From NCBI GenBank assembly GCA_040400605.1, contig JBBAPZ010000005.1:1-64000 (forward strand): a stretch of DNA of 64,000 bases. Reading direction: 5' to 3'. Below are positions 1-64,000 of the stretch, piece by piece; position 1 is the first letter of the stretch; each line of letters begins with the position of its first letter. The notes under the pieces are model-generated. The model saw only the letters and a program-made list of their open reading frames with translations, ran no database searches and was not told the DNA's origin. Origin of the DNA: Candidatus Sericytochromatia bacterium (GTDB taxonomy: Bacteria; Cyanobacteriota; Sericytochromatia; S15B-MN24; JAQBPE01). Made by a program: the position numbers and the translations under genes.

Positions 1-54
1 CCCCTGCTCCCCTTTTAAGAGGGTAGAGCGAGGGGCTTTCGTGTTTTTGTGTTT
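1..54 (+). terminator. Probable intrinsic terminator of a gene upstream of the window
   Basis: Imperfect GC-rich stem (cccctgctcccctttt / aagagggtagagcgagggg) followed by T-rich tracts. Confidence 0.45.
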
Positions 55-80
55 GTTGGATTGATGGTTTCGCTGGTTAT

Positions 81-121
81 CCATCAGATTGACCGATTGT
101 TCGTTAATTGCGCGTTGTTAC
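81..121 (+). promoter_or_regulatory. 41-bp conserved element, copy 1, upstream of the pilin cluster
   Basis: 34/41 ungapped identity to the reverse complement of 39124-39164 (manual count). Confidence 0.7.
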
Positions 122-304
122 ACTGCCGCAAGCATCACCCGGGATCAATCTTGTTGTTATCACGTGTTGGCCTGGTGTTTGTGGTCTGGTCACTGAAATA
201 GTGATTCTTTCGTTGGTTTGGTGTTTAAGACGATAAGATGCTGGGAATTCTACCAATGGGCTGCTTGGTTTGAATGGTTTCGAAGACATAAACGAGGTGA
301 CATT

Positions 305-1324
305 TTGAGGCGTGCGCGACTTGGCTTCAGTTTGGTTGAGGTTTTGATCGCATCGGCTGTCATTTCTTCAGCATTGTTGGCCGTCCTCGGTGCGGTATCC
401 GTTATTTTTAAGTCCTCGCGCAACACAGGTATTGTCATGACCGCGGCGCTTTTGGCATCTGAACGCCTTGATTATTTTCAAGGGCAGACGAATCCCTACT
501 TGGCTGCTGGTGGCACGTGGTATCCCGCCCCGTTCAGGCGTAATGAACTGGATATGAACCAGGTTCAGGCTTTGCATAACCGCTTTCAGCTGCCAGCGAA
601 CGAGACACCTTATTTGTTTGTGCGTGAATGGCTGTATGATACGACAGAAAAGCGTTACTCAGACAACAGTGCGATGCCGGATCAAGGGCGGCGAGGTCAA
701 GCTGGGCGATCAACCGGCGCTGCTGTCAATGTCATTCCTCCCACGCCCGTTCGTTTTCCTGCGCCTCCGGATCCTAACTCGCGCCCGGTGAGCGGTGTAT
801 TTCCAAATTTGAACAATCCGCCTAATTTAGAGGATGTCTCAGTGCCCAATAACTGGGAAACCAACACTTATCGATTCATTCCAGCGCCAAGGGCCAATGC
901 TGTGGATCCTTTCACAGGCGCAAACATTGGAAATGGGGCTGCCTTGCCACCTTCAATTCGGTATATGCGTGAGGTGTGGGTCCAAACCAATCAGCCGGAG
1001 ATGACAAATGCACCGTTGGGGTGTCCGTGGGCTGGCCTCACTGGGCCTACGGAATTTCCATTGGTGACTTACCCCGCTGGAAGTCTGTGGCGGCCGGCTG
1101 CCGTCGGTGCCAACAGCGTACCACCCTGGGTGGTAACGGTCACCGTCAGAGTCTTCGCGCGTGATTCGTTGTGTCGGACGTGGAATCGGAACGGTCCAGT
1201 GCTGGATGGCTCGTCGCCAGCGACGGCTTACACGCCTGCCAATCGGGTCAACAGCATCGGTTACGATCCCAGACGTCCTCTGGCTGTGGTAACGGGTTAT
1301 TTTGGTTTACGGCGAACGATGTGA
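305..1324 (+). CDS. Type IV minor pilin/pseudopilin-like protein (PilV-like)
   Basis: Class III signal RRARLG|FSLVEVLI with Glu5 and hydrophobic helix. Start moved from 218 to TTG 305, which follows a GAGGTG RBS. Confidence 0.8.
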   Translation: MRRARLGFSLVEVLIASAVISSALLAVLGAVSVIFKSSRNTGIVMTAALLASERLDYFQGQTNPYLAAGGTWYPAPFRRNELDMNQVQALHNRFQLPANETPYLFVREWLYDTTEKRYSDNSAMPDQGRRGQAGRSTGAAVNVIPPTPVRFPAPPDPNSRPVSGVFPNLNNPPNLEDVSVPNNWETNTYRFIPAPRANAVDPFTGANIGNGAALPPSIRYMREVWVQTNQPEMTNAPLGCPWAGLTGPTEFPLVTYPAGSLWRPAAVGANSVPPWVVTVTVRVFARDSLCRTWNRNGPVLDGSSPATAYTPANRVNSIGYDPRRPLAVVTGYFGLRRTM

Positions 1325-1412
1325 GGAAGCGACCAGCGATGCAGTTTGACACACCGATGGAGCCGTCGGCCGATATTCCATTGAGTTTGACGCTTATGGA
1401 CAGGGATGTATT

Positions 1413-3032
1413 GTGATGCGTGTTTCAGCATCTGTTTTTGGGCGCCGGCGTAATTCAGAACAACCACGCGGCCGGTTTGGTCGTAGTGACAGGCGTGGTA
1501 TGACGCTGATTGAGATTTTGATTTCCACGGCTTTGGTCGGGGGGGTTATGGCGATTTCTTTTAAAGGGTTTGATGAGATTCGTGGGGTGACCGAGCGAAC
1601 CAAGTCTCAGGTTACTGCACAACATGAGGCTACCCAGGCGGTAAAGGAGTTGTCCCGTATTTTGAAACGCTCGCATGTCATTTATTATGATGCTCGGCCG
1701 TTGGGGGACGCTGGCTTCTTGTTGAACACGGTCGGTAGTGTAAACGCTGCGGCGAATGCCGGCCTGACAGTAATGGGATATCGTGCCAATGGCAGTCTGG
1801 TGAATGTTCCAGAGGTTTTGCGGTTTGGCGCGCCAACGGGGAGCGTGTTTTATCCCAGTACGAATGGTCCCCATAACGCGGCATTTGACGGAACATATCA
1901 GGCGGTGGACCGTCGAGATTTTCGTTTTTTGACCGTTGCCACGGACACAGTCGGGGGCTTTAATCGTTTCGCGGGGACGACGCGCTTTCCGTTGAGGCAG
2001 GCGGATCAGACCTCCCTTCCCATGGGTGCTACCGCAGCCTTGGGTTCAGATCGGGTGTTTTCGAACCCGTTGCTGTATTGTGCGGAAGCCACGTTCAACA
2101 CCAATACGCCAGCGGGGGGTGGGCAGGTTCAGTTGGATAGTGGTTTGCCGGTGACGTGGACCTTCCGTTTGGTTTATCTGGCGCCAATGCGCTTCAACCC
2201 TGCCGAGCCACGTGATGTGGGTGACGGACTGTTGCCCCTGCGGGAGCCAAATGCACCGGGCGATCGTCGTGACCGGATTCAAAATGGCGTGGCCAATGGC
2301 ATCTATCGCAGCAATCTACCCTTGGAATTGCGGTTGATGACAATTCCCGACGTGCGGGCAGTTGTCAATGCACTAGCACCTCCCAACTTTACGAACTCAA
2401 ATTATTTCATTTGGGGACGCAGGGCCGATTTGCAGAGTATTTATCCTTTTCCGATGGATGTTCGAAACGGCCGCGTCAATTATGACCCGGTGGCACTTGA
2501 TATGGCTGCCCAGAGTTTAGACGCCGAGTCGACCGGGCAACGTATCTTGAACGCTGCGGGGACACTGATGGCGGGTGTTACAGCGGCTAGCGGTTCACGG
2601 GTTCGTCTCAGTCCACCCCATCCGAATTTTGGTTATATTGGCAATGATCCGCCAAGTCAAGATGCGTTGAACTACAGGGGGGAGTGGACGGGCGACGGGT
2701 TTGGGCCGGCAAGGGCGATCACGGATGTGGTACTCGCACGCTACGTTGACCCTGATAGTGTCGGTGGGACGTGTGTTCGTCTTGCCAATGGCAATCGTGC
2801 CTTGGGTATTCCGGCTGTCGTGCCGGGCAGCGATCGCAATTATGTCAACGCATACGCAGGGCCTCAGCGTTGGCGGCCAGGGTTGCAGTTGCCCAAGAAA
2901 GCCCTTGTGAGCGTGGTGACACGTTATCGGACAGCGCGGCGAATTCCATTCTCGTTTGGGTCGGAGAGTATCGAGGTTGAGTTGACGGCGATGAATCGTT
3001 ATCACGTGGTCGATCGGTTGCGGCGCAATTAG
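1413..3032 (+). CDS. Large type IV minor pilin-like protein (PilW-like)
   Basis: DRRG|MTLIEILIS prepilin motif, then a ~500-aa unrecognised domain. Confidence 0.8.
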   Translation: MMRVSASVFGRRRNSEQPRGRFGRSDRRGMTLIEILISTALVGGVMAISFKGFDEIRGVTERTKSQVTAQHEATQAVKELSRILKRSHVIYYDARPLGDAGFLLNTVGSVNAAANAGLTVMGYRANGSLVNVPEVLRFGAPTGSVFYPSTNGPHNAAFDGTYQAVDRRDFRFLTVATDTVGGFNRFAGTTRFPLRQADQTSLPMGATAALGSDRVFSNPLLYCAEATFNTNTPAGGGQVQLDSGLPVTWTFRLVYLAPMRFNPAEPRDVGDGLLPLREPNAPGDRRDRIQNGVANGIYRSNLPLELRLMTIPDVRAVVNALAPPNFTNSNYFIWGRRADLQSIYPFPMDVRNGRVNYDPVALDMAAQSLDAESTGQRILNAAGTLMAGVTAASGSRVRLSPPHPNFGYIGNDPPSQDALNYRGEWTGDGFGPARAITDVVLARYVDPDSVGGTCVRLANGNRALGIPAVVPGSDRNYVNAYAGPQRWRPGLQLPKKALVSVVTRYRTARRIPFSFGSESIEVELTAMNRYHVVDRLRRN

Positions 3033-3047
3033 GCAGGAGGCTGACAA

Positions 3048-5975
3048 ATGATGCAAAGGCGGGGGTCGATTCTCATCTCGTCGATGGGCATGATCGGTCT
3101 GTTTATGGCAGCGATTATGGGCGCTATGGCCTATGTGGGTAATCGTAACGCTGGTGCCGATAACGACAAATTCAGGTTACTCGCCGAACAGGCCGCCAAG
3201 ACAGGCATGGAGTTCGTTTTGGGATGGGCTGAGGCTTCCATTGACAAAGAAACGCGGCTACCTCGGTCGTGGGATAATATGAACGATGGTCAGGTCCTTG
3301 ATCCCGTGGCTCAGCATGCAGCGGCAGGTGTAACCACCTTTGAACGGGTGCGGGGTGTAACCACTGCCGGCGTCGGAGGCATTTTGGGACCAAACAGCGT
3401 GAGTGAATATGTTTTGGGCTCGGTGCGTGATTCGAATGGCAACGCCGCTTACGTGGTGTCTTTTAAAGCGCGTGTTCAGCAGTTTCGTGTTTCGGAGGAT
3501 ATGCCCAGACAATTCAAGGTGGGCGTGGTTGGTCGGGTGCGCAAGGCAGGTCAAAATGATCCGGCCGTGGATGGCAATGAACAGGGGACTATCGTTGCCG
3601 AACGTGTGGTGTTGAGTTACGTCGGGAAAGAACCGGTGACGCGGTATGCGGCGTTGATTGATACGGACCAGGTGCGTAATTGGGTTCCCGGGGAGGTGAT
3701 CGACGGCCCCGTTCATATTAACCGGGGTTATGTGGATTTGCAGGCACCGTCTCAGGGTTCTGGTTATCGCAACCAGAATGTCGCAATCGGGAACGGCACG
3801 TTCATAGATTCGCAGGTGTCAACCAAGATGCGCAGTGCGATGATGCTCTATGTGTCAGGCAGCAGTTATAAAGCGGGCAATCCGGGCTTCACGCTGACAG
3901 ACAAAGCCACTGGCAATGCGCAGAGTATCAACGTGACGGGATATCCGGTGTTTAAAGACGTCGTGTCCGTCACCGAAATGGGTGACGGCTCTGGTCCGCT
4001 GAACGATGATCCTGATTTAAATAGTCCGCCGTGGGCAGTGATGATTAACGGTCAACAATATTTCGATGGTGAGCATCCCGCTATGGCGGTTGCCAATTCG
4101 ATTTTCACGGCACCTGAGAATCAGAACGTCACGCGTTATGGGGCTGCAGGCATCGCTGGTCCGGTTGTGCGTCGGCAGCCGGTAGAATTGCCGCGCTCGG
4201 TGCGTAATCGTCTGTTGTCGGCGATGGGGGCACCCATGGGCGCCAATCCGAACATTTCGTTTTTGCTCGACGAGCGTGCCTCAACCGCTCATCCCTATGT
4301 TGATGCTGCTGGGGGTTTGAGAGACGGTGTGTATGTACCCACGGAGCGTTTCTGGATGAGTGGTCAGACGGGTGCTTACCAGAACGCGACGGCGCCCCAG
4401 AATATTTCGGGCAACAATACGAATTTTGCGGCTGGGGGGATTTACATTCGCGGCACGGTGGAGCTGATGCGCTTTGGCCTCGAAGGAAAGTACGCCATTT
4501 ACTTGTTCCGCTTGGGCCGTGGCGTTGGTGGTGGTACCGGGGCAGGGCAGCCACGCAGTTTTTGCTGCGACTATGCGTTGGTGGTGAATCGTTCCGTGGA
4601 TGTCACTGATCCTACGGCCGGCTTTGTATGGTTGCGTAATTTGGGACCGGATGGTTTGGATACGGCTGGGCCGGGTCAGACGGGTGCAGCATTGTTGCCG
4701 ACCGGCAAAGGGACCAAAGGTGGCCCTAAAAATAATTCCAAGACTAATCTTGTGACCAATCTGTTGGGTGGTTCGATTCCCGTCAACTCAAACACTGCTG
4801 GTCAGAATATGGAGTCATTCAGGCAAAAAGGCGGCGTTCCGGGAGCGATTGCGGTTTTGGGCCCGGGGCCGGGACGGCGATTCCCATTCAATGGCGTCAT
4901 TTTTGTCGATGCTTCATTTAATGATTCCACGCGTTGGCAGCCGGGCACCTTGCCGTTGACAGGGCATATCTTGGCCTTGGGTGATACGGGCACGGAGAAG
5001 GGTCGGAATCGCAAGGCGGCTATCAACGGGTGTGATGACGAGTTGTATAGCACGTGTCAGTTTGAAGATGCGTCCAAGGTGAATGTTAACGATCTGCCCG
5101 GGGGCATCGGGCAGATGTCTGTTTCGACGCCGGCCAGTCGTTTGTCCATTCAGTGTGTGGGTAATGTTTTCATTCAGAATGATTTGATAGCGGCGTCCAT
5201 TCGGCATTTTCAACCATACGTGAAGGAGGACCCCATCAAGCCAGCGCTTCCTCAGACCAAGGATCTGTTGGGCATCGTGTCGGATCGGCAGATATTGGTG
5301 GGTTTAATGGCTGGTCGAAATCAAAACAAGCGGGCGGAGGTTGATTTGGAGATTCATGGTTCGTTGGCTGCCTTGGGTGACCCTTCGCAGCCTTACGATG
5401 CGACCACGACCTGGCCAGCGAGTGTGAAGGTTGATCACCAAGCCTATTCAGGCTCGGTTGGTACCGAAGGTTTGATGATGTATTACAACGTGGTCGAGAA
5501 CTATAACATTTTTTATGACGCGCCAGGCGGCGGTGCGCCGACCAACGATCCGGATATCACACCAGACGTGGCCGGGGTCTATGCAGAGCAGACAGACCAA
5601 AAGTCACAATTTGGCTATCCGGCGAATCCCATTTATGAGGCGTACGGTCTGACTGATGTGACACCCGTGAACAAGAATCCGAACGGAAAGGTGCGGGGCA
5701 ATTTCCGGGTGTTTGGTTCGGTGACGCAGAAGCGACGGGGTATTGTTGGGCGCGGTGATTTATCTTATGACAAGGATTTCGTGTTTGATCGCCGCTTGCT
5801 GACTTTGGCGCCGCCCATTTTCCCGGCGTCGACGAATATGGTTGTGCGTTCTCAGAGTCCCTTTGCGCCGGATCCCCTTGACCCCAACAAGCGGCTGTAT
5901 TATCGCGGGGGGATGGCACCGGCTGCAAATACCACCGATTCGCTCGCATTTTTGTTTCAGGTGGGTATTAACTGA
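3048..5975 (+). CDS. Very large PilX/GspK-like minor pilin, possible tip adhesin
   Basis: QRRG|SILISS hydrophobic N-terminus lacking Glu5; AEQAAKTG PilX-type helix; C-terminal FDRRL..LAPPIFP motif; AGGAGG RBS. Confidence 0.7.
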   Translation: MMQRRGSILISSMGMIGLFMAAIMGAMAYVGNRNAGADNDKFRLLAEQAAKTGMEFVLGWAEASIDKETRLPRSWDNMNDGQVLDPVAQHAAAGVTTFERVRGVTTAGVGGILGPNSVSEYVLGSVRDSNGNAAYVVSFKARVQQFRVSEDMPRQFKVGVVGRVRKAGQNDPAVDGNEQGTIVAERVVLSYVGKEPVTRYAALIDTDQVRNWVPGEVIDGPVHINRGYVDLQAPSQGSGYRNQNVAIGNGTFIDSQVSTKMRSAMMLYVSGSSYKAGNPGFTLTDKATGNAQSINVTGYPVFKDVVSVTEMGDGSGPLNDDPDLNSPPWAVMINGQQYFDGEHPAMAVANSIFTAPENQNVTRYGAAGIAGPVVRRQPVELPRSVRNRLLSAMGAPMGANPNISFLLDERASTAHPYVDAAGGLRDGVYVPTERFWMSGQTGAYQNATAPQNISGNNTNFAAGGIYIRGTVELMRFGLEGKYAIYLFRLGRGVGGGTGAGQPRSFCCDYALVVNRSVDVTDPTAGFVWLRNLGPDGLDTAGPGQTGAALLPTGKGTKGGPKNNSKTNLVTNLLGGSIPVNSNTAGQNMESFRQKGGVPGAIAVLGPGPGRRFPFNGVIFVDASFNDSTRWQPGTLPLTGHILALGDTGTEKGRNRKAAINGCDDELYSTCQFEDASKVNVNDLPGGIGQMSVSTPASRLSIQCVGNVFIQNDLIAASIRHFQPYVKEDPIKPALPQTKDLLGIVSDRQILVGLMAGRNQNKRAEVDLEIHGSLAALGDPSQPYDATTTWPASVKVDHQAYSGSVGTEGLMMYYNVVENYNIFYDAPGGGAPTNDPDITPDVAGVYAEQTDQKSQFGYPANPIYEAYGLTDVTPVNKNPNGKVRGNFRVFGSVTQKRRGIVGRGDLSYDKDFVFDRRLLTLAPPIFPASTNMVVRSQSPFAPDPLDPNKRLYYRGGMAPAANTTDSLAFLFQVGIN

Positions 5976-6151
5976 TTCGGGTTTGACGCTTGGAGTCGAT
6001 GCACACGGGCTATGATTGTTGGCCTGTGTGTTTCGTTTGTTTGGGTGGCGCATCCAATGGCTGGCATGTCGTGGATGAGCGGAGTCAGCGTTGATATCGG
6101 GAACCGGTGAGTGGCCCTTGGCGTGATGCGTGTTCTTCAGAAGCGTTATGT

Positions 6152-6181
6152 TTGACACTGCGCTTGCGCACAGCCTATAGT
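6152..6181 (+). promoter_or_regulatory. Sigma70-type promoter for the actin-like gene
   Basis: TTGACA-N18-TATAGT. Confidence 0.65.
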
Positions 6182-6198
6182 AATGGCTCTGGTAGCGA

Positions 6199-7443
6199 TT
6201 GATGCGGGTCGATGTTGAATGGGAATCAAGCAAGATGAGTGACGCGGTTGCGGAGACGGTACAACTCACGCGGATGCTGCCTGATGGGATGGCGGGGCGT
6301 GCATTTCGCTTGTCGGCGGCCAAGACGGGCGAGGCGGTTCGTTCTGAATCGGTTGATTATCGCGGGCATGATAGCGTGACACCGGTTTTGGGTGATTCTG
6401 CGCGAAAGGTTGTGGCCGGGTCCGAACCGTGTCAGGTCGGGATTGATCTTGGCCGTTCTGAGACCCGCGTTTATGATGGCACGACGTTGGTGACTTTTCC
6501 GAGTCTTGTTGGCGGTCCGGTTGCGACGATTCGTCGTGGCTCCGTTCGGATCATTGATGACAATTTGGAGCAAAACTTGCAGGTCAAGGTGGAAGGTCAG
6601 ATTTACTCGCTCGGACGCTTTGCCTTGGAGCAGCCTTTTTTGTTTCCGGTCAACGATGAAAATATTTTTGAGAGCGACTTGAACAGGGCGTTGTTTCTCG
6701 GTGCGTTGGGATTGTTAACCAGGCGGCGGCAGGTACAGGGTGTTCCGCGTTATAAGGTTTGTCTGGGGGTGCCGGTTTATTTGAGCCGTCGTCCAGATTA
6801 TATTGAGCGTGCGCTGCATGCGTGGTTGGGGCGTCAGGAGTTTGAGTTTTGTGGCGAGCCGATGGTTTTTGAGATCGCGCAAATCGACGCAATCCCGCAG
6901 CCGGTTGGTGCGGTCTATGCTGGTATTTTGAGTGGTCAGATTGATTATAATCCTGAAAAGGCGATCGGCGTGATTGACCCCGGTCATTTGACAACGGATT
7001 GGGTGGTCGTGCGATTACCCAATGAGTTGACGCAGTATTCGGGGCATACGACAGCGGTTGGTGGTTTTCGTCTATATGAGGCGGTGGCTGCGTATTTGTC
7101 TGAGCAGATGGTGTCGCGCATCGATCCGAGTGCGTTGCAGGAGAGCATGGTGACGGGTGTTTACGAAGCCAACGGCAGTGACGCGATCAAGATTCCGGAT
7201 GCTTTACAGGATCAACTCAAGGAAATCATGGCGCAGCAGGTCGCGTTGACCGTCAAGCAGAGTTGGCGCGATTTGCGCATCCACCAGATGGTCTTGGTGG
7301 GTGGCTTTGGTCAGATGTTGTACCCGTTGTTGCGCAAGTATCCGTATTTTCGGGATCTTGAACTGGCAACGGATCCCCGTTATGTTAATGTCAAGGGTTT
7401 TTATGAGTACGCATTGGCGTCACCCGTGACAGTACATGCCTGA
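6199..7443 (+). CDS. ParM/StbA-family actin-like ATPase
   Basis: Actin-fold motifs: phosphate-1 GIDLGRSET, connect-1 IPQPVGA, phosphate-2 IDPGHLTTD, adenosine LVGGFG, connect-2 NVKGF. Start may be ATG 6235. Confidence 0.85.
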   Translation: MMRVDVEWESSKMSDAVAETVQLTRMLPDGMAGRAFRLSAAKTGEAVRSESVDYRGHDSVTPVLGDSARKVVAGSEPCQVGIDLGRSETRVYDGTTLVTFPSLVGGPVATIRRGSVRIIDDNLEQNLQVKVEGQIYSLGRFALEQPFLFPVNDENIFESDLNRALFLGALGLLTRRRQVQGVPRYKVCLGVPVYLSRRPDYIERALHAWLGRQEFEFCGEPMVFEIAQIDAIPQPVGAVYAGILSGQIDYNPEKAIGVIDPGHLTTDWVVVRLPNELTQYSGHTTAVGGFRLYEAVAAYLSEQMVSRIDPSALQESMVTGVYEANGSDAIKIPDALQDQLKEIMAQQVALTVKQSWRDLRIHQMVLVGGFGQMLYPLLRKYPYFRDLELATDPRYVNVKGFYEYALASPVTVHA

Positions 7444-7534
7444 GTGAGTGCGCTGGGATGAGGGCAGTTTGACGCCTTGGGACTGTCTATGTTGGCTTGA
7501 ACGAGTGGGTGCAAGGGTCGCCCTTGGGGTGTGA

Positions 7535-9004
7535 GTGGTGTTTGATTCGTTGCAGTCTCAGTTTGGAAAGTTGCTGGGCAAGGGTGTTGATGACGCGGGT
7601 AGTCCGATTACCGCGGAGCAACTCAGAGTGGTGTTGCAGTCAATTGAGTCGAAGTACAATAACGTCAAGACCGAGAACACTCAGTACAAGTCGACAATTG
7701 ATGAGCAGAGGCAGGTCATTGCCGAGTTGGAGCAGTCTTTGACTGTTGCCCGCACGACAGCCGAGCGGCAGGAGGGGGTGGCGTTGATACCCCAATTGCA
7801 GGCTGATCTGGATGAGGCGCGGCGTTATTTTGATGAGCAACAGGCGAAGATGTCTGCGCTTGAGTCGGATCGTTTGCAGTTGCAAAGCAAGTTGACTGTT
7901 CAGGACACGTTGATTGGGACCTTGCGTCAAGAGGTTGCCGAGTTGCGGGAGCGGCAGGCAGGGGGTGCGGCGCTGGATGAGTTGGCGCGGGTCAATGCCG
8001 AGTTATCGATTGTGCGTCAGGCTTTGCAGGCGAGTGAGTTGCGTTGTTTGGGGTTCAGTGAGCGAGCGGCGGAGGCCGATCTCCTCAACGAACGGGCAGA
8101 GCGCCTTGAGGCTCAGTTGCAGACGGTTCAGGCAGAGCTTCTCGAACTTGGTGGACGCCTTGAATCAGCGGAGCAAGCGTGTTTGGCTGCGGAGGCCGAA
8201 CGGGATGGGTTGCGCGTCAGGGTTGTGCCATTGATGGAGGAACTGGATGTTTTGAAAGGCGATCGCCAATGTCTGTTGGATGACCGGGAGTCTTTGTCTG
8301 AGCAACTGGATGCGGTGCGTGCCGAGGCGGATGCGCAGCGGACGGAGTTAACGGCATTGCGGGATGAGCTGAGTACGCTTGCGATGGACCGGGAAGAATT
8401 GTTGCATCAGGTCGGCCGTCAAGCTTCTGAGATTGAGCGCTTGCAGCTTCAGCAGACGGATGCAGGCCCGCAGGTGTTGGTGATTGCCGAGCTTGAATCA
8501 CGTTTATTGGCATCGCGTGAGGACTGTGAGCGTCTTGAGTCGGATAATCAGGCTTTGCGCGCGCGTTTGGAGGCTTTGGCGCAAGAGCCTGCGACGTTGA
8601 GCGCACGGGAGCGCACGGAATGGGAATTCAAGCTTAAAAAACTGACGCTGGAGTGTCAGGCTGCGCATGCGACGATTGCGGAGCTTCGTGTACATCGGGC
8701 GACGATTGAGCAACAGCAGACGGATTCAACCATGGCTGTTTCAGTGTTGCGACAGCAGGTGGAGGACGTGCGTCGGGACCGCAATATTTTGCGGGAGCGC
8801 TTGGCGCAGACGCGGCAGGAACAGGTGGTTCAGGAGCAGGTCAAAACGGAGCGCAGGGCGGCATTGAAGGGGTTGGCGCGCCTGCGTGAGGTTGGTGGAA
8901 TACCCAAAAAAGTGAATGCCGAAAAGTTGGCGGCCGAGGCGCAGCGGCGTGAAACGCTTGGTCAGTTGATCGGTCGTGGTGGCAATCCGGGTGAAAAAGG
9001 CTGA
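7535..9004 (+). CDS. Long coiled-coil protein with no catalytic motif
   Basis: E/Q/L/R/A heptad pattern over ~430 aa; no Walker motifs. Confidence 0.85.
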   Translation: MVFDSLQSQFGKLLGKGVDDAGSPITAEQLRVVLQSIESKYNNVKTENTQYKSTIDEQRQVIAELEQSLTVARTTAERQEGVALIPQLQADLDEARRYFDEQQAKMSALESDRLQLQSKLTVQDTLIGTLRQEVAELRERQAGGAALDELARVNAELSIVRQALQASELRCLGFSERAAEADLLNERAERLEAQLQTVQAELLELGGRLESAEQACLAAEAERDGLRVRVVPLMEELDVLKGDRQCLLDDRESLSEQLDAVRAEADAQRTELTALRDELSTLAMDREELLHQVGRQASEIERLQLQQTDAGPQVLVIAELESRLLASREDCERLESDNQALRARLEALAQEPATLSARERTEWEFKLKKLTLECQAAHATIAELRVHRATIEQQQTDSTMAVSVLRQQVEDVRRDRNILRERLAQTRQEQVVQEQVKTERRAALKGLARLREVGGIPKKVNAEKLAAEAQRRETLGQLIGRGGNPGEKG

Positions 9005-9010
9005 GCCACT

Positions 9011-9037
9011 TCAGTTTTTGTGTGACTGAACCGATAA
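9011..9037 (+). promoter_or_regulatory. Sigma28 (FliA/SigD)-type promoter for slt-flgF
   Basis: TCAG-N15-ACCGATAA versus consensus TAAA-N15-GCCGATAA. Confidence 0.55.
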
Positions 9038-9071
9038 GGTGCTAGGGGCCGTCGATGAGAAGGACGTTGAA

Positions 9072-9677
9072 TTGACCGGTTTATGTGAGGCATTGGCGTC
9101 AGTTGCACGGATTCAGGATCGTGTCGGTGCGATCGCTGCTGGTTTCGCGCGCGTTGGTCACGCCGATAGGGTTTTTGCGGAGGAATTGACCGCGCATGGG
9201 CAGGGTGCCTTTCCGGTCTTGCCGCAGGTTGCAGCATTGACGAACGGGAATGGTAGTACTGCAGTCACTGTCGGACCACGTGCGGCGCAGTGGCAGGGCG
9301 AGTTGGACAATGTCGCCCGACGCCACGATTTGGAACCTGGTTTGTTGCGAGCGGTTGTGATGGCTGAATCGGGCGGCAATCCGCGGGCACGCAGCCCGGT
9401 TGGTGCGTTGGGGTTGATGCAGTTGATGCCTGATACGGCGCGATCGTTAGGGGTGAAAAATCCGCTTGAACCCGCTGAAAATTTGGAGGGCGGTGCGCGG
9501 TATTTGTCAGGTTTGGTGGAGCGTTTTGGGTTAAAGCAAGGAATTGCGGCTTACAACGCTGGTCCGGGTGCAGTCGAACGGTATGGTGGTGTTCCGCCTT
9601 ATCCGGAGACGCAGGCTTATGTCAAACGGGTGTTGACGCTGTACGAGCAGGGACGTGATGGTGGGCCAGAGGAGTAA
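9072..9677 (+). CDS. Lytic transglycosylase (SLT domain), probably flagellar-associated
   Basis: Catalytic AES, GLMQLMP, AAYNAG and ETQAYV motifs. Likely TTG start at 9072 after GAAGGA (ORF track starts at 9039). Confidence 0.9.
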   Translation: MTGLCEALASVARIQDRVGAIAAGFARVGHADRVFAEELTAHGQGAFPVLPQVAALTNGNGSTAVTVGPRAAQWQGELDNVARRHDLEPGLLRAVVMAESGGNPRARSPVGALGLMQLMPDTARSLGVKNPLEPAENLEGGARYLSGLVERFGLKQGIAAYNAGPGAVERYGGVPPYPETQAYVKRVLTLYEQGRDGGPEE

Positions 9678-9680
9678 GTC

Positions 9681-10454
9681 GTGATCAGGGGTTTGTATAC
9701 GTCCAGTGCGGGGATGCAGGTTGAAGCGTTGCGCCAGGAGGCGATCGCTAACAATTTGGCGAATGTGAATACGGTCGGCTTCAAGCGGGATATGGCAGTG
9801 ATTGAGGCTCGGGCTAACTTTGCGGTATCGCGGTTGAACGATCCGGTGGGGCCGGAGATTGATGGTTTGCGGTCTGGCGCGCCCATCGGCGAGCTGGGGA
9901 CTGGTGTCGTGTTGGATCGGGTGGTTAAGCGCTTCGAGGAAGGCAGTCTCATTCAAACGGACGCACCATTGGATTTTGCGCTTGCGGGCGAGGGTTTTTT
10001 CAGTTTGTCGACCCCAGGTGGCGAAACCCTCTTTACGCGTGCCGGGGATTTTACGCGTGATGCCCAGGGTGTTTTGGTCGATAAACTGGGACGTGGTGTG
10101 ATGGGACAAGGGGGGCCGATTACGCTTCCACCCGGCGAAGTGACGGTTGGAACCGATGGCGGGGTGTTCGTCAATGGACAGCTGTTAGACCGCTTGGCCA
10201 TTGTGCGCTTTGCCAATCCGGATGACGATTTGGAGAAGCTGGGCGATGCCGCATTCCGTTATCGCGGGGAGGATGCGCCACAACCTGCGACCGCACAGGT
10301 GTTGCAGGGGAAGTTGGAAGGTTCAAACGTGAATGGGGTCCGCGAGATGGTGGAGATGATCGCCGTGGTGCGGCAGTACGAAGCGAATCAAAAGGCCATC
10401 AGCCATCAGGATGAAACCTTGGCCAAGGCTGTCAATGAAGTTGCGCGTGGGTGA
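9681..10454 (+). CDS. flgF: Flagellar basal-body rod protein FlgF (FlhO-like)
   Basis: MIRGLYT...IANNLANVNTVGFK N-terminus and LEGSNVN...EMVEMI C-terminus. Confidence 0.88.
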   Translation: MIRGLYTSSAGMQVEALRQEAIANNLANVNTVGFKRDMAVIEARANFAVSRLNDPVGPEIDGLRSGAPIGELGTGVVLDRVVKRFEEGSLIQTDAPLDFALAGEGFFSLSTPGGETLFTRAGDFTRDAQGVLVDKLGRGVMGQGGPITLPPGEVTVGTDGGVFVNGQLLDRLAIVRFANPDDDLEKLGDAAFRYRGEDAPQPATAQVLQGKLEGSNVNGVREMVEMIAVVRQYEANQKAISHQDETLAKAVNEVARG

Positions 10455-10566
10455 TCCGTGATCAAGTGTTTGGCGTTATTGTTTTTCGGATTTTTTTTGT
10501 TCGCGACGTCCGCGGCGTAGGTTCAGGTCCGGATGGCGATAACGATGGCCCTTTATTGCAACAGTT

Positions 10567-10606
10567 TTAAAATGCAATTAAAGTTTGGTCCCTGGTGTGT
10601 CGAATC
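10567..10606 (+). promoter_or_regulatory. TTAA-N7-TTAA box overlapping a sigma28-like promoter of flgG
   Basis: TTAA-aatgcaa-TTAA (10567-10581); TAAA-N16-GTCGAATC (10579-10606). Confidence 0.5.
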
Positions 10607-10700
10607 ATGAAGTGAGTAATGTGTCTCCTGTTATGTTGGTTTTGTGATTGGTTTGGGTTCACGGTTGGCGCCTGATGGGGCGTGAAAGGGAACATTCGTT

Positions 10701-11483
10701 ATGATGGGAGCGTTGTGGACGGCTGCATCCGGCATGAAGGCGCAGCAGACCAATCTTGATATCATTTCGAATAACTTGGCCAACGCGAACACGTACGGGT
10801 TTAAAAAGATGCGGGCTGAGTTCAAGGATTTGATGTATCGCACGGCGCGGGCGGCGGGTACGCCTTTGCAGTCTGGAACGCAGTTGCCGGTGGGGATTCA
10901 GTTTGGTATGGGTGTCCATAATTCCGCGACTGCACGCGCATTTGGTCAAGGTGAGTTTCAATTGACCGAGAATCCGTTGGATTTGGTGATTGAAGGCGAT
11001 GGTTTTTTTCAGGTGCAACGGCCTGATGGTACGGTGGCTTTTTCGCGTGATGGGACCTTTAAGTCGGATGGTAATGGTCAGCTGGTTACGTCTGAGGGTT
11101 TATTGATTTTGCCGCAGATTACGGTTCCTCAGGGTGCCAGTAATTTTTCGGTGACGCCGGAGGGGGTTGTCACAGCGACAGTCGGAAATAACATTCAGAC
11201 CTTGGGACAGATTCAAATCGCGCGTTTCGTAAACCCTGCCGGGTTGATGGCGGCGGGACGCAACCTGTTTGTCCAGACGACGGCGTCGGGTGAACCGGTT
11301 TTGCTGAATCCGGGTACCGATGGGATTGGTACACTTGCTCAGGGTTATATTGAAATGTCCAACGTGAAGGTCGTTGAGGAGATGGTGAACCTGATTTTGG
11401 CGCAACGTGCTTATGAAGCCAATTCGAAGTCGGTTCAGACGTCGGATGAGATGCTTGGAATGGCTAATAATCTGAGAAGGTAG
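10701..11483 (+). CDS. flgG: Flagellar distal rod protein FlgG
   Basis: ALWTAASGM, ISNNLAN.NT.GFKK, FKDLMY, EMSNV.VVEEMV, QRAYEANSK; 260 aa. Confidence 0.97.
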   Translation: MMGALWTAASGMKAQQTNLDIISNNLANANTYGFKKMRAEFKDLMYRTARAAGTPLQSGTQLPVGIQFGMGVHNSATARAFGQGEFQLTENPLDLVIEGDGFFQVQRPDGTVAFSRDGTFKSDGNGQLVTSEGLLILPQITVPQGASNFSVTPEGVVTATVGNNIQTLGQIQIARFVNPAGLMAAGRNLFVQTTASGEPVLLNPGTDGIGTLAQGYIEMSNVKVVEEMVNLILAQRAYEANSKSVQTSDEMLGMANNLRR

Positions 11484-11487
11484 TAGC

Positions 11488-11835
11488 ATGTTGGATCCGC
11501 TAGAGAATCAGAGTTTGTCGCGGTCTCGAGATACGAGGCGCGCGCAGCGCGGTTCCCTTGCGCCAACCACCCAGAAACAGAAGGCCTTGTGGAAGGCTTG
11601 CCAGGAGTTTGAGTCTGTTTTGATGGGGCAAATGCTGAAGCAGATGCGTACGGCCGTGCAGACGACGGATCCCCTGAATCAGGGCATGGCCAATGATACG
11701 TGGCGGGATATGCTGGATGATGAGAGGGCCCGCGCGATGGCTCAGGCGGGGGGAATCGGTCTGGCCGATCAAATGTACCGACAATTGGTCAACAATGTCA
11801 GTGCAACCGAGACGGCCAAACGGAACCCCGAATGA
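11488..11835 (+). CDS. flgJ: Short FlgJ (rod-binding/cap domain only)
   Basis: ACQEFES...MLKQMR...DMLDDE...GGIGLADQMYRQL; no muramidase domain. Confidence 0.85.
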   Translation: MLDPLENQSLSRSRDTRRAQRGSLAPTTQKQKALWKACQEFESVLMGQMLKQMRTAVQTTDPLNQGMANDTWRDMLDDERARAMAQAGGIGLADQMYRQLVNNVSATETAKRNPE

Positions 11836-11843
11836 GAATTTGA

Positions 11844-12404
11844 ATGACGAATCTTGCCAACTGCCCACGATGTCAGCGGGTTTTTCAGCGGTCCTCGGAA
11901 CGGAAGGTTTGTCAAGCCTGTGTGATGGCCGAGGAAGAAGCATTGGCAGTCATCAGATCCTATGTTGAAACCCATCCGGGGTGCGGTAAAGCCGAGTTGC
12001 TCCAGTCGCTCGATCTGAATGAGGCGTTCCTTCAGCGGTTGTTGCGTGATGGTCGTTTGGCGGTTTTGGGTGAGGCTGCGGTCGGGTTGTCGGCTGGTTG
12101 TCGTAAATGTGGTGCGCCAATGGTGTCAGGTGGTGACTTTTGCAAGTCTTGCGCAGAGGATCTTGGCCGGGCGTTGCAGGCTTCGGCGCTCAATGTGGGC
12201 GCATTCGGTCGTCCGAATGGTGGGAACGCTGGAGAAGACAAGAGTCTGGCCTTGGTTAAGAGTTTTTTGAGGCGCCATCCCGGTGCCAGTGCCTTGGCCG
12301 TTGAAAAGGCGACGGGGGTAGCGTCGGCTGCTGTGCTGTTATTTTTTGGTGAAGGGCGCTTGAGTGATCTGGGATCGGCAACCAGTGGTCTGCGCGGACG
12401 TTGA
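11844..12404 (+). CDS. YvyF-like flagellar operon protein (Cys/Zn motifs plus HTH-like segments)
   Basis: LANCPRC...CQAC, HPG...GRL, CRKCG...FCKSC; lies upstream of flgM as in Firmicutes. Confidence 0.75.
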   Translation: MTNLANCPRCQRVFQRSSERKVCQACVMAEEEALAVIRSYVETHPGCGKAELLQSLDLNEAFLQRLLRDGRLAVLGEAAVGLSAGCRKCGAPMVSGGDFCKSCAEDLGRALQASALNVGAFGRPNGGNAGEDKSLALVKSFLRRHPGASALAVEKATGVASAAVLLFFGEGRLSDLGSATSGLRGR

Positions 12405-12610
12405 ACGCTTGGCGCCGGGGTGTTGGGGCACGGGCACTGCTCGTATTGGAAGCCTGAAGGCGTGACGCTTTTCACGGTGCCTGAAGTCCTATCTTGCGAG
12501 TCACCCGAAGCGTCGTCGTTGTAGGTCTCTTCGCCTGACCTTGGGGTTGATGTGCTTTTGATGAAGCACAAGTGGCTTGGCCAGGTTCGAAAAAAGTTTT
12601 GAATTTCTTT

Positions 12611-12637
12611 TAAGTTAAAGGCGTGAGCCGTCGATAA
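12611..12637 (+). promoter_or_regulatory. Sigma28-type promoter for flgM-flgN-flgK-flgL
   Basis: TAAG-N15-GTCGATAA. Confidence 0.7.
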
Positions 12638-12715
12638 GAAGATTGGGGTTGGGTAAGGTCATTTCCGCGGTGCGTGCTCGGAAGGTGACTTGGCTTCTTG
12701 AATGAGGTGAGCAAG

Positions 12716-13012
12716 GTGCGGATCTCAAATGAGCAAGCGCAGCAAATTGCTGCGGCACAAAAGATCAAACGCAGCCAAGGTGCGCGAGAAGTTGACGATG
12801 TCAAAGGCGTAACAGGCACAGATGCTGTGGCAGTCTCCAGTCAGGGATTGGCCTTGCAAAAGGCCTTACAGGTGTTGTCCTCGGTACCTGACATTCGCTC
12901 TGACATGGTTGCTGCGTTGAAAGCGCGCGTTGATGCCGGGACTTACGCAGTCAGTGGTCGTGATACGGCACAGAGCATGTTAAAGCACGCGTCTGAGCGG
13001 TATCTGTCGTGA
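12716..13012 (+). CDS. flgM: Anti-sigma28 factor FlgM
   Basis: DAVAVS and PDIRSDMVAALKARVDAGTY motifs; GTG start after GAGGTG. Confidence 0.9.
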   Translation: MRISNEQAQQIAAAQKIKRSQGAREVDDVKGVTGTDAVAVSSQGLALQKALQVLSSVPDIRSDMVAALKARVDAGTYAVSGRDTAQSMLKHASERYLS

Positions 13013-13554
13013 GTGGCTCAGACCTGGTGCAGTGGTCTCCAGACGGGCTGAAACACTTGGATGAACTGGAGACGGTTTTGCAGGCGCAACTGGCTGCCAT
13101 CACGGCGTTGAATCTGTGGCAGCCAAGAAAACTGGGTTTCCTGAAGCTGCATCAATTGGCCGACATTGAAGCGTTCAATCGACAGGAAGAAGAACAGGTG
13201 GGGCGCATCTTGCAATTGGAATCCAGGCGTCAGGTCTTGATGACGTTGTTGCAACACGAAATGGGATTGTTGGACCGCGAGACGGTTGATCTCAGCGCGT
13301 TGTTGGCTGTGCTTCCCGATACTCGGGCGGCACGTTTGGAACAGTTAAGGGAACGTATCTTGTCAGTTGGCGCCCAATTGAGAGAAGCTCAATCGGTGGT
13401 TGCTGACCTGCTCAAGGTATCCTTGGCCTTTGTTCACCACACGATGGATGTGTTTGCGCAGTTGGCACAAGTGGCCCCCAGCACCGGATACGGCGAGAGT
13501 GGTGGCGTGACATCGCATGCGATGGGTAGTTTCTTGCTGGATCAGCGGGCGTGA
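13009..13554 (+). CDS. flgN: Flagellar export chaperone FlgN
   Basis: Helical protein between flgM and flgK; LE.RR motif; C-terminal Y...G...LDQRA. Confidence 0.8.
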   Translation: MSGSDLVQWSPDGLKHLDELETVLQAQLAAITALNLWQPRKLGFLKLHQLADIEAFNRQEEEQVGRILQLESRRQVLMTLLQHEMGLLDRETVDLSALLAVLPDTRAARLEQLRERILSVGAQLREAQSVVADLLKVSLAFVHHTMDVFAQLAQVAPSTGYGESGGVTSHAMGSFLLDQRA

Positions 13555-13584
13555 TCGTTTTGATACGCAAAGGCAGGTGAGCCG

Positions 13585-14994
13585 ATGAATCTCGGATATA
13601 TTACTTCGTTGAAGGGTTTGAGAGCGGCACAGCGACAGCTTGATGTGGCGGGGCATAACGTTGCCAACGCCGAGACTGAAGGCTATTCGCGTCAGAGAGC
13701 GGAACTGATCGGCGGAACACCAATCCCGATGGCCCCGGTGGGGTTTCTGGGTACTGGCGTTGAGGTGGCAGCAATCCGTCGTGTTCGCGACCAATGGGTT
13801 GATTTTCAGTTGCGTGCTGAGTCAGCGAACTTGGGTGAGGCGAATGTCAGACAGTCTATGCTTACGCAAATGGAAGAGGTGCTTGGTGAACCATCGGATC
13901 ACGGCCTCGGCGCTCAGTTGAAAATGTTTTGGGAATCTTGGCAAAATTTGAGTGCGCGTCCCGAGGACCCAGGTTTGCGTTCCAGTGTGCGGCAAAGTGG
14001 TTTGGCGCTTGCGCAGAAGTTTAACGATCTGACGGCTCATTTCGGTGAAATGAGACGGGAAACGCTGGGGCGAATTCGTTCAACGGTCGAGGAAATCAAC
14101 GGCTTGGCAAAGCGTATCGCTGAGTTAAACAATCAGATTGGCCGGGCCAGCGCGGCAACGCCAAACCCGAATGATCTGAAAGATGAGCAGGATCGCTTGC
14201 TGACACGACTTGCAAGCAAAGCGGACATCAGTGTTTTCGAATCACCGTTGAACGGTATGCAAGGTGTCTTCATCGGGGGGCATCCATTGGTGTCTGCGGA
14301 TCGCGCCTACGATCTGTCGACAAAGTTAAAGTTTGACGGAGATGTTTTGTCGGTGCCGTTTGTGGAGTCAGGTATTGTTGCCGCGGTGAAAGGTGGCGAA
14401 CTTGGCGCGTTGTTGGCTGGTTACAATCAAAATTTGTCTGAAACCGATTCCTCTGGCGTGCCCGCCCAAATACACGAACTGGCAAAGGGCGTCATGATGG
14501 CGGTCAATACGGTTCATTCCGCCGGTTACGGTTTGAACGGTTCAACTGGCGTCAATTTTTTCGTTGGGACGAATGCACAGGACATTGCTGTCAACCCTGC
14601 GATCGGTAGCACGCCCGCTGGTTTGGCGTTGGTTGCGGCTGCCGGGCAGAATCCACTCGGTGGTTCAAGTGGTCCCGCCGATAACAGCAGTGCGCGGGCG
14701 CTCGCGGCGTTGCGTCGTTCGCTGAGTTTTGGTTCCGGTACGTTAACACCTGAGGGGTTTTATCAAGAAACCCTGACGCAGCTTGGATTTGAAACATTGG
14801 CGGCCAAGCGTCGTGTGCAGACACAAGATGTTTTGGTCGAATCAATCAAAGAACGGCAGGCAATGGTTTCGCAGGTGTCGGTGGATGAGGAAATGGCCAA
14901 TGTCGTCAGGTTTCAGAAAGCCTATGCGGCATCTGCACGTATATTTAGCACGGTCGAAGACATGTTGGATGTATTGGTGAACCTGGGTCGTTGA
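13585..14994 (+). CDS. flgK: Hook-associated protein FlgK
   Basis: GHNVANAETEGYSRQR and VSVDEEMANV..FQKAYAASAR. Confidence 0.96.
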   Translation: MNLGYITSLKGLRAAQRQLDVAGHNVANAETEGYSRQRAELIGGTPIPMAPVGFLGTGVEVAAIRRVRDQWVDFQLRAESANLGEANVRQSMLTQMEEVLGEPSDHGLGAQLKMFWESWQNLSARPEDPGLRSSVRQSGLALAQKFNDLTAHFGEMRRETLGRIRSTVEEINGLAKRIAELNNQIGRASAATPNPNDLKDEQDRLLTRLASKADISVFESPLNGMQGVFIGGHPLVSADRAYDLSTKLKFDGDVLSVPFVESGIVAAVKGGELGALLAGYNQNLSETDSSGVPAQIHELAKGVMMAVNTVHSAGYGLNGSTGVNFFVGTNAQDIAVNPAIGSTPAGLALVAAAGQNPLGGSSGPADNSSARALAALRRSLSFGSGTLTPEGFYQETLTQLGFETLAAKRRVQTQDVLVESIKERQAMVSQVSVDEEMANVVRFQKAYAASARIFSTVEDMLDVLVNLGR

Positions 14995-15019
14995 TTTTTG
15001 AAGAAAATAGGGGTGCTCA

Positions 15020-15925
15020 ATGCGAATCACGAGTCAAATGATGGTTTCACGGAGTCTTCGTGATGTGGCTCAAAACCTCAATCGTTTGGGCTCCGTGCAG
15101 CGCGATTTGTCGACAGGTCGGCGCATTCACCGTCCCTCTGATGACCCTGCCAGCGCGGCGCGTGCGGAAACAATCAAGACAAATCTGGCCCAGCAAGCGC
15201 AGTACGCGAAGAATATCCAAGCGGCCGGCGAGACACTGGCCTTGACGGACACGACGCTTGGGAGTGTCACCGACACGATGATGCGTTTGCGGCAGTTGGC
15301 AGTTCAGGGTTCCAATGGCGGCCTGTTGCAGGCGGATCGCGAGGCATTGAAGCGCGAGGTTTTAGAAGTAAAGGAATCCTTGCGCAATCTTGGTAATACC
15401 CAAGCCAACGGACGTTACCTTTTCGGCGGCGTCAAGACTCAAACTGAACCATATCCAAGTGATGTGACGTTGAGTCCTGCCGATACCGGCCGTTTGACAC
15501 TTGAAATCGGTCCTGAACTGGTGCTGGATTACAACGTCACCGGTGAGGCAGTATTTGGTTCCACTGCCGCACCCCTGAGTGCTACCAACAGTTTGTTTGG
15601 TGTGATTGACGAGTTCGTGGGTTTTTTAGAGACTGGCACCAGTTCGCAAGTCGTGTCGAATGTCAGCTTGAAGAAGATTTCTGATTGGATGGATCGTATC
15701 GGCGCGGTTCGTGCGGAGGTGGGTAGCAAACAGAACCGACTTTCGTTTGCACAAGCGCGTCTTGAGGATTTACAGGCGAATTTGGAAACCACTTTGGATG
15801 AGATTCAAAATACCGATATCGCGCAGGCGTCGGTGCGGCTTAATCAATATGAGGCAGCGTTTCGCGCATCGTTGGCGGTGGGTGGACGTGCGATTCCGAT
15901 GTCATTGGTTGACTTTTTACGTTGA
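15020..15925 (+). CDS. flgL: Hook-associated protein FlgL
   Basis: MRIT...STGRRI.RPSDDP, GRYLFGG, C-terminal SLVDFLR. Confidence 0.96.
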   Translation: MRITSQMMVSRSLRDVAQNLNRLGSVQRDLSTGRRIHRPSDDPASAARAETIKTNLAQQAQYAKNIQAAGETLALTDTTLGSVTDTMMRLRQLAVQGSNGGLLQADREALKREVLEVKESLRNLGNTQANGRYLFGGVKTQTEPYPSDVTLSPADTGRLTLEIGPELVLDYNVTGEAVFGSTAAPLSATNSLFGVIDEFVGFLETGTSSQVVSNVSLKKISDWMDRIGAVRAEVGSKQNRLSFAQARLEDLQANLETTLDEIQNTDIAQASVRLNQYEAAFRASLAVGGRAIPMSLVDFLR

Positions 15926-15934
15926 GTGTAGAGG

Positions 15935-16405
15935 ATGAAGGCAATGTTGTTTGAAAGCACGCGATTCGGTCAACTGGATATCGCCGATGACAAGGTGATT
16001 CACTTTCCTGCTGGCCTTTTTGGATTTGAGTTGTCGCGAGCCTTTGTGATCATTGATGCGGATGATGTCGCCCCGATGCGTTGGATGCAGTCGGTGACAC
16101 AGCCGGAGGTTGCCTTTCTGATCGTGGAGCCGTTGTTGTTTTTTCCCGATTATCGGGTTAGATTGGCGGAGGAGGATCGTGTCGCGTTGCAATTGGGGGA
16201 TGCCGAGCCGGTTTGTGCTTGTCTTGTCTCGATTCCAGCGGATCCACAGATGATGACGGTCAATTTGATGGGACCTTTGGTCTTTTCGGTTGAACATCGC
16301 ATTGGCAAACAGTTGGTGCTTCATGACAGTCATTATTCAGTACGACAAAGGCTGATTCCCGATGAGGCGTTGGGGGGGCTTGCCCAGCCCGTCTCGGCTG
16401 TATAA
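15935..16405 (+). CDS. fliW: Flagellar assembly factor FliW
   Basis: STRFG, FPAGLFGFE, WMQS, TVNLMGP. Confidence 0.95.
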   Translation: MKAMLFESTRFGQLDIADDKVIHFPAGLFGFELSRAFVIIDADDVAPMRWMQSVTQPEVAFLIVEPLLFFPDYRVRLAEEDRVALQLGDAEPVCACLVSIPADPQMMTVNLMGPLVFSVEHRIGKQLVLHDSHYSVRQRLIPDEALGGLAQPVSAV

Positions 16406-16414
16406 GGGTTGAGT

Positions 16415-16663
16415 ATGCTGGTTTTAACGCGCAAGGCCAATCAGAGCGTCATCATTGGCGATGACATTGAAGTGATTGTGCTGGAAACCAAGGGTGATAC
16501 AGCCAAAATTGGAATTATCGCGCCCAAGCGAGTCAAGGTGTATCGCCAGGAGGTCTATGCGGCAATCAAAGCGGAAAATCAGCGCGCAGCCGAATTGACA
16601 GCGCCCGAGACCGCTTCAACACTTTTGAAAAAGATTTTGCATGCCCGTGGTCAAGACGGATAG
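16415..16663 (+). CDS. csrA: Carbon storage regulator CsrA
   Basis: MLVLTRK...IGI.AP..V.VYR.E with the AENQRAA C-terminal extension typical of FliW-binding CsrA. Confidence 0.97.
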
Positions 16664-16807
16664 CCCTTTTCGTCCAGGGTACAAACAGCGTATGATGCTC
16701 TTGCGCGATGCAGTTATCATTCGGAATAGATTGCACGGTTTGGATGGGCGCGGGCCGTTCGTTTGCGCCTGATGCAAGGATTTGCTGGGTAGGGGAAGGG
16801 AGCAAAT

Positions 16808-18244
16808 TTGAAACTCCGACATTATACGGCTTCGACGATGCAAGAGGCTGTCATGAAGGTCAAGGAGGATTTGGGCCCTGATGCGATCATCTTGCAGACG
16901 CGCACCTTCAAAAAGGGTGGCTTCTTTGGCTTTTTTGCGAAGGAATATGTTGAAGTCTGGGCGTCTTTGGATGCAACCTCGACGCGTCCAGGTTCAACAA
17001 CTGGACGCCAGACATTTTCACAAAAGGCTGCGGACCCCCGCGACGACAAGACTGTCGGGATAGAGCTCGGGCCTTTGGCGCCGTCAATTGAGCGTGTGAA
17101 TGACGCGAAAGACATCGTCTTACCAAAGTCCTCGTTGGCTGCGTACGGGGATGCCAACGGTTTTTTTGATGAGAATGCGTTTCAAAAGGCTGCTGCGAAC
17201 CGTGCGACGGTGGTACCGGCAACGGTGTCGCTAAATGGAAATGGCTCGGAGAAAGTGTCTGTCAAAGGTGAGATGCCGGTCGTTGCGGGTGATGCTGTTA
17301 GGGTTGAGGCTGGGGCAGAGGGGATTGAAGAGGCGATCGCTTCGGCTGTTCTGGTAGACGAAGTGGCGGAACTGAAGGGTACGGTCGGGGACTTGAAACT
17401 GATGTTGGAGACGGTTGTCTCCAAACTGGATACACAGCCACGAACGATCCCGGAGTTTCCGACTCTGTTACAGGGCATTTATGAGCGTTTGTTGGCGTGT
17501 GATGTATCAGTGGACATCGCGAAGCGTTTGACCGCTTATTTGCAGAAGGAGCACCCTCACCTCAAGGCGCTTGATGCAATGGCGGATGCGTTGGAGGCAC
17601 CGGTCGCGGACATGATTCGAGTCGCGGGCCCGTTGTGCTCCGGGGAGGGGCGCCAGCGGGTGGTTGCGTTGGTTGGCCCGACCGGTGTGGGCAAGACGAC
17701 CACCATTGCGAAGCTTGCTGCCAATTTTGCCTTGACAAAAGATGTCAAGATGGCGATGTTAACCATCGATACTTATCGTGTGGCAGCGATTGAACAATTG
17801 AAGATCTACGGCGATATCATCGGCTTGCCCGTTGAGGTCATTTTGACGCCGCAAAATTTGAAAGAAGCATTGAAGCGGCATGCTGACAAGGAGTTAATCC
17901 TGATTGATACTGCCGGGAGAAGTCCCCAGAATCGACTGCATATCAATGAACTTCGCAGTTTTCTGGATGTTGAGCCTGCTTGTGAGTGTCATCTGGTTTT
18001 GTCGGCCAGTACCCGGTTGTCTGATTTGCGGCAAATCCTCAAGAGTTTTTCTTCAACTGGAATCGACCGCATCATTGTGTCGAAGACAGATGAAACGGAA
18101 GCGATTGGCGGGGTAATCTCGATTGCCAATGAGGCGAATCTGCCAATTTCTTATATCACGACCGGACAGAGTGTACCCGATGATATCCAGGTGGCGGAGG
18201 CGTCTTTGCTGACGCGAATGTTGATACAGGAATTGAAGGGTTAG
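16808..18244 (+). CDS. flhF: Flagellar biosynthesis GTPase FlhF
   Basis: GPTGVGKTTT, DTYR, DTAG, SKTDE, GQSVPDD; N-terminal LGPDAII. Confidence 0.96.
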   Translation: MKLRHYTASTMQEAVMKVKEDLGPDAIILQTRTFKKGGFFGFFAKEYVEVWASLDATSTRPGSTTGRQTFSQKAADPRDDKTVGIELGPLAPSIERVNDAKDIVLPKSSLAAYGDANGFFDENAFQKAAANRATVVPATVSLNGNGSEKVSVKGEMPVVAGDAVRVEAGAEGIEEAIASAVLVDEVAELKGTVGDLKLMLETVVSKLDTQPRTIPEFPTLLQGIYERLLACDVSVDIAKRLTAYLQKEHPHLKALDAMADALEAPVADMIRVAGPLCSGEGRQRVVALVGPTGVGKTTTIAKLAANFALTKDVKMAMLTIDTYRVAAIEQLKIYGDIIGLPVEVILTPQNLKEALKRHADKELILIDTAGRSPQNRLHINELRSFLDVEPACECHLVLSASTRLSDLRQILKSFSSTGIDRIIVSKTDETEAIGGVISIANEANLPISYITTGQSVPDDIQVAEASLLTRMLIQELKG

Positions 18245-18282
18245 ATGCGCGGGCGGATCACAATGACGTGGGGAGACCCCGA

Positions 18283-19245
18283 ATGACGGATCAAGCGGAT
18301 CGCCTTCGCGAGTTGATGCGATTGAATCGTAGAGAGCCTGTCCCTGCCCCTGTCGCAAGCGACACTCAGCCAGAAGATCACCAACAAAGTGTGGGCGTGG
18401 AGGCGTTGGTGCCCGAGACACCTGTGACCTTTGCTGATTTTCAGTCTCGGGTACTGGTTGTCACCAGCGGCAAAGGTGGCGTCGGCAAGACCAATGTAAC
18501 CGTGAATCTCGCGTTGGCCTTGTCAAAACAGAACAAGCGCACCATTCTGTTTGATGCGGATCTGGGCATGGCAAACGTTGATGTCATCTTGGGAGTCTCT
18601 CCCAAGGCGAGTCTTGTTGATGTCATGGAAGGCAAAAAAACGTTGACTGACATCCTTGTCAAAGTGAACGATTACCTCGAAATCGTGCCGGGCGGTTCCG
18701 GTATGCAAGAACTTGCCAATCTGGATCAGAAAGCTTTGGATGGTTTTTTGATCGGGTTGAGGGAACTGGAGCATCGCGCTGATTTCATTCTGGTGGACAC
18801 TGGCGCCGGGATCAGTCGAGCGGTTTTGAACTTCGTGTTGGCGGCGACTGAGGTACTTGTGGTTACCACGCCTGAGCCGACGGCTATCACCGATGCCTAT
18901 GGGTTAATCAAGGTGATTGATCAGCATAACCCGTCCGCGTGCGTGCATCTGCTGGTTAATATGGCCGAAACTGAGCATGAAGCACGCAGTGTGGCGCAAA
19001 AACTGATCATGATCGTGGATCGCTTCCTCGAAATTGAGGTGCGCTATCTGGCGTGCCTCGAACGGGACCCCCATGTCGTTCGCGCCGTTTTGCAACAGCA
19101 ACCGTTTTACCTGGCGTTTCCGAACGGTCCGGCTACCCGGCGTATCAATTCGTTAGCGAACCTGTTGATCAACGATGGCGCAATCCAAGCCCCGGAGTCG
19201 CAATCCGGAGGATTTTTTCAGCGCTTGGCACGCCTGTTTCGTTGA
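18283..19245 (+). CDS. flhG: MinD-like ATPase FlhG/FleN
   Basis: DQA motif, KGGVGKT, C-terminal amphipathic FFQRLARLF; ATG at 18283. Confidence 0.93.
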   Translation: MTDQADRLRELMRLNRREPVPAPVASDTQPEDHQQSVGVEALVPETPVTFADFQSRVLVVTSGKGGVGKTNVTVNLALALSKQNKRTILFDADLGMANVDVILGVSPKASLVDVMEGKKTLTDILVKVNDYLEIVPGGSGMQELANLDQKALDGFLIGLRELEHRADFILVDTGAGISRAVLNFVLAATEVLVVTTPEPTAITDAYGLIKVIDQHNPSACVHLLVNMAETEHEARSVAQKLIMIVDRFLEIEVRYLACLERDPHVVRAVLQQQPFYLAFPNGPATRRINSLANLLINDGAIQAPESQSGGFFQRLARLFR

Positions 19246-19344
19246 CGTACAAATTTCGCACCGCAACCGGGGTGAGCGGGCGCCGTGTGGTTTCAGGCCT
19301 TCAATCCGACCACTTGACAGTTTAACTTACCAGTCGGCACCGAC

Positions 19345-19446
19345 TGTTCAACCTGCCAACAACCGTTCGCTGTTTGAAGTCTCGAACGCGGGTTGGCAGT
19401 TTTCTCAATCCCAGACAGTGAACTATCAGACTAAACGTTTCCGCTG
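19345..19446 (-). repeat. Degenerate ~100-bp intergenic repeat, reverse-orientation copy
   Basis: Starts TGTTCAA, contains AATCCCAGACA and ends ATCAGACTAAACGTTTCCGC, matching the reverse complement of 28821-28920. Confidence 0.5.
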
Positions 19447-19690
19447 CCTCTTGACGCACACTTAAACGGCCTTTCGACAGCACGCGGCAAAAAATCCTGA
19501 AAACCAAGTTGTAGCTTGAACAATAAGAAATCTTTGACCCATGAATCGACCTGAAGCAGTTTGCAAGCAAGGTGCACTGAAACAGGCTGCCAAAGGTTGT
19601 TTCAAGAACTTTTTGATTTTATGACGTGTCAAGCAAGCACCATCACCGTGGCTCAATTACGTGTCGCTTTGGTGACGAGTTTAGTCTGCG

Positions 19691-21646
19691 TCAATCCTCG
19701 TTGACGCGTAAACGGGCCAGAATGCTGTAATCCTCCAAAGAAGTGGTATCGCCGACAGTTTCTTTACCCGCCGCAATATCGCGCAACAAACGCCGCATGA
19801 TTTTTCCGCTGCGGGTTTTGGGCAAGGCGTCCGTAAAACGGATGTCGTCTGGTCGTGCGAGGGCCCCAATTTCGTGGGTCACGTGTGCTTTTAGCTCATG
19901 TTTTAGCGCGTGGGACGCCTCGTAGCCGGGACCTAGTGTGACGAAGGCTGCGATCGCCTGACCTTTGATCGCATCAGGGCGGCCAACAACGGCAGCTTCC
20001 ACCACGGCAGGGTGGCTGACCAGCGCGCTCTCGATTTCCATCGTGCCAAGACGGTGGCCGGATACGTTTATCACATCATCCACACGGCCCATAATCCAAA
20101 AATTGCCCGCCGCGTCCTGGTAAGCACCGTCGCCTGTGAAATACATCCCGTCAATTTCTTTCCAGTAGGTGTTAACGTAGCGCTCAGGGTCGCGGTACAG
20201 TGTCCGCAGCATGCCTGGCCACGGCTGACGCACGACCAAAAAACCACCTTGTCCCCGAGGCAGTTCGTCACCGTGCTTGTTCACCACCGCGACATCAATG
20301 CCTGGTAACGGTTGGGTCGCCGTACCCGGTTTGGTGGGTGTCGCGCCTGGAAACGGTGCAATCATGATGCCCCCGGTTTCGGTTTGCCACCACGTATCAA
20401 CGATCGGACAAACCGATTGACCGATAATTGTGTGATACCACATCCACGCTTCCGGATTGATGGGTTCTCCCACTGTCCCCAGTAAACGCAGGCTGCTGCG
20501 GTCATGCTTTGTGACCCAATCATCGCCCCACTTCATGAAACTGCGGATCGCCGTGGGCGCCGTGTAGAAAATAGTGACACCGTATTTTTCGATGATGCGC
20601 CAGAATCGGTCCGGCTGCGGATGGTTGGGAGCGCCTTCGTACATGACCGTAGTTGCGCCATTGGATAACGGGCCGTAGATGACATAGCTGTGCCCGGTCA
20701 CCCAACCGGCGTCAGCGGTGCACCAATAGGTGTCAGTATCCTTGATGTCAAAAATCCACTGAACAGTCTGTGTGGCGTGCAGGAGGTATCCGCCCGTGGT
20801 GTGCAAAATGCCTTTGGGTTTGCCGGTTGAGCCGGATGTGTAGAGAATGAACAAGGGATGTTCGGCGTCAAGCGGTATCGCATCGCAGTGTGCCGGTACG
20901 GTTGCCGTGAGGTCATGCCAGTAGTGGTCACGACCACCTTGCATGGGGACCGCGCAGCCGGTCCGCCGCAAAACGACCACGTGATCGACGCGCGGGGTGC
21001 CTTTCAGCGCCTCGTCCACGGTTGCTTTGAGCGGTACGATCGCACCTTTGCGGTATCCTCCATCGGCGGTAACAATGACGCGTGCTTCCGCATCATTCAC
21101 GCGATCTTTGATCGCTTCGGCTGAAAATCCCCCAAAAATCACGCTATGGGTGGCGCCGATTCGTGCACAGGCCAACATGGCGATAGCCAGTTCGGGCACC
21201 ATGGGCATATAAATGACCACGCGATCACCACTGTTGACACCCAGGCTTTTTAACACGTTCGCAAAGCGCATCACGTCACGATGCAAATCCTGGTACGTCA
21301 ATGTTCGGGTATCACCCGGTTCACCCTCCCAAATGATGGCCGCTTTGTTTTTGCGCCAGCTTTTTACGTGGCGATCCAGACAATTGGTGCTGACGTTGAG
21401 CTTGCCATTCAAAAACCACTTGGCGAAGGGTGCGTTCGACCAGTCCAGTACCTTCTCCCAAGGCGCGTCCCACTGAAGCAACGCCTCAGCCCGTTGTGCC
21501 CAGAATGCTTCCGGGTCGCGGCTGGCAGCGTCTCGCAACGCGTCGTAAGATGCCATATCCTGAATGTGCGCTTGCGCACGGAAGGCGGGCGGTGGCTCGA
21601 ACGAACGGGTTTCGGTCAACAGGCTTTGAATGTCAGTGCTGTTCAT
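19691..21646 (-). CDS. acs: Acetyl-CoA synthetase
   Basis: [31 protein letters not shown]. Confidence 0.98.
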
Positions 21647-23043
21647 CAGGCCTCCACCGCCAGCGCGGCACGCTTTTGTTCCGCTTCCTCGACCGGTTCC
21701 AGCCAGATTTCAGACAAGGTCGGATGCAGGTGCGGAATTCCCAAAAAGTCTTTCAAGGTGGCTTTAAAATGCATGGCAACAATCATTTCATGAATGAGAT
21801 CAGCCCCTTCCGCACCCACCACCGTGGCTCCCAGTATCTCACCCGTCGCGGCGTGCGCCACGACTTTGACAAACCCCTTGGTGAGGTTTGCAACCAGTGC
21901 TTTCCCCTGATCGTTAAACGGATAATGTCCGACGACATGCGGTATGCCCTGTTCTTGGCAACTTCGTTCGTTGAGTCCCACACGAGCGATGTTGGGGTCA
22001 CAGAAGATGGCCCAAGCTAACGTGCGCGTTTCAGGGGGCGTCCCGGGCAGCCCAAGTGCGTGACGCGCGGCGTGGATGCCTTCTTGGATGGCAACGTGCA
22101 CGATGTTATGCCGACCTGCGGCATCGCCTGCGGCATAGATATGGGATTGGTGCGTTTGACCGTGTTGGTTTGTAGCGAGACGGCCATCCGACGTGCTCAG
22201 ATTCGCTGCGGACAGGTTGAGTTCGTCCAGATTTGGTGCTCGGCCCGTCGCGACCAAAATCTCACTGGCTTCAAGGATTTGCTCACCGGTGTCGGTCATA
22301 ACTCGCAGCTGTTTTTGTGTTCCGTTCAGGCGTGCATCCTGAATCCGGGCATTGGGCACAAAACGGATGCCCTCCGCTTGCAAGTAACCTTGTATCGCCT
22401 CCGATACGTCAGGGTCTTCCTGGCCCAAGGGGCGATCGCACCGCAACACCATGGTCACGCTCGTACCGAGTCGTGCATAAAACTGACCCAACTCCAGCGC
22501 AATCACGCCGCCACCAATCACCACCATCGACTCTGGAACGGCCCCAAGACTGAGGGCCTGATCACTCGTGATAAATCCCGCTTCCTTAAGACCTGTAATC
22601 GGCGGGATGCTGGGTTTTGAACCGGTTGCAACCAGGAATTTTTCCGCGCGCAGGGTCTCCTCGCCCACTTTCACCGTGTGCGGGTCGATAAAATGACCGG
22701 CTCCTTCAATGTATCGAAAGCCCTCTTGCTTCAGTATCGCGTCACGGCGATAGCCAGCGAAATCGTCCACCCAGTGTGACTTGCGCGCCATAATTTGCTT
22801 GAAATCATAACGAATGTTATCCGCATACACCCCCACCTCGGGCGCGTGACGAAGCGTGTGCAAAACGTCTCCAGAGCGCAGCAATGCCTTGCTTGGCATA
22901 CAACCTTTGAGAATACAGAGGCCCCCGAGAGGACCCGGGTCGACCAATGCAACCCGAGCACCCGCTTGCGCAGCGGTTCTAGCCGCCCAAAACCCTGCAC
23001 TGCCTGCCCCCAGGATGAGTAAATCGTAATCCGGTCGCTGCAT
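21646..23043 (-). CDS. Pyridine nucleotide-disulfide oxidoreductase (dihydrolipoamide dehydrogenase/MerA-like)
   Basis: [25 protein letters not shown]; no C-terminal CC of MerA. Confidence 0.88.
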
Positions 23044-23063
23044 GGTGGTGAGATTCCTTACCT

Positions 23064-23957
23064 TTAAAACGTTTCTTGCTCGGTATCCCCGGGTCGACGG
23101 AGCTGCCCCCAGTTGAGCTTGGTGTGCAGCCGCGCGAAAAAGTCGATTCCTGACAATTTGACCATATATGTGATCGTGTCCGCACGCGTGAAGTGGAGGC
23201 GATCGCCCTTGCGCACGTGAAAGTCAATTTGCCCATCCGCAGCCAGTAACAGGTCATGATCAGCCGGCCCTTTGACATCGACAACGATTTCGGCGTTATG
23301 GTCAACCACGATGGGACGAGCTGCCAGCGTATGCGGACAAATAGGCGCGATAATCGAAACAGGTAAATCGGGTGTCAACAAAGGACCTCCTGCTGACAGA
23401 GCGTAGGCGGTTGATCCGGTCGGCGTCGCGATAATAAGACCGTCAGCATCATAGGTTGTTACATAATGATCATTCACATACGTCGCCAATTCAACCAGTC
23501 GTGCGAAGGCGCCCTTGGACAGCACACCGTCGTTCAATGCGGTCGTGTCCCCGAGCAACTCTGAACCACGGTATGCCCTGATGCGCATCCGATTGCGGGG
23601 TTCCATGCTAAAAGCGCCCGTTGCGATGCGCGCAAAAGCCTCGGGAAGGTCCCCAAAAGCCACTTCCGACAGAAATCCCAAACGTCCCATGTCGACACCC
23701 AACAACGGTATGCTGCGGAGGCAGTGGCTGGCAAGACGCGCAGCCGCCAAAAACGTGCCATCTCCACCCAGTACGACAATCAGGTCACTTTGAGGATTCA
23801 AAGGTTCGTTCATCCCACGTGCGTTGATGAAGTCCGCCTGCCACCCCATCATCGCGATCCAGCCACGCAACGTGTCGAGGCGACTCGGCATATCTGGTTT
23901 GTTCGGTGCGTAAACTACGGTCAACCAACGCAGTGGACGCTCAAGCATCGCACACAC
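23064..23957 (-). CDS. nadK: NAD(+) kinase
   Basis: LGGDGT, GRLGFL, ALND, TPTGSTAY.LSAGGP. Confidence 0.96.
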   Translation of the reverse strand: MCAMLERPLRWLTVVYAPNKPDMPSRLDTLRGWIAMMGWQADFINARGMNEPLNPQSDLIVVLGGDGTFLAAARLASHCLRSIPLLGVDMGRLGFLSEVAFGDLPEAFARIATGAFSMEPRNRMRIRAYRGSELLGDTTALNDGVLSKGAFARLVELATYVNDHYVTTYDADGLIIATPTGSTAYALSAGGPLLTPDLPVSIIAPICPHTLAARPIVVDHNAEIVVDVKGPADHDLLLAADGQIDFHVRKGDRLHFTRADTITYMVKLSGIDFFARLHTKLNWGQLRRPGDTEQETF

Positions 23958-24786
23958 TCACACAGCGATTCAAGTACCGATGGGCATCATCCACCACGTC
24001 TGAAATCAATGCCTCCGAGTCACCTGTCATCGCCAGGGGACACCAGTGCGCCAGAAACTCGATGTTGCCCTCTGGACCCTTGATTGGCGAATAGGTGAGG
24101 TTTTTGAGAGACCATCCGAGCGCTTGCGCCGATTCCACAACTTGTCGAATCGCTTGTGCGTGCAGGCCGCGATCTCGAACAATCCCACGATCGGTTGCGC
24201 TTTTTCCCACCTCAAATTGCGGTTTGATGAGCGTAATGGCTTCTCCGTGAGGCGCAAGACAAGCCACGAGGGCTGGCAGAACTTTTGACAGTGAAATGAA
24301 CGAAAGGTCGGCCACAATCAAGTCAGGAAGATAGGGCAGCACACCAGGCGTCAGGTGGCGAATGTTGGTTCTTTCCTGGACCGTGACCCGCTCATCCGTT
24401 CGCAATGCCCACGCGAGTTGCCCGTAGCCAACATCCACCGCAACAACGTGCGTCGCGCCGCCACGCAGCAATACATCCGTAAAACCGCCTGTTGACGCGC
24501 CGGCATCCAATGCCAGGCGCTGCTGCGGGCTGACTTGAAAGCATGTCAGGGCCTTTTCAAGCTTGAGGCCGCCTCGACTCACGTAAGGGTGCAATTCCCC
24601 AGCCACGCTCAGCAACGCATCATGGCGCACCAAGGTACCGGCCTTCAGCATAATATCGCCGTTCACACGTACCAAGCCTGCCATGATGGCGCGTTGCGCA
24701 CGCTCTCTGGAAGGAAACTCACCGCGCGTGACCAGCAACTGGTCGAGTCGTTGTTTCAAAGATTGTTCACTGCCCATCGCTACCAT
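23941..24786 (-). CDS. tlyA: TlyA-family rRNA 2'-O-methyltransferase
   Basis: S4 domain RLD, YVSRGG.KL, ASTGGFTD, KPQFE, GNIEFL. Confidence 0.95.
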   Translation of the reverse strand: MVAMGSEQSLKQRLDQLLVTRGEFPSRERAQRAIMAGLVRVNGDIMLKAGTLVRHDALLSVAGELHPYVSRGGLKLEKALTCFQVSPQQRLALDAGASTGGFTDVLLRGGATHVVAVDVGYGQLAWALRTDERVTVQERTNIRHLTPGVLPYLPDLIVADLSFISLSKVLPALVACLAPHGEAITLIKPQFEVGKSATDRGIVRDRGLHAQAIRQVVESAQALGWSLKNLTYSPIKGPEGNIEFLAHWCPLAMTGDSEALISDVVDDAHRYLNRCVSVCDA

Positions 24787-25241
24787 CCGTAATGGGTCAA
24801 CCAGGCCACCATCACCCCGTAGAGTGCACCGCCCACCACTTCCAGGCGGGTGTGCCCCAACAGTTCTTTCAAACGTTCTTCACGGAAACGCAAGGTTGTG
24901 GTCAGTTCATCCACAATCTTGTTCAAAACGGCGGCTTGGCGACCCGCTGCTTGCCGCAACCCGGTGGCGTCATACATCACGATGACGGCGTAAACCAGTG
25001 AGACGTCAAATAAAGGTGAGTGTAAACCTTCGGTGAGTGCGATACTGGTGGTGACGCTGACCACCAGTGCCGTGTGACTGCTTGGCATTCCCCCTGTGTT
25101 TATAGCAACCTTAAAGTTGATTTTGCGTTCGCGGGCCAGATTGGTCAGGGTTTTGAGCCCTTGGGCCGTGAAGAGCGCGAGCGCGCCCGCAAGCAACGGT
25201 TCATGGCCGATGCCAAGCAAATTAGGCAAATAACCGGTCAC
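24780..25241 (-). CDS. Divergent PAP2 family protein (DUF212)
   Basis: GGMPSSH, VMYDA.G.R, LKELLGHT. Confidence 0.93.
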   Translation of the reverse strand: MTGYLPNLLGIGHEPLLAGALALFTAQGLKTLTNLARERKINFKVAINTGGMPSSHTALVVSVTTSIALTEGLHSPLFDVSLVYAVIVMYDATGLRQAAGRQAAVLNKIVDELTTTLRFREERLKELLGHTRLEVVGGALYGVMVAWLTHYGW

Positions 25242-26161
25242 TGGGCGACCTGTTGGTGGATGAAGCGGGCGATCGCACGCAGTGGCTCGGCATCCACGCC
25301 AAAAGATATAAGGGCTTTATCCGCCTGATCGGTGGCGTCTGCCAATGCCGTGCGCGCCCCTTCAATGCCGTACGCACTCACAAAAGTGGCTTTGTTCGCG
25401 TTCTGGTCCTTCCCCGGGGTTTTTCCCAAAGTGCCAGCGGTTGCGACGGTATCGAGAATGTCATCGGCGACCTGAAACGCGAGGCCGATGCTGTCTGCGT
25501 AGTTATCCAAGGCTGCGCGCTGGGCAGCGTCTGCAGAACCTAACAAGGCACCAATCCGTACCGCCGCTTTGATCAATGCCCCAGTCTTGTGCGTGTGAAT
25601 GTAACGGACCAAGTCGGGTGTGGGGGCCAGTCCCTCGGATGCCATATCCACGACTTGGCCAGGAACCATGCCAAGCGCCGTCGCTTGTGCCAACTCTTCC
25701 ACCACGGCCAGTCCGCAGGCCGGATTTGCCCGCAATTGGCCGTCACGCGCCAGCACCACAAAGGCATATGCCAGCATGGCGTCACCTGCCAAAATGGCTT
25801 GGGCTTCACCAAAAACCTTATGATTCGTCGGCTTCCCGCGTCTGAGATCATCATTGTCCATCGCAGGTAAATCATCGTGAATCAGCGACTGGGTGTGGAT
25901 CAGTTCAACCGCACAACCGCCAATCAAACCCCGGTGCGGGTCTTTGCCAAGCGCTTCCAAAGTGGCCAGCGTCAGCAGTGGACGAAGCCGCTTGCCGCCT
26001 GCGTTGAGGCTGTACCGCACGCTCTCCCACAAGCGTTCCGGTGCCTGCACAGGGGTTAGGTCAAGTAGGGTCTTGTCAATCACCGAGCGCCACTGCTGCC
26101 AGTAGGTCTCCAGATCAAAGGTTTTGACGCTTTGGCGCATGACAACTCCTGTCAATGTCAC
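25238..26161 (-). CDS. crtE: Polyprenyl (geranylgeranyl) diphosphate synthase
   Basis: GGKRLRP, HDDLPAMDNDDLRRG, FQVADD, GKTPGKD. Confidence 0.9.
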   Translation of the reverse strand: MTLTGVVMRQSVKTFDLETYWQQWRSVIDKTLLDLTPVQAPERLWESVRYSLNAGGKRLRPLLTLATLEALGKDPHRGLIGGCAVELIHTQSLIHDDLPAMDNDDLRRGKPTNHKVFGEAQAILAGDAMLAYAFVVLARDGQLRANPACGLAVVEELAQATALGMVPGQVVDMASEGLAPTPDLVRYIHTHKTGALIKAAVRIGALLGSADAAQRAALDNYADSIGLAFQVADDILDTVATAGTLGKTPGKDQNANKATFVSAYGIEGARTALADATDQADKALISFGVDAEPLRAIARFIHQQVAQ

Positions 26162-26392
26162 TTCCTGATGACATATTATGGCCTCAGCAGGCTGTAAAAT
26201 CCAGCGTGCACGGTTATGCTCCCAAGGCTGTAATGGTGATCACGGCGAGTCTTGGGTCCTGCTGTTAAAACGACCACGGTAAATGGGTCAATTGATAGTC
26301 AGACCAAGGCATTGATTCGGTGACGGTTGGGTGCGATCGCAATCGGCCCGCAGCAGTCGTCCGGATTAGGTGCCAAATGATGAGAATGAGAA

Positions 26393-28141
26393 TTGGAGGT
26401 AACCGTGCGTTTTTTTAAACAATCCGCAACAGTGCTGGCCGTGACGGCCATGTGGATGGGAGCGGGCAGTGCGTGGGCTCAGATGGCGCCGAATGCACCT
26501 GTCTCGGATGGGGTTCGCGGCTTGAGTGATGTGCCCGCTAAGCACTGGGCTGCTCAATCTATCCGGACCTTGCAGGAAAAGTACGATGTGATGTTGGGGT
26601 TTTCTGATCGTACGTTCCGGGGATCGAAAACGATGACGCGGTACGAACTGGCAGCAGCCTTGGCCAAACTGTTGACACGCATCGAAGAACGGATAGCGAT
26701 CGCAACGGGTGCGCCAGTCGATGTGAGCGGTGATGTCAGTGTTGATGACTTGCGCACGATCGCCAAGTTGCAACGAGAATTTCGCGAAGAACTCGATGCC
26801 TTGAAAATTCGGACGGATGGCATCGACGCGCGGATCGCTACCCTTGAAAAACGGGTGCGCATTTCAGGCGTTCACCGCGTTGATTACCGCGACTTTTTGG
26901 CGGATCCTCCTGGCAACACCTTGACCAACGCTTTGACGGGCGACGTCCGATGGCGCAATTCGCTTAACTTTGACGCGGAACTTGGCGATGACCTCAGCGC
27001 CACCGGTACGCTCAACATTGACATTTACAGCCCGCAATCGGCGGCCAACGCCTTTTTGAGAGGCGTGAACCCGGCAGCGCCTGTAACCGATGTCTATGCC
27101 GTGAAGTCTTTGCTGACCTACAACCCCGGTTGGATGCAATATGCCGTGGGTATGGGCGCCATGCGGCAACATCTGGACTTGGGCTCGGGCGTGACGGATC
27201 CCTTCAAACGCCAGTTGTGGCAAAACGGCAGTGGCGGCTATGGCTTTGTTGGTACGCCGGCACTCAGGCGCGACGGTTCATTCGCCCTGAGTGGCGGTAA
27301 TGCCGGTGCACCGTTGTGGTTGCCCGGTACCAACGTGATTGAAGACGTGCTGGATCCCAACAATTCGTCGTTGCTCGCACCGCATGGCAACTGGCTGACA
27401 GCGTCACGTTTCGCGCTCGGGCCAATCAATGTGGGCCTTGGTTATCATCGGGGCGCCTTGGCCGGCTTCGGTCTCTTTGGCGGTATCGCGGGGCTTGGTG
27501 ATTCCTTGCCAGCGATGCAGATGTGGAACACCGATGGTCAGGCGATCGCAACCCTCGGCTTCAACCTTGCCGGTGCGCGCTTCAATGTCCTCGCCAACTC
27601 GCCGGGCGCAAGCGTTGGGGACACGCAGCGCAACGACAAAACCTTTGGTGCCTCGCTGGATCTTGGCAACGACGCACTGAATCTCTCGGCCGAGGTGCTG
27701 GGCACCGGAAGCTGGGGCGCACGGGACTTCGCGGCGTCCAAGGGATCATTGCGTTTGGGATCATCGGACATCTTTGGCACCGGAATCGGTCTCTCAGCCG
27801 GTATGGTATCCGGTAGCCTGAATGGCAGTCGCAACAACTTGTTGATTGGCGGCGCGGATTACACATCACTTGGTCTGGTCATGAAAACACCTGCCTTGAT
27901 GATGCTCCCATCCGTTACGGTTGCGGCCCAGAACACCGGTCGCGGCTTGGCATTGGCCGGTGTCAACGGCGCCATCAGTTCCGGTATCAGCGTCAGCACG
28001 GATGTGCGGCTCTTTGGTTTGCCTGCGATCAACCTGGAATACTCGCGTGCCAAGTTTGGCGCCACCGGTGACCAGAGCCTCTGGGGACCGGCTGGCTTCA
28101 GCCACGATCAATTGGCACTTGGCAGCACCGTCAAGTTCTGA
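26393..28141 (+). CDS. SLH-domain outer-membrane porin (OmpM/SomA-like)
   Basis: Signal peptide, SLH (SDVPAKHWA...TRYELAA), coiled coil LQREFREEL, beta-rich C-terminus ending in Phe. Confidence 0.85.
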   Translation: MEVTVRFFKQSATVLAVTAMWMGAGSAWAQMAPNAPVSDGVRGLSDVPAKHWAAQSIRTLQEKYDVMLGFSDRTFRGSKTMTRYELAAALAKLLTRIEERIAIATGAPVDVSGDVSVDDLRTIAKLQREFREELDALKIRTDGIDARIATLEKRVRISGVHRVDYRDFLADPPGNTLTNALTGDVRWRNSLNFDAELGDDLSATGTLNIDIYSPQSAANAFLRGVNPAAPVTDVYAVKSLLTYNPGWMQYAVGMGAMRQHLDLGSGVTDPFKRQLWQNGSGGYGFVGTPALRRDGSFALSGGNAGAPLWLPGTNVIEDVLDPNNSSLLAPHGNWLTASRFALGPINVGLGYHRGALAGFGLFGGIAGLGDSLPAMQMWNTDGQAIATLGFNLAGARFNVLANSPGASVGDTQRNDKTFGASLDLGNDALNLSAEVLGTGSWGARDFAASKGSLRLGSSDIFGTGIGLSAGMVSGSLNGSRNNLLIGGADYTSLGLVMKTPALMMLPSVTVAAQNTGRGLALAGVNGAISSGISVSTDVRLFGLPAINLEYSRAKFGATGDQSLWGPAGFSHDQLALGSTVKF

Positions 28142-28164
28142 TGAGTCAATAACACCACCAAATG

Positions 28165-28196
28165 AGGCCGCCCCGGATAAGGGGCGGCCTTTTGTC
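28165..28196 (+). terminator. Intrinsic terminator after the porin
   Basis: aggccgcccc-ggataa-ggggcggcct followed by tttgtc. Confidence 0.85.
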
Positions 28197-28265
28197 TTGC
28201 GCTCGCGTTCAGCCAGCGCATTGAATAACTGGCGTGTGCTTGTTTCCAGTCACTGATTGCCAGAG

Positions 28266-28280
28266 TTAATCTTAATTTAA
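28266..28280. promoter_or_regulatory. TTAA-N7-TTAA box
   Basis: TTAA-tcttaat-TTAA in an AT-rich region upstream of 28379. Confidence 0.45.
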
Positions 28281-28378
28281 TTTAGAACGTGACTAAATGT
28301 AACTTGTTTGTAATCTTTGAACACGATGAGTTGGTTAGTGAGTCGAGTGTTGTCCAAAACCGCCTGAAAGGAATCGTG

Positions 28379-28747
28379 ATGATGACGCAACCAGGAACTT
28401 TGCTTGCAAAACCCTTGTCTGGTCAGCCGGCCGAAAGACTTCGAGCCAACTCGTTGCCGGCAAAAAATGTTGAGGCTGCGTCGACACCTGTCAGTACATC
28501 CAAGGATCAGTTGAGGGTCAGTCATTCATCTGCGAACGACGGCGCACCGAAGCGTGAGTCAACGACCAATTCGTTGTCAGTGCTGGGGACACGGTCGTTG
28601 TTTTCGGGCTTTGGGGCATTCATTGGCGCATTCATACTTGCTAAACTGGGTCCTGGAACCGGCATCGCGGCGACTGTCGGTGCGATTCTTGGTTGGACAA
28701 GCGCGGATTGGGGTCGCTTACCGAGCGCAAAAAGTACAACGAACTAG
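28379..28747 (+). CDS. Small hypothetical protein with a C-terminal Gly-rich hydrophobic hairpin
   Basis: AAAGGAA RBS before ATG; disordered N-half; GFGAFIGA...GAILGW. Confidence 0.6.
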   Translation: MMTQPGTLLAKPLSGQPAERLRANSLPAKNVEAASTPVSTSKDQLRVSHSSANDGAPKRESTTNSLSVLGTRSLFSGFGAFIGAFILAKLGPGTGIAATVGAILGWTSADWGRLPSAKSTTN

Positions 28748-28820
28748 ATGTCACCAGGTTCGCACGGTGATGGGTGCAACCATATAGCGGGGAGCCACTG
28801 CAACGCCCAACCGCCTTTTT

Positions 28821-28920
28821 TAATGCGGAAACGCGTTGAGTTCTGATCGAATTTTGGCTGTGATTCGATCACAACGAGTCATTGCTTCACGTTTCAATCT
28901 TGCTGCTCAAGTTTTGAACA
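28821..28920 (+). repeat. Degenerate ~100-bp intergenic repeat, reference copy
   Basis: 68/100 ungapped identity to 35491-35590; internal 9-bp perfect stem tgatcgaat/attcgatca. Confidence 0.75.
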
Positions 28921-28954
28921 AAAACCGACGCATCACTGTGCAGTGATGCGTCGG
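28917..28954 (-). terminator. Intrinsic terminator downstream of smpB
   Basis: Perfect inverted repeat ccgacgcatcactg/cagtgatgcgtcgg followed by TTTTTGTT on the minus strand. Confidence 0.85.
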
Positions 28955-29103
28955 CTCACTTTACCCCCATTCATTAACCAGAAGCAACCACCATCATTGG
29001 GACGAGTGCATTACCAGCCCTCGTCTCTGATCCATTTCCCGGTGCCGGTCCGTGCGTGAAACGAAGACACCGTCTCTCGGCACGGTGTGCGCGCGACGGA
29101 ACA

Positions 29104-29601
29104 TCAGCGGTGCCGCTCTTTCAGGGTTCGTTGCACATCCCGTGCGACGTCTTTTTTCGCGATGGCGTCCCGCTTGTCATGTAACTGTTTGCCTTTGGCC
29201 AGTCCGATTTCGATCTTGGCCCAGTCACCCTTCCAAAACAGCTTCAAGGGAATCAAAGTCAACCCTTTTTCTTTTGTTTTTCCCAACAAACGTGAAATTT
29301 CCTGCTTTTTAAGCAACACTTTCCGCTTGCGCATGGGGTCCACATTGTAAATGTTGCCGTGCGAATAAGGGGCAATGTGCATCTTGTGCACATAAACCTC
29401 GCCATCTTCAATGCGAATGAAAGCGTCAGCCATCTGAACGCCACCGCTACGCAATGACTTGACTTCGGTACCCGTCAAGACCAAGCCGCCATCAAAGCGT
29501 TCAAGAATGAAATACTCGTGGAAGGCTCGCCGATTGTCCGCGATGTGGCGAACGCGTTGCCCGCCAGCCTGTTGTTGCGGTTTGGACTTTGATTGGGCCA
29601 T
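29104..29601 (-). CDS. smpB: SsrA-binding protein SmpB
   Basis: NRRAFHEY, LTGTEVKSLR, RKRKVLL, GKQLHDKR; ATG 29601 after GGAGG. Confidence 0.97.
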   Translation of the reverse strand: MAQSKSKPQQQAGGQRVRHIADNRRAFHEYFILERFDGGLVLTGTEVKSLRSGGVQMADAFIRIEDGEVYVHKMHIAPYSHGNIYNVDPMRKRKVLLKKQEISRLLGKTKEKGLTLIPLKLFWKGDWAKIEIGLAKGKQLHDKRDAIAKKDVARDVQRTLKERHR

Positions 29602-29629
29602 CACGCCTCCGCAGCGTTGCACGCTTAGC

Positions 29630-29658
29630 AAAAAAGCCTTCTTCTACAGAAGGCTTTT
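29630..29658 (-). terminator. Terminator hairpin between tRNA-Gln and smpB
   Basis: aaaagccttct-tctac-agaaggctttt with a T-run on either strand. Confidence 0.75.
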
Positions 29659-29666
29659 GCGACTAG

Positions 29667-29738
29667 CTGGGGCGCTAGGATTCGAACCTAGGAATGCCGA
29701 TACCAAAAACCGGTGCCTTACCACTTGGCGACGCCCCA
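29667..29738 (-). tRNA. trnQ: tRNA-Gln (anticodon TTG); CCA not encoded
   Basis: Reverse complement TGGGGCGTCGCCAAGTGGTAAGGCACCGGTTTTTGGTATCGGCATTCCTAGGTTCGAATCCTAGCGCCCCAG folds as a cloverleaf with a GTTCGAA T-loop. Confidence 0.97.
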
Positions 29739-29976
29739 AAACCTGAATAGATTTCTAACACGCGTCGAATTCAGATGTCAAGGACGGTTGGTGTCGTGGG
29801 TGAATGCAACTGAAGGCGCTCGTTTCCGCAACCAGCCAAGGATTGTTTGATTGGCCATTAACGTGTTCGTTAACGAACGGCGAGACTTGAAATGCCCCAC
29901 TGGTTCCGGCACCATGGTCTTAGCGGGTCTGGAGCGCTTCAGACGCCTGATCGGGGTTCGGGAAAGGACCGGAATC

Positions 29977-31281
29977 GTGACAACATCCGTGTCGGTTTTG
30001 AATGAAACTGAGGGTCGTGCCGAGGTCCTCGTTGTCGGCGCAGGACTTGCGGGTTTGGTTGCGGCGCGTGAATTGCAGGCGGCTGGTTACACGGTCAGGC
30101 TCATTGAGAAAACCTCACGTGTGGGTGGGCGCGTCGGCAGTTTCAGGCATCCAGAGGGTTTTACGCTAGATGATGGGTTTCAGGTGTTGTTTGATGCGTA
30201 CCCGAGCGTCGGGCAGTGCCTGAATTTTCAGGAATTGGACCTTCAGCCCTTTGATGCCGGTGCGATGGTGTATCATCGGGGTGCTTGGCATACGGTGGCA
30301 GCACCTTGGCGCCATCCATTGGACTTGCCGGGTGCGTGGTTGAGCGGTATTTTCGCCTGGTATGACGGTATGGCGCTTGCGCGTGTCAGTGCGGATGCTT
30401 TGGCGCTCACAGGCGCCGCAAGTCTGGAATCGGCGCGTCAGATGCGTACGGATGCTTATCTTGCGGAAATGGGGTTGTCTGAAACGCTGATGAACCGATT
30501 CGTTCGGCCGTTCTTCGCCGGGATTGCATTGGGCCGCGAACTCGATTTGGTGGCATCGCAATTTCTTTTTTATTGGCGCATGCTGCTTTGGGGACGGGCT
30601 GTTGTGCCGGCTTCTGGAATGCAAGCCATCCCTGACCGGTTACTTGCTGGATTGCCGCCCCAGTCATTGACCTTGGGGCAGGATGTACAGGAACTCCTGT
30701 TTGCGGATGGACGGGTGTGTGGGGTGCGTACGCAAGAAGGCCGCGAATGGCTCGCCAATCGTGTGGTGTTGGCCACGCCGCATCCCCAGACAGCCCAGTT
30801 GTTGCGCAAACCGATGCGTTTGCGTCCGAAGCGTGCCTTGACGCTCTATTTTGCGGCGGAATCGGTACCCACCCAGCGTCCCATCATTTATCTGTCGCCG
30901 GATGCGACGTCGCCGATCGGCACCATGACAATCGTCTCCAATGCGGCACCGGCCTATGCCCCAATGGGGCAGCACCTGGTTGCGCTTCAGGTGCTGCCTG
31001 GCCCCAACGGTGAATCCGGATTGGAGCCTGATGCGGCGCTTGCAATCCTTGCTGGCTGGTTTCCCGGCCTCGCAGTTAAGGGTTGGCGCTTTTTGCATGC
31101 CAGTGAGCAGGTGTTCGCGCAGTTTGCCCAAGACCCCGCCACGGTGCTGGATGACCCGTGGGTCACGGACGGCTTGTTTTTGGCGAGTGAGACGTTGGTA
31201 CATTCGAGCATTGAAGGGGCGATGCAAGGTGGCCAGATGGCGGCACGCGCCGTGATTGATGAGGATTGTTTGCGCAGATGA
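29977..31281 (+). CDS. FAD-dependent oxidoreductase (amine oxidase/phytoene dehydrogenase-like)
   Basis: GAGLAG, VGGR, LD.GFQV, SSIEGAM..G; likely GTG start after AAAGGA. Confidence 0.88.
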   Translation: MTTSVSVLNETEGRAEVLVVGAGLAGLVAARELQAAGYTVRLIEKTSRVGGRVGSFRHPEGFTLDDGFQVLFDAYPSVGQCLNFQELDLQPFDAGAMVYHRGAWHTVAAPWRHPLDLPGAWLSGIFAWYDGMALARVSADALALTGAASLESARQMRTDAYLAEMGLSETLMNRFVRPFFAGIALGRELDLVASQFLFYWRMLLWGRAVVPASGMQAIPDRLLAGLPPQSLTLGQDVQELLFADGRVCGVRTQEGREWLANRVVLATPHPQTAQLLRKPMRLRPKRALTLYFAAESVPTQRPIIYLSPDATSPIGTMTIVSNAAPAYAPMGQHLVALQVLPGPNGESGLEPDAALAILAGWFPGLAVKGWRFLHASEQVFAQFAQDPATVLDDPWVTDGLFLASETLVHSSIEGAMQGGQMAARAVIDEDCLRR

Positions 31282-31901
31282 AGCTTTGGTTTGCGGGGTT
31301 GATCACGCTCTTGTTATGTTTGTTCGGGTCCCTTCCTGCGTCTGCGCGGGTGACCGAGACAGCCGTGTTGGGCGGCGGTTGCTTCTGGTGTCTGGAAGCT
31401 GCGCTTGAGGTGGTGGACGGTGTCACGGATGTGGTGAGCGGGTATGCTGGTGGTCACGTCATCAACCCGAGTTACGAAGCCGTGTGTACAGGGCGGACGG
31501 GTCACGCCGAGGTGGTACGGGTACGTTTTGACTCCCAACGTCTGTCGTTTGCCGAATTGTTGAATGTTTTTTTTGAATTGCACGATCCCACCACACCCAA
31601 CCGACAAGGACCTGACATCGGCACACAATACCGTTCGGTCATTTTTACGCAGGATGCTCATCAAGCCTTTACCGCACGCGCGGTTTTGCGGAATCTGCAG
31701 GGTCGATGGGGCGCTGATCGGCCAATCTCCACGCAAGTGCAACCCCTGTCGGCGTTTTACGTGGCTGAGGCGTATCATCAGGATTATTTTCGGCAAAACC
31801 CCGATGCACCGTATTGTCAACGCGTCGTCGCACCCAAAGTGAAACGTGCCCGCGACCTGCAGCGCGGACACGTTCAGCGCTTGTCAGGCAAGCACCAATA
31901 G
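31278..31901 (+). CDS. msrA: Peptide methionine sulfoxide reductase MsrA with a signal peptide
   Basis: GGCFWC, GHAE, HDPT, QYRS, AEAYHQDY; N-terminal Sec-type signal. Confidence 0.96.
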   Translation: MKLWFAGLITLLLCLFGSLPASARVTETAVLGGGCFWCLEAALEVVDGVTDVVSGYAGGHVINPSYEAVCTGRTGHAEVVRVRFDSQRLSFAELLNVFFELHDPTTPNRQGPDIGTQYRSVIFTQDAHQAFTARAVLRNLQGRWGADRPISTQVQPLSAFYVAEAYHQDYFRQNPDAPYCQRVVAPKVKRARDLQRGHVQRLSGKHQ

Positions 31902-31920
31902 GGAGTGCGATCAAACCCGT

Positions 31921-32442
31921 TTATTTACGCAGGTAATGTACCTCGTAACGCAGTGGCTGTGGCAATTTGGAACTGGTCACGACAACTCCCATGGTCATGC
32001 CTTTACCGTTTGAATCCAGCGTGAAGGTGTTGACGCGCTTGCCATCTTCAGCAAGGAAACTCTCTTCGAGGCGCTGCGGACTTGCCAGCTTGAAGCTGAC
32101 TTTCATCGCTTCGCGGTCCTCAGGGCGCACCCAAGGCGTGGGTGTGCCGTTGTCAGGCGCAACAATCGGCTCACGTTCATCCGTTTTCAAGGACACCTTG
32201 CCGGACGGGAATGCGATCGTGATTACCTGATAGGGTTTGTTGGTGGCCAACAAACGCCCGCGCGCGACAAACTTGATAAAAGGGTTCATCTCGGAAATGG
32301 CGGTGTCAACCGCTTTTTCAATGTCATCTGACTTGTCGAAGTTAAAAACGCCTTCAAGTGATTTGCTTTGCGCCTGTGCCTGGGTGACGGGCCAAGCCAA
32401 GACGGCCAAGGTCAGTAACAAATTGGCAAGTTTTCTGGTCAC
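31921..32442 (-). CDS. Hypothetical secreted protein
   Basis: Signal peptide ending AQA; GAGGAG RBS. Confidence 0.75.
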   Translation of the reverse strand: MTRKLANLLLTLAVLAWPVTQAQAQSKSLEGVFNFDKSDDIEKAVDTAISEMNPFIKFVARGRLLATNKPYQVITIAFPSGKVSLKTDEREPIVAPDNGTPTPWVRPEDREAMKVSFKLASPQRLEESFLAEDGKRVNTFTLDSNGKGMTMGVVVTSSKLPQPLRYEVHYLRK

Positions 32443-32603
32443 AATGGACTCCTCATTTGGGCAAATAGTGGGATGACGACAGCGATGGAAAACCGCTCAC
32501 CCTCGCTGGCTCGGTCATCTTAACATGACTGAAGGCGCTTGCCAGAGGCATTGCAGTTCGGTTACATGATGCTGTTGGGAAAAGTGTCGGGTGCGGGAGT
32601 GAC

Positions 32604-33776
32604 GTGAACGACAGCAGCGAACGTCTTTATCGAAAACAATTGATTTCAGCCAGTATGGTTGCGGCACACCAACGGGGAGCCTGGCTGGGGGTCGATCTGG
32701 TTGCGCTTGCGGAGAACCTCCGCACACTGAAGCGTGCCTTGCGTGACGGCTGTCAGCTCATGGCGGTCGTTAAAGCCGATGCCTATGGACACGGTTCTGT
32801 TGCGATCGCCCAGGCAGCCTTGAACGGGGGCGCGACCCAACTTGGTGTCGCTACCGTTGAAGAGGGTATGCGTCTGCGGCGCAGTGGCGTCACGGCACCC
32901 ACACTGGTGTTGGGCCTCATTGCCGATGCCGCGGTCCCGGCCGCCATTGATGCCGGCTTGCAACTCACGCTGAGTTCGGGACGTCAGGTGCAACTGGTCG
33001 ATGCGATCGCCCGAGGTGCCGGCCGGGTCGTGGATGTCCACATTAAAGTCAACACAGGCATGACCCGCGTTGGCTGTGAACTCCATGAGGCGGTTGGATT
33101 GACTGATTATGTCCAGTCGGTTTCCGGCCTGAAACTGGTTGGTGTGAGCTCCCATTTCGCGACTGCCGAGGCGCCGGTTGCGTCGGATGCGCAACAGCAA
33201 TTGCAGCGCTTCAAGTCGTTAACCGACCGGCTGCTGTTGGTTCATCGCGGCATTGTGCGGCACATCGCCAACAGTGCCGGGATGATTTACCTTCCGGAAT
33301 CCCATCTGGATATGTGTCGAATCGGACTGGCGATGTATGGGCATTCGCCTCGTGGTGAGGAACCAACACCCTTGCGCTTAACGCCTGTGATTTCGTTGCG
33401 GGCCCGCGTGGCGCAAGTTAAGGATGTCCCAGCAGGCGCAACGGTGGGGTATGGTGGCACATGGGTGGCGCCGCGTGCGACGCGCCTCGCCTTGTTGCCG
33501 GTGGGTTACGCGGATGGGTTGCCGCGTTCTTTGTCGAATAAGGGCCACGTGTTGGTTCGGGGGCAGCTTTGTCCGATTGTGGGTCGGGTGTCAATGGACC
33601 AAACGGTGGTGGATGTGGGGGATGGTCCGACCATGCCGGGTGAAGAGGTCCTGGTTCTGGGTGGGCAATCGCAAACTGCGGTTTCGGTTGAGCGATGGGC
33701 AGCGCTCGACGGCACGATCAATTATGAGATTCTGTGTGGTTTGGGACAACGTTTGCCCAAGGTTTACTACCGTTGA
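32604..33776 (+). CDS. alr: Alanine racemase
   Basis: AVVKADAYGHG, HIKVNTGM.R.G, GYADG, GRVSMDQ, TINYE. Confidence 0.97.
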   Translation: MNDSSERLYRKQLISASMVAAHQRGAWLGVDLVALAENLRTLKRALRDGCQLMAVVKADAYGHGSVAIAQAALNGGATQLGVATVEEGMRLRRSGVTAPTLVLGLIADAAVPAAIDAGLQLTLSSGRQVQLVDAIARGAGRVVDVHIKVNTGMTRVGCELHEAVGLTDYVQSVSGLKLVGVSSHFATAEAPVASDAQQQLQRFKSLTDRLLLVHRGIVRHIANSAGMIYLPESHLDMCRIGLAMYGHSPRGEEPTPLRLTPVISLRARVAQVKDVPAGATVGYGGTWVAPRATRLALLPVGYADGLPRSLSNKGHVLVRGQLCPIVGRVSMDQTVVDVGDGPTMPGEEVLVLGGQSQTAVSVERWAALDGTINYEILCGLGQRLPKVYYR

Positions 33777-33809
33777 TCGTCAGGTTTGCCTTCCGCTGTT
33801 CCTTCGTCA

Positions 33810-33838
33810 TTGACGCGCATGGTCAATCCATCTAAAAT
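33810..33838 (+). promoter_or_regulatory. Sigma70-type promoter of the cytochrome pair
   Basis: TTGACG-N17-TAAAAT. Confidence 0.75.
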
Positions 33839-33919
33839 TCAGGTGCCAAGCGTGACGACCTTGGGCCAAACGTCGTTAGGTACCTTGTTTCATCGCCGTC
33901 AAAAAAAGGAGTGAGCCCA

Positions 33920-34609
33920 ATGGTGGCAAGAGTCTTTGAGTGGCTGGATAAGCGGGTTGGTGTTCGAGAAATCGACGCTGTGCTTATCTCGCGGAATGTG
34001 CCGAAAACAGACTGGTGGTATACCTTGGGCTTTGCGGCCCTGTTTACCTTTGTGCTGATGGCGACTTCCGGTATGTTCCTGGCTGTGTATTACGCGCCGA
34101 CGCCTGATCACGCATACGACAGCGTCAAGTATTTGACCGAGGAAGTCGCGTTTGGTCGATGGGTGCGAGGTATCCATCACTACGGCGCCAGTGTGATGGT
34201 CGTGTTGGTCGTCATGCACATGTTGCAAGTGTTCTTCTACGGTGCTTACAAGTACCCGCGCGAATTGACCTGGATGACAGGGGTTGTCTTGCTTGGATTG
34301 GTGCTGGGTTTGGGTTTCACGGGGTATTTGTTGCCGTGGGATCAAAAAGCGTACTGGGCGACTGAGGTTGGCACCAAGATTCCTGAAACACTGCCTGTCT
34401 TCGGTGAGATGAGCAAGGTCATCATGCGTGGCGGGCAAACGCTTGGCGCTTTGACTTTGACTCGATTTTACGCGATTCACATGTTGATGATTCCGGCGCT
34501 TATGATGGTATTTTTGGGTATTCACCTGTATCTCGTTGTCAAAATCGGCATCACGCCGTTACCCGCTGAATTGGATGCTGCTTACGATCGCGTGAAGGAG
34601 GGCAAATAG
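33920..34609 (+). CDS. petB: Cytochrome b6-like subunit of a cytochrome bc complex (PetB/QcrB)
   Basis: Four heme His, GYLLPWDQ, YKYPRELTW; 14 residues between the helix-D histidines. Confidence 0.9.
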   Translation: MVARVFEWLDKRVGVREIDAVLISRNVPKTDWWYTLGFAALFTFVLMATSGMFLAVYYAPTPDHAYDSVKYLTEEVAFGRWVRGIHHYGASVMVVLVVMHMLQVFFYGAYKYPRELTWMTGVVLLGLVLGLGFTGYLLPWDQKAYWATEVGTKIPETLPVFGEMSKVIMRGGQTLGALTLTRFYAIHMLMIPALMMVFLGIHLYLVVKIGITPLPAELDAAYDRVKEGK

Positions 34610-34611
34610 TT

Positions 34612-35355
34612 ATGAGCCTGATCGACGATCCGATCGAAAAACAGGTATATGACGTCGAATACAAGAAAATGAAGGAGAAAGGCAAACCCTTTCACCCCTT
34701 CACAACCTGGAAAGACATTGTTGTTGCGCTTGGCGTGCTGGTGTTGTTAATCACCTTGACTGCCACGCTTGGCGTTCATCTTGATGCACCTGCCGATCCG
34801 ACTTCCGAGTACTTGCCACGGCCTGAGTGGTACTTCATGTTTCTGTTTCAACTCCTCAAAATGTTTCCACCCTGGGCCATCATCGTGCCTGCGGCCATCA
34901 TACCTGGCCTTGCTGGTGCCGCTTTGTTGTTGTTGCCTTTTTATGACATAAACCCTTATCGGCAATGGCACAAGCGCAAACTGGCCGTCACGGTGATGGG
35001 CTTGGGTGTGTTTGCGGTGGTTTTCCTGACTGGTCAGGCATACTGGGATGATGCGCACGATCCTCATGCGCAGGCGCTTCTCAAAGGTGGTGGCGAGACG
35101 CATCAGACTGCCGCAGCTCCCAAGACTGAAGGAGCAGATGGTGAAAAAATCTTCGCAGCCAACTGTGTGATGTGTCATGGCGCCTCTGGTTCGCAGATCC
35201 CCAACGTTGCACTGCTTAGCAAGTCATTTATCGCAAACCGTGACGTGGTCGCAGTGTTGAACAATGGCAAGGGCGGCATGCCCTCGTTCAAAGGTCGGTT
35301 GTCTGATGATGAAATGCAATCTGTTTCCAAGTGGTTGAAAGCGACTGCCAAGTAG
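34612..35355 (+). CDS. Subunit IV (PetD-like) fused to a C-terminal cytochrome c (QcrC-like)
   Basis: ADP...PRPEWY, three TM helices, CVMCH, GGMPSF. Confidence 0.9.
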   Translation: MSLIDDPIEKQVYDVEYKKMKEKGKPFHPFTTWKDIVVALGVLVLLITLTATLGVHLDAPADPTSEYLPRPEWYFMFLFQLLKMFPPWAIIVPAAIIPGLAGAALLLLPFYDINPYRQWHKRKLAVTVMGLGVFAVVFLTGQAYWDDAHDPHAQALLKGGGETHQTAAAPKTEGADGEKIFAANCVMCHGASGSQIPNVALLSKSFIANRDVVAVLNNGKGGMPSFKGRLSDDEMQSVSKWLKATAK

Positions 35356-35386
35356 TTAATCGCGAAAACCGATCAAAACTCCGAAT

Positions 35387-35419
35387 GAAGGGCCCCCGCA
35401 TGTCGCTGGGGCCTCTTTA
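35387..35419 (+). terminator. Probable terminator after the cytochrome pair
   Basis: Imperfect stem gaagggcccc.gc...gc.ggggcctcttt. Confidence 0.55.
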
Positions 35420-35490
35420 AGTAAGTGCGCACGGCATGGGCACGAACCGCGCCATCTAGGTTGCCTTGATGCAAGTTATGTTGATACAAG

Positions 35491-35590
35491 TTATACGGAA
35501 GCACGTTGCTTGTTGATTAAACGTTGGCTGTTATTCAACAACAACGAGTCAGTGCCTGATGTTTTGACGTTGCCAACTACGTTGTAAACA
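35491..35590 (+). repeat. Degenerate ~100-bp intergenic repeat copy
   Basis: 68/100 ungapped identity to 28821-28920, including an identical ACAACGAGTCA. Confidence 0.75.
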
Positions 35591-35670
35591 TAACTCACAC
35601 GTCACCGCCTGGGCGGCCATAACGCCTTCAAAGGCACGTCTATCGCTTGCAAGGCAGGATGACCGCTGGT

Positions 35671-36081
35671 TTAAACCACGCCGATGCTGACTTCCTGATT
35701 TTCTTCCGCGTATTCCACGTCACCTGACGCCATCATCGCGCGAATCGTCTCAGCGACCGATTGACCAACAGACACTTCCTCGACCCACACGTCTAGCCCC
35801 TCGATCCGACCCACATTGCGGGTTCCGAACCTGGCCCGAAATTGCTCAATCTGCGCCGCCTGCATACGTGGTTTGAATTTGACCAGGATTTGACGCCGAT
35901 AACTGGGCGATGTGATGGGCATTTTTGATGCATTGTCAGGCGTCGCCGCGCCAACGCGATTCGTTCCCGCTGCCTCAGCCACCACGGGCGAGCTGGTACG
36001 TCCCTGAACCTGACAGCCGGCCAGGGCGACGTATCCCACGAGAGCCGCGATACCACAACACGTTGTCAATCGGTGCTTCAT
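35671..36081 (-). CDS. Lipoprotein consisting of a subtilase propeptide-like domain
   Basis: Lipobox LAGC; ILVKFK...VEYAEEN resembles the prodomain of 59582-60802. Confidence 0.75.
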   Translation of the reverse strand: MKHRLTTCCGIAALVGYVALAGCQVQGRTSSPVVAEAAGTNRVGAATPDNASKMPITSPSYRRQILVKFKPRMQAAQIEQFRARFGTRNVGRIEGLDVWVEEVSVGQSVAETIRAMMASGDVEYAEENQEVSIGVV

Positions 36082-36125
36082 TGCCGTGTCCTTCCTGGTT
36101 TTCCAAAAGACTGCCTGACTGAATT

Positions 36126-36140
36126 TTAAATTTATGTTAA
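36126..36140. promoter_or_regulatory. TTAA-N7-TTAA box within inverted repeat aattttaa/ttaaaatt
   Basis: Directly visible between divergent genes. Confidence 0.5.
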
Positions 36141-36185
36141 AATTATCCTCCAGCGTGGTGTTTTGTCAACAGGGTGAGGCGAGCG

Positions 36186-36934
36186 TGTTGCGAACCGGTG
36201 TTGTTGGGGTTTGTTGTGTCGTGGGCCTTTTGGCTTGTGGGCGCGTGCCTGATGCGCGATCCGTGATCGGTACCGGCGTTTCGGCTTTGACGAATTACGC
36301 GTTGGCGGATTTGTATCCTTTGCGGTCCAAGATGCGTGCGACGTACGCGCTGGAGCAGACCCGTTCGGATGGGCGGGTGGTGTATCGCACGATGTTGATG
36401 GATGTCGTTGATGTGGTGCGAGAGGCGTCGGGGGATACATTGGCGACGACGGTGCGAACCTATGGTGATTTTCGTTTACCGGCCACACGTGTTCGGGTGT
36501 CCAATGGCACGGTTCGCGTCAGTCGTGCCCAGGATCCGGAACCGGGGCCATCTTTGGTGCTGTTGCAGTCACCGTTGGTCGTTGGTCGCACGTGGCAGGG
36601 ACGTCAGTTTGCCGATGGCAGTACCGAGTCGGTTCAATATATGGGAGTGGAACGTGTTGATGGGCCTGAGGGGGTAGTCAGGGCGCATCGTGTTGATCAC
36701 CTGATCGATTATGCCCAAGGTGGCTCGGATCGCCTGGAGTACTGGTACGCGCCCGGATGGGGGGCGGTGCGGATGGTCGAGCGTACGACCTTATTCACCA
36801 ATAAGGGCCGCATTCATTTGACGGTCGTTGGCGTTCTCAATGGTTTGACGACCCACGACGGGAGCCGCAAGGCGCAACCCGTGGCACATCCGTCGCCATC
36901 GTGGTTGCCTGGTGGCTGGTTTACCGACCGTTGA
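36186..36934 (+). CDS. Hypothetical lipoprotein
   Basis: LLAC lipobox; beta-rich with YWYAPGWG.VR motif; start uncertain. Confidence 0.7.
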
Positions 36935-36947
36935 CAGGGTAATTTGC

Positions 36948-37490
36948 ATGGATGATGTCCTCCAATCCGATTGGCGCACGGTGGTTGAAACCCGTGTGGC
37001 GGGTATCAGCTTTGAGAACCGCGATGGCTCATCGCGGCAAGCGTTGGCTGCAGCGGTTGCCGTGGGCACGCGTTTGGTTATGTGCCGGGAGCCCCTTAAT
37101 CCTTTTGATGAGTGGGCGATCGCATTGGTGGTGTCAACGCCTGAACTGTCGGGCCAATTGGGTTATGTTCCAAAGGCTTTTGCCGCTGTGCTGGCGCCCC
37201 TGATGGATCAAGGGACTCCGTTTGAAGCTTGTGTCTTAAGAAAAGGCCGGGTGCGTCGTTACGACAGCCTGCCTTCCACCCGACGTCGACCGTTTGAGAT
37301 TATCGGGGTGCGGATGGCGATTTTGAGTACGGCAACGGGGTTACCGTTCACCGTTTATTCGGGGATGGAGCCAGCATTGCGTGATGCGATCGCAAACGAC
37401 GACCCCGAAGGTGATCCAGGCGATGCACCCGTGCTCGGAGGATGGCGCGCCATGGACGAATTGAGTCACGAATGCCCCAAGCCGTTATAA
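36948..37490 (+). CDS. HIRAN domain protein
   Basis: VAGISF...REPLNPFDEWAI...LGYVPK..A..LAPLMD. Confidence 0.88.
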   Translation: MDDVLQSDWRTVVETRVAGISFENRDGSSRQALAAAVAVGTRLVMCREPLNPFDEWAIALVVSTPELSGQLGYVPKAFAAVLAPLMDQGTPFEACVLRKGRVRRYDSLPSTRRRPFEIIGVRMAILSTATGLPFTVYSGMEPALRDAIANDDPEGDPGDAPVLGGWRAMDELSHECPKPL

Positions 37491-37930
37491 CCATTGGGAT
37501 TCCGGCCAGTGGCAAGTCGACGTATGCCGAGGCGTTAGAGCGGCAGGGCTTTCAAAACATCAATTTGGATGATTGCCGGGCACTTGTAAACGGTGATCCA
37601 GCTGATCAGACAGTCACCGATTTGGCGTTAAAAATCCACCGTCAACGCCTACGCGATGCCCTTGCTGCTGGGGCTTTGATTGTGATCAGTGATACCAATC
37701 TACAGATACCATTTTTAACGGAAAAATTGACCTTGTTCAAAGACAATGGGTATCACGTGACAGCCGCGATATTTATGACACCCCTCGCTGTGTGTGAAAA
37801 ACGGAATCAACAGCGAGGCAGACGCGTTCCCCAAACGGTCTTGTGTGACATGCATGCCCAGTTGCTGCGCTTGCTGTCCGGTATCGAAGGGCTCGGGTTC
37901 GATGATGTTCAGTATTTCTCCGGTGAGTAA
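37472..37930 (+). CDS. AAA_33-type P-loop kinase (polynucleotide kinase-like)
   Basis: GIPASGKST, D..R, DTN, C..RN..R...VP. Confidence 0.85.
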   Translation: MPQAVITIGIPASGKSTYAEALERQGFQNINLDDCRALVNGDPADQTVTDLALKIHRQRLRDALAAGALIVISDTNLQIPFLTEKLTLFKDNGYHVTAAIFMTPLAVCEKRNQQRGRRVPQTVLCDMHAQLLRLLSGIEGLGFDDVQYFSGE

Positions 37931-38008
37931 ACATGGCTGCGCCCGGGTCTCACGAAAGCGTTTTGATGGCGTCTGCTGGCCTGTGCGGCTAGTTGGGAGA
38001 CCGTTCGG

Positions 38009-38404
38009 TCATTGCCAGCGTCGCACCGTCAGTTTGATGCCTTGGTCGGGTGTGGCCGTTTCGTTTACCACGTGAAATCCCTGCCGTTGCACTTCGTGTA
38101 GCACTTTGTGATAAGCATAGCGTTGGGTAACAGTTTTGATAAAATCAGCTTGCCGCCACGGTGAGTGTCGTTCAACGCCCCACCAGTCGGCAACAATAGC
38201 AAATGCCGTGTCCCCCGATTTTCGAACGAATCCGATATCGTAGTCGCCTCCGGGCTGGGCTACGAGCTCGGCCCGCGTTGTTTGGCCGCGATATCCTCGC
38301 ACCACCGCGTCACGCGCGTGGGGTAGTTTCAACGATTCAAGGGCTGCCTCCAATGCCTGCTGATCTTTAATCTGTGTTTCAATACGGGTAAAGTGTGACA
38401 TCAC
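38009..38404 (-). CDS. DUF1257 / Ycf35 family protein
   Basis: MSHFT.I.T, VRGYRG, DIGF, QRYAY, VRRW. Confidence 0.9.
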   Translation of the reverse strand: MMSHFTRIETQIKDQQALEAALESLKLPHARDAVVRGYRGQTTRAELVAQPGGDYDIGFVRKSGDTAFAIVADWWGVERHSPWRQADFIKTVTQRYAYHKVLHEVQRQGFHVVNETATPDQGIKLTVRRWQ

Positions 38405-39000
38405 AGGTCCTTTTGATGTTGGGTTTTCGAGAAACGCTGCTTTGCGTCCGGTGTGGACTCAAGCGGCATCATCTCAACATCGGGTTCCGGTTGGAGTTGG
38501 TCTTCGTTCAGCAAGGATGGGCTTACAGGCGGTGCAAAAATTGGCATTAAGCTTGCCTGAGGCTTTGGCGTTGATTCGGCGTGATAATGGTCATCTGAGG
38601 ACGCCTTGAGGCTTGCCAAGCTAATGTACAGGTGTTGTGGGTCTTGTTGGATTGCCAGGGTGACGTCAGATTTTTGCGTGCATTCCAAAACGATTCTTAC
38701 CACCGGCGGAAAAATGCCGAATTGCGCCACCCTGACTGAATGGAAGTAAGGGTCCTGATAGCGCCAAGTACCGTTTGCGTGGCGCCAGTGGGCGTCAGGG
38801 ATGTCAATGACGTAGCGGTGTGGCTGGCGCAACTCGCGGCTTGAGATGGCAACCGGTCCGGTGATACGAAACACGATTGCGTGGCGCTCGGCTTCGTAAC
38901 GCAGGTCGCTGATGAGGGTGATTGGTGCGGCGACCGTAGGTGAAGCCCAGGTGATCGCCAGGCCAGCTATCCAGATCTGACTCCGAATGCAACGCGTCAT
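38401..39000 (-). CDS. Secreted AMIN domain protein
   Basis: Signal peptide; L.QPHRYVIDIPDA...VRVAQF...VVRIVLE; ATG 39000 after AGGAG. Confidence 0.8.
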   Translation of the reverse strand: MTRCIRSQIWIAGLAITWASPTVAAPITLISDLRYEAERHAIVFRITGPVAISSRELRQPHRYVIDIPDAHWRHANGTWRYQDPYFHSVRVAQFGIFPPVVRIVLECTQKSDVTLAIQQDPQHLYISLASLKASSDDHYHAESTPKPQASLMPIFAPPVSPSLLNEDQLQPEPDVEMMPLESTPDAKQRFSKTQHQKDL

Positions 39001-39123
39001 AGCGCTCCTATACCCGGAACGTTCCCCGGCGGAACCCAACCATCAATTTCACCGCTCGGACGCTCACCATCAGAACAAGACGCAAGGGTAAGCAGTCCGA
39101 TTTGTGGTATTACGTGCGGCGCG

Positions 39124-39164
39124 GTTACAACGAATAGTTAACGAACAATCAGCCAATCTGATGG
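39124..39164 (-). promoter_or_regulatory. 41-bp conserved element, copy 2, upstream of the AMIN gene
   Basis: Reverse complement is 34/41 identical to 81-121. Confidence 0.7.
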
Positions 39165-39445
39165 TTGGCGGCGGAACCAATGGATTGACAAGTCAAACTA
39201 TCGGCTTCGCCACTTGATGCGCGATGGCTTCGCGTCATGTCGATGAAAATGTGATCAATATAACGGCGCGTTAGCGCATTTGCAGTCTCAGAAAGGGCTG
39301 ATTTTTGACTGTATCGTTGCCAACGTGCTAGCATCGGATTCGATTTGCGCGGAAATTGTTGAATTCGCAGCAGTTTAATAGCTTTGGATTGCGGCGAATG
39401 TTGACATTTTTGATTTCTCGCTCGCGCGAAAGGAGCGTTACGGCC

Positions 39446-40303
39446 ATGTTGGCTCGTCAAATGTTGATGTCTGCTTCGTGTATCGGTTTAGTTTTGGCGG
39501 TGGCCTTGCCTGCTATTGCGCTCGATATTTATGAGCCTGATTCCAATTATGCGGTTGCTCCCAATATGTCGATGAGTCGCGCAACTGGAGGAACTGAAAC
39601 CAAAGCCAAAGTGAGTGCTTCCGGTGCGGTTCTGCTGTCTGATCGGCCACAGTTTGCCAATGTTGTGATGACTGGGGACGGTGCGGGACGTGTTCGGTCT
39701 GAAGTTTATCTCAATTTGCAGCGTGTATTGACTTTTGACGGCGATGATGGAACTCAGGCCAATGCGGTGGCGGATGTCTTGAATCGTTTGAATCGTGAAG
39801 GCCGTTTGCGTGCTGATCAGATTAAGCCCAGTCGTCGGGGCAACCATTACGTGGTTGTCGTCGGCCGCGAACCGGTCATCACCTTGGATTCGAATGCCGT
39901 TTCGTCTCAAGGACTCGCACCGGCGACACTTGTCTTGCGATGGGTGAACAAGATGCGGGTCGCCATGGGCGGTTTGCCGTTTGAGCGAACAGCCAGCCGT
40001 GGCGGTGCGTTGCTTGGTTCAATGACGGGTCGTGCATCCTGGTACGGTCCAGGGTTTCACGGCCGCCGGTCGGCCAGTGGTGAGCGCTTCGATCAAAACA
40101 TGATGACGGCTGCCCATAAGTCGCTGCCCTTTGGCACCGTGTTGTTGGTGACGAATCTCCACAATCGACGTGCTTGTCTTGTGCGTATTAACGATCGGGG
40201 TCCCTACAGTCCCGGACGAGAACTGGATCTATCCTACGCCGCTGCGCGTTCGATTGGCGTCTCAGGTGTGTCCGATGTTCGTATTGATGTGTTGAAGCAG
40301 TAG
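39446..40303 (+). CDS. rlpA: RlpA-family lytic transglycosylase (double-psi beta-barrel)
   Basis: ASWYGPGFHG, TAAHKSLPFG, VRINDRGP, DLS.AAA; ATG after AAGGAG. Confidence 0.92.
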   Translation: MLARQMLMSASCIGLVLAVALPAIALDIYEPDSNYAVAPNMSMSRATGGTETKAKVSASGAVLLSDRPQFANVVMTGDGAGRVRSEVYLNLQRVLTFDGDDGTQANAVADVLNRLNREGRLRADQIKPSRRGNHYVVVVGREPVITLDSNAVSSQGLAPATLVLRWVNKMRVAMGGLPFERTASRGGALLGSMTGRASWYGPGFHGRRSASGERFDQNMMTAAHKSLPFGTVLLVTNLHNRRACLVRINDRGPYSPGRELDLSYAAARSIGVSGVSDVRIDVLKQ

Positions 40304-40328
40304 CGCAATGCAGTGATGCGTGGGTTTC

Positions 40329-40515
40329 TGTTCAAGCAGACAATACGTCAGGCACTCGCGGGCTGTTATTCAATAGCAGCCAAATTTGGTCGCCGCGCAA
40401 CCCTGGTTTTGGACAGCTGTCAAAAACTTGCGCAGGCTCAAAAAATCTAGAAATCACCTACCGAGAGTCAACGCCAGCCAGCGATGCGAGCAACCACTCG
40501 TCAGTTTCTGCGTGA
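40329..40515 (-). repeat. Two tandem reverse-orientation copies of the intergenic repeat
   Basis: 40341-40383 is 33/43 identical to the reverse complement of 35524-35566; the second unit starts TGTCAAAAACTTG (40418) and ends GTTTCTGCGTGA. Confidence 0.6.
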
Positions 40516-40522
40516 TTATGGC

Positions 40523-42652
40523 TCACTCAACCATCAACTCATAGCGATTTTCCTGTTGGCGCTCCCCTCTCATCCCGAATGTCAAAGTTAGATGATGCGT
40601 GCCGCTCTTTTGAGGGCGGAAGCTCATCTTTGTTGCGAATTGACTCGTGCAGTCCGCATCCAAGTTCAGTCCAACGATCTCCTCATTGATAAGGTTTTCG
40701 TCCGGATCTGCCAGCACGATCCGTATCTCGACCGGGATGGCGTGATGTTGGTCGTTAACTGCAAAAATCGGCAGACGGTAGCGACTTCCGACGCGATAGT
40801 GATCCGTGGGTGTCAAACAAAAAGCGTATAGCGGCGCCAGGCAGGCGGCATAGGTGTGGTACGAGGATTTGGGCTCGCGCCAGTAGTCGATCAGCGACCA
40901 ACTCACACACGGATGGGAATCTGTAAACATAAAGTTCAGAAAGCCACCATTGGGGCGATACTTGTAGAATCGCAACCGATCCACGTAATACCGCAGAATT
41001 TCGCTTTGATAATTCTGAGAACGGGTCACGAGATCGGACAGTTGTCTTGATCGCGTATCGATCCACAACGACATCAGATCCCACTGCAGGAGGTAATGCT
41101 CTTTCAGGGTTTGCCAGTTGGCCTCGTTCAGGTCGTCGGGCAGGAATTGGCGCGAATTTTCATAATTCGGAAAACTTTGGGTCCCAAATTCCGTGACAAA
41201 TCGCAAATTGCGTGGGAACAGACGGCGCCAGAGATCAAACCACCGCTTGGGACCATATGACATGTACCATCCAAAATAATAATGACCGTCTGTCCCAGAT
41301 AGCCAAAACGGCACCCATAACTCACCGGATGATCGGATGACCGTTCTATAAGGATCCATGTTTCGGGTTTGCCTGGCCAACTGATGCGCCATGACATCCC
41401 GGTTCCAACTGAACAACATACTCCAGTACGTTTTCAGTTTGCGTAACCAAGGCTCCACCGACGTATCATCAACATGCAAAGGCTCATTGTGCATGCACCA
41501 GATCACGATGCTCGGATGATGTCCCAGCGAGCGCACCATCTCCCGACACTGGCGCAGCGCCTCCGGCAACACGTGTCGGGCATAGAGCCACTGCATCGGA
41601 AAATCTTGCCACAACAAAACCCCTGCTTCATTCGCCGCCTGATAAATCGCTGGGTGATCGACGTGCGCGTGAATACGCAACATGTTCATGTGCGCAGCTT
41701 TTGCTAACGCCATGTCACACCGCGCACGATCCAGATTCATCATCGCCAACCGCACATCACCCGGCGCATAATTACTGCCTTTAAGGTAAAGACGCTTTCC
41801 ATTCAGCCACGCCACGTAATCGTCCATGCGCCATAACCGGAAACCGGTTATCTGCTCAGCCTCAGCGACTTGACCATCAGGTCCCGTGAGTGCCAGGTGG
41901 ACCTCGTACAAGTGCGGGAACCCGAGATCGTGCGTCCACCACAGTTCGAGTGAAGACACATTCACCACGAAGCTGCCGTTGTCTTGATCCGGCTCCAGCT
42001 CAACGTGCCCGGCAGCCCGAACGGCCGCACCCTCAAAATTTGTGGGCGTGAGTGTCAACACCCACTCTGCCTGGAACGCCGCCGCCAGCGTACGGTTAAA
42101 ACGCACTGATATGCGGCTGTGGTCGCGATTTTGCTCCAGCAGATCGCTCTGCAAGGCACCGATGTGAAAGGCTGCGCGCTCGATTAACTCAACATCTTGC
42201 CACAGACCACCGGCATTGTAATGATAGGAAGACATCGCGTCCCAGTGTGCAAAAACACCCGTGATCGTTTCTTTCTCAAGACACGCTCGCTCAATGGGAC
42301 TATCAACTTCAATCAGCAACTCGTTTTCTGGACCCAGCAGATGCGAGACCAGATAATCGTGCGCAAAAAAATAACCGGCACCCGAACCAATCCATTGACC
42401 ATTCAGACAGATGCGATGACGGTAAAAAACGCCTGATAGCCGTAAGTAAACGTCTCGTTCAGTTACCGCGGATTCCCAATTGAAAAACCGACGATACAGC
42501 AGTTTGCCACTATGATGACGAAGTTCCGGGTGATTTTGCCAGTGGTCCGGCACCACGTGAGTGACCCAAGGTGCCTCATCTGCTTGCCCCTCGCGCACGG
42601 GACGCAACTCCCACACGCCAGAGAGGCTCTGTCGTTTCAACGGGTGCACCAC
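40523..42652 (-). CDS. Glycoside hydrolase family 2 (beta-mannosidase-like)
   Basis: WWTHDLG.P.LY, LKGSNY, RIHAH, WQDF, HPSIVIWCMHNEP, TEFG. Confidence 0.9.
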   Translation of the reverse strand: MVHPLKRQSLSGVWELRPVREGQADEAPWVTHVVPDHWQNHPELRHHSGKLLYRRFFNWESAVTERDVYLRLSGVFYRHRICLNGQWIGSGAGYFFAHDYLVSHLLGPENELLIEVDSPIERACLEKETITGVFAHWDAMSSYHYNAGGLWQDVELIERAAFHIGALQSDLLEQNRDHSRISVRFNRTLAAAFQAEWVLTLTPTNFEGAAVRAAGHVELEPDQDNGSFVVNVSSLELWWTHDLGFPHLYEVHLALTGPDGQVAEAEQITGFRLWRMDDYVAWLNGKRLYLKGSNYAPGDVRLAMMNLDRARCDMALAKAAHMNMLRIHAHVDHPAIYQAANEAGVLLWQDFPMQWLYARHVLPEALRQCREMVRSLGHHPSIVIWCMHNEPLHVDDTSVEPWLRKLKTYWSMLFSWNRDVMAHQLARQTRNMDPYRTVIRSSGELWVPFWLSGTDGHYYFGWYMSYGPKRWFDLWRRLFPRNLRFVTEFGTQSFPNYENSRQFLPDDLNEANWQTLKEHYLLQWDLMSLWIDTRSRQLSDLVTRSQNYQSEILRYYVDRLRFYKYRPNGGFLNFMFTDSHPCVSWSLIDYWREPKSSYHTYAACLAPLYAFCLTPTDHYRVGSRYRLPIFAVNDQHHAIPVEIRIVLADPDENLINEEIVGLNLDADCTSQFATKMSFRPQKSGTHHLTLTFGMRGERQQENRYELMVE

Positions 42653-42655
42653 GGG

Positions 42656-43810
42656 CTACAGGGCCCTGAGTGACGTCGTGACTACCAAATCCTTAAACTT
42701 TTCGTTCTGCACAATGTTATCTTCGTCATCGCGGAATTTGATGAGCACATTGATCAAAGCCGGTTGATCCTTCGGGTCCGGTGCGTTAAAGAAGGACTTC
42801 AGTGTCGACGAACCAATCGGCACCAGAATTTCCTCAGGCGGCCCGAATGAGTTTTGCTGCGCCGCAGGAATCTGTTTCGGCGGAATGCCATATCTGACCG
42901 GGCCGTACTGCACAACCGGCAAGCCACCGAGACTGCGCGCCAAGGTCGTAAACTCATAGGTCAGTTCAACTGCATTAACCATCACCCCTTGTGACCCAGG
43001 GGGCGCTTTCAGGGTTACTTGGATATCCGGCGGATCCGGCTCGTAGGCAAGACTGGTTTCGATTCGCGATACCCCGCCTTCCGAGTTCTCCTTGACGGTG
43101 GCCCTGACCACGATGCCGGTCGTTGGTCGGGTGTTGGTCCACTGCACGACACGCGGTAACGGCAGCGAAGGGTCCGCAGCCGCCACGGACTCAGGAATCA
43201 GCACATTCAGCGCAATGCCGGTCAAAATGTTGTTCGCAAACACGATCGTTCGGTTCTCCGCAGACACCGCGCCGCCGTAAGTTGCTGTGAGCGTCACGTT
43301 CCCTGCGGGTATATTCTCAAGGAAAAACTCACCCTTTCGCAGATACATGTAACGTTTCTGCCAACCTTGCTCGTCCGCAGGATCGATTGCAGGCGGAAAC
43401 TTACGCGCTCGGCGCTCAGCCGGCACTTCCTTCTTGCCGTCATCATAATCATGAAGCACAAAGATCGTCTTGCTGTCATCTTGAAACTTATCCGCTTCAT
43501 CCTGCGTGGTGATGCATTCTTCAGCACCAGGCGGATTGCCGGTCAATGTCGATGAGCCACCGGATGTCACAAAGGCCAGCGGGATGGGAACTTCAACCCC
43601 CTTCGCCCCATAGACGAACCCCTGCACGCTCCCTCGCCGGATCACAGGCGGTGATGGCTTTGCCCGTCCACCCAAAATCGGACCAAGGGCCGGATATTGT
43701 AAGACGAGAGCATCGCGTTGTTCAGTGCAACTGATGACCGATGACAAAACCAGGATGCCCATTATCAACTTCGATCGTGACAATGACCGTTTCACACGCA
43801 TTCTCCTCAC
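42656..43810 (-). CDS. Hypothetical lipoprotein
   Basis: VISC lipobox; beta-rich; directly follows 43811-44446. Confidence 0.75.
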   Translation of the reverse strand: MRRMRVKRSLSRSKLIMGILVLSSVISCTEQRDALVLQYPALGPILGGRAKPSPPVIRRGSVQGFVYGAKGVEVPIPLAFVTSGGSSTLTGNPPGAEECITTQDEADKFQDDSKTIFVLHDYDDGKKEVPAERRARKFPPAIDPADEQGWQKRYMYLRKGEFFLENIPAGNVTLTATYGGAVSAENRTIVFANNILTGIALNVLIPESVAAADPSLPLPRVVQWTNTRPTTGIVVRATVKENSEGGVSRIETSLAYEPDPPDIQVTLKAPPGSQGVMVNAVELTYEFTTLARSLGGLPVVQYGPVRYGIPPKQIPAAQQNSFGPPEEILVPIGSSTLKSFFNAPDPKDQPALINVLIKFRDDEDNIVQNEKFKDLVVTTSLRAL

Positions 43811-44446
43811 TTATTGGGTAACATTGCCGATGAAACGAATTGGTATGCTCACAGGAATCTCGATTTGATTGTAGTTGTCGTCTTGTCCCGACAGCAATAC
43901 ACGACAACTGATGCTGTGCACCAACTCTTCACGCAGGCGTGGAGACGGCGCAAACGCAAAATTCTGATTCCGACCGTAGCGCCTCACCTCTTGGTGATCA
44001 ATGGGAAGCCGCACAGTTACCGTTGAAACCTGACCATTCGAGGCAGGTGGAATGTAGACACCCACAGCAAGATTCGATTTCGAAATATCCAAACTATCAA
44101 TGGGATTACCAGAGTTGTCATAGTACTCCGCAAGATAATTGTTGATGTAACAACCCGGCGTCCCGTCGTTGGGAAACGATGAAATCTGAATGTCCACGTC
44201 TCTCACTTCAACAAGAAACAGTCTCTGTTCAGTTTGGTAGGTTGTAGTGACCTCCATCAGTGACGGCACCGGCACGGCATAAAGGCGGGACGCAGGCAGC
44301 AACGGATTGGAGATGTCAAAAAACTTGCACCCGGTGATCAATGCGGCCGCAAGACCCATGATGCCGAAACCCAACCCCGTTCTTAGAGCGATGACGCGCA
44401 TGGCAGCGTAAGACTCCTGTTTCCTCATGATGTCCACTCGTGGCAA
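43811..44446 (-). CDS. Hypothetical lipoprotein
   Basis: ITGC lipobox; true start probably at one of the downstream ATGs. Confidence 0.75.
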   Translation of the reverse strand: MPRVDIMRKQESYAAMRVIALRTGLGFGIMGLAAALITGCKFFDISNPLLPASRLYAVPVPSLMEVTTTYQTEQRLFLVEVRDVDIQISSFPNDGTPGCYINNYLAEYYDNSGNPIDSLDISKSNLAVGVYIPPASNGQVSTVTVRLPIDHQEVRRYGRNQNFAFAPSPRLREELVHSISCRVLLSGQDDNYNQIEIPVSIPIRFIGNVTQ

Positions 44447-45416
44447 TATCTAGTGTACCCGCACCAAGGGTGCTTAAACCGAGCGACTGAGCGCTTTTTC
44501 CTCCGCACCTCATCCGCCTGGGCCCCATCATAGACGCTGCCCCCCCGGTTGACTGTGACCGATGGCCCAATCTTGGATCTTTGCTTTGCGACCTGTACCG
44601 TTCCTGAGCGTGTTTGACTGTTTCTCGTCGTTCAGAAATTTGCATTCACAGGCCAGCAGCCTGTGATGTCACCAATGCCTGCTTCTGCGCGCTGAGCCGA
44701 TAATACCTTTCCCGTGTGACTTTGAAGTAACCGGCAAGGCTTCGGGGCAATCCTATTTTTGACCATAGCCGCTGATACCAAACCGGTTGGTCGCCAGCCT
44801 GTCGATAATTGGAAAAAGAAACGATGGTTTCGGTACGTACTTTCAACAATCGCAACTTCAAAAGACCGGAACAGTGTGGGTGGCGGCTCAACAACAGCCG
44901 CAACATTCCGAGTGCCAGCAAACGAAGTTGCTGCCGGGTTGTCACATTTTTCGACAGCGTGAGCGTGAACCGCAATCGTCGACGGTCAAGCCGTTTTAAC
45001 TCGACGATTAAACAATGCCTAGACCAGTCGTTCGCACAGGGTTTCGTGTCGATCACCGCCATCGTGTGATCAACTTGTTCAACCCAGTAGTGCCAATTGG
45101 GGACGTCTGAAGCAAACGGCAAAATGGGACCTTTGAAACGGCTTTCGGTACTGGCTTGATGCAAGGTGAATCTCCTCCCTGATACGAACCACACAGCGGT
45201 GTGGAACACATGTTCTAATTGAAAGGATATTCGAAAGTTTGTTCCAAGTCCAGTGTTCAAGCGCACAACAGTGAACGGACTGTGTCGAAGGTGTGGCGGT
45301 TGCGACAAAACAAGCCCTGCGACATGGCGCTGCGCGCCCCCTGTCTTCTCATTGCATTGGTGTGGCTAACGCGTGAAGCTGCAAGACAACACGCGCGGCT
45401 ATGACGCATTCGTGAC

Positions 45417-45520
45417 TGTCCAAAACTTGTTCAGCCAATGCGAAAACAGCCGTCAGTCACTAATCGGTGTTCAATGCCAACTAAAAATCGGATCGACCGT
45501 TACTGCGGCTTTGTATCAAT
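45417..45520 (-). repeat. Reverse-orientation copy of the intergenic repeat
   Basis: TGTCCAAAACTTGTTCAGC versus TGTTCAAAACTTGAGCAGC (reverse complement of 28902-28920), with further colinear blocks. Confidence 0.55.
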
Positions 45521-45681
45521 CAATTCGTACGCAAACTGTCGTCAAACGGATTTGATAGCTCTGTCTCAAGCGCTTTTCGCCTGGCTGTCACAAGCGAGGA
45601 TCTCGTGTGAGCGGTGATACAGCGCTTGGCGGGGCTGATCGAAGCACGTGCGTCCGATTGTGGATATCGCCTTGATACCAC

Positions 45682-46443
45682 TCAACTGGACTTGTTGGGG
45701 TGTCGGCCGGCACTCATCCCGCCGTCAATAGCCATCACGGTGCCGGTCATCCAGGCGGATTCGAGCAGAAAGCGAATGGCCTGAGCGATTTCGACGGCAT
45801 CACCGATACGACCCAGTGGGTGAAGGGCCAGCGATGCTTTTAGTGCCGTTTCACTGGTGGTGAGTGCCGCTGAAAGTGGCGTTTTGACCAAAGCGGGTGC
45901 GACCGCATTGATACGGATGCCGGAGGCTGCATAGGTCATCGCTGCTGCGCGCACCAAGCCTTCGATACCGGCTTTGGCTGATGCGATCGCCTCATGATTC
46001 GCCAAGCCCGTAGCAGCAGCTACCGACGAACAACACACAACCGCACCGTGACCTTGTTTCAAGAAAACCGGCATGACGGCCTTCATCGCCAGAAAGGCAC
46101 CCAGGGTATTTAGGCGCCAGGCGTGTTCAAAGTCTTCTGGGCTTGTCAGATGCAAGGGACGCAGTTTGATTGTGCCAACTGCGTGTACCAGTTGATCCAC
46201 CCGTCCAAAGCGTTCCAGTGTCTGCTGAACCGCTTGCACCATGTCCGCCTGCACGGTGGTGTCGCCAACGATGCTCAGGGTCTCTCCACCCAACTCGGAG
46301 GCCAGCTGCGACAGGCGATCGCCCTGACGCGCAACAAGCGTCAACCGCCCCCCCGCCTGAGCCAGCAATCGCGCCGTCTCACTCCCGATCCCCCCAGTGG
46401 CACCAATAATCACGGTGACACGCCCTGCTTGTGTTTGCTCCAC
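45682..46443 (-). CDS. SDR family oxidoreductase
   Basis: GATGGIG, SSVAA, IASAK in place of YxxxK, NAVAP, HPLGRIG. Confidence 0.92.
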   Translation of the reverse strand: MEQTQAGRVTVIIGATGGIGSETARLLAQAGGRLTLVARQGDRLSQLASELGGETLSIVGDTTVQADMVQAVQQTLERFGRVDQLVHAVGTIKLRPLHLTSPEDFEHAWRLNTLGAFLAMKAVMPVFLKQGHGAVVCCSSVAAATGLANHEAIASAKAGIEGLVRAAAMTYAASGIRINAVAPALVKTPLSAALTTSETALKASLALHPLGRIGDAVEIAQAIRFLLESAWMTGTVMAIDGGMSAGRHPNKSS

Positions 46444-46612
46444 GGTTTACACCTTTCTCGTTGCCAAAAAACTACCTAACCGTCGTCACCCGTTACCACA
46501 TACGCTGCGTGTCAACCAACCGCCCTTTGCCTCTTCCGTCGCCAATCAGCCGCGGTGGCTTCCGTTGCCATAACGGTTCAGCCTCACTGCCGGCCGATGT
46601 TCGACACGGCCG

Positions 46613-47782
46613 TTAGGTACTGTGATGGGCATTGGGACACAGGATAATAGCTGGCCCGCCATGCCGCGCGCGGTGCAGTTGTGCCCGGTCGTAAACAACC
46701 CGCCCGGTTGCTGTACCGCGCCCTGCAGGATCATGCACAATGACATCACCAGTCTTGGTAAACCCGCTAACCATGACAATATGTCCGTTAGATGCAGCCA
46801 CCGGCGCACCTGCCAACTCACCCGCCTGGTAATGGATGCTGAGCAGACACGGGTGGCCGTGAAGAATCTCGTTTTCGACACTGTTCCAATCGGATGCCCA
46901 GTCAACCCGCCCCGCATGGCTTCCTGGTTGAGGCGGCCTTTGACCTGGCAGGCGCTGCCAGTGTTCCGCCAGCAGACTGCTGCCTGCCGCCGCCAGAAAG
47001 GCCCAATTTCCATAGATCTCATTCCGGGCATCCCAACAACGCGCGATCACCTCTTCAAGCGGTACATTCACGCCACACGCGGCAAGTGCCATCGTCAGGG
47101 AAGTCGGCCCACACACCCGCCAGGACTGATCAGGCGGCGCCTCGCCTTGAGACCGGTGTCGAACAAACAATTCCTTGCCCCACGCCTTGGAAGGATGGCG
47201 GCTCATTGCACGCCCGCTTTCGCCAGTACCCCGTACGGCCAAGGACAACATGCGCAGGGTAGGCGTGCGGTCGGGTCGCTCACTGTAAAGCATTATGTTC
47301 ACCTTCAAGCGATCGCCCTCCCGGTTGAGGAACAACGTATCCGCATCTACCTTGACCCATTCATCCGCACCATCCAACCCTCCGGAACTCACCCCTTTTT
47401 GGCTGACAGGTACCGAACCCCAACGAGCCAACTCACGCCACCGCGACCAATGGGCCCCGCCATCCGCACTGACCGCCACCGCAACGGTCACACCCGTTCC
47501 CGATGGCGTCAAGGCATTCCACGACGGAATCACCTCATTGAAGCCCCCACTGTAATGCAGGTGCGCAAACGTGACGCCGCCCTCACGATGAAAACCTCCG
47601 GCGGTATCATCGCTGAGGCGAATGCCACCGTACTGCGCGTCGTAGCGCACACGATCGAGACTTGCGTGACGGATCGCCTGCAAACCGAAAAATCGATCCG
47701 TCCGTTCAGTGGCCGCAGCAACAGGTGCGGCTTGCTGCCACACAACAATGAAACACGCCCATAACCAACACCAACGTAACAC
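46613..47782 (-). CDS. Secreted peptidase C39-like protein
   Basis: Signal peptide; PSWN; SQ...CGPTS, GH, HDP catalytic motifs. Confidence 0.85.
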   Translation of the reverse strand: MLRWCWLWACFIVVWQQAAPVAAATERTDRFFGLQAIRHASLDRVRYDAQYGGIRLSDDTAGGFHREGGVTFAHLHYSGGFNEVIPSWNALTPSGTGVTVAVAVSADGGAHWSRWRELARWGSVPVSQKGVSSGGLDGADEWVKVDADTLFLNREGDRLKVNIMLYSERPDRTPTLRMLSLAVRGTGESGRAMSRHPSKAWGKELFVRHRSQGEAPPDQSWRVCGPTSLTMALAACGVNVPLEEVIARCWDARNEIYGNWAFLAAAGSSLLAEHWQRLPGQRPPQPGSHAGRVDWASDWNSVENEILHGHPCLLSIHYQAGELAGAPVAASNGHIVMVSGFTKTGDVIVHDPAGRGTATGRVVYDRAQLHRARHGGPAIILCPNAHHST

Positions 47783-47800
47783 CGCTAGAAAACCCCTGTA

Positions 47801-47836
47801 AAGAAATCCCCAGCCCTACTTGAAACAGGGCCGGGG
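47801..47836 (-). terminator. Terminator after DUF1292
   Basis: Stem ccccagccct/agggccgggg, T-rich tail on the minus strand. Confidence 0.6.
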
Positions 47837-47862
47837 AAACCAACTTTTTTTAGCTTGCGCGA

Positions 47863-48141
47863 TCAAGCCTCTTCTTCGCTCATCGCTTCAATGTGAGCGA
47901 CAACTGCCTGAAACTCTTCATCGTTGTCAATCATCTCGAACTGATCATCCGCCACGCGAAGCACAAGCACTTCTTCATCTTCTTCAGATTCTTCATCGCC
48001 CTCGGCTGGGTATAACAGCGCATATTCTTTACCATTTACCTCGACGAAATCGACGACCTGAAACTCGTGGCTTTTACCTTCCTCATCCACGAGGGTGATA
48101 ACTTGTTCGTCGTCATTGGCGGTTTCAAATTCGTTGACCAT
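47863..48141 (-). CDS. DUF1292 domain protein
   Basis: ITLVDEEG...EYALL...I..DEEF; acidic; follows ruvX. Confidence 0.9.
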   Translation of the reverse strand: MVNEFETANDDEQVITLVDEEGKSHEFQVVDFVEVNGKEYALLYPAEGDEESEEDEEVLVLRVADDQFEMIDNDEEFQAVVAHIEAMSEEEA

Positions 48142-48144
48142 TGT

Positions 48145-48573
48145 TCACTCCTTGCCTGATTTGGACTGGCGATCGAGATACCCCTGAAGAATGACTGCTG
48201 CTGCTTGCTGATCAATGATCGCCTGGCGTTTGCGCGCACGTAGACCACTTTCAATCATCGCCCGTTGCGCCTGACGCGTACTCAATCGTTCATCCACCCG
48301 ATGGATCGGCAAGGTGGTCATCGTGGACAGTTCATCAATGAAATCATCAACAAAACGGGCCTGCTCCCCCACAGTGCCATTCATATTACGAGGGTAGCCT
48401 ACCACAATGCATGTCGGCTTGTATAGTTCGAGGATCGCCGCCAACGCCGCAAAGTCCTTGTCGCGATTTTGTCGGCGAATGGTGGTGGTTCCAGACGCAA
48501 TGATCCCCAACGGGTCGCTGTGAGCGACCCCGATGGTCTTTGTGCCGACATCCAGTCCAATGACGCAACTCAC
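48145..48573 (-). CDS. ruvX: YqgF/RuvX family nuclease
   Basis: GLDVGTKTIGVA.SD, VGYP, DERLST, ID..AA.VILQ; GTG start after GGAGGTG. Confidence 0.93.
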   Translation of the reverse strand: MSCVIGLDVGTKTIGVAHSDPLGIIASGTTTIRRQNRDKDFAALAAILELYKPTCIVVGYPRNMNGTVGEQARFVDDFIDELSTMTTLPIHRVDERLSTRQAQRAMIESGLRARKRQAIIDQQAAAVILQGYLDRQSKSGKE

Positions 48574-48575
48574 GA

Positions 48576-49721
48576 TCAGGCACCTCCTTGGCTCGTGTCG
48601 GCATCGCGGCTCACGATCCGTAAAATGGCGTCCGCTTGAGCGCGTATCGCGCTCAGATGGGTAAGCGCGAGGTGTCGGGCTCCTGCTGAACCATCCAGAA
48701 TGACGCTCGACCACTCCTGCGCGGTCAGTTGGTGCAGCCAACCATGCGCCTCCCCGAGCGATTGCAAGGGTAATGTTTCAGCCGATACGATGGGCCCTTC
48801 CGGATCCCACGGCAAAGCCTCAGCCTCTGCACGTACCGGAATGCCAACTGGCACATAACGCATATCTGCATCCATCTCTCGCGGTTCCTCGTTAAATGCC
48901 GGCTCCCGCGGCGGAGCGAAAAGTTTGCGAATACTGGCAACAGGTGCACGCTCCAAGGGAATCAGGGTTTCATCCTCCGTTTTAAGGCCGCCTTGATCCA
49001 GAATGTCCTGAAACATGTCCGGTCTTTGTGCCTGTAACTGCCCCAATGCGCGGGCTTGTCCCTTTTTCAGACCTTTTTCAACGGCCATGGCGATGATTTC
49101 GTCCGGTAGTTGCAGCAAGCTGACATCGGCGTTCAGAAAGCTTCGTGGCTCTTTACCTGCCATTTCCTGAAGGATCTGACGGACGGTCATTTCGTGCTTG
49201 ATCGCAAACTGCCTCGCCGGATGCACGTCGTGTGGATCTTGGGGCACATTCGTCAACAATGTGAGGATCGTATGAATACGCCACACGGCCGTGTCCCCAT
49301 TGATGCAGTCATACTGCGGGTCGTGACTGAGCGTCGCATCGAGAAACCGGCAGATGGCGTCAGTGTGTTCAATTGGATGTAAACGACTGCTTTTGATGTT
49401 TTCATGCAGGGTCATCCGTCTGGCAACCCAGTCATCACAGGCAATGACATCGACCATCATCGTTGTCCAGCCCAGGCGACGACAAGCTTCTACCCGTTGG
49501 TGACCAAAAACGACTTCGTAGTTGGGACCCATTTCGCGTACGCGTGGTCGTTGCAGGATTCCAACCGCCAAAATACTCGCCTGCAAACTCTCCAGAACCA
49601 GTGGGTCGAGAGCGCGTCGCGGTTGGTGGGGGCTGGGTCTGATGGTGTCCAATGACACCGTTTCAGTACGCAAAAAGGTGACCTGGTGATTGTCCGGATC
49701 GATCAGGGGACTGAGCAACAT
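48576..49721 (-). CDS. ParB/Spo0J-like N-terminal domain protein with a divergent C-terminus
   Basis: P.QPR, GILQ.P.VR, GHQR.EA, HEN...L.PIE. Confidence 0.8.
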   Translation of the reverse strand: MLLSPLIDPDNHQVTFLRTETVSLDTIRPSPHQPRRALDPLVLESLQASILAVGILQRPRVREMGPNYEVVFGHQRVEACRRLGWTTMMVDVIACDDWVARRMTLHENIKSSRLHPIEHTDAICRFLDATLSHDPQYDCINGDTAVWRIHTILTLLTNVPQDPHDVHPARQFAIKHEMTVRQILQEMAGKEPRSFLNADVSLLQLPDEIIAMAVEKGLKKGQARALGQLQAQRPDMFQDILDQGGLKTEDETLIPLERAPVASIRKLFAPPREPAFNEEPREMDADMRYVPVGIPVRAEAEALPWDPEGPIVSAETLPLQSLGEAHGWLHQLTAQEWSSVILDGSAGARHLALTHLSAIRAQADAILRIVSRDADTSQGGA

Positions 49722-49735
49722 TCACGCTCCTTGTC

Positions 49736-51556
49736 TTATTTGGCTGAGGCGGCTTCGGGCACACCGGCTTTGAATTGCTCGTGATACAGGCGGGCATACA
49801 GGCCATTGATTTGCAGCAATTGGTCATGCGTGCCACGTTCAACGACGCAGCCGCCATCCAGCACCAAGATGAGATCTGCGTGGATCACGGTGGACAGACG
49901 GTGGGCGATCGCAACAGTGGTCCGATTGGCCATTAACGGCTGAAGTGCCTGTTGGATCAGGGTTTCTGATTGTGAATCGAGGCTTGACGTCGCTTCATCC
50001 AGTATCAGGATCCGGGGTGACTTCAAGATGACGCGCGCCAGCGCCAAACGCTGTTTTTCGCCCCCGGACAGCCGGTAACCCCGTTCGCCCACCACCGTGT
50101 CGTACCCCTCGGGCAGACGGGTGATCGCGTCATGAATCGACGCCGCCCGACAGGCTGCCTCCAATTCCGTCATCGTTGCACCGGGTTTGGCCAATAACAG
50201 GTTTTCACGCAATGTGGTGTGAAACAGGAATGGCTCTTGCGTCACGGTCGCCATCTGGGCCTGCAATGAGTCCAAGGTGACGGCGCGCAAGTCGTGTCCA
50301 TCCAAGGTGATGCGGCCCTGCGTCGGGTCGTAAAATCGCGACAGCAAATAGGTCAGCGTCGTTTTTCCAGCACCGGACGGACCCACGAGCGCGACCAACT
50401 GACCTGGATGCGCCTCAAAACTGATTCCGTCGAGTAACCGCTGATCCGCACGATATTGAAAACCAACCTGCTCAAACACGATGTGCCCTTCCACGGATGA
50501 CAAGGTTTTTGCATCGGGTTGATCCTGCACGGCGGGCGGAGCGTCAAGCATCACGAACAATCGGTTCCACACCGCAAAGGCTGACAAAACCTGTACATGA
50601 ATCGTCGCCAATGCCGCGACCGGACCATAGAGGCGACTAAGGTAAGCAACGAAAGCAACAATCGTTCCAACTGAAAGCGTTCCCAACATGGCCAAATGTC
50701 CGCCGTACCAGTAGACCAACGCGGGCCCAATGAACCCGAACAGCCCCAGTGCCAGCATAAACCACCGCCATACCAGCATCCGCTGCATCGACAAACGGCC
50801 ATTTTCACGCGCCACCGCGCGGTACTGCTCAAGTTCGAGGTGACGATGACCAAACACGCGCCGGATCAAGAACCCATTGATGCTCATCGCATCTTGCACC
50901 ATGGCGTGAAGATCAGCCCGGTTGTTGTTCAGCGCCGTCATGATTCGTTGACGAATCTTGCCAACCTGCCACGCGGGCGGAATGAAACAGGGCACAACCA
51001 GCAAGGCAAGGAGCGCCAGCTGCCAGTTCAGTGCCACAATCACCACCGCCGTTGAACACAAAATCACCACGTTGCTGGTCAGTGCAACCACCGTATCGGA
51101 AAATATGTCGGAAAGCTCGTTCACATCATTGTTCAGGCGTGAACTGATTTCACCCGGGCGAGTATTGGTGAAATAATCCATCGATTGCCCCTGCAGGCGG
51201 CCAAACAACTCCTGTCGCAAATCAAGAATCACGCCTTGGCTCAGGCGTTCATCCAACCAGGTTTCAAGTACACTCAGTAACCCCGTTACCAACGGTATCA
51301 TGATCATCCCGGCACAGTACCAATGCAGACGCGTCACGTCGCGCGCCGGAATGACATCATCGAGCAGGGCGCGTAACAAAAGCGGCGGAAACAGCCCCAG
51401 AAAGGCTGACAGCAAGATGACGATCAAAACGCCAAAAGCTTCACGCCTGTAGGGCTTGAAATAGCCGACAATTCGACGCAAGGCTGCCCAGGTGACCGGT
51501 GTTGTCTCGGCCTTGGCACCGTAACTGAGCACGTGCCAACCAAGCCCCCCCATCAT
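49736..51556 (-). CDS. Fused ABC exporter permease/ATPase (MsbA/MdlB type)
   Basis: Six-TM domain, GPSGAGKT, LSGGEKQR, DEATS. Confidence 0.95.
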   Translation of the reverse strand: MMGGLGWHVLSYGAKAETTPVTWAALRRIVGYFKPYRREAFGVLIVILLSAFLGLFPPLLLRALLDDVIPARDVTRLHWYCAGMIMIPLVTGLLSVLETWLDERLSQGVILDLRQELFGRLQGQSMDYFTNTRPGEISSRLNNDVNELSDIFSDTVVALTSNVVILCSTAVVIVALNWQLALLALLVVPCFIPPAWQVGKIRQRIMTALNNNRADLHAMVQDAMSINGFLIRRVFGHRHLELEQYRAVARENGRLSMQRMLVWRWFMLALGLFGFIGPALVYWYGGHLAMLGTLSVGTIVAFVAYLSRLYGPVAALATIHVQVLSAFAVWNRLFVMLDAPPAVQDQPDAKTLSSVEGHIVFEQVGFQYRADQRLLDGISFEAHPGQLVALVGPSGAGKTTLTYLLSRFYDPTQGRITLDGHDLRAVTLDSLQAQMATVTQEPFLFHTTLRENLLLAKPGATMTELEAACRAASIHDAITRLPEGYDTVVGERGYRLSGGEKQRLALARVILKSPRILILDEATSSLDSQSETLIQQALQPLMANRTTVAIAHRLSTVIHADLILVLDGGCVVERGTHDQLLQINGLYARLYHEQFKAGVPEAASAK

Positions 51557-51724
51557 GTTTTACATCCTCTCTTGGCTGGCTTTGATTACCTTGTCCCCGT
51601 CTCATTATGAACCACGTGACCCCATTTGGTCACGACACAATACGGGTCAACAGTGGCAGCCAGACGACGTGCCACTGAAGGGTCACGGTCAGCGCGCCAT
51701 AATGATGGGGAAGGAACGCGCCAC

Positions 51725-53143
51725 TCAATCGAATGTCGGTTGGCCGCCAACCAGTCCCGACCATTGCAAAACGCCAAGGGCATTCGTGTTGGTAGCCGGA
51801 ACACGGTAACGCTTATTCAGTGCGTCTGTGACCCCGCCCGCACGAATGATGCTACGATAGGCGTTCACGCCATCGGTCGGGATCCGGGTGAATTCCCCGT
51901 CGCGACATTCGACGCGATATAAACCGAAACGTGGCGAAAAAGAACCCCATTCATAGTTGTCGGTGATCGACCAGTGAACATAGCCAAACACCGGGATTCC
52001 CTCCTGAATGGCACGCTGCATTTCACGGATGTGGGCCAACAGATACGTGGCGCGGGTCCAACGATCCCCGCGCTGCACGTGGTCACGGGTTGCCATGCCA
52101 TTTTCGGCGATCAAGACAGGCAGGCGGTAGTTGCGGTACAAACGTTTGATCGCTTTGTAAAAGCCTGTCGGGTAAACCTGCCATTTTTCCGGTGAAGGCA
52201 AATTGACGACTTCACCGAGGCTGAGTCGCGTGTAGTAGTCCATGGCGACAAAGTCCATGGTTTTGCCACCTTGCACCCCTGCCTCGGATGACGGGTTGAC
52301 CAGTTGATCCATCATCCATCGATCCGAGTGAATGGCTTGTGCTTCAGGTGGTTCGGCTGGCGGTTTCGGCGTGAGTACCCACTCTGCGGTGTACCAATTC
52401 GTTGACACCAAGGCGTCTGGGTCATCGCGATGCAACGCCGCATAGGCGAGTTTGTGTGCGCGAATCATCGCGTAAGCGACTTTCAGCGCGACCACCGGAT
52501 CACGTTTGCCGGGTGGCGTGACGCCGGCCAGATACCCACCTGCCACGTAGACATTGGGTTCATTGAAGGTCAGATAGTAACGAAGCTCCGCACCAAATTC
52601 AGAGGCGATGAATGCCGCGTGACGCGCAAACATCTGATCCGCCTCCGGATGCTCCCAGCCGCCTTTGCGCTCAAACCACGCAGGATGTGAAAAGTGATGC
52701 AACGTGACGATTGGCGTCATGCCCCGCTTGCGTATCGCGTCCAGCATCTTGTGGTAATAGGCGATCGCGCGCGGATCAAGCTTGCCTTCCTCAGGCTCGA
52801 TACGTGCCCACTCGAAACTGGTTCTAAATGTGTTGCACCCCATTGATTCCGTCAGCGCAATGTCTTCTTCAAAACGATTAAGACCATCGGCACCTCGTGG
52901 GTTGCGCTCCTTTGTCTTTTCAGCCCGATCCCATTGTGCCCACTGTGAATCGCTGTCGTACCCTTCCCACTGATACCCCGCCGTCGACACACCCCATAAA
53001 AAACCGGGCGGAAACGCCGATTGCTGTTGCACACTCAAGCCTCCACCCACTTTGGGCGTGGCACCCAGTTGGGCACAACCAGCCAGCACACCAACCAGAC
53101 CAGCGACAATACCCCGGATATACCGATTCGATGATTCAAACAT
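51725..53143 (-). CDS. Glycoside hydrolase family 1, lipoprotein
   Basis: LAGC lipobox, FP.GFLWG, TFNEP, IAENG, DNYEW. Confidence 0.92.
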   Translation of the reverse strand: MFESSNRYIRGIVAGLVGVLAGCAQLGATPKVGGGLSVQQQSAFPPGFLWGVSTAGYQWEGYDSDSQWAQWDRAEKTKERNPRGADGLNRFEEDIALTESMGCNTFRTSFEWARIEPEEGKLDPRAIAYYHKMLDAIRKRGMTPIVTLHHFSHPAWFERKGGWEHPEADQMFARHAAFIASEFGAELRYYLTFNEPNVYVAGGYLAGVTPPGKRDPVVALKVAYAMIRAHKLAYAALHRDDPDALVSTNWYTAEWVLTPKPPAEPPEAQAIHSDRWMMDQLVNPSSEAGVQGGKTMDFVAMDYYTRLSLGEVVNLPSPEKWQVYPTGFYKAIKRLYRNYRLPVLIAENGMATRDHVQRGDRWTRATYLLAHIREMQRAIQEGIPVFGYVHWSITDNYEWGSFSPRFGLYRVECRDGEFTRIPTDGVNAYRSIIRAGGVTDALNKRYRVPATNTNALGVLQWSGLVGGQPTFD

Positions 53144-53491
53144 AGCGTTCAGACACTCCCTCGTTTACACCGAATTCCCACTTCAATACTAAATTCAGAA
53201 CAATTTAATCAATCCTTAGTTTTATTGTGACAATTTATGCACAGTGAACTGTAAAAGAAAAATTAAAGGCTCAACAAAAACATGCTAAATTTTCGGTTAA
53301 AGGCATGCCTCTTGATTGAACCGCGTCGCGGCGAGATGTGAAAATGATGCTTCGATATAATGTGACGGTTGCCAAGCGGCTCAATTGTCTCAGGATGAAC
53401 ATTGTTCTTGGGCTGTTTGTGGATTTGCCAGCGATCGCCAAACGACGTCCCGGAAGCACGGGTGGTTGTCACGTCGCCTGCACGTGTTGCA

Positions 53492-53520
53492 TTGACGCCG
53501 GGTGAGTGCGCGCTTATACT
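53492..53520 (+). promoter_or_regulatory. Sigma70-type promoter
   Basis: TTGACG-N17-TATACT. Confidence 0.75.
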
Positions 53521-53584
53521 GCAGCAGACGGCGCAGGCTAGATCGGTCGTTTTGTGTGATGTATGAGACTCGCGTGATGGTTGG

Positions 53585-54286
53585 ATGAGTCAGCAGGAAT
53601 TGGCGCGTAGTAGCGTCGAAGCGTTTTTAGCCGATGTGGCGACGGCGTCTCCGGCACCTGCTGGAATGGGTGTTTCGGCTCTGTCTGGCGCATTGGCTGC
53701 CGCATTGGTGCGTTTGGTCGCAAATTTGACGGCCGGGCGCTCCGGATATGAACCGTTGACTGAAGAAATGGAGCGTATCATTGAGCGCGTCAAGGCGCTT
53801 GAACTGCAACTGTTGACGTGTATGGACCAAGAGTTGGCGGCCATCAACAAGTTGACGGAAGCCTTGTCGTTGCCGAAGGGCACGGGCGATGAACGGGATG
53901 AACAATCGGTGATTCGTCGCGATTTGGTGCGAATCTCTGCCCGTAGCTACGCGCTGATTCCGCTACAGATTGGTCAGGTTGGCATGGAAGTGGCACAATT
54001 GGCGGAGTCGGTTGTTCGCTATGGTAACCAGGAGCTTTTGGCGGATGCCGGCACCGCAGCGATGCTCGCCTGTGCCATGGTCAAATCTGCGGCGTTGCAC
54101 GTGCAAGTTAACGCCAAAGGTTTCGATGATGAGTGGGCGATAGAGGCGCGTCAGCGCGTCGCTGCCTGGCTGACGCGATTGCCAGGCATCGAAAATGAAC
54201 TTTGGCGCTACCTGCTGGCTCAGGTTGGCTGTAACCACTTGGAGCTGCGATCATCAGATGTTGGAAATGCAGGGTATGACGCCTGA
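53585..54286 (+). CDS. Formiminotransferase-cyclodeaminase C-terminal / cyclohydrolase family protein
   Basis: SVEAFL...SPAP.G..VSAL.GALAAAL...VANLT; GN..L.ADAG; some motifs divergent. Confidence 0.8.
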   Translation: MSQQELARSSVEAFLADVATASPAPAGMGVSALSGALAAALVRLVANLTAGRSGYEPLTEEMERIIERVKALELQLLTCMDQELAAINKLTEALSLPKGTGDERDEQSVIRRDLVRISARSYALIPLQIGQVGMEVAQLAESVVRYGNQELLADAGTAAMLACAMVKSAALHVQVNAKGFDDEWAIEARQRVAAWLTRLPGIENELWRYLLAQVGCNHLELRSSDVGNAGYDA

Positions 54287-54287
54287 G

Positions 54288-54776
54288 TCAATCCTTGGAG
54301 AACTTTCCGAAATCGCCCGGTTTGACGTTTTCTAAAAATTCTCGGAATTTGGCATTTTCGTCTTCTTCGTGAGGCGCCTCAAGCGGTATGGCGTGTTTTT
54401 GCAAGACATTGTCGTCCACAAAAATGGGTGCATCCGTCCGCAGTGCCAATGCAATGGCGTCGCTGGGACGGGCGTCGAGCGTGAAGGATGCCTTGTTACG
54501 GACGAGGTGCAGTTCGGCGTAAAAGGTCTGCTCGCGCATATCGGCGATAAAGATGCGCTTCACGGTGGCATCCAGTGTCTGTATGGTTTTTGCGAGCAGG
54601 TCATGGGTCATGGGACGCGGTGGTGTAACGTTTTCGAGCGCCATCAAGATGGAATTGGCTTCCGCTTCGCCAATCCAAATCAACAGTGCCCGTTTTTGTT
54701 CGCTATCGCGGAGCAACACGATTGGATGGCGGGACTGGGCGTCCAGAATCACGCCAGAGACCTTCATCTCGATCAT
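54288..54776 (-). CDS. Bifunctional nuclease family protein (DUF151)
   Basis: L.IWIG.AEA, RPMTHDL, TFYA, DARPSDAIALA. Confidence 0.93.
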   Translation of the reverse strand: MIEMKVSGVILDAQSRHPIVLLRDSEQKRALLIWIGEAEANSILMALENVTPPRPMTHDLLAKTIQTLDATVKRIFIADMREQTFYAELHLVRNKASFTLDARPSDAIALALRTDAPIFVDDNVLQKHAIPLEAPHEEDENAKFREFLENVKPGDFGKFSKD

Positions 54777-54891
54777 GACGATTCGCTCCTTGCTGAAATT
54801 CTCTCCGCGACAGTATAGCACGAGGGCTTTGCGCATCAAGCAATGGGCCGCCATTTTTTGGCGGAATCGCCGACAGGACAATCTGGCAGGG

Positions 54892-55242
54892 TCACAAGCG
54901 ATCGGTTTGTTGTCGTCGACTGATTTTTTTAAAGTACCCCTCGATGGCGATATAGCCGCCAAAGATACCGCCGCCCATTACGAGAAGTGCCAGGTCGCCA
55001 ATCACCTCCGCACCAGTGCGAGGAATCCAGGCCAGTTCCGTGAACACCATGACCAACGTTCTAACGGCTAACGCGCCGGATGCCACCAGAAACGCCGTGA
55101 CCATCCGTGAAAGCATTCCGCGCCCCAGCGCAGTTTTCACACGATTGGCCATATACAAACCAACCGAGAATGAGGCAAAACTGAAAAAGAACGTGATCAA
55201 ATTGATGAGAACGGCTACAGTGTGCCATGCTTCCAGGTTCAC
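54892..55242 (-). CDS. Small hypothetical membrane protein
   Basis: About three hydrophobic helices; GTG start after GAGGAA. Confidence 0.65.
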   Translation of the reverse strand: MNLEAWHTVAVLINLITFFFSFASFSVGLYMANRVKTALGRGMLSRMVTAFLVASGALAVRTLVMVFTELAWIPRTGAEVIGDLALLVMGGGIFGGYIAIEGYFKKISRRQQTDRL

Positions 55243-55309
55243 GGCGTTTTCCTCGTGTTTGGCGATGGCTCGCAGAATGACAACACGGGTTGAGGGTGGT
55301 TTGGTCTGA

Positions 55310-56005
55310 TCATAAAACGCGACCATCAACAATTTGAATGACTTTTTGGGCCTGCGCAGCAATGTCAGGATTGTGTGTAACCAGAATGACCGTTTGCCCG
55401 GATTGTCTGTGATTGGCCAATAACCATGCGATGACCTGCTCTCCCGTGCGAGTGTCAAGGTTGCCAGTCAGTTCATCGCCCAGTAAAACCTCAGGTTGAT
55501 TGGCCAGTCCTCGGGCGATCGCTACCCGCTGCTGTTGGCCGCCTGACAGTTGATGCGGGCGATGGGAGGCGCGATGGCTCACCGCCAGGGTCTCCAACAA
55601 CTCCGCGGCCCGTTGCCGCGCTTTTTGCGGGGCCAAGCCCCGAACCAACATCGGCAGGGCCACGTTGTCCAAAGCGCTGAGATCAGGCAGCAAAAAGTGA
55701 AACTGAAACACAAAACCCACCATTCGATTTCGCAGGCTTGATAACCGGTTGTCATCCAACAGATGCGTAGCCACCCCATCAATGAGAATTTGACCCGCAG
55801 TGGGGCGATCCAACGCACCCAGCAGGTACAGCAACGTGCTCTTGCCACTGCCGCTAGGACCCGTGATGGCCACGAACTCACCCCGTGAAATCGACAGGTT
55901 CACCTGTTGTAACGCGGTCACAGGCTCTTCACTACCCGGCAGCGTCTTGGACACCGCGATGGCTTCCAGAATGGTATCGGTGCGCTTCGGTTGAGCCACA
56001 GTCAT
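55310..56005 (-). CDS. ABC transporter ATP-binding protein (LolD/MacB-like)
   Basis: GPSGSGKST, GFVFQF, LSGGQQQR, DE.TGNLD. Confidence 0.92.
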   Translation of the reverse strand: MTVAQPKRTDTILEAIAVSKTLPGSEEPVTALQQVNLSISRGEFVAITGPSGSGKSTLLYLLGALDRPTAGQILIDGVATHLLDDNRLSSLRNRMVGFVFQFHFLLPDLSALDNVALPMLVRGLAPQKARQRAAELLETLAVSHRASHRPHQLSGGQQQRVAIARGLANQPEVLLGDELTGNLDTRTGEQVIAWLLANHRQSGQTVILVTHNPDIAAQAQKVIQIVDGRVL

Positions 56006-57288
56006 CTGAATGCCTGCTTGCCGAGCCTGAGGCTGTACTGCGCTCCGTAAGCACCCGCTACCTCGTGACCCACGACAACACGTGGCGCCGTGCCCAAGGC
56101 CTCGGTTACAATCGCCAAAATTTTCGCTGAGCGCTGTTTCAACTGCGGATTCTCGATCAACTGCAAATCATTTTGGTTGACCGGTTCGCGCGCCGTTCGA
56201 ATCACTTGACAACCCCGCGCAGTGAGTGCGTTTGCCAGCAACAACACCTTTTCATCGGCAGGGTCATCATACGTTATGGCGATACTCGCCCGGGTACTAT
56301 CGGGTGCGTCTTCATCAAAATGAGCGACCAACCGTGATTTTAGCGAGTACCACCGAGCACTGTTAAACAGCCATTCACCGCGTTGGTTCACACGACCAGG
56401 CAAAGTCGCGTAGGCAACCCCTTCAGGCGGCGTCCGAATCAAGTCATCCAACAAACGGTCAAGGTCCGCATTCTGAAAATCGGTGGCCACCGTGTCACGT
56501 ACAACACCTTTGAAGCGCCACAAGGACCAGGCCCACTGACTGCGCAATCGTCGATGCCACTCGTGGAACAGCGCCTGGAGCCGCTCGGTGCGTTCGTCGG
56601 GTTCCCGAGCGCTGGCAAAAACGTACGCAAGGCTTTTGTCAGCATCCAAACGTTGCCAACCGCCTCCCACCTCAATGCCAAGTTTGTAATCCATCGAGCG
56701 GTATCGCAACGGCTTTGCAAAAAAAATGTCGTTTGGGCCGACCGCAGCGAGCAAGGCGCGCGCACCGTTTGGATCGATGGTGACCCGATGATGGATGGTT
56801 AACCCTGTCAATTCTTCAACTGTGTTGCTCACCAAGCGTAAGTCACCAATCGCCATCCCATCTCCCAGGGTGCCTGTGCCGACCTCACCCAAGGTCGCCC
56901 TCGTTTCACGCGGAATTGCCACGATGTAGGCCTGTCTCAAACGACGTGAGTGACCCAACACAAAAATGCTGTCCGCCAGGCGACGAGTGATTTTATCGAG
57001 TGGCTGAAGGGGCAATTGACGTGGGTCAATACCCACCACTAACGTGTTGCTCCAGTCGCTGTTGTCAGCCTGCGTCACGCGGCTTGCCGGCCAAATGAGG
57101 GCGATGGCACCCTTTGCGAGTCGGATGGCCCCCCAAGTTAACAGCCCCAAGACTATCAGGGACACAACAAGTCTCAACCACCTGGGCGGACCCCGGCGCC
57201 TACGCCTGCGGCGACGCAGGATGGCACCCAATGTTGGCGTTTGTTCAGTCGATGGCATCATATTTTCACATAACGTTACGGATGACAA
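56002..57288 (-). CDS. LCP (LytR-CpsA-Psr) family protein with a LytR_C-like tail, divergent
   Basis: Arg-rich N-terminus plus TM; LVVGID, ADSI, IPRET, G.QRLD. Confidence 0.75.
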   Translation of the reverse strand: MSSVTLCENMMPSTEQTPTLGAILRRRRRRRRGPPRWLRLVVSLIVLGLLTWGAIRLAKGAIALIWPASRVTQADNSDWSNTLVVGIDPRQLPLQPLDKITRRLADSIFVLGHSRRLRQAYIVAIPRETRATLGEVGTGTLGDGMAIGDLRLVSNTVEELTGLTIHHRVTIDPNGARALLAAVGPNDIFFAKPLRYRSMDYKLGIEVGGGWQRLDADKSLAYVFASAREPDERTERLQALFHEWHRRLRSQWAWSLWRFKGVVRDTVATDFQNADLDRLLDDLIRTPPEGVAYATLPGRVNQRGEWLFNSARWYSLKSRLVAHFDEDAPDSTRASIAITYDDPADEKVLLLANALTARGCQVIRTAREPVNQNDLQLIENPQLKQRSAKILAIVTEALGTAPRVVVGHEVAGAYGAQYSLRLGKQAFR

Positions 57289-57454
57289 AATACCATACCA
57301 TTGCCAGAACTGACACGCTACACATGGTGTTGGCGTGTCAACTCGCCTGTGACGTCGCAGTTAAAGGGCGTTTTGTGGTGAGTCAAGCAGGTATCTTTGA
57401 GATGGGGTATAACTTGCTCGGATGGTTAAGTCTTTGGCGCTACGAGGAAAACAT

Positions 57455-57925
57455 ATGTCACAGGAACACGCTCAATTCAATGAATATGCGAAGTTTTTGA
57501 TGGGTAAGCATCTGGATGTGGTCTGTCAGGAAATATTGCTCGGCTTGCGGCAGTTTGATACGCCATTGTTGCAATTGCTTTTCAAGAAACCGGAGGCGGA
57601 GGCGTTGGCGTGGTTGAAAGCGCGTGAGCAGAGTTTTTTGGAAGCGGCTGCACAAGGAGCGGCACTTGAGTATGATCGGGAACGGTTGAAAATGTGGGAG
57701 ACAGAGGGTGTCGCGGGAATTCCCCAAGCGGCGCAAGATGCGACGGACATGTTTTTGTTTCACCTCGCCCATCGTCGTGCGCTGCAAAAGTTTGTCGCGC
57801 GTTATGCGCGTTCATCTTCGATGAAGATTGCAACGCTGGAGGCGATTGAGGCGCATTACGAGATTCTGTTGCCTTTTGCAAGGCAAGCCATGGCACGCTT
57901 TGCTGAATCAAGCCGTCGGGGGTGA
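57455..57925 (+). CDS. Hypothetical all-helical protein
   Basis: GAGGAA RBS; helical composition; overlaps the helicase stop codon. Confidence 0.7.
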   Translation: MSQEHAQFNEYAKFLMGKHLDVVCQEILLGLRQFDTPLLQLLFKKPEAEALAWLKAREQSFLEAAAQGAALEYDRERLKMWETEGVAGIPQAAQDATDMFLFHLAHRRALQKFVARYARSSSMKIATLEAIEAHYEILLPFARQAMARFAESSRRG

Positions 57926-59326
57926 GGCGGTCGGTTCGGTTGCTTGTGCGGGCTCATGAATGACAACAGATCGCTTTTTCGCGGTCAGTTGTCGCTTTCG
58001 GGCTTTTTTTGCCTTGCCCTTTGCGATTGACCGTTTGGTTGGTGTCCGTTTTTTTGTCTTTGACGTTTTGGGACTGGATGGTGATGGCTCCGCGGTTACC
58101 GGCTCGTCGTCGCGTTGCTTGGCATGGCGTGCCTTGGCAAGCGCGATGCGGTGGTCAGCATCGGTTGCTTCTCGAACGACCCCCTCGCGGTAAATGGGAT
58201 ACTCGAACGTGATACCCAGTGATTTCTCCAGCTTGTTAAGCAAGAACCGCTCCGATTCGGCGAACAGCGTGATGGCCAGCCCATTTTTGCCCATTCTGGC
58301 GGTTCGTCCCACGCGATTGACGTATTGATGCGGTGAACTCGGAAAATCAAGATTAAAAACGAGTGATACGCGCGACAAATCCAGTCCCCGCGCAGCGAGT
58401 TCAGTGGCAAGCAACAGGTCCAATGCGCCGGCGCGGAAGGCGCGCATGGTCGTCTGGCGTTCCAGTTTGCCAATCCCGCCGTGGATGATGCCGACACGAA
58501 CCTGATGATGCTTCAGTTTTCGGGCCAAAAAGTCGAGGTCAGCTGCACGATTGTGAAAGGCGATCGCACCCGTATTTGCCTCGTTTCGCAAAATGCGCCG
58601 CATGACGTCCAGCTTTTCTCGTGCATCCGTCGCGATGGCAAGATGTCTGAGTGTGGTTGGTAATTTGGGCGAATCCGCTTCAGGCGGACACAGCCGCACG
58701 GGATGCTTCAGATGTTGATCCGCCCATTGTTGAAGGTGAGGCGGGAAGGTCGCAGAACATAAAATGGTCTGACGAGACGGTGACAAGGCCTTCAGCAAGG
58801 TTTCACATTCGGCCCGGTTGCCGTCATCCAGCAGTTGATCCGCTTCATCCAACACCAGATACCGAAGGTGGGTCCCCTTCAGACGACCTTGACGTATCAG
58901 GTCGAGCACCCGCCCCAAACTGCCGATGACCACATGGGTCTCGCGTTTGAGTGCTTCAACCTGTCGGCTCGGATTGGCGCCGCCAAGCAGTGGCACGATT
59001 CCCCAGTCAGGAACCAGTTGCTTGAGTACATCGCGAATCTGCAAGCCGAGTTCAGCGGAGGGTACCAGCACCATCCCCCACGGTGCCGCGCGACGATCAG
59101 CTACCGTCTGGGTGGCATCTTGTGCCTCGAGTTCCAGACGCATAATCAAAGGCAGTGCATAAGCCAGTGTCTTGCCGCTACCTGTATGGGACTCAATGCA
59201 CGCATCAAGCCCATCGGGTAACTTTTGCAGACAAAGCGTCTGAATGGCTGTCGGCAGCTCAATGCCAGCTTTGCTCAGACGTTCACAAATCGCTGCAGAT
59301 ACGCCAAGCGATCCAAATGTTGACAT
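57908..59326 (-). CDS. DEAD-box RNA helicase
   Basis: Q motif, TGSGKT, DEAD, SAT, ARGLD, RVGRTAR, basic tail; ATG 59326 after GAGGA. Confidence 0.93.
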   Translation of the reverse strand: MSTFGSLGVSAAICERLSKAGIELPTAIQTLCLQKLPDGLDACIESHTGSGKTLAYALPLIMRLELEAQDATQTVADRRAAPWGMVLVPSAELGLQIRDVLKQLVPDWGIVPLLGGANPSRQVEALKRETHVVIGSLGRVLDLIRQGRLKGTHLRYLVLDEADQLLDDGNRAECETLLKALSPSRQTILCSATFPPHLQQWADQHLKHPVRLCPPEADSPKLPTTLRHLAIATDAREKLDVMRRILRNEANTGAIAFHNRAADLDFLARKLKHHQVRVGIIHGGIGKLERQTTMRAFRAGALDLLLATELAARGLDLSRVSLVFNLDFPSSPHQYVNRVGRTARMGKNGLAITLFAESERFLLNKLEKSLGITFEYPIYREGVVREATDADHRIALAKARHAKQRDDEPVTAEPSPSSPKTSKTKKRTPTKRSIAKGKAKKARKRQLTAKKRSVVIHEPAQATEPTASPPTA

Positions 59327-59534
59327 GGGTTCCTCAATCCGTTTAATGATTTTCCGACAACGCCTGCTCACTGTAAAAGTCGGCAGCAACACGCATCGTG
59401 TTCCATTATATCCACGCGGTTCCATCGTCACTGTTCGGCCAGGTTGGGTTAAAAATGCCGACGACGCACCCACGGTTTTCGGTTGAGCTTTTGTGCCATT
59501 GGAAACCCATGCCGATTCAGTTGAAACCGACAAC

Positions 59535-59567
59535 AAAAAAGGCCGCCTCACCACCGGCGAGGCAGCC
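59535..59567 (-). terminator. Intrinsic terminator after the subtilase
   Basis: Minus strand ggctgcctcgcc-ggt-ggtgaggcggcc-tttttt. Confidence 0.85.
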
Positions 59568-59581
59568 CTCGTTCAAATTAA

Positions 59582-60802
59582 CTACCGCTTGCTTTGGACA
59601 GCGGCCAAGGCGTTGATGCGACCCGCACCAAAGTTCTTGTCGAAACCGGCCGTACCCAGATCATCAGCCGTTGCTTCAATCTGCTTGCGGATTTGGTCTG
59701 CGTTCATTTCCGGGAACTTGCTCTTGACCATCGCCGCCAAACCAGCCACGTGAGGCGTCGCCATCGACGTGCCGGACAATGCGCGGAACTTGCCATTCGG
59801 CATTGTGGACATAATGTTAGTACCAGGCGCGCTCACACTGATGTGCTTGCCGAAGTTGGAGAACGATGACCGCTCATCTTTAATGGTCGTCGCACCAACT
59901 GCCATGACACCAGGCGCTGACGCCGGGTAAGAAGGACGCTCGGAATTGTCATTGCCCATCGCGGCAACCACCAACGAACCCTTGCCAATCGCATACTTCA
60001 CAGCGTCTTCGATCACCTTGGAACCGGCAGGGCCACCCAAGCTCATACTGATGATTGGCGAGCCTTGATCAGCAGCATACGTGATGCCGGCCGCAACGCC
60101 TGAGTAAGATCCGGAGCCATTGGCTGCCAGGACCTTGACTGCCAACAATTCGACGTTAGGGGCAACACCGACGACGCCTCCATTGCCCAGCCCGGCGCCG
60201 ACCGTACCAGCACAGTGGGTACCGTGGGACTGGTCATCCATCGCATCCGCGTCATTGTTGATGAAGTCATAACCCTTCGCCACACGCCCACCGAAGTCCG
60301 GATGGTTGTAATCGATTCCTGTGTCAACAACAGCCACTTTGACGCGAGACCCGTCTGCAATCGCCCACGCTTCCGGCGCCTTGATCTTGGCCATGCCCCA
60401 GAGCTCGCCCAGCAACTCGTCCGACTGCGCACGCAACCCAAGGCTCAACATCGGTGACTGACCACCGGTAACCGCCTTCGCAATGTAATTAGGCTCGGCA
60501 TACAAAACGTTCGGATCCGCCTGCAAACCTTTCACAGTCGCCTTGACGTCGGAACACTTCACCACAACCGCATCCAGCGCCCCAACTTTCGAAATGGTAC
60601 GAAGACCCATCTTCTGCAACAACGACTGGCGAGCGGCCGCATTCTTGAATTTCACGACAGCTTCACCAGGAGCCGCTTGCGCAGCGAGCACACCGGAGCC
60701 AACCCCGGTCACGTTGTAAGATTGACTGCCACAGCCCGTTGCGACCAGCACGGTGAGTGCAGCCGAACTTGCCAGCAATGACTTGTTGATACCGTTCGCC
60801 AT
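59582..60802 (-). CDS. S8 subtilisin/thermitase-like serine protease, lipoprotein
   Basis: ATGC lipobox, prodomain, VDTG, HGTH, GTSMATPH. Confidence 0.96.
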   Translation of the reverse strand: MANGINKSLLASSAALTVLVATGCGSQSYNVTGVGSGVLAAQAAPGEAVVKFKNAAARQSLLQKMGLRTISKVGALDAVVVKCSDVKATVKGLQADPNVLYAEPNYIAKAVTGGQSPMLSLGLRAQSDELLGELWGMAKIKAPEAWAIADGSRVKVAVVDTGIDYNHPDFGGRVAKGYDFINNDADAMDDQSHGTHCAGTVGAGLGNGGVVGVAPNVELLAVKVLAANGSGSYSGVAAGITYAADQGSPIISMSLGGPAGSKVIEDAVKYAIGKGSLVVAAMGNDNSERPSYPASAPGVMAVGATTIKDERSSFSNFGKHISVSAPGTNIMSTMPNGKFRALSGTSMATPHVAGLAAMVKSKFPEMNADQIRKQIEATADDLGTAGFDKNFGAGRINALAAVQSKR

Positions 60803-60850
60803 GTGGTTGTTTACTCCTCATCCTTGTAGTAGTGTGTCGCCGAGTCTCGT

Positions 60851-60865
60851 TTAAGCTCAGGTTAA
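60851..60865. promoter_or_regulatory. TTAA-N7-TTAA box upstream of the subtilase
   Basis: TTAA-gctcagg-TTAA. Confidence 0.5.
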
Positions 60866-61235
60866 ACTTGCTGAAAATAATTTAACAACAACGATAACGA
60901 AAATACAAGAGGTAAAGTAAACATTAAGGGAAATTATTTTAAGCTTTATCACAGGGTCATTTGAAAATGGGGCATTGATCACCGCCCATCGATCAAGAAC
61001 CAGTGTTTTGCATTGGGTCTGTGCTGTTTCCCGTTAGGAAACGGCACTTGCAGTCATTTTTGCTCTGTCTGCAAGACCGTATGCGGATGGCGTCGCAGGA
61101 ATGGCGATTTATCCGTTATGTCCACTTATGTTAAAATAGGAAACGTTTGGGGTCTCGCAGAGCGAGTCCCGCGGTATTGGGTGTCATCAGGCTTTGAGGC
61201 AGCCAGACAGCTTGGACGGGATGGTTGGGAGCACG

Positions 61236-64000
61236 ATGCGATTCATGCGTGGAGACAGGCCGATACAGCGTTTAGCGTCGGCTTGTTTGGTTGTCGCAAT
61301 GTGTGGTGGGTGGGGACGGACGGAGGCTGCGCCGACCGTTGCGTCGGGATTGGCGACGCTTGAATGGTGGGCCCATCTCGATCGCCTGATCGAGCGCCAG
61401 GCTTACCCGGCCGCCATCGTTGAGTTGCAGCGACTGCGCGATCGTGCGACATCAATTGATGAACAACCGGATCGCGTGGCGTATTACCTGGGTATCGCAC
61501 AGCGACGCAGTGGATTGTTAAACGAAGCAATGCAGTCATTGTCTCAGGTACCTGGCACGAGCCGATGGCATGTACCGGCCTTGATGGAGACGGCGTTGCT
61601 CGCGAGAGAATCGGGTGAAGACGTTAAGTCCATCGAAATCTACGAACGTTTGCGGACGTTGACTGGCCTTGGGCAACAGCAGGCCATTCTTGCGAATCTG
61701 GCCGACCTCTATTTCGTGACGGGTCAATTTTCGAAGGCGTTGACGCACTACCGCGATTTGTCCGATGAGGGTGGGCCTTATCAGGAACGTGCGCTGTTTG
61801 CCTGGGGCTGGACCCTGTTGCGGATGGGGCAGGAAGAGGCTGCCATCAATGTCTGGAAGCAGGCGTTGGAGCGTTTTACCCGCAGTCGCCATGCGCAGGG
61901 GGTACGTTTGGGGCTTGGCAATCTGATGCTTGCACGTGGCGAGCATCTTGCTGCGAGCACTTATTATAACGAGGCCGCACGCGGTGGTGGTGTGGAAGGC
62001 AGCAAGCCGGATCTTGGTTTGATGTCACGTGCCGAATTGTTGGCGGGCGAAGCATATGCCGATTCACGTGATTATCGACTGGCGATCAGTCACTATCGGG
62101 CGGTTCCGGATGATGATGCACTGGCTGAGCCTGCCGGCTATGGAGAAGCTTTCAGCACTTGGCAACTCGGGGACCTGAAACAGGCCCAGAAGCTTTTTGC
62201 TGCTTGGATTGAACGCTTTCCACAGAGTCAGTATCGGGGCGCTGCTTATTATGCGATGGGAGCGATCGCGCGGGATCTCGGTCAGGCTGAGCGCGCCGTT
62301 ACGGATTGGCAAATGGTGACGTCGGTGGCGCCTGCTTCGCGTTACGCGGAGGACGCGAGGTATCAGTTGATCCTGCATGCCTTCCGGAATGGTCATCACG
62401 CCGACGCGATCTCATTGGGCCGGCAACTTGAGTTTAACCACCCCCAAGGTCGATGGCTGGGGCCTGTGCTGTGGGTGCGGGGTGAATCGTATGTCGCTTT
62501 GGGATTGTTTGAAGAAGCCGTTCAGGCTTACTCGCAACTTGCCAATATGGGCCGGCAGGCATTTGTGGCTGAACAACGGGATGACATTGAATTCAGGATC
62601 GGCATGGCTTATTTCTATGGCGGCAACTATGGTCAAGCCGCCCGTCGCTTGGCGGTGGTTGAGCGCGGCGCATTGGCGGCGCAGGCCCTGTTTTGGCAAG
62701 CTGAGGCACGTTACCGCCTTGGAGAGCTTGACACGGCACGCGCGCTGTATGCGGATCTGATCGCGAAACACGGCAATTTTGCGCGCATTCCCGAGGCTTA
62801 TTATGGCTTGGGTTGGGCGGCTTATCGGCTCAATGACCTGGAAGGGGCGCGGTCGGCCTTTGGCGAAGCGGCGCGACGCTTGAGTGATGGGCGCACCCGA
62901 CAGGATGCCAGTTTCCGGTTGGGGCTGGTGCTCTCTGATATGCGCGATTGGAGCGGTGCCCGGGAAGTATTCAATACGCTCCTGAAAAGTGCCCTGCCGC
63001 CGGATCTTGCGACGGAAGCGCGGTTTCAGGTTTGTTGGGGGCTTTATCGACAGGGACGTCTTGAAGAGGCGGCTAGCAGCTTTGCCGCTTTTGCTGCCAA
63101 TCATCCGGCCGATCGTTTGGCGCCCCAGGCCCTGATTTGGCAAGGGCGTTCACTCTTTCGTCTGAATCGCTATGCGGAATGCGTCGCGTCATTGCGGCAG
63201 GCTGTCGCGCACCCGCTCGTCACTGCTCCGCAGATCAACGAAGCCAAGGAGCAGTTGGCAGCCGCCCACTTCAATAACGGCCAATTTGAAGAGGCCAGGC
63301 GGGTGTATGAGCAGCTGCTTGAGATCGCGGACCTCCCCACTGAACGAACAGAGGCCTTGCACCAGGGGATTGTCAACACCCACCTGAAATCAGGCAATTA
63401 TCGGGCAGCCCGCCAAGCGCTCGTCAGACGGGAGACGTTGAGTCAGGAAGACGTTCAAACCCTGCTTGCCATTACGGATCATTTTGTCAACCGGGCGCAA
63501 TGGGACGATGTCGTTGAGACCTGTCGACTCTTCAAATTGCCCCCGCCGACCCTGAAACTGGCTGCCGGGCGCGCACTGAACGAGAAGCGTGCCTATGCTG
63601 ATGCCGTTCGTATTTTGGGTGACATGCGCGATGTTTCGGATCAGGAATTGCGGCCGAAAGTTTGGCATGAGTTATCACGGGCCTATCGCGGAGCCGGCGA
63701 TGTCGTGCGCGCGCGCGCACTGCTTCTTCAACTGGCCGAGGTTTACCCGACACAACCGCTCGCTTGGCAGGCGTTGCTGGAAGCGGCTGAGCTGTCAATG
63801 GCGCAAGGGGATCATTCCGCGGCTCAAGGCTATTACCGACGCGTGGCGGAAAATCGTGCGGTTGCGTTGGATACGCGGCGATTGGCTTGGATGGGACTGG
63901 GTGATTCGCAACGTCAGATCAAACAGTGGGGCCAAGCGCTTTTGGCCTATCGGGCTGCCAAGGGCCTTGGTGGCGCCGAATTACTGGGGCAGGCGATGGC
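61236..64000 (+). CDS. Large tetratricopeptide-repeat protein, probably exported; truncated by the window end
   Basis: Missing from the ORF track, consistent with no in-window stop. Manual translation MRFMRGDRPIQRLASACLVV... gives TPR units (AYYLG, ALFAWGW, ERFP, AYYGLGW). Confidence 0.88.
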   Translation, partial: MRFMRGDRPIQRLASACLVVAMCGGWGRTEAAPTVASGLATLEWWAHLDRLIERQAYPAAIVELQRLRDRATSIDEQPDRVAYYLGIAQRRSGLLNEAMQSLSQVPGTSRWHVPALMETALLARESGEDVKSIEIYERLRTLTGLGQQQAILANLADLYFVTGQFSKALTHYRDLSDEGGPYQERALFAWGWTLLRMGQEEAAINVWKQALERFTRSRHAQGVRLGLGNLMLARGEHLAASTYYNEAARGGGVEGSKPDLGLMSRAELLAGEAYADSRDYRLAISHYRAVPDDDALAEPAGYGEAFSTWQLGDLKQAQKLFAAWIERFPQSQYRGAAYYAMGAIARDLGQAERAVTDWQMVTSVAPASRYAEDARYQLILHAFRNGHHADAISLGRQLEFNHPQGRWLGPVLWVRGESYVALGLFEEAVQAYSQLANMGRQAFVAEQRDDIEFRIGMAYFYGGNYGQAARRLAVVERGALAAQALFWQAEARYRLGELDTARALYADLIAKHGNFARIPEAYYGLGWAAYRLNDLEGARSAFGEAARRLSDGRTRQDASFRLGLVLSDMRDWSGAREVFNTLLKSALPPDLATEARFQVCWGLYRQGRLEEAASSFAAFAANHPADRLAPQALIWQGRSLFRLNRYAECVASLRQAVAHPLVTAPQINEAKEQLAAAHFNNGQFEEARRVYEQLLEIADLPTERTEALHQGIVNTHLKSGNYRAARQALVRRETLSQEDVQTLLAITDHFVNRAQWDDVVETCRLFKLPPPTLKLAAGRALNEKRAYADAVRILGDMRDVSDQELRPKVWHELSRAYRGAGDVVRARALLLQLAEVYPTQPLAWQALLEAAELSMAQGDHSAAQGYYRRVAENRAVALDTRRLAWMGLGDSQRQIKQWGQALLAYRAAKGLGGAELLGQAM

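Follow-up and report, generated by a model that had tools for sequence, protein, structure and literature searches.

An order of Sericytochromatia, uncultured and non-photosynthetic relatives of the cyanobacteria, has kept a pair of genes ahead of its flagellar rod genes that encode a ParM-type actin (ACT) and a coiled-coil partner (CC). The analysis suggests that the pair is an undescribed internal scaffold for flagellum placement or cell shaping, not for DNA separation. Specifically, the reading we prefer, to which we give a probability of roughly 0.45, holds that ACT and its adaptor CC became fixed once 5' of slt-flgF-flgG-flgJ in the order's ancestor and today build a scaffold, tethered to the membrane, for the motility apparatus rather than for DNA segregation. 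The locus was studied in a 64,000-nucleotide stretch of DNA, hereafter the window (Table 1). A literature search, mostly outside subscription papers, returned no description of the pair; the main text of the preprint on CorMR, a related cyanobacterial system, does not name Sericytochromatia, and its supplementary sequence lists could include such proteins.

Table 1. Features of the ACT-CC locus, in window coordinates
Feature	Position	Strand	Basis or remark
Terminator-like hairpin closing the upstream pilin-like operon	6001..6031	+	12-pair stem; consensus match only
Sigma70-type promoter TTGACA-N18-TATAGT	6152..6181	+	Consensus; repeated in family
ACT, ParM-fold actin-like protein, 402 aa	6235..7443	+	Pfam, motifs, structural matches
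ACT N-terminal extension: short conserved RLT-containing motif and variable linker	6235..6423	+	Alignment
Phosphate-1 loop GIDLGRSETR (GxDLGRSExR)	6439..6468	+	Alignment of orthologues
Connect-1 motif PQPVGA	6895..6912	+	Alignment of orthologues
Phosphate-2 loop DPGHLTTD	6976..6999	+	Alignment; GH pair common to CorM
CC, coiled-coil partner, 488 aa (489 from GTG 7535)	7538..9004	+	
CC N-terminal amphipathic helix, candidate membrane anchor	7538..7582	+	Hydrophobic moment; structure model
Conserved module D..IT.EQL..VL.SIE.KY..L..EN opening the CC coiled coil	7592..7690	+	Alignment; model
CC conserved C-terminal helix RRETLGQLIG, candidate actin-binding peptide	8945..8974	+	
Sigma28-like promoter TCAG-N15-ACCGATAA before slt-flgF	9011..9037	+	Window's family only
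slt (lytic transglycosylase), part of the ancestral unit slt-flgF-flgG	9072..9677	+	Longest ORF from 9039
flgF, flgG, flgJ (rod-binding domain), rod genes headed by ACT-CC	9681..11835	+	

An earlier note, made from the window's letters, had described a ParM/StbA-type actin with all five motifs, and this description stands. Both Pfam ALP_N (E=4.9e-12) and MreB-like_C (E=2.8e-8) match ACT above their cut-offs, and every motif was located, but in atypical form: phosphate 1 has Arg instead of the usual Lys, the adenosine motif (VGGFG) contains a bulky residue, and connect 2 reads NVKGFY. All 24 aligned orthologues have the same eight defined residues of the phosphate-1 pattern GxDLGRSExR, and the connect-1 residue is Gln in 16, Arg in seven and Thr in one of the same 24; all seven complete orthologues of family f4 have exchanged Gln for Arg. 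The longest open reading frame spans 6199-7443, and homology favours a start at ATG 6235, because the motif of the N-terminal extension aligns there with the N-termini of relatives. This extension, also noticed earlier, has no match in Pfam and is a trait of the window's family rather than of the ACT protein family at large.

The structural comparison places ACT among the ParMs. The best 24 VIA rows (Z 13.3-18.1) are ParM-type proteins, and the top Foldseek and VIA matches are all filament-forming members of this type. The best PDB sequence matches reach E=1.6e-16 and 7e-9, the nearest named proteins are Bacillota ParM/StbA, and a search of the ESM Atlas returned generic ParM clusters. Nevertheless, a wide score gap (E 3e-83 to 6e-27, long matches) sets ACT apart from all other ParMs, and its best plasmid matches are about 26% identical. 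A diverged Mbl was considered and rejected, as ACT has no match to PF06723 (MreB_Mbl) and its structural matches are ParM-type.

The partner protein has two conserved helices, an amphipathic one at the N-terminus and a second one at the C-terminus, with a variable coiled coil between them. The 489-aa frame and the 91-bp gap to ACT given in the earlier note both hold when counted from GTG 7535; relatives favour GTG 7538. The N-terminal helix has a hydrophobic moment of 0.66, where the body of the coiled coil peaks at 0.57, and predicted moments are 0.45-0.78 in 28/28 segments. In the structure model, a helix occupies residues 2-12 and the N-terminus folds as a helix-loop-helix free of beta-strand; dN/dS over residues 1-60 is 0.02-0.10. 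CC is probably anchored in the membrane. At the other end, the conserved helix that follows a variable linker resembles a binding peptide, and the CC tail may be similar to the ParR tail of plasmid R1. The N- and C-terminal motifs show no homology to each other, and a search of the ESM Atlas with the module returned generic coiled coils only. Two further identities for CC are not supported. An EF-hand protein, whose loop would have acidic ligands at positions 1, 3, 5 and 12, was suggested by calmodulin matches that are summed weak stretches (single-stretch E about 2), with Gln at loop position 12 and mostly no Asp at positions 1 and 5; DivIVA was suggested by weak Pfam matches only, which occur in 11/28 N-terminal segments (best E=4.5e-4) among matches to many coiled-coil families.

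The ACT-CC pair is a lineage-wide feature. ACT is single-copy and was detected in 26/27 genomes of one order, in contrast to 0/20 Sericytochromatia genomes outside it, and, on the synteny check proposed earlier, ACT and CC are adjacent in all 25 genomes that could be scored, with either CC or the short CC paralogue as the gene downstream of ACT. In the three families other than the window's own, the two genes are separated by 0-6 nt in 16/16 loci; together with the unbroken adjacency, this fits a co-translated pair. Across five genome pairs, dN/dS is 0.01-0.12 for ACT and 0.10-0.32 for CC, and ACT is under purifying selection. Its clades match the host families, and the GC content of the region equals that of its surroundings. 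Since all compared genomes carrying the pair are kin, the conserved order represents one retained event and not repeated recruitment.

In the tree, ACT forms a clade of its own, with P0058, a protein for which no genomic neighbourhood turned up, as its nearest outgroup. A clade of ACT and CorM, including the sister relationship suggested by their common DxGR and GH motifs, is rejected by AU tests (p=0.033; p=0.014 with P0058 added), which are limited by long branches and by groups that were defined once a first tree was at hand. The AU test does not reject a grouping in which ACT plus P0058 would be the sister group of the cyanobacterial ParMs as a whole (p=0.28). The phylogeny called for earlier separates ACT from CorM, in trees that contain no MamK sequence.

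It is improbable, in our estimate, that ACT has the actin fold but does not polymerise, working as an adaptor in the manner of PilM or of a static FtsA, or that CC is a self-assembling coiled-coil scaffold co-expressed with ACT without binding it. The Arg in phosphate 1, the bulky adenosine-motif residue and the loss of the connect-1 Gln in all seven complete f4 orthologues, with Thr in one further orthologue, would agree with such a protein. Furthermore, a short CC paralogue with the N-terminal module only, present in 6/8 genomes of the window's family, points to coiled-coil assemblies of their own, as does another coiled-coil protein that contains a related segment. However, every top structural match of ACT forms filaments, the spacing is that of a co-translated pair, and the terminal helix of CC looks like a peptide made for binding.

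The link to the flagellar genes, which the earlier note had read from slt-flgF following CC in the window, is conserved. CC lies directly 5' of slt-flgF or flgF in 22/27 genomes, and this order is kept across four families although the genes upstream of ACT vary. Outside the window's family, the gap from CC to slt or flgF is 2-45 nt in 13/14 loci. The linkage to flgF is broken in three of the 27 genomes (G004, G019 and G020), all of which retain the pair, and a fourth genome has a 5.5-kb insertion between CC and slt. Flagella are built elsewhere without the pair: in families f9 and f41, slt-flgF-flgG has neither ACT nor CC upstream in any of the 12 flagellated genomes inspected, and both genes are likewise missing from 13/13 examined flgFG loci of other Sericytochromatia families, three of them with little upstream DNA. 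A role in pilus positioning, also proposed earlier, finds little support, as pilin-like genes flank ACT in the window's family only and sit behind the terminator-like hairpin. What holds of the earlier interpretation as a whole is an undescribed, chromosomal and conserved two-gene unit, unlike a plasmid partition cassette, whose connection to flagellar genes is itself conserved.

The regulatory signals differ between families. The sigma70-type promoter attributed to ACT earlier is borne out by its TTGACA and TATAGT hexamers, which recur in 8/8 genomes of the window's family, while a scan of the window's locus alone is not above chance (2 sites versus 3.2 in shuffles). The start of slt is probably TTG 9072 and not GTG 9039, in view of the ribosome-binding site and the position of the sigma28-like site. 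With a sigma70-type promoter for ACT and a separate sigma28-like site for slt-flgF, expression of the pair need not be coupled to flagellar assembly in the window's family. The warning that the link might be only positional applies to this family alone; in the other three, the tight gaps contain no sigma28-like site.

It is along these lines that a second reading has to be weighed, according to which the same membrane-tethered pair acts on wall geometry or pole identity as a CorMR-like or Mbl-like shape or polarity cytoskeleton, its place before the rod genes being an old insertion never undone. We consider this possible, if somewhat unlikely. It would account for the conserved housekeeping-type promoter beside a separate sigma28-like site, for the survival of the pair where the flgF linkage is broken, and for G019, in which slt stays with ACT-CC and apart from flgF. 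Among domesticated ParMs that work with a membrane adaptor, moreover, the one characterised example controls shape, and the weak DivIVA matches of the CC module point the same way. On the other hand, a gene order kept in four families with changing upstream neighbours, tight spacing into slt or flgF outside the window's family and FliM-like motifs on ACT in one genus speak against this reading, and the genome already has MreB.

These motifs, which resemble the N-terminus of the host FliM, occur twice or more on the ACT tail of each of two species of genus g9; they are confined to this genus and absent from the window's ACT. Compared with LSQXEIDALL, Q, ID and the hydrophobic positions are kept and Glu is replaced. 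In G013 the motifs score 31 and 28, a level of 28 being reached by 14 of 1.59 million background windows. As the FliM N-terminal motif binds CheY-P (PMC6700473), the tail motif is a candidate CheY-binding peptide. A bolder version of the flagellar reading, which we regard as unlikely, would have an actin of plasmid type turned, by a domestication separate from that of CorM, into a cytoskeleton dedicated to the flagellum. Its filaments would be kept at the basal body by a coiled-coil adaptor anchored in the membrane, and the actin of one genus would read phospho-CheY via FliM-like peptides. If true, an actin would be coupled directly to chemotaxis signalling.

The remaining alternative, a ParMRC-like system for segregating the chromosome or some replicon resident in the cell, in which CC or a gene located elsewhere would be the DNA adaptor, appears very unlikely. 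ACT has the ParM fold, its nearest named relatives are annotated ParM/StbA, and polymerising chromosomal ParMs are known (PMC12270681). However, no parC-like repeats exceed shuffles in the 250 bp upstream of ACT in 25/25 loci and no iteron array occurs at 5900-9800 of the window, as had been noted earlier. The modelled N-terminus of CC lacks a beta-strand, and no small ribbon-helix-helix ParR adjoins ACT in any of the 25 loci. Across whole genomes, the ParR profile PF10784 has no match in 5 of them, but none in controls either. ACT is a single-copy gene at a fixed chromosomal site among housekeeping, pilin and flagellar genes, and 31 ORFs scanned at 19-63 kb include no integrase, transposase, replication or phage family, in line with the earlier observation that plasmid and phage genes are lacking nearby. 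The same genome also has ParB proteins, MinC and a canonical MreB (on a separate contig), and one family has lost the catalytic residue of ACT. The actin is an orphan in lacking a ribbon-helix-helix ParR, but not in lacking a partner, as CC is laid out like an adaptor of the ParR/CorR type.

In the preferred reading of a scaffold for the motility apparatus, CC would dimerise via its coiled coil, seat itself on the inner membrane with its N-terminal helix and, much as CorR captures CorM, use the C-terminal helix on its flexible linker to catch ACT. ACT would bind nucleotide and form membrane-held filaments or patches, and these may label or reinforce the point at which rod and transglycosylase pass through the wall. 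Because the connect-1 residue, which should position the catalytic water, is Arg or Thr in 8/24 orthologues, the system can probably do without dynamics driven by hydrolysis, and its structure is probably less dynamic than the spindle of a plasmid. Both proteins can be purified, with the natural Gln-to-Arg variant included, which offers a test of how a DNA-segregation motor becomes a membrane scaffold. For cell biology, the pair also gives a first point of access to an uncultured lineage that lies at the base of the phylum of the cyanobacteria.

Among known systems, plasmid ParMRC and chromosomal cParMR (pCBH ParM, 6ixw/6izr; Dh-cParM1, 8x1i; Alp7A, 5ec0; PMC12270681) share fold and motifs with ACT, but the ACT locus has no small DNA-binding ParR, parC repeats or mobile context and is single-copy across the order. 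DivIVA and GpsB resemble CC in having a membrane-proximal N-terminus before a long coiled coil; nevertheless, CC matches DivIVA no better than unrelated coiled-coil families, and no DivIVA structure is among the 60 PDB rows listed for it. MamK and MamJ are a chromosomal actin and an adjacent adaptor that links an organelle to the filament. MamK is not among the top structural matches listed for ACT, and CC, for its part, is a coiled coil.

The closest parallel is CorMR (FcmBC), reported from Nostocales and Oscillatoriales (bioRxiv 10.1101/2025.06.27.661541; PMC12645912; PDB 9rmi), a chromosomal ParM-derived actin with its partner gene a few bases downstream. The N-terminus of CorR binds the membrane and its C-terminus binds CorM. 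CorR shares with CC an N-terminal amphipathic helix, a coiled segment, a Pro-rich linker and a terminal helix, and CorM shares with ACT the phosphate-1 DxGR and the phosphate-2 GH as well as, in some members, an N-terminal extension. In contrast, ACT reaches only 25.7 bits with the FcmB model, whose cut-off is 300, and has Gln or Arg in connect 1 where CorM has Glu. CC shows no detectable homology to CorR (hhalign probability <1%), has no ribbon-helix-helix and spans 248-822 aa versus about 140-185 aa; unlike CorMR, the pair heads a rod operon in a flagellated host. CC would have reached the layout of CorR from a different sequence. The CorMR authors ask whether ParMR was repurposed more than once, and ACT-CC, with an actin family of its own that is fixed throughout an order, would be a concrete second case within one phylum.

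Finally, the Firmicutes mbl-flgF(flhO)-flgG(flhP)-flgJ operon, a known arrangement whose meaning is unexplained (PMC3720852), likewise has an actin-family gene directly 5' of rod genes. Mbl is MreB-type, whereas ACT has no MreB_Mbl match, its host keeps MreB on another contig, and CC and slt lie between the actin gene and flgF. The precedent is double-edged, as Mbl is a cell-shape protein. If the flagellar reading is true, a second, unrelated actin in the mbl slot would indicate recurrent use of actin in rod assembly, and the ACT-CC pair makes the Firmicutes arrangement testable by comparison.

The comparative data indicate that ACT, a protein of the ParM actin fold, represents a real, order-wide and apparently undescribed actin family. 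A search across all 47 genomes of the class detected it, in single copy, in 25 of the 27 that make up the host's order and in none of the 20 others. Of the two genomes missed, G014 has the tail of ACT at the edge of a contig, and in the second (G015, 81% complete) a contig begins within CC, the coiled-coil partner encoded directly downstream. The ALP_N profile had no match in the 20 other genomes, a weak test, as 10 known ACT genes were also missed. When 401 genomes drawn from the phylum were searched with the ACT profile, with only five candidates scored per genome, the matches lay in 23 genomes of the order, plus a single CorM-like protein (E=5.5e-9). A search of 1.84 billion cluster representatives gave seven long matches at E 3e-83 or better; the best-scoring non-member reached 6e-27, and the named matches are Bacillota ParM/StbA proteins. 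Matches to the N-terminal profile of CC are distributed like ACT (strong in 25/27 genomes of the order; outside it, one match at E=0.007). Literature searches found no published description of the pair, in agreement with the earlier note, which had proposed an undescribed two-protein system. The dN/dS values of five genome pairs span 0.01-0.12 (ACT core) and 0.10-0.32 (CC), and in a first ACT tree, which took in 13 of the 24 aligned rows, families f1 (the window's own), f2 and f4 each form their own group, the pattern predicted by vertical descent. Most genomes of the order also encode a canonical MreB elsewhere; in G007 (95% complete), where the pair is intact, no full-length MreB match was found, and this absence may be an assembly gap.

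The structural comparison places ACT with the ParM-type actins. Specifically, the AlphaFold model of its core (pLDDT 72) best matches pCBH ParM, Dh-cParM1, CorM, Ta0583 and Alp7A, with MreB and actin ranking lower, and searching PDB sequences by profile ranks them alike; together with the Pfam matches (see table), these searches bear out the ParM-type assignment made from sequence alone. Phosphate 1 reads GxDLGRSExR in all aligned rows (n=24). In the actin fold, the residue after the connect-1 proline orients the catalytic water; in ACT it is Gln in 16/24 rows, whereas the 7 complete f4 rows all have Arg and G013 has Thr. In families f2-f4 (L034-L048 and L018), the last residues of ACT are EV, EA or VEA, and their codons are at the same time the ribosome-binding site of CC.

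CC varies from 248 to 822 aa, and its conservation is limited to the ends. Residues 1-14 are predicted to form a helix with a hydrophobic moment of 0.45-0.78 in 28/28 rows (body of the window's CC: mean 0.27, maximum 0.57). This helix is similar to the C-terminal end of the FlhG encoded in the window (GFFQRLARLFR); the tails of FlhG and MinD are membrane anchors. A loop and the motif IT.EQL..VL.SIE.KY..L..EN begin the coiled coil, and the protein closes with a mostly Pro/Ala-rich linker and a terminal helix that reads RRELL.RLIG, or ARKLDWL.G in f4. A short CC paralogue (about 65-150 aa) lies between ACT and CC in 6/8 genomes of the window's family, the window itself not among them. It has the N-terminal module and lacks the terminal helix, and could for that reason work as a competitor or cap. 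In families f1 and f2 there is a second, likewise conserved coiled-coil protein, part of which resembles the CC module (KY..LR.EN.KL; E=2e-7 in the window's own genome); it could be a CC paralogue or hetero-coil partner.

Coordinates of the ACT-CC locus and of other features (window positions unless a genome or locus is named)
Feature	Position	Strand	Remarks
ACT	6235 to 7443, longest frame from 6199	+	402 aa from ATG 6235; Pfam ALP_N and MreB-like_C matches over cut-off
ACT start motif	6235-6330		family-specific, VRLTY.LP..M.G..F.V.R, then variable linker; no Pfam match
CC	91 bp after ACT	+	489-aa coiled-coil ORF
Short CC paralogue	L028:6960-7223, L030:5764-6204, L031:7043-7465, L032:1686-2024, L033:12823-13122, L027 gap		
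g9 ACT tail	L042:6970-7474 and L050 (first 235 bases of reversed locus)		
Second coiled-coil protein	G000:C15:73779-74840 (outside window)		about 290-380 aa; orthologues L153-L157, L159, L160
Second flgF-flgG pair	G000:C2:36855-42075		followed by genes reading like flgA, flgH, flgI and a sigma28 factor
Three large pilin-like genes	218-5975		368, 539, 975 aa; N-methylation motifs in two, no other Pfam match; upstream of ACT conserved in window's family only
ParB-like N-terminal domain	48576-49721	-	stand-alone protein; 1 of 4 ParB_N matches in genome
ORFs of 211-582 aa	26393-28141, 36134-36934, 42656-45308, 62412-63143		no Pfam match at E 1e-5

In the window, the coiled-coil frame and slt-flgF follow ACT as previously claimed, and the order 3' of CC is slt, flgF, flgG, flgJ, a yvyF-like zinc-ribbon gene, flgM, flgN, flgK, flgL, fliW, csrA, flhF and flhG, the names after flgN being assigned by reading translations. 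The synteny and co-occurrence check proposed in the earlier note gave a conserved link with exceptions: ACT is followed by CC, or by the short paralogue and then CC, in 25/25 genomes with both ends assembled, and slt-flgF or flgF comes immediately after CC in 22/27, where two cases bridge a contig break within CC. Elsewhere, the contig ends in slt (G002), a 5.5-kb insertion occupies the CC-slt junction (G003) or the pair is unlinked from flgF (G004, G019, G020). Metagenome loci, some of which duplicate genomes already counted, have the order ACT-CC-rod gene in 6/10, and the remaining four are truncated. Two flgG-type loci are present in most genomes of the order. Outside the class, slt-flgF-flgG has unrelated genes upstream in 12/12 loci examined (families f9 and f41, probably Vampirovibrionia to judge from genome size and flagella; 43 flagellated genomes found), and in other Sericytochromatia families the pair is absent upstream of flgF-flgG in 13/13 loci examined, three with little upstream DNA. 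The slt-flgF-flgG unit predates the pair, and its occurrence without the pair in relatives implies that the pair was added once and then kept, and is not required for flagellum building in general.

The sigma70 promoter attributed to ACT recurs as TTGACA-N17/18-TATAGT in 8/8 genomes of the window's family. Six of these 8 have a sigma28-like site ahead of slt (four by script; G008 and G003 by eye), so the caveat that the flagellar link may be only positional stands for this family, but the site is absent from the CC-slt/flgF gap in 14 loci of other families. There, 13/14 loci have 2-45 nt between the stop of CC and the start that follows it (101 nt in one), and these short gaps, together with the missing site, suggest that ACT-CC and the rod genes are probably on one transcript. 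The ACT-CC gap is 0-6 nt in 16/16 loci of families f2-f4.

In genus g9, ACT carries a Pro/Ala/Glu tail of 175 aa that contains repeated FliM-like motifs (MDQAAIDALI and L(D/E)QGNID(S/A)LI), preserved in two species with divergent linkers. Scored against LSQAEIDALLSA, the FliM peptide of the genome that encodes them, the two motifs obtain 31 and 28, and the highest score from any other ACT or CC frame is 22. Of 1.59 million background windows, 14 reach 28; the test was designed after the motif had been spotted. FliM LSQXEIDALL binds CheY-P (PMC6700473). Gene position, tight spacing, these motifs and the mbl-flgF-flgG-flgJ operon that occurs in Firmicutes (PMC3720852) favour a pair that would serve the flagellum, a tentative reading at slightly below even odds (about 0.45). 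The separate ACT and slt promoters in the window's family, the linkage to flgF broken in three genomes and the relatives with flagella and no pair favour a general role in shape and polarity, which seems somewhat less likely than a flagellar one. The evidence also argues against DNA segregation as the role of the pair. No repeat array was found at 5900-9800 of the window or in the 250 bp upstream of ACT in 25 loci, nor any mobile gene among 31 window ORFs scanned at 19-63 kb, as the earlier note had held for parC-like repeats and mobile genes nearby.

The DxGR and GH motifs are common to ACT, CorM and P0058, whereas the other 13 outgroup rows are mostly aromatic there; P0058, an unnamed 328-aa ParM-like protein with GRSEIR and GH motifs as in ACT, is the nearest outgroup in both trees, and a search for its gene neighbourhood gave no hit. 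In a careful tree of 28 rows, CorM groups with cyanobacterial plasmid-type ParMs (98/92) and ACT falls outside as a separate clade (100/100), and a sister relationship of ACT and CorM is rejected despite the motifs (AU test, p=0.033, and 0.014 with P0058 added); the proposed phylogeny against ParM and CorM thus supports a distinct ACT lineage but not its union with CorM. For the wider group of ACT and all cyanobacterial ParMs, the rejection level is not reached (p=0.28). CorR, the partner of CorM (bioRxiv 10.1101/2025.06.27.661541; PMC12645912), is laid out like CC and attaches to the membrane by its N-terminal end and to CorM by its C-terminal end. Unlike CC, CorR has a ribbon-helix-helix, and hhalign finds no CC-CorR homology at either end of CC. 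Taken together, CC is, judged by its sequence, a new type of putative adaptor and ACT-CC belongs among the domesticated ParMs, and the data argue for a membrane-tethered actin-adaptor pair that would work like CorMR without being CorMR.
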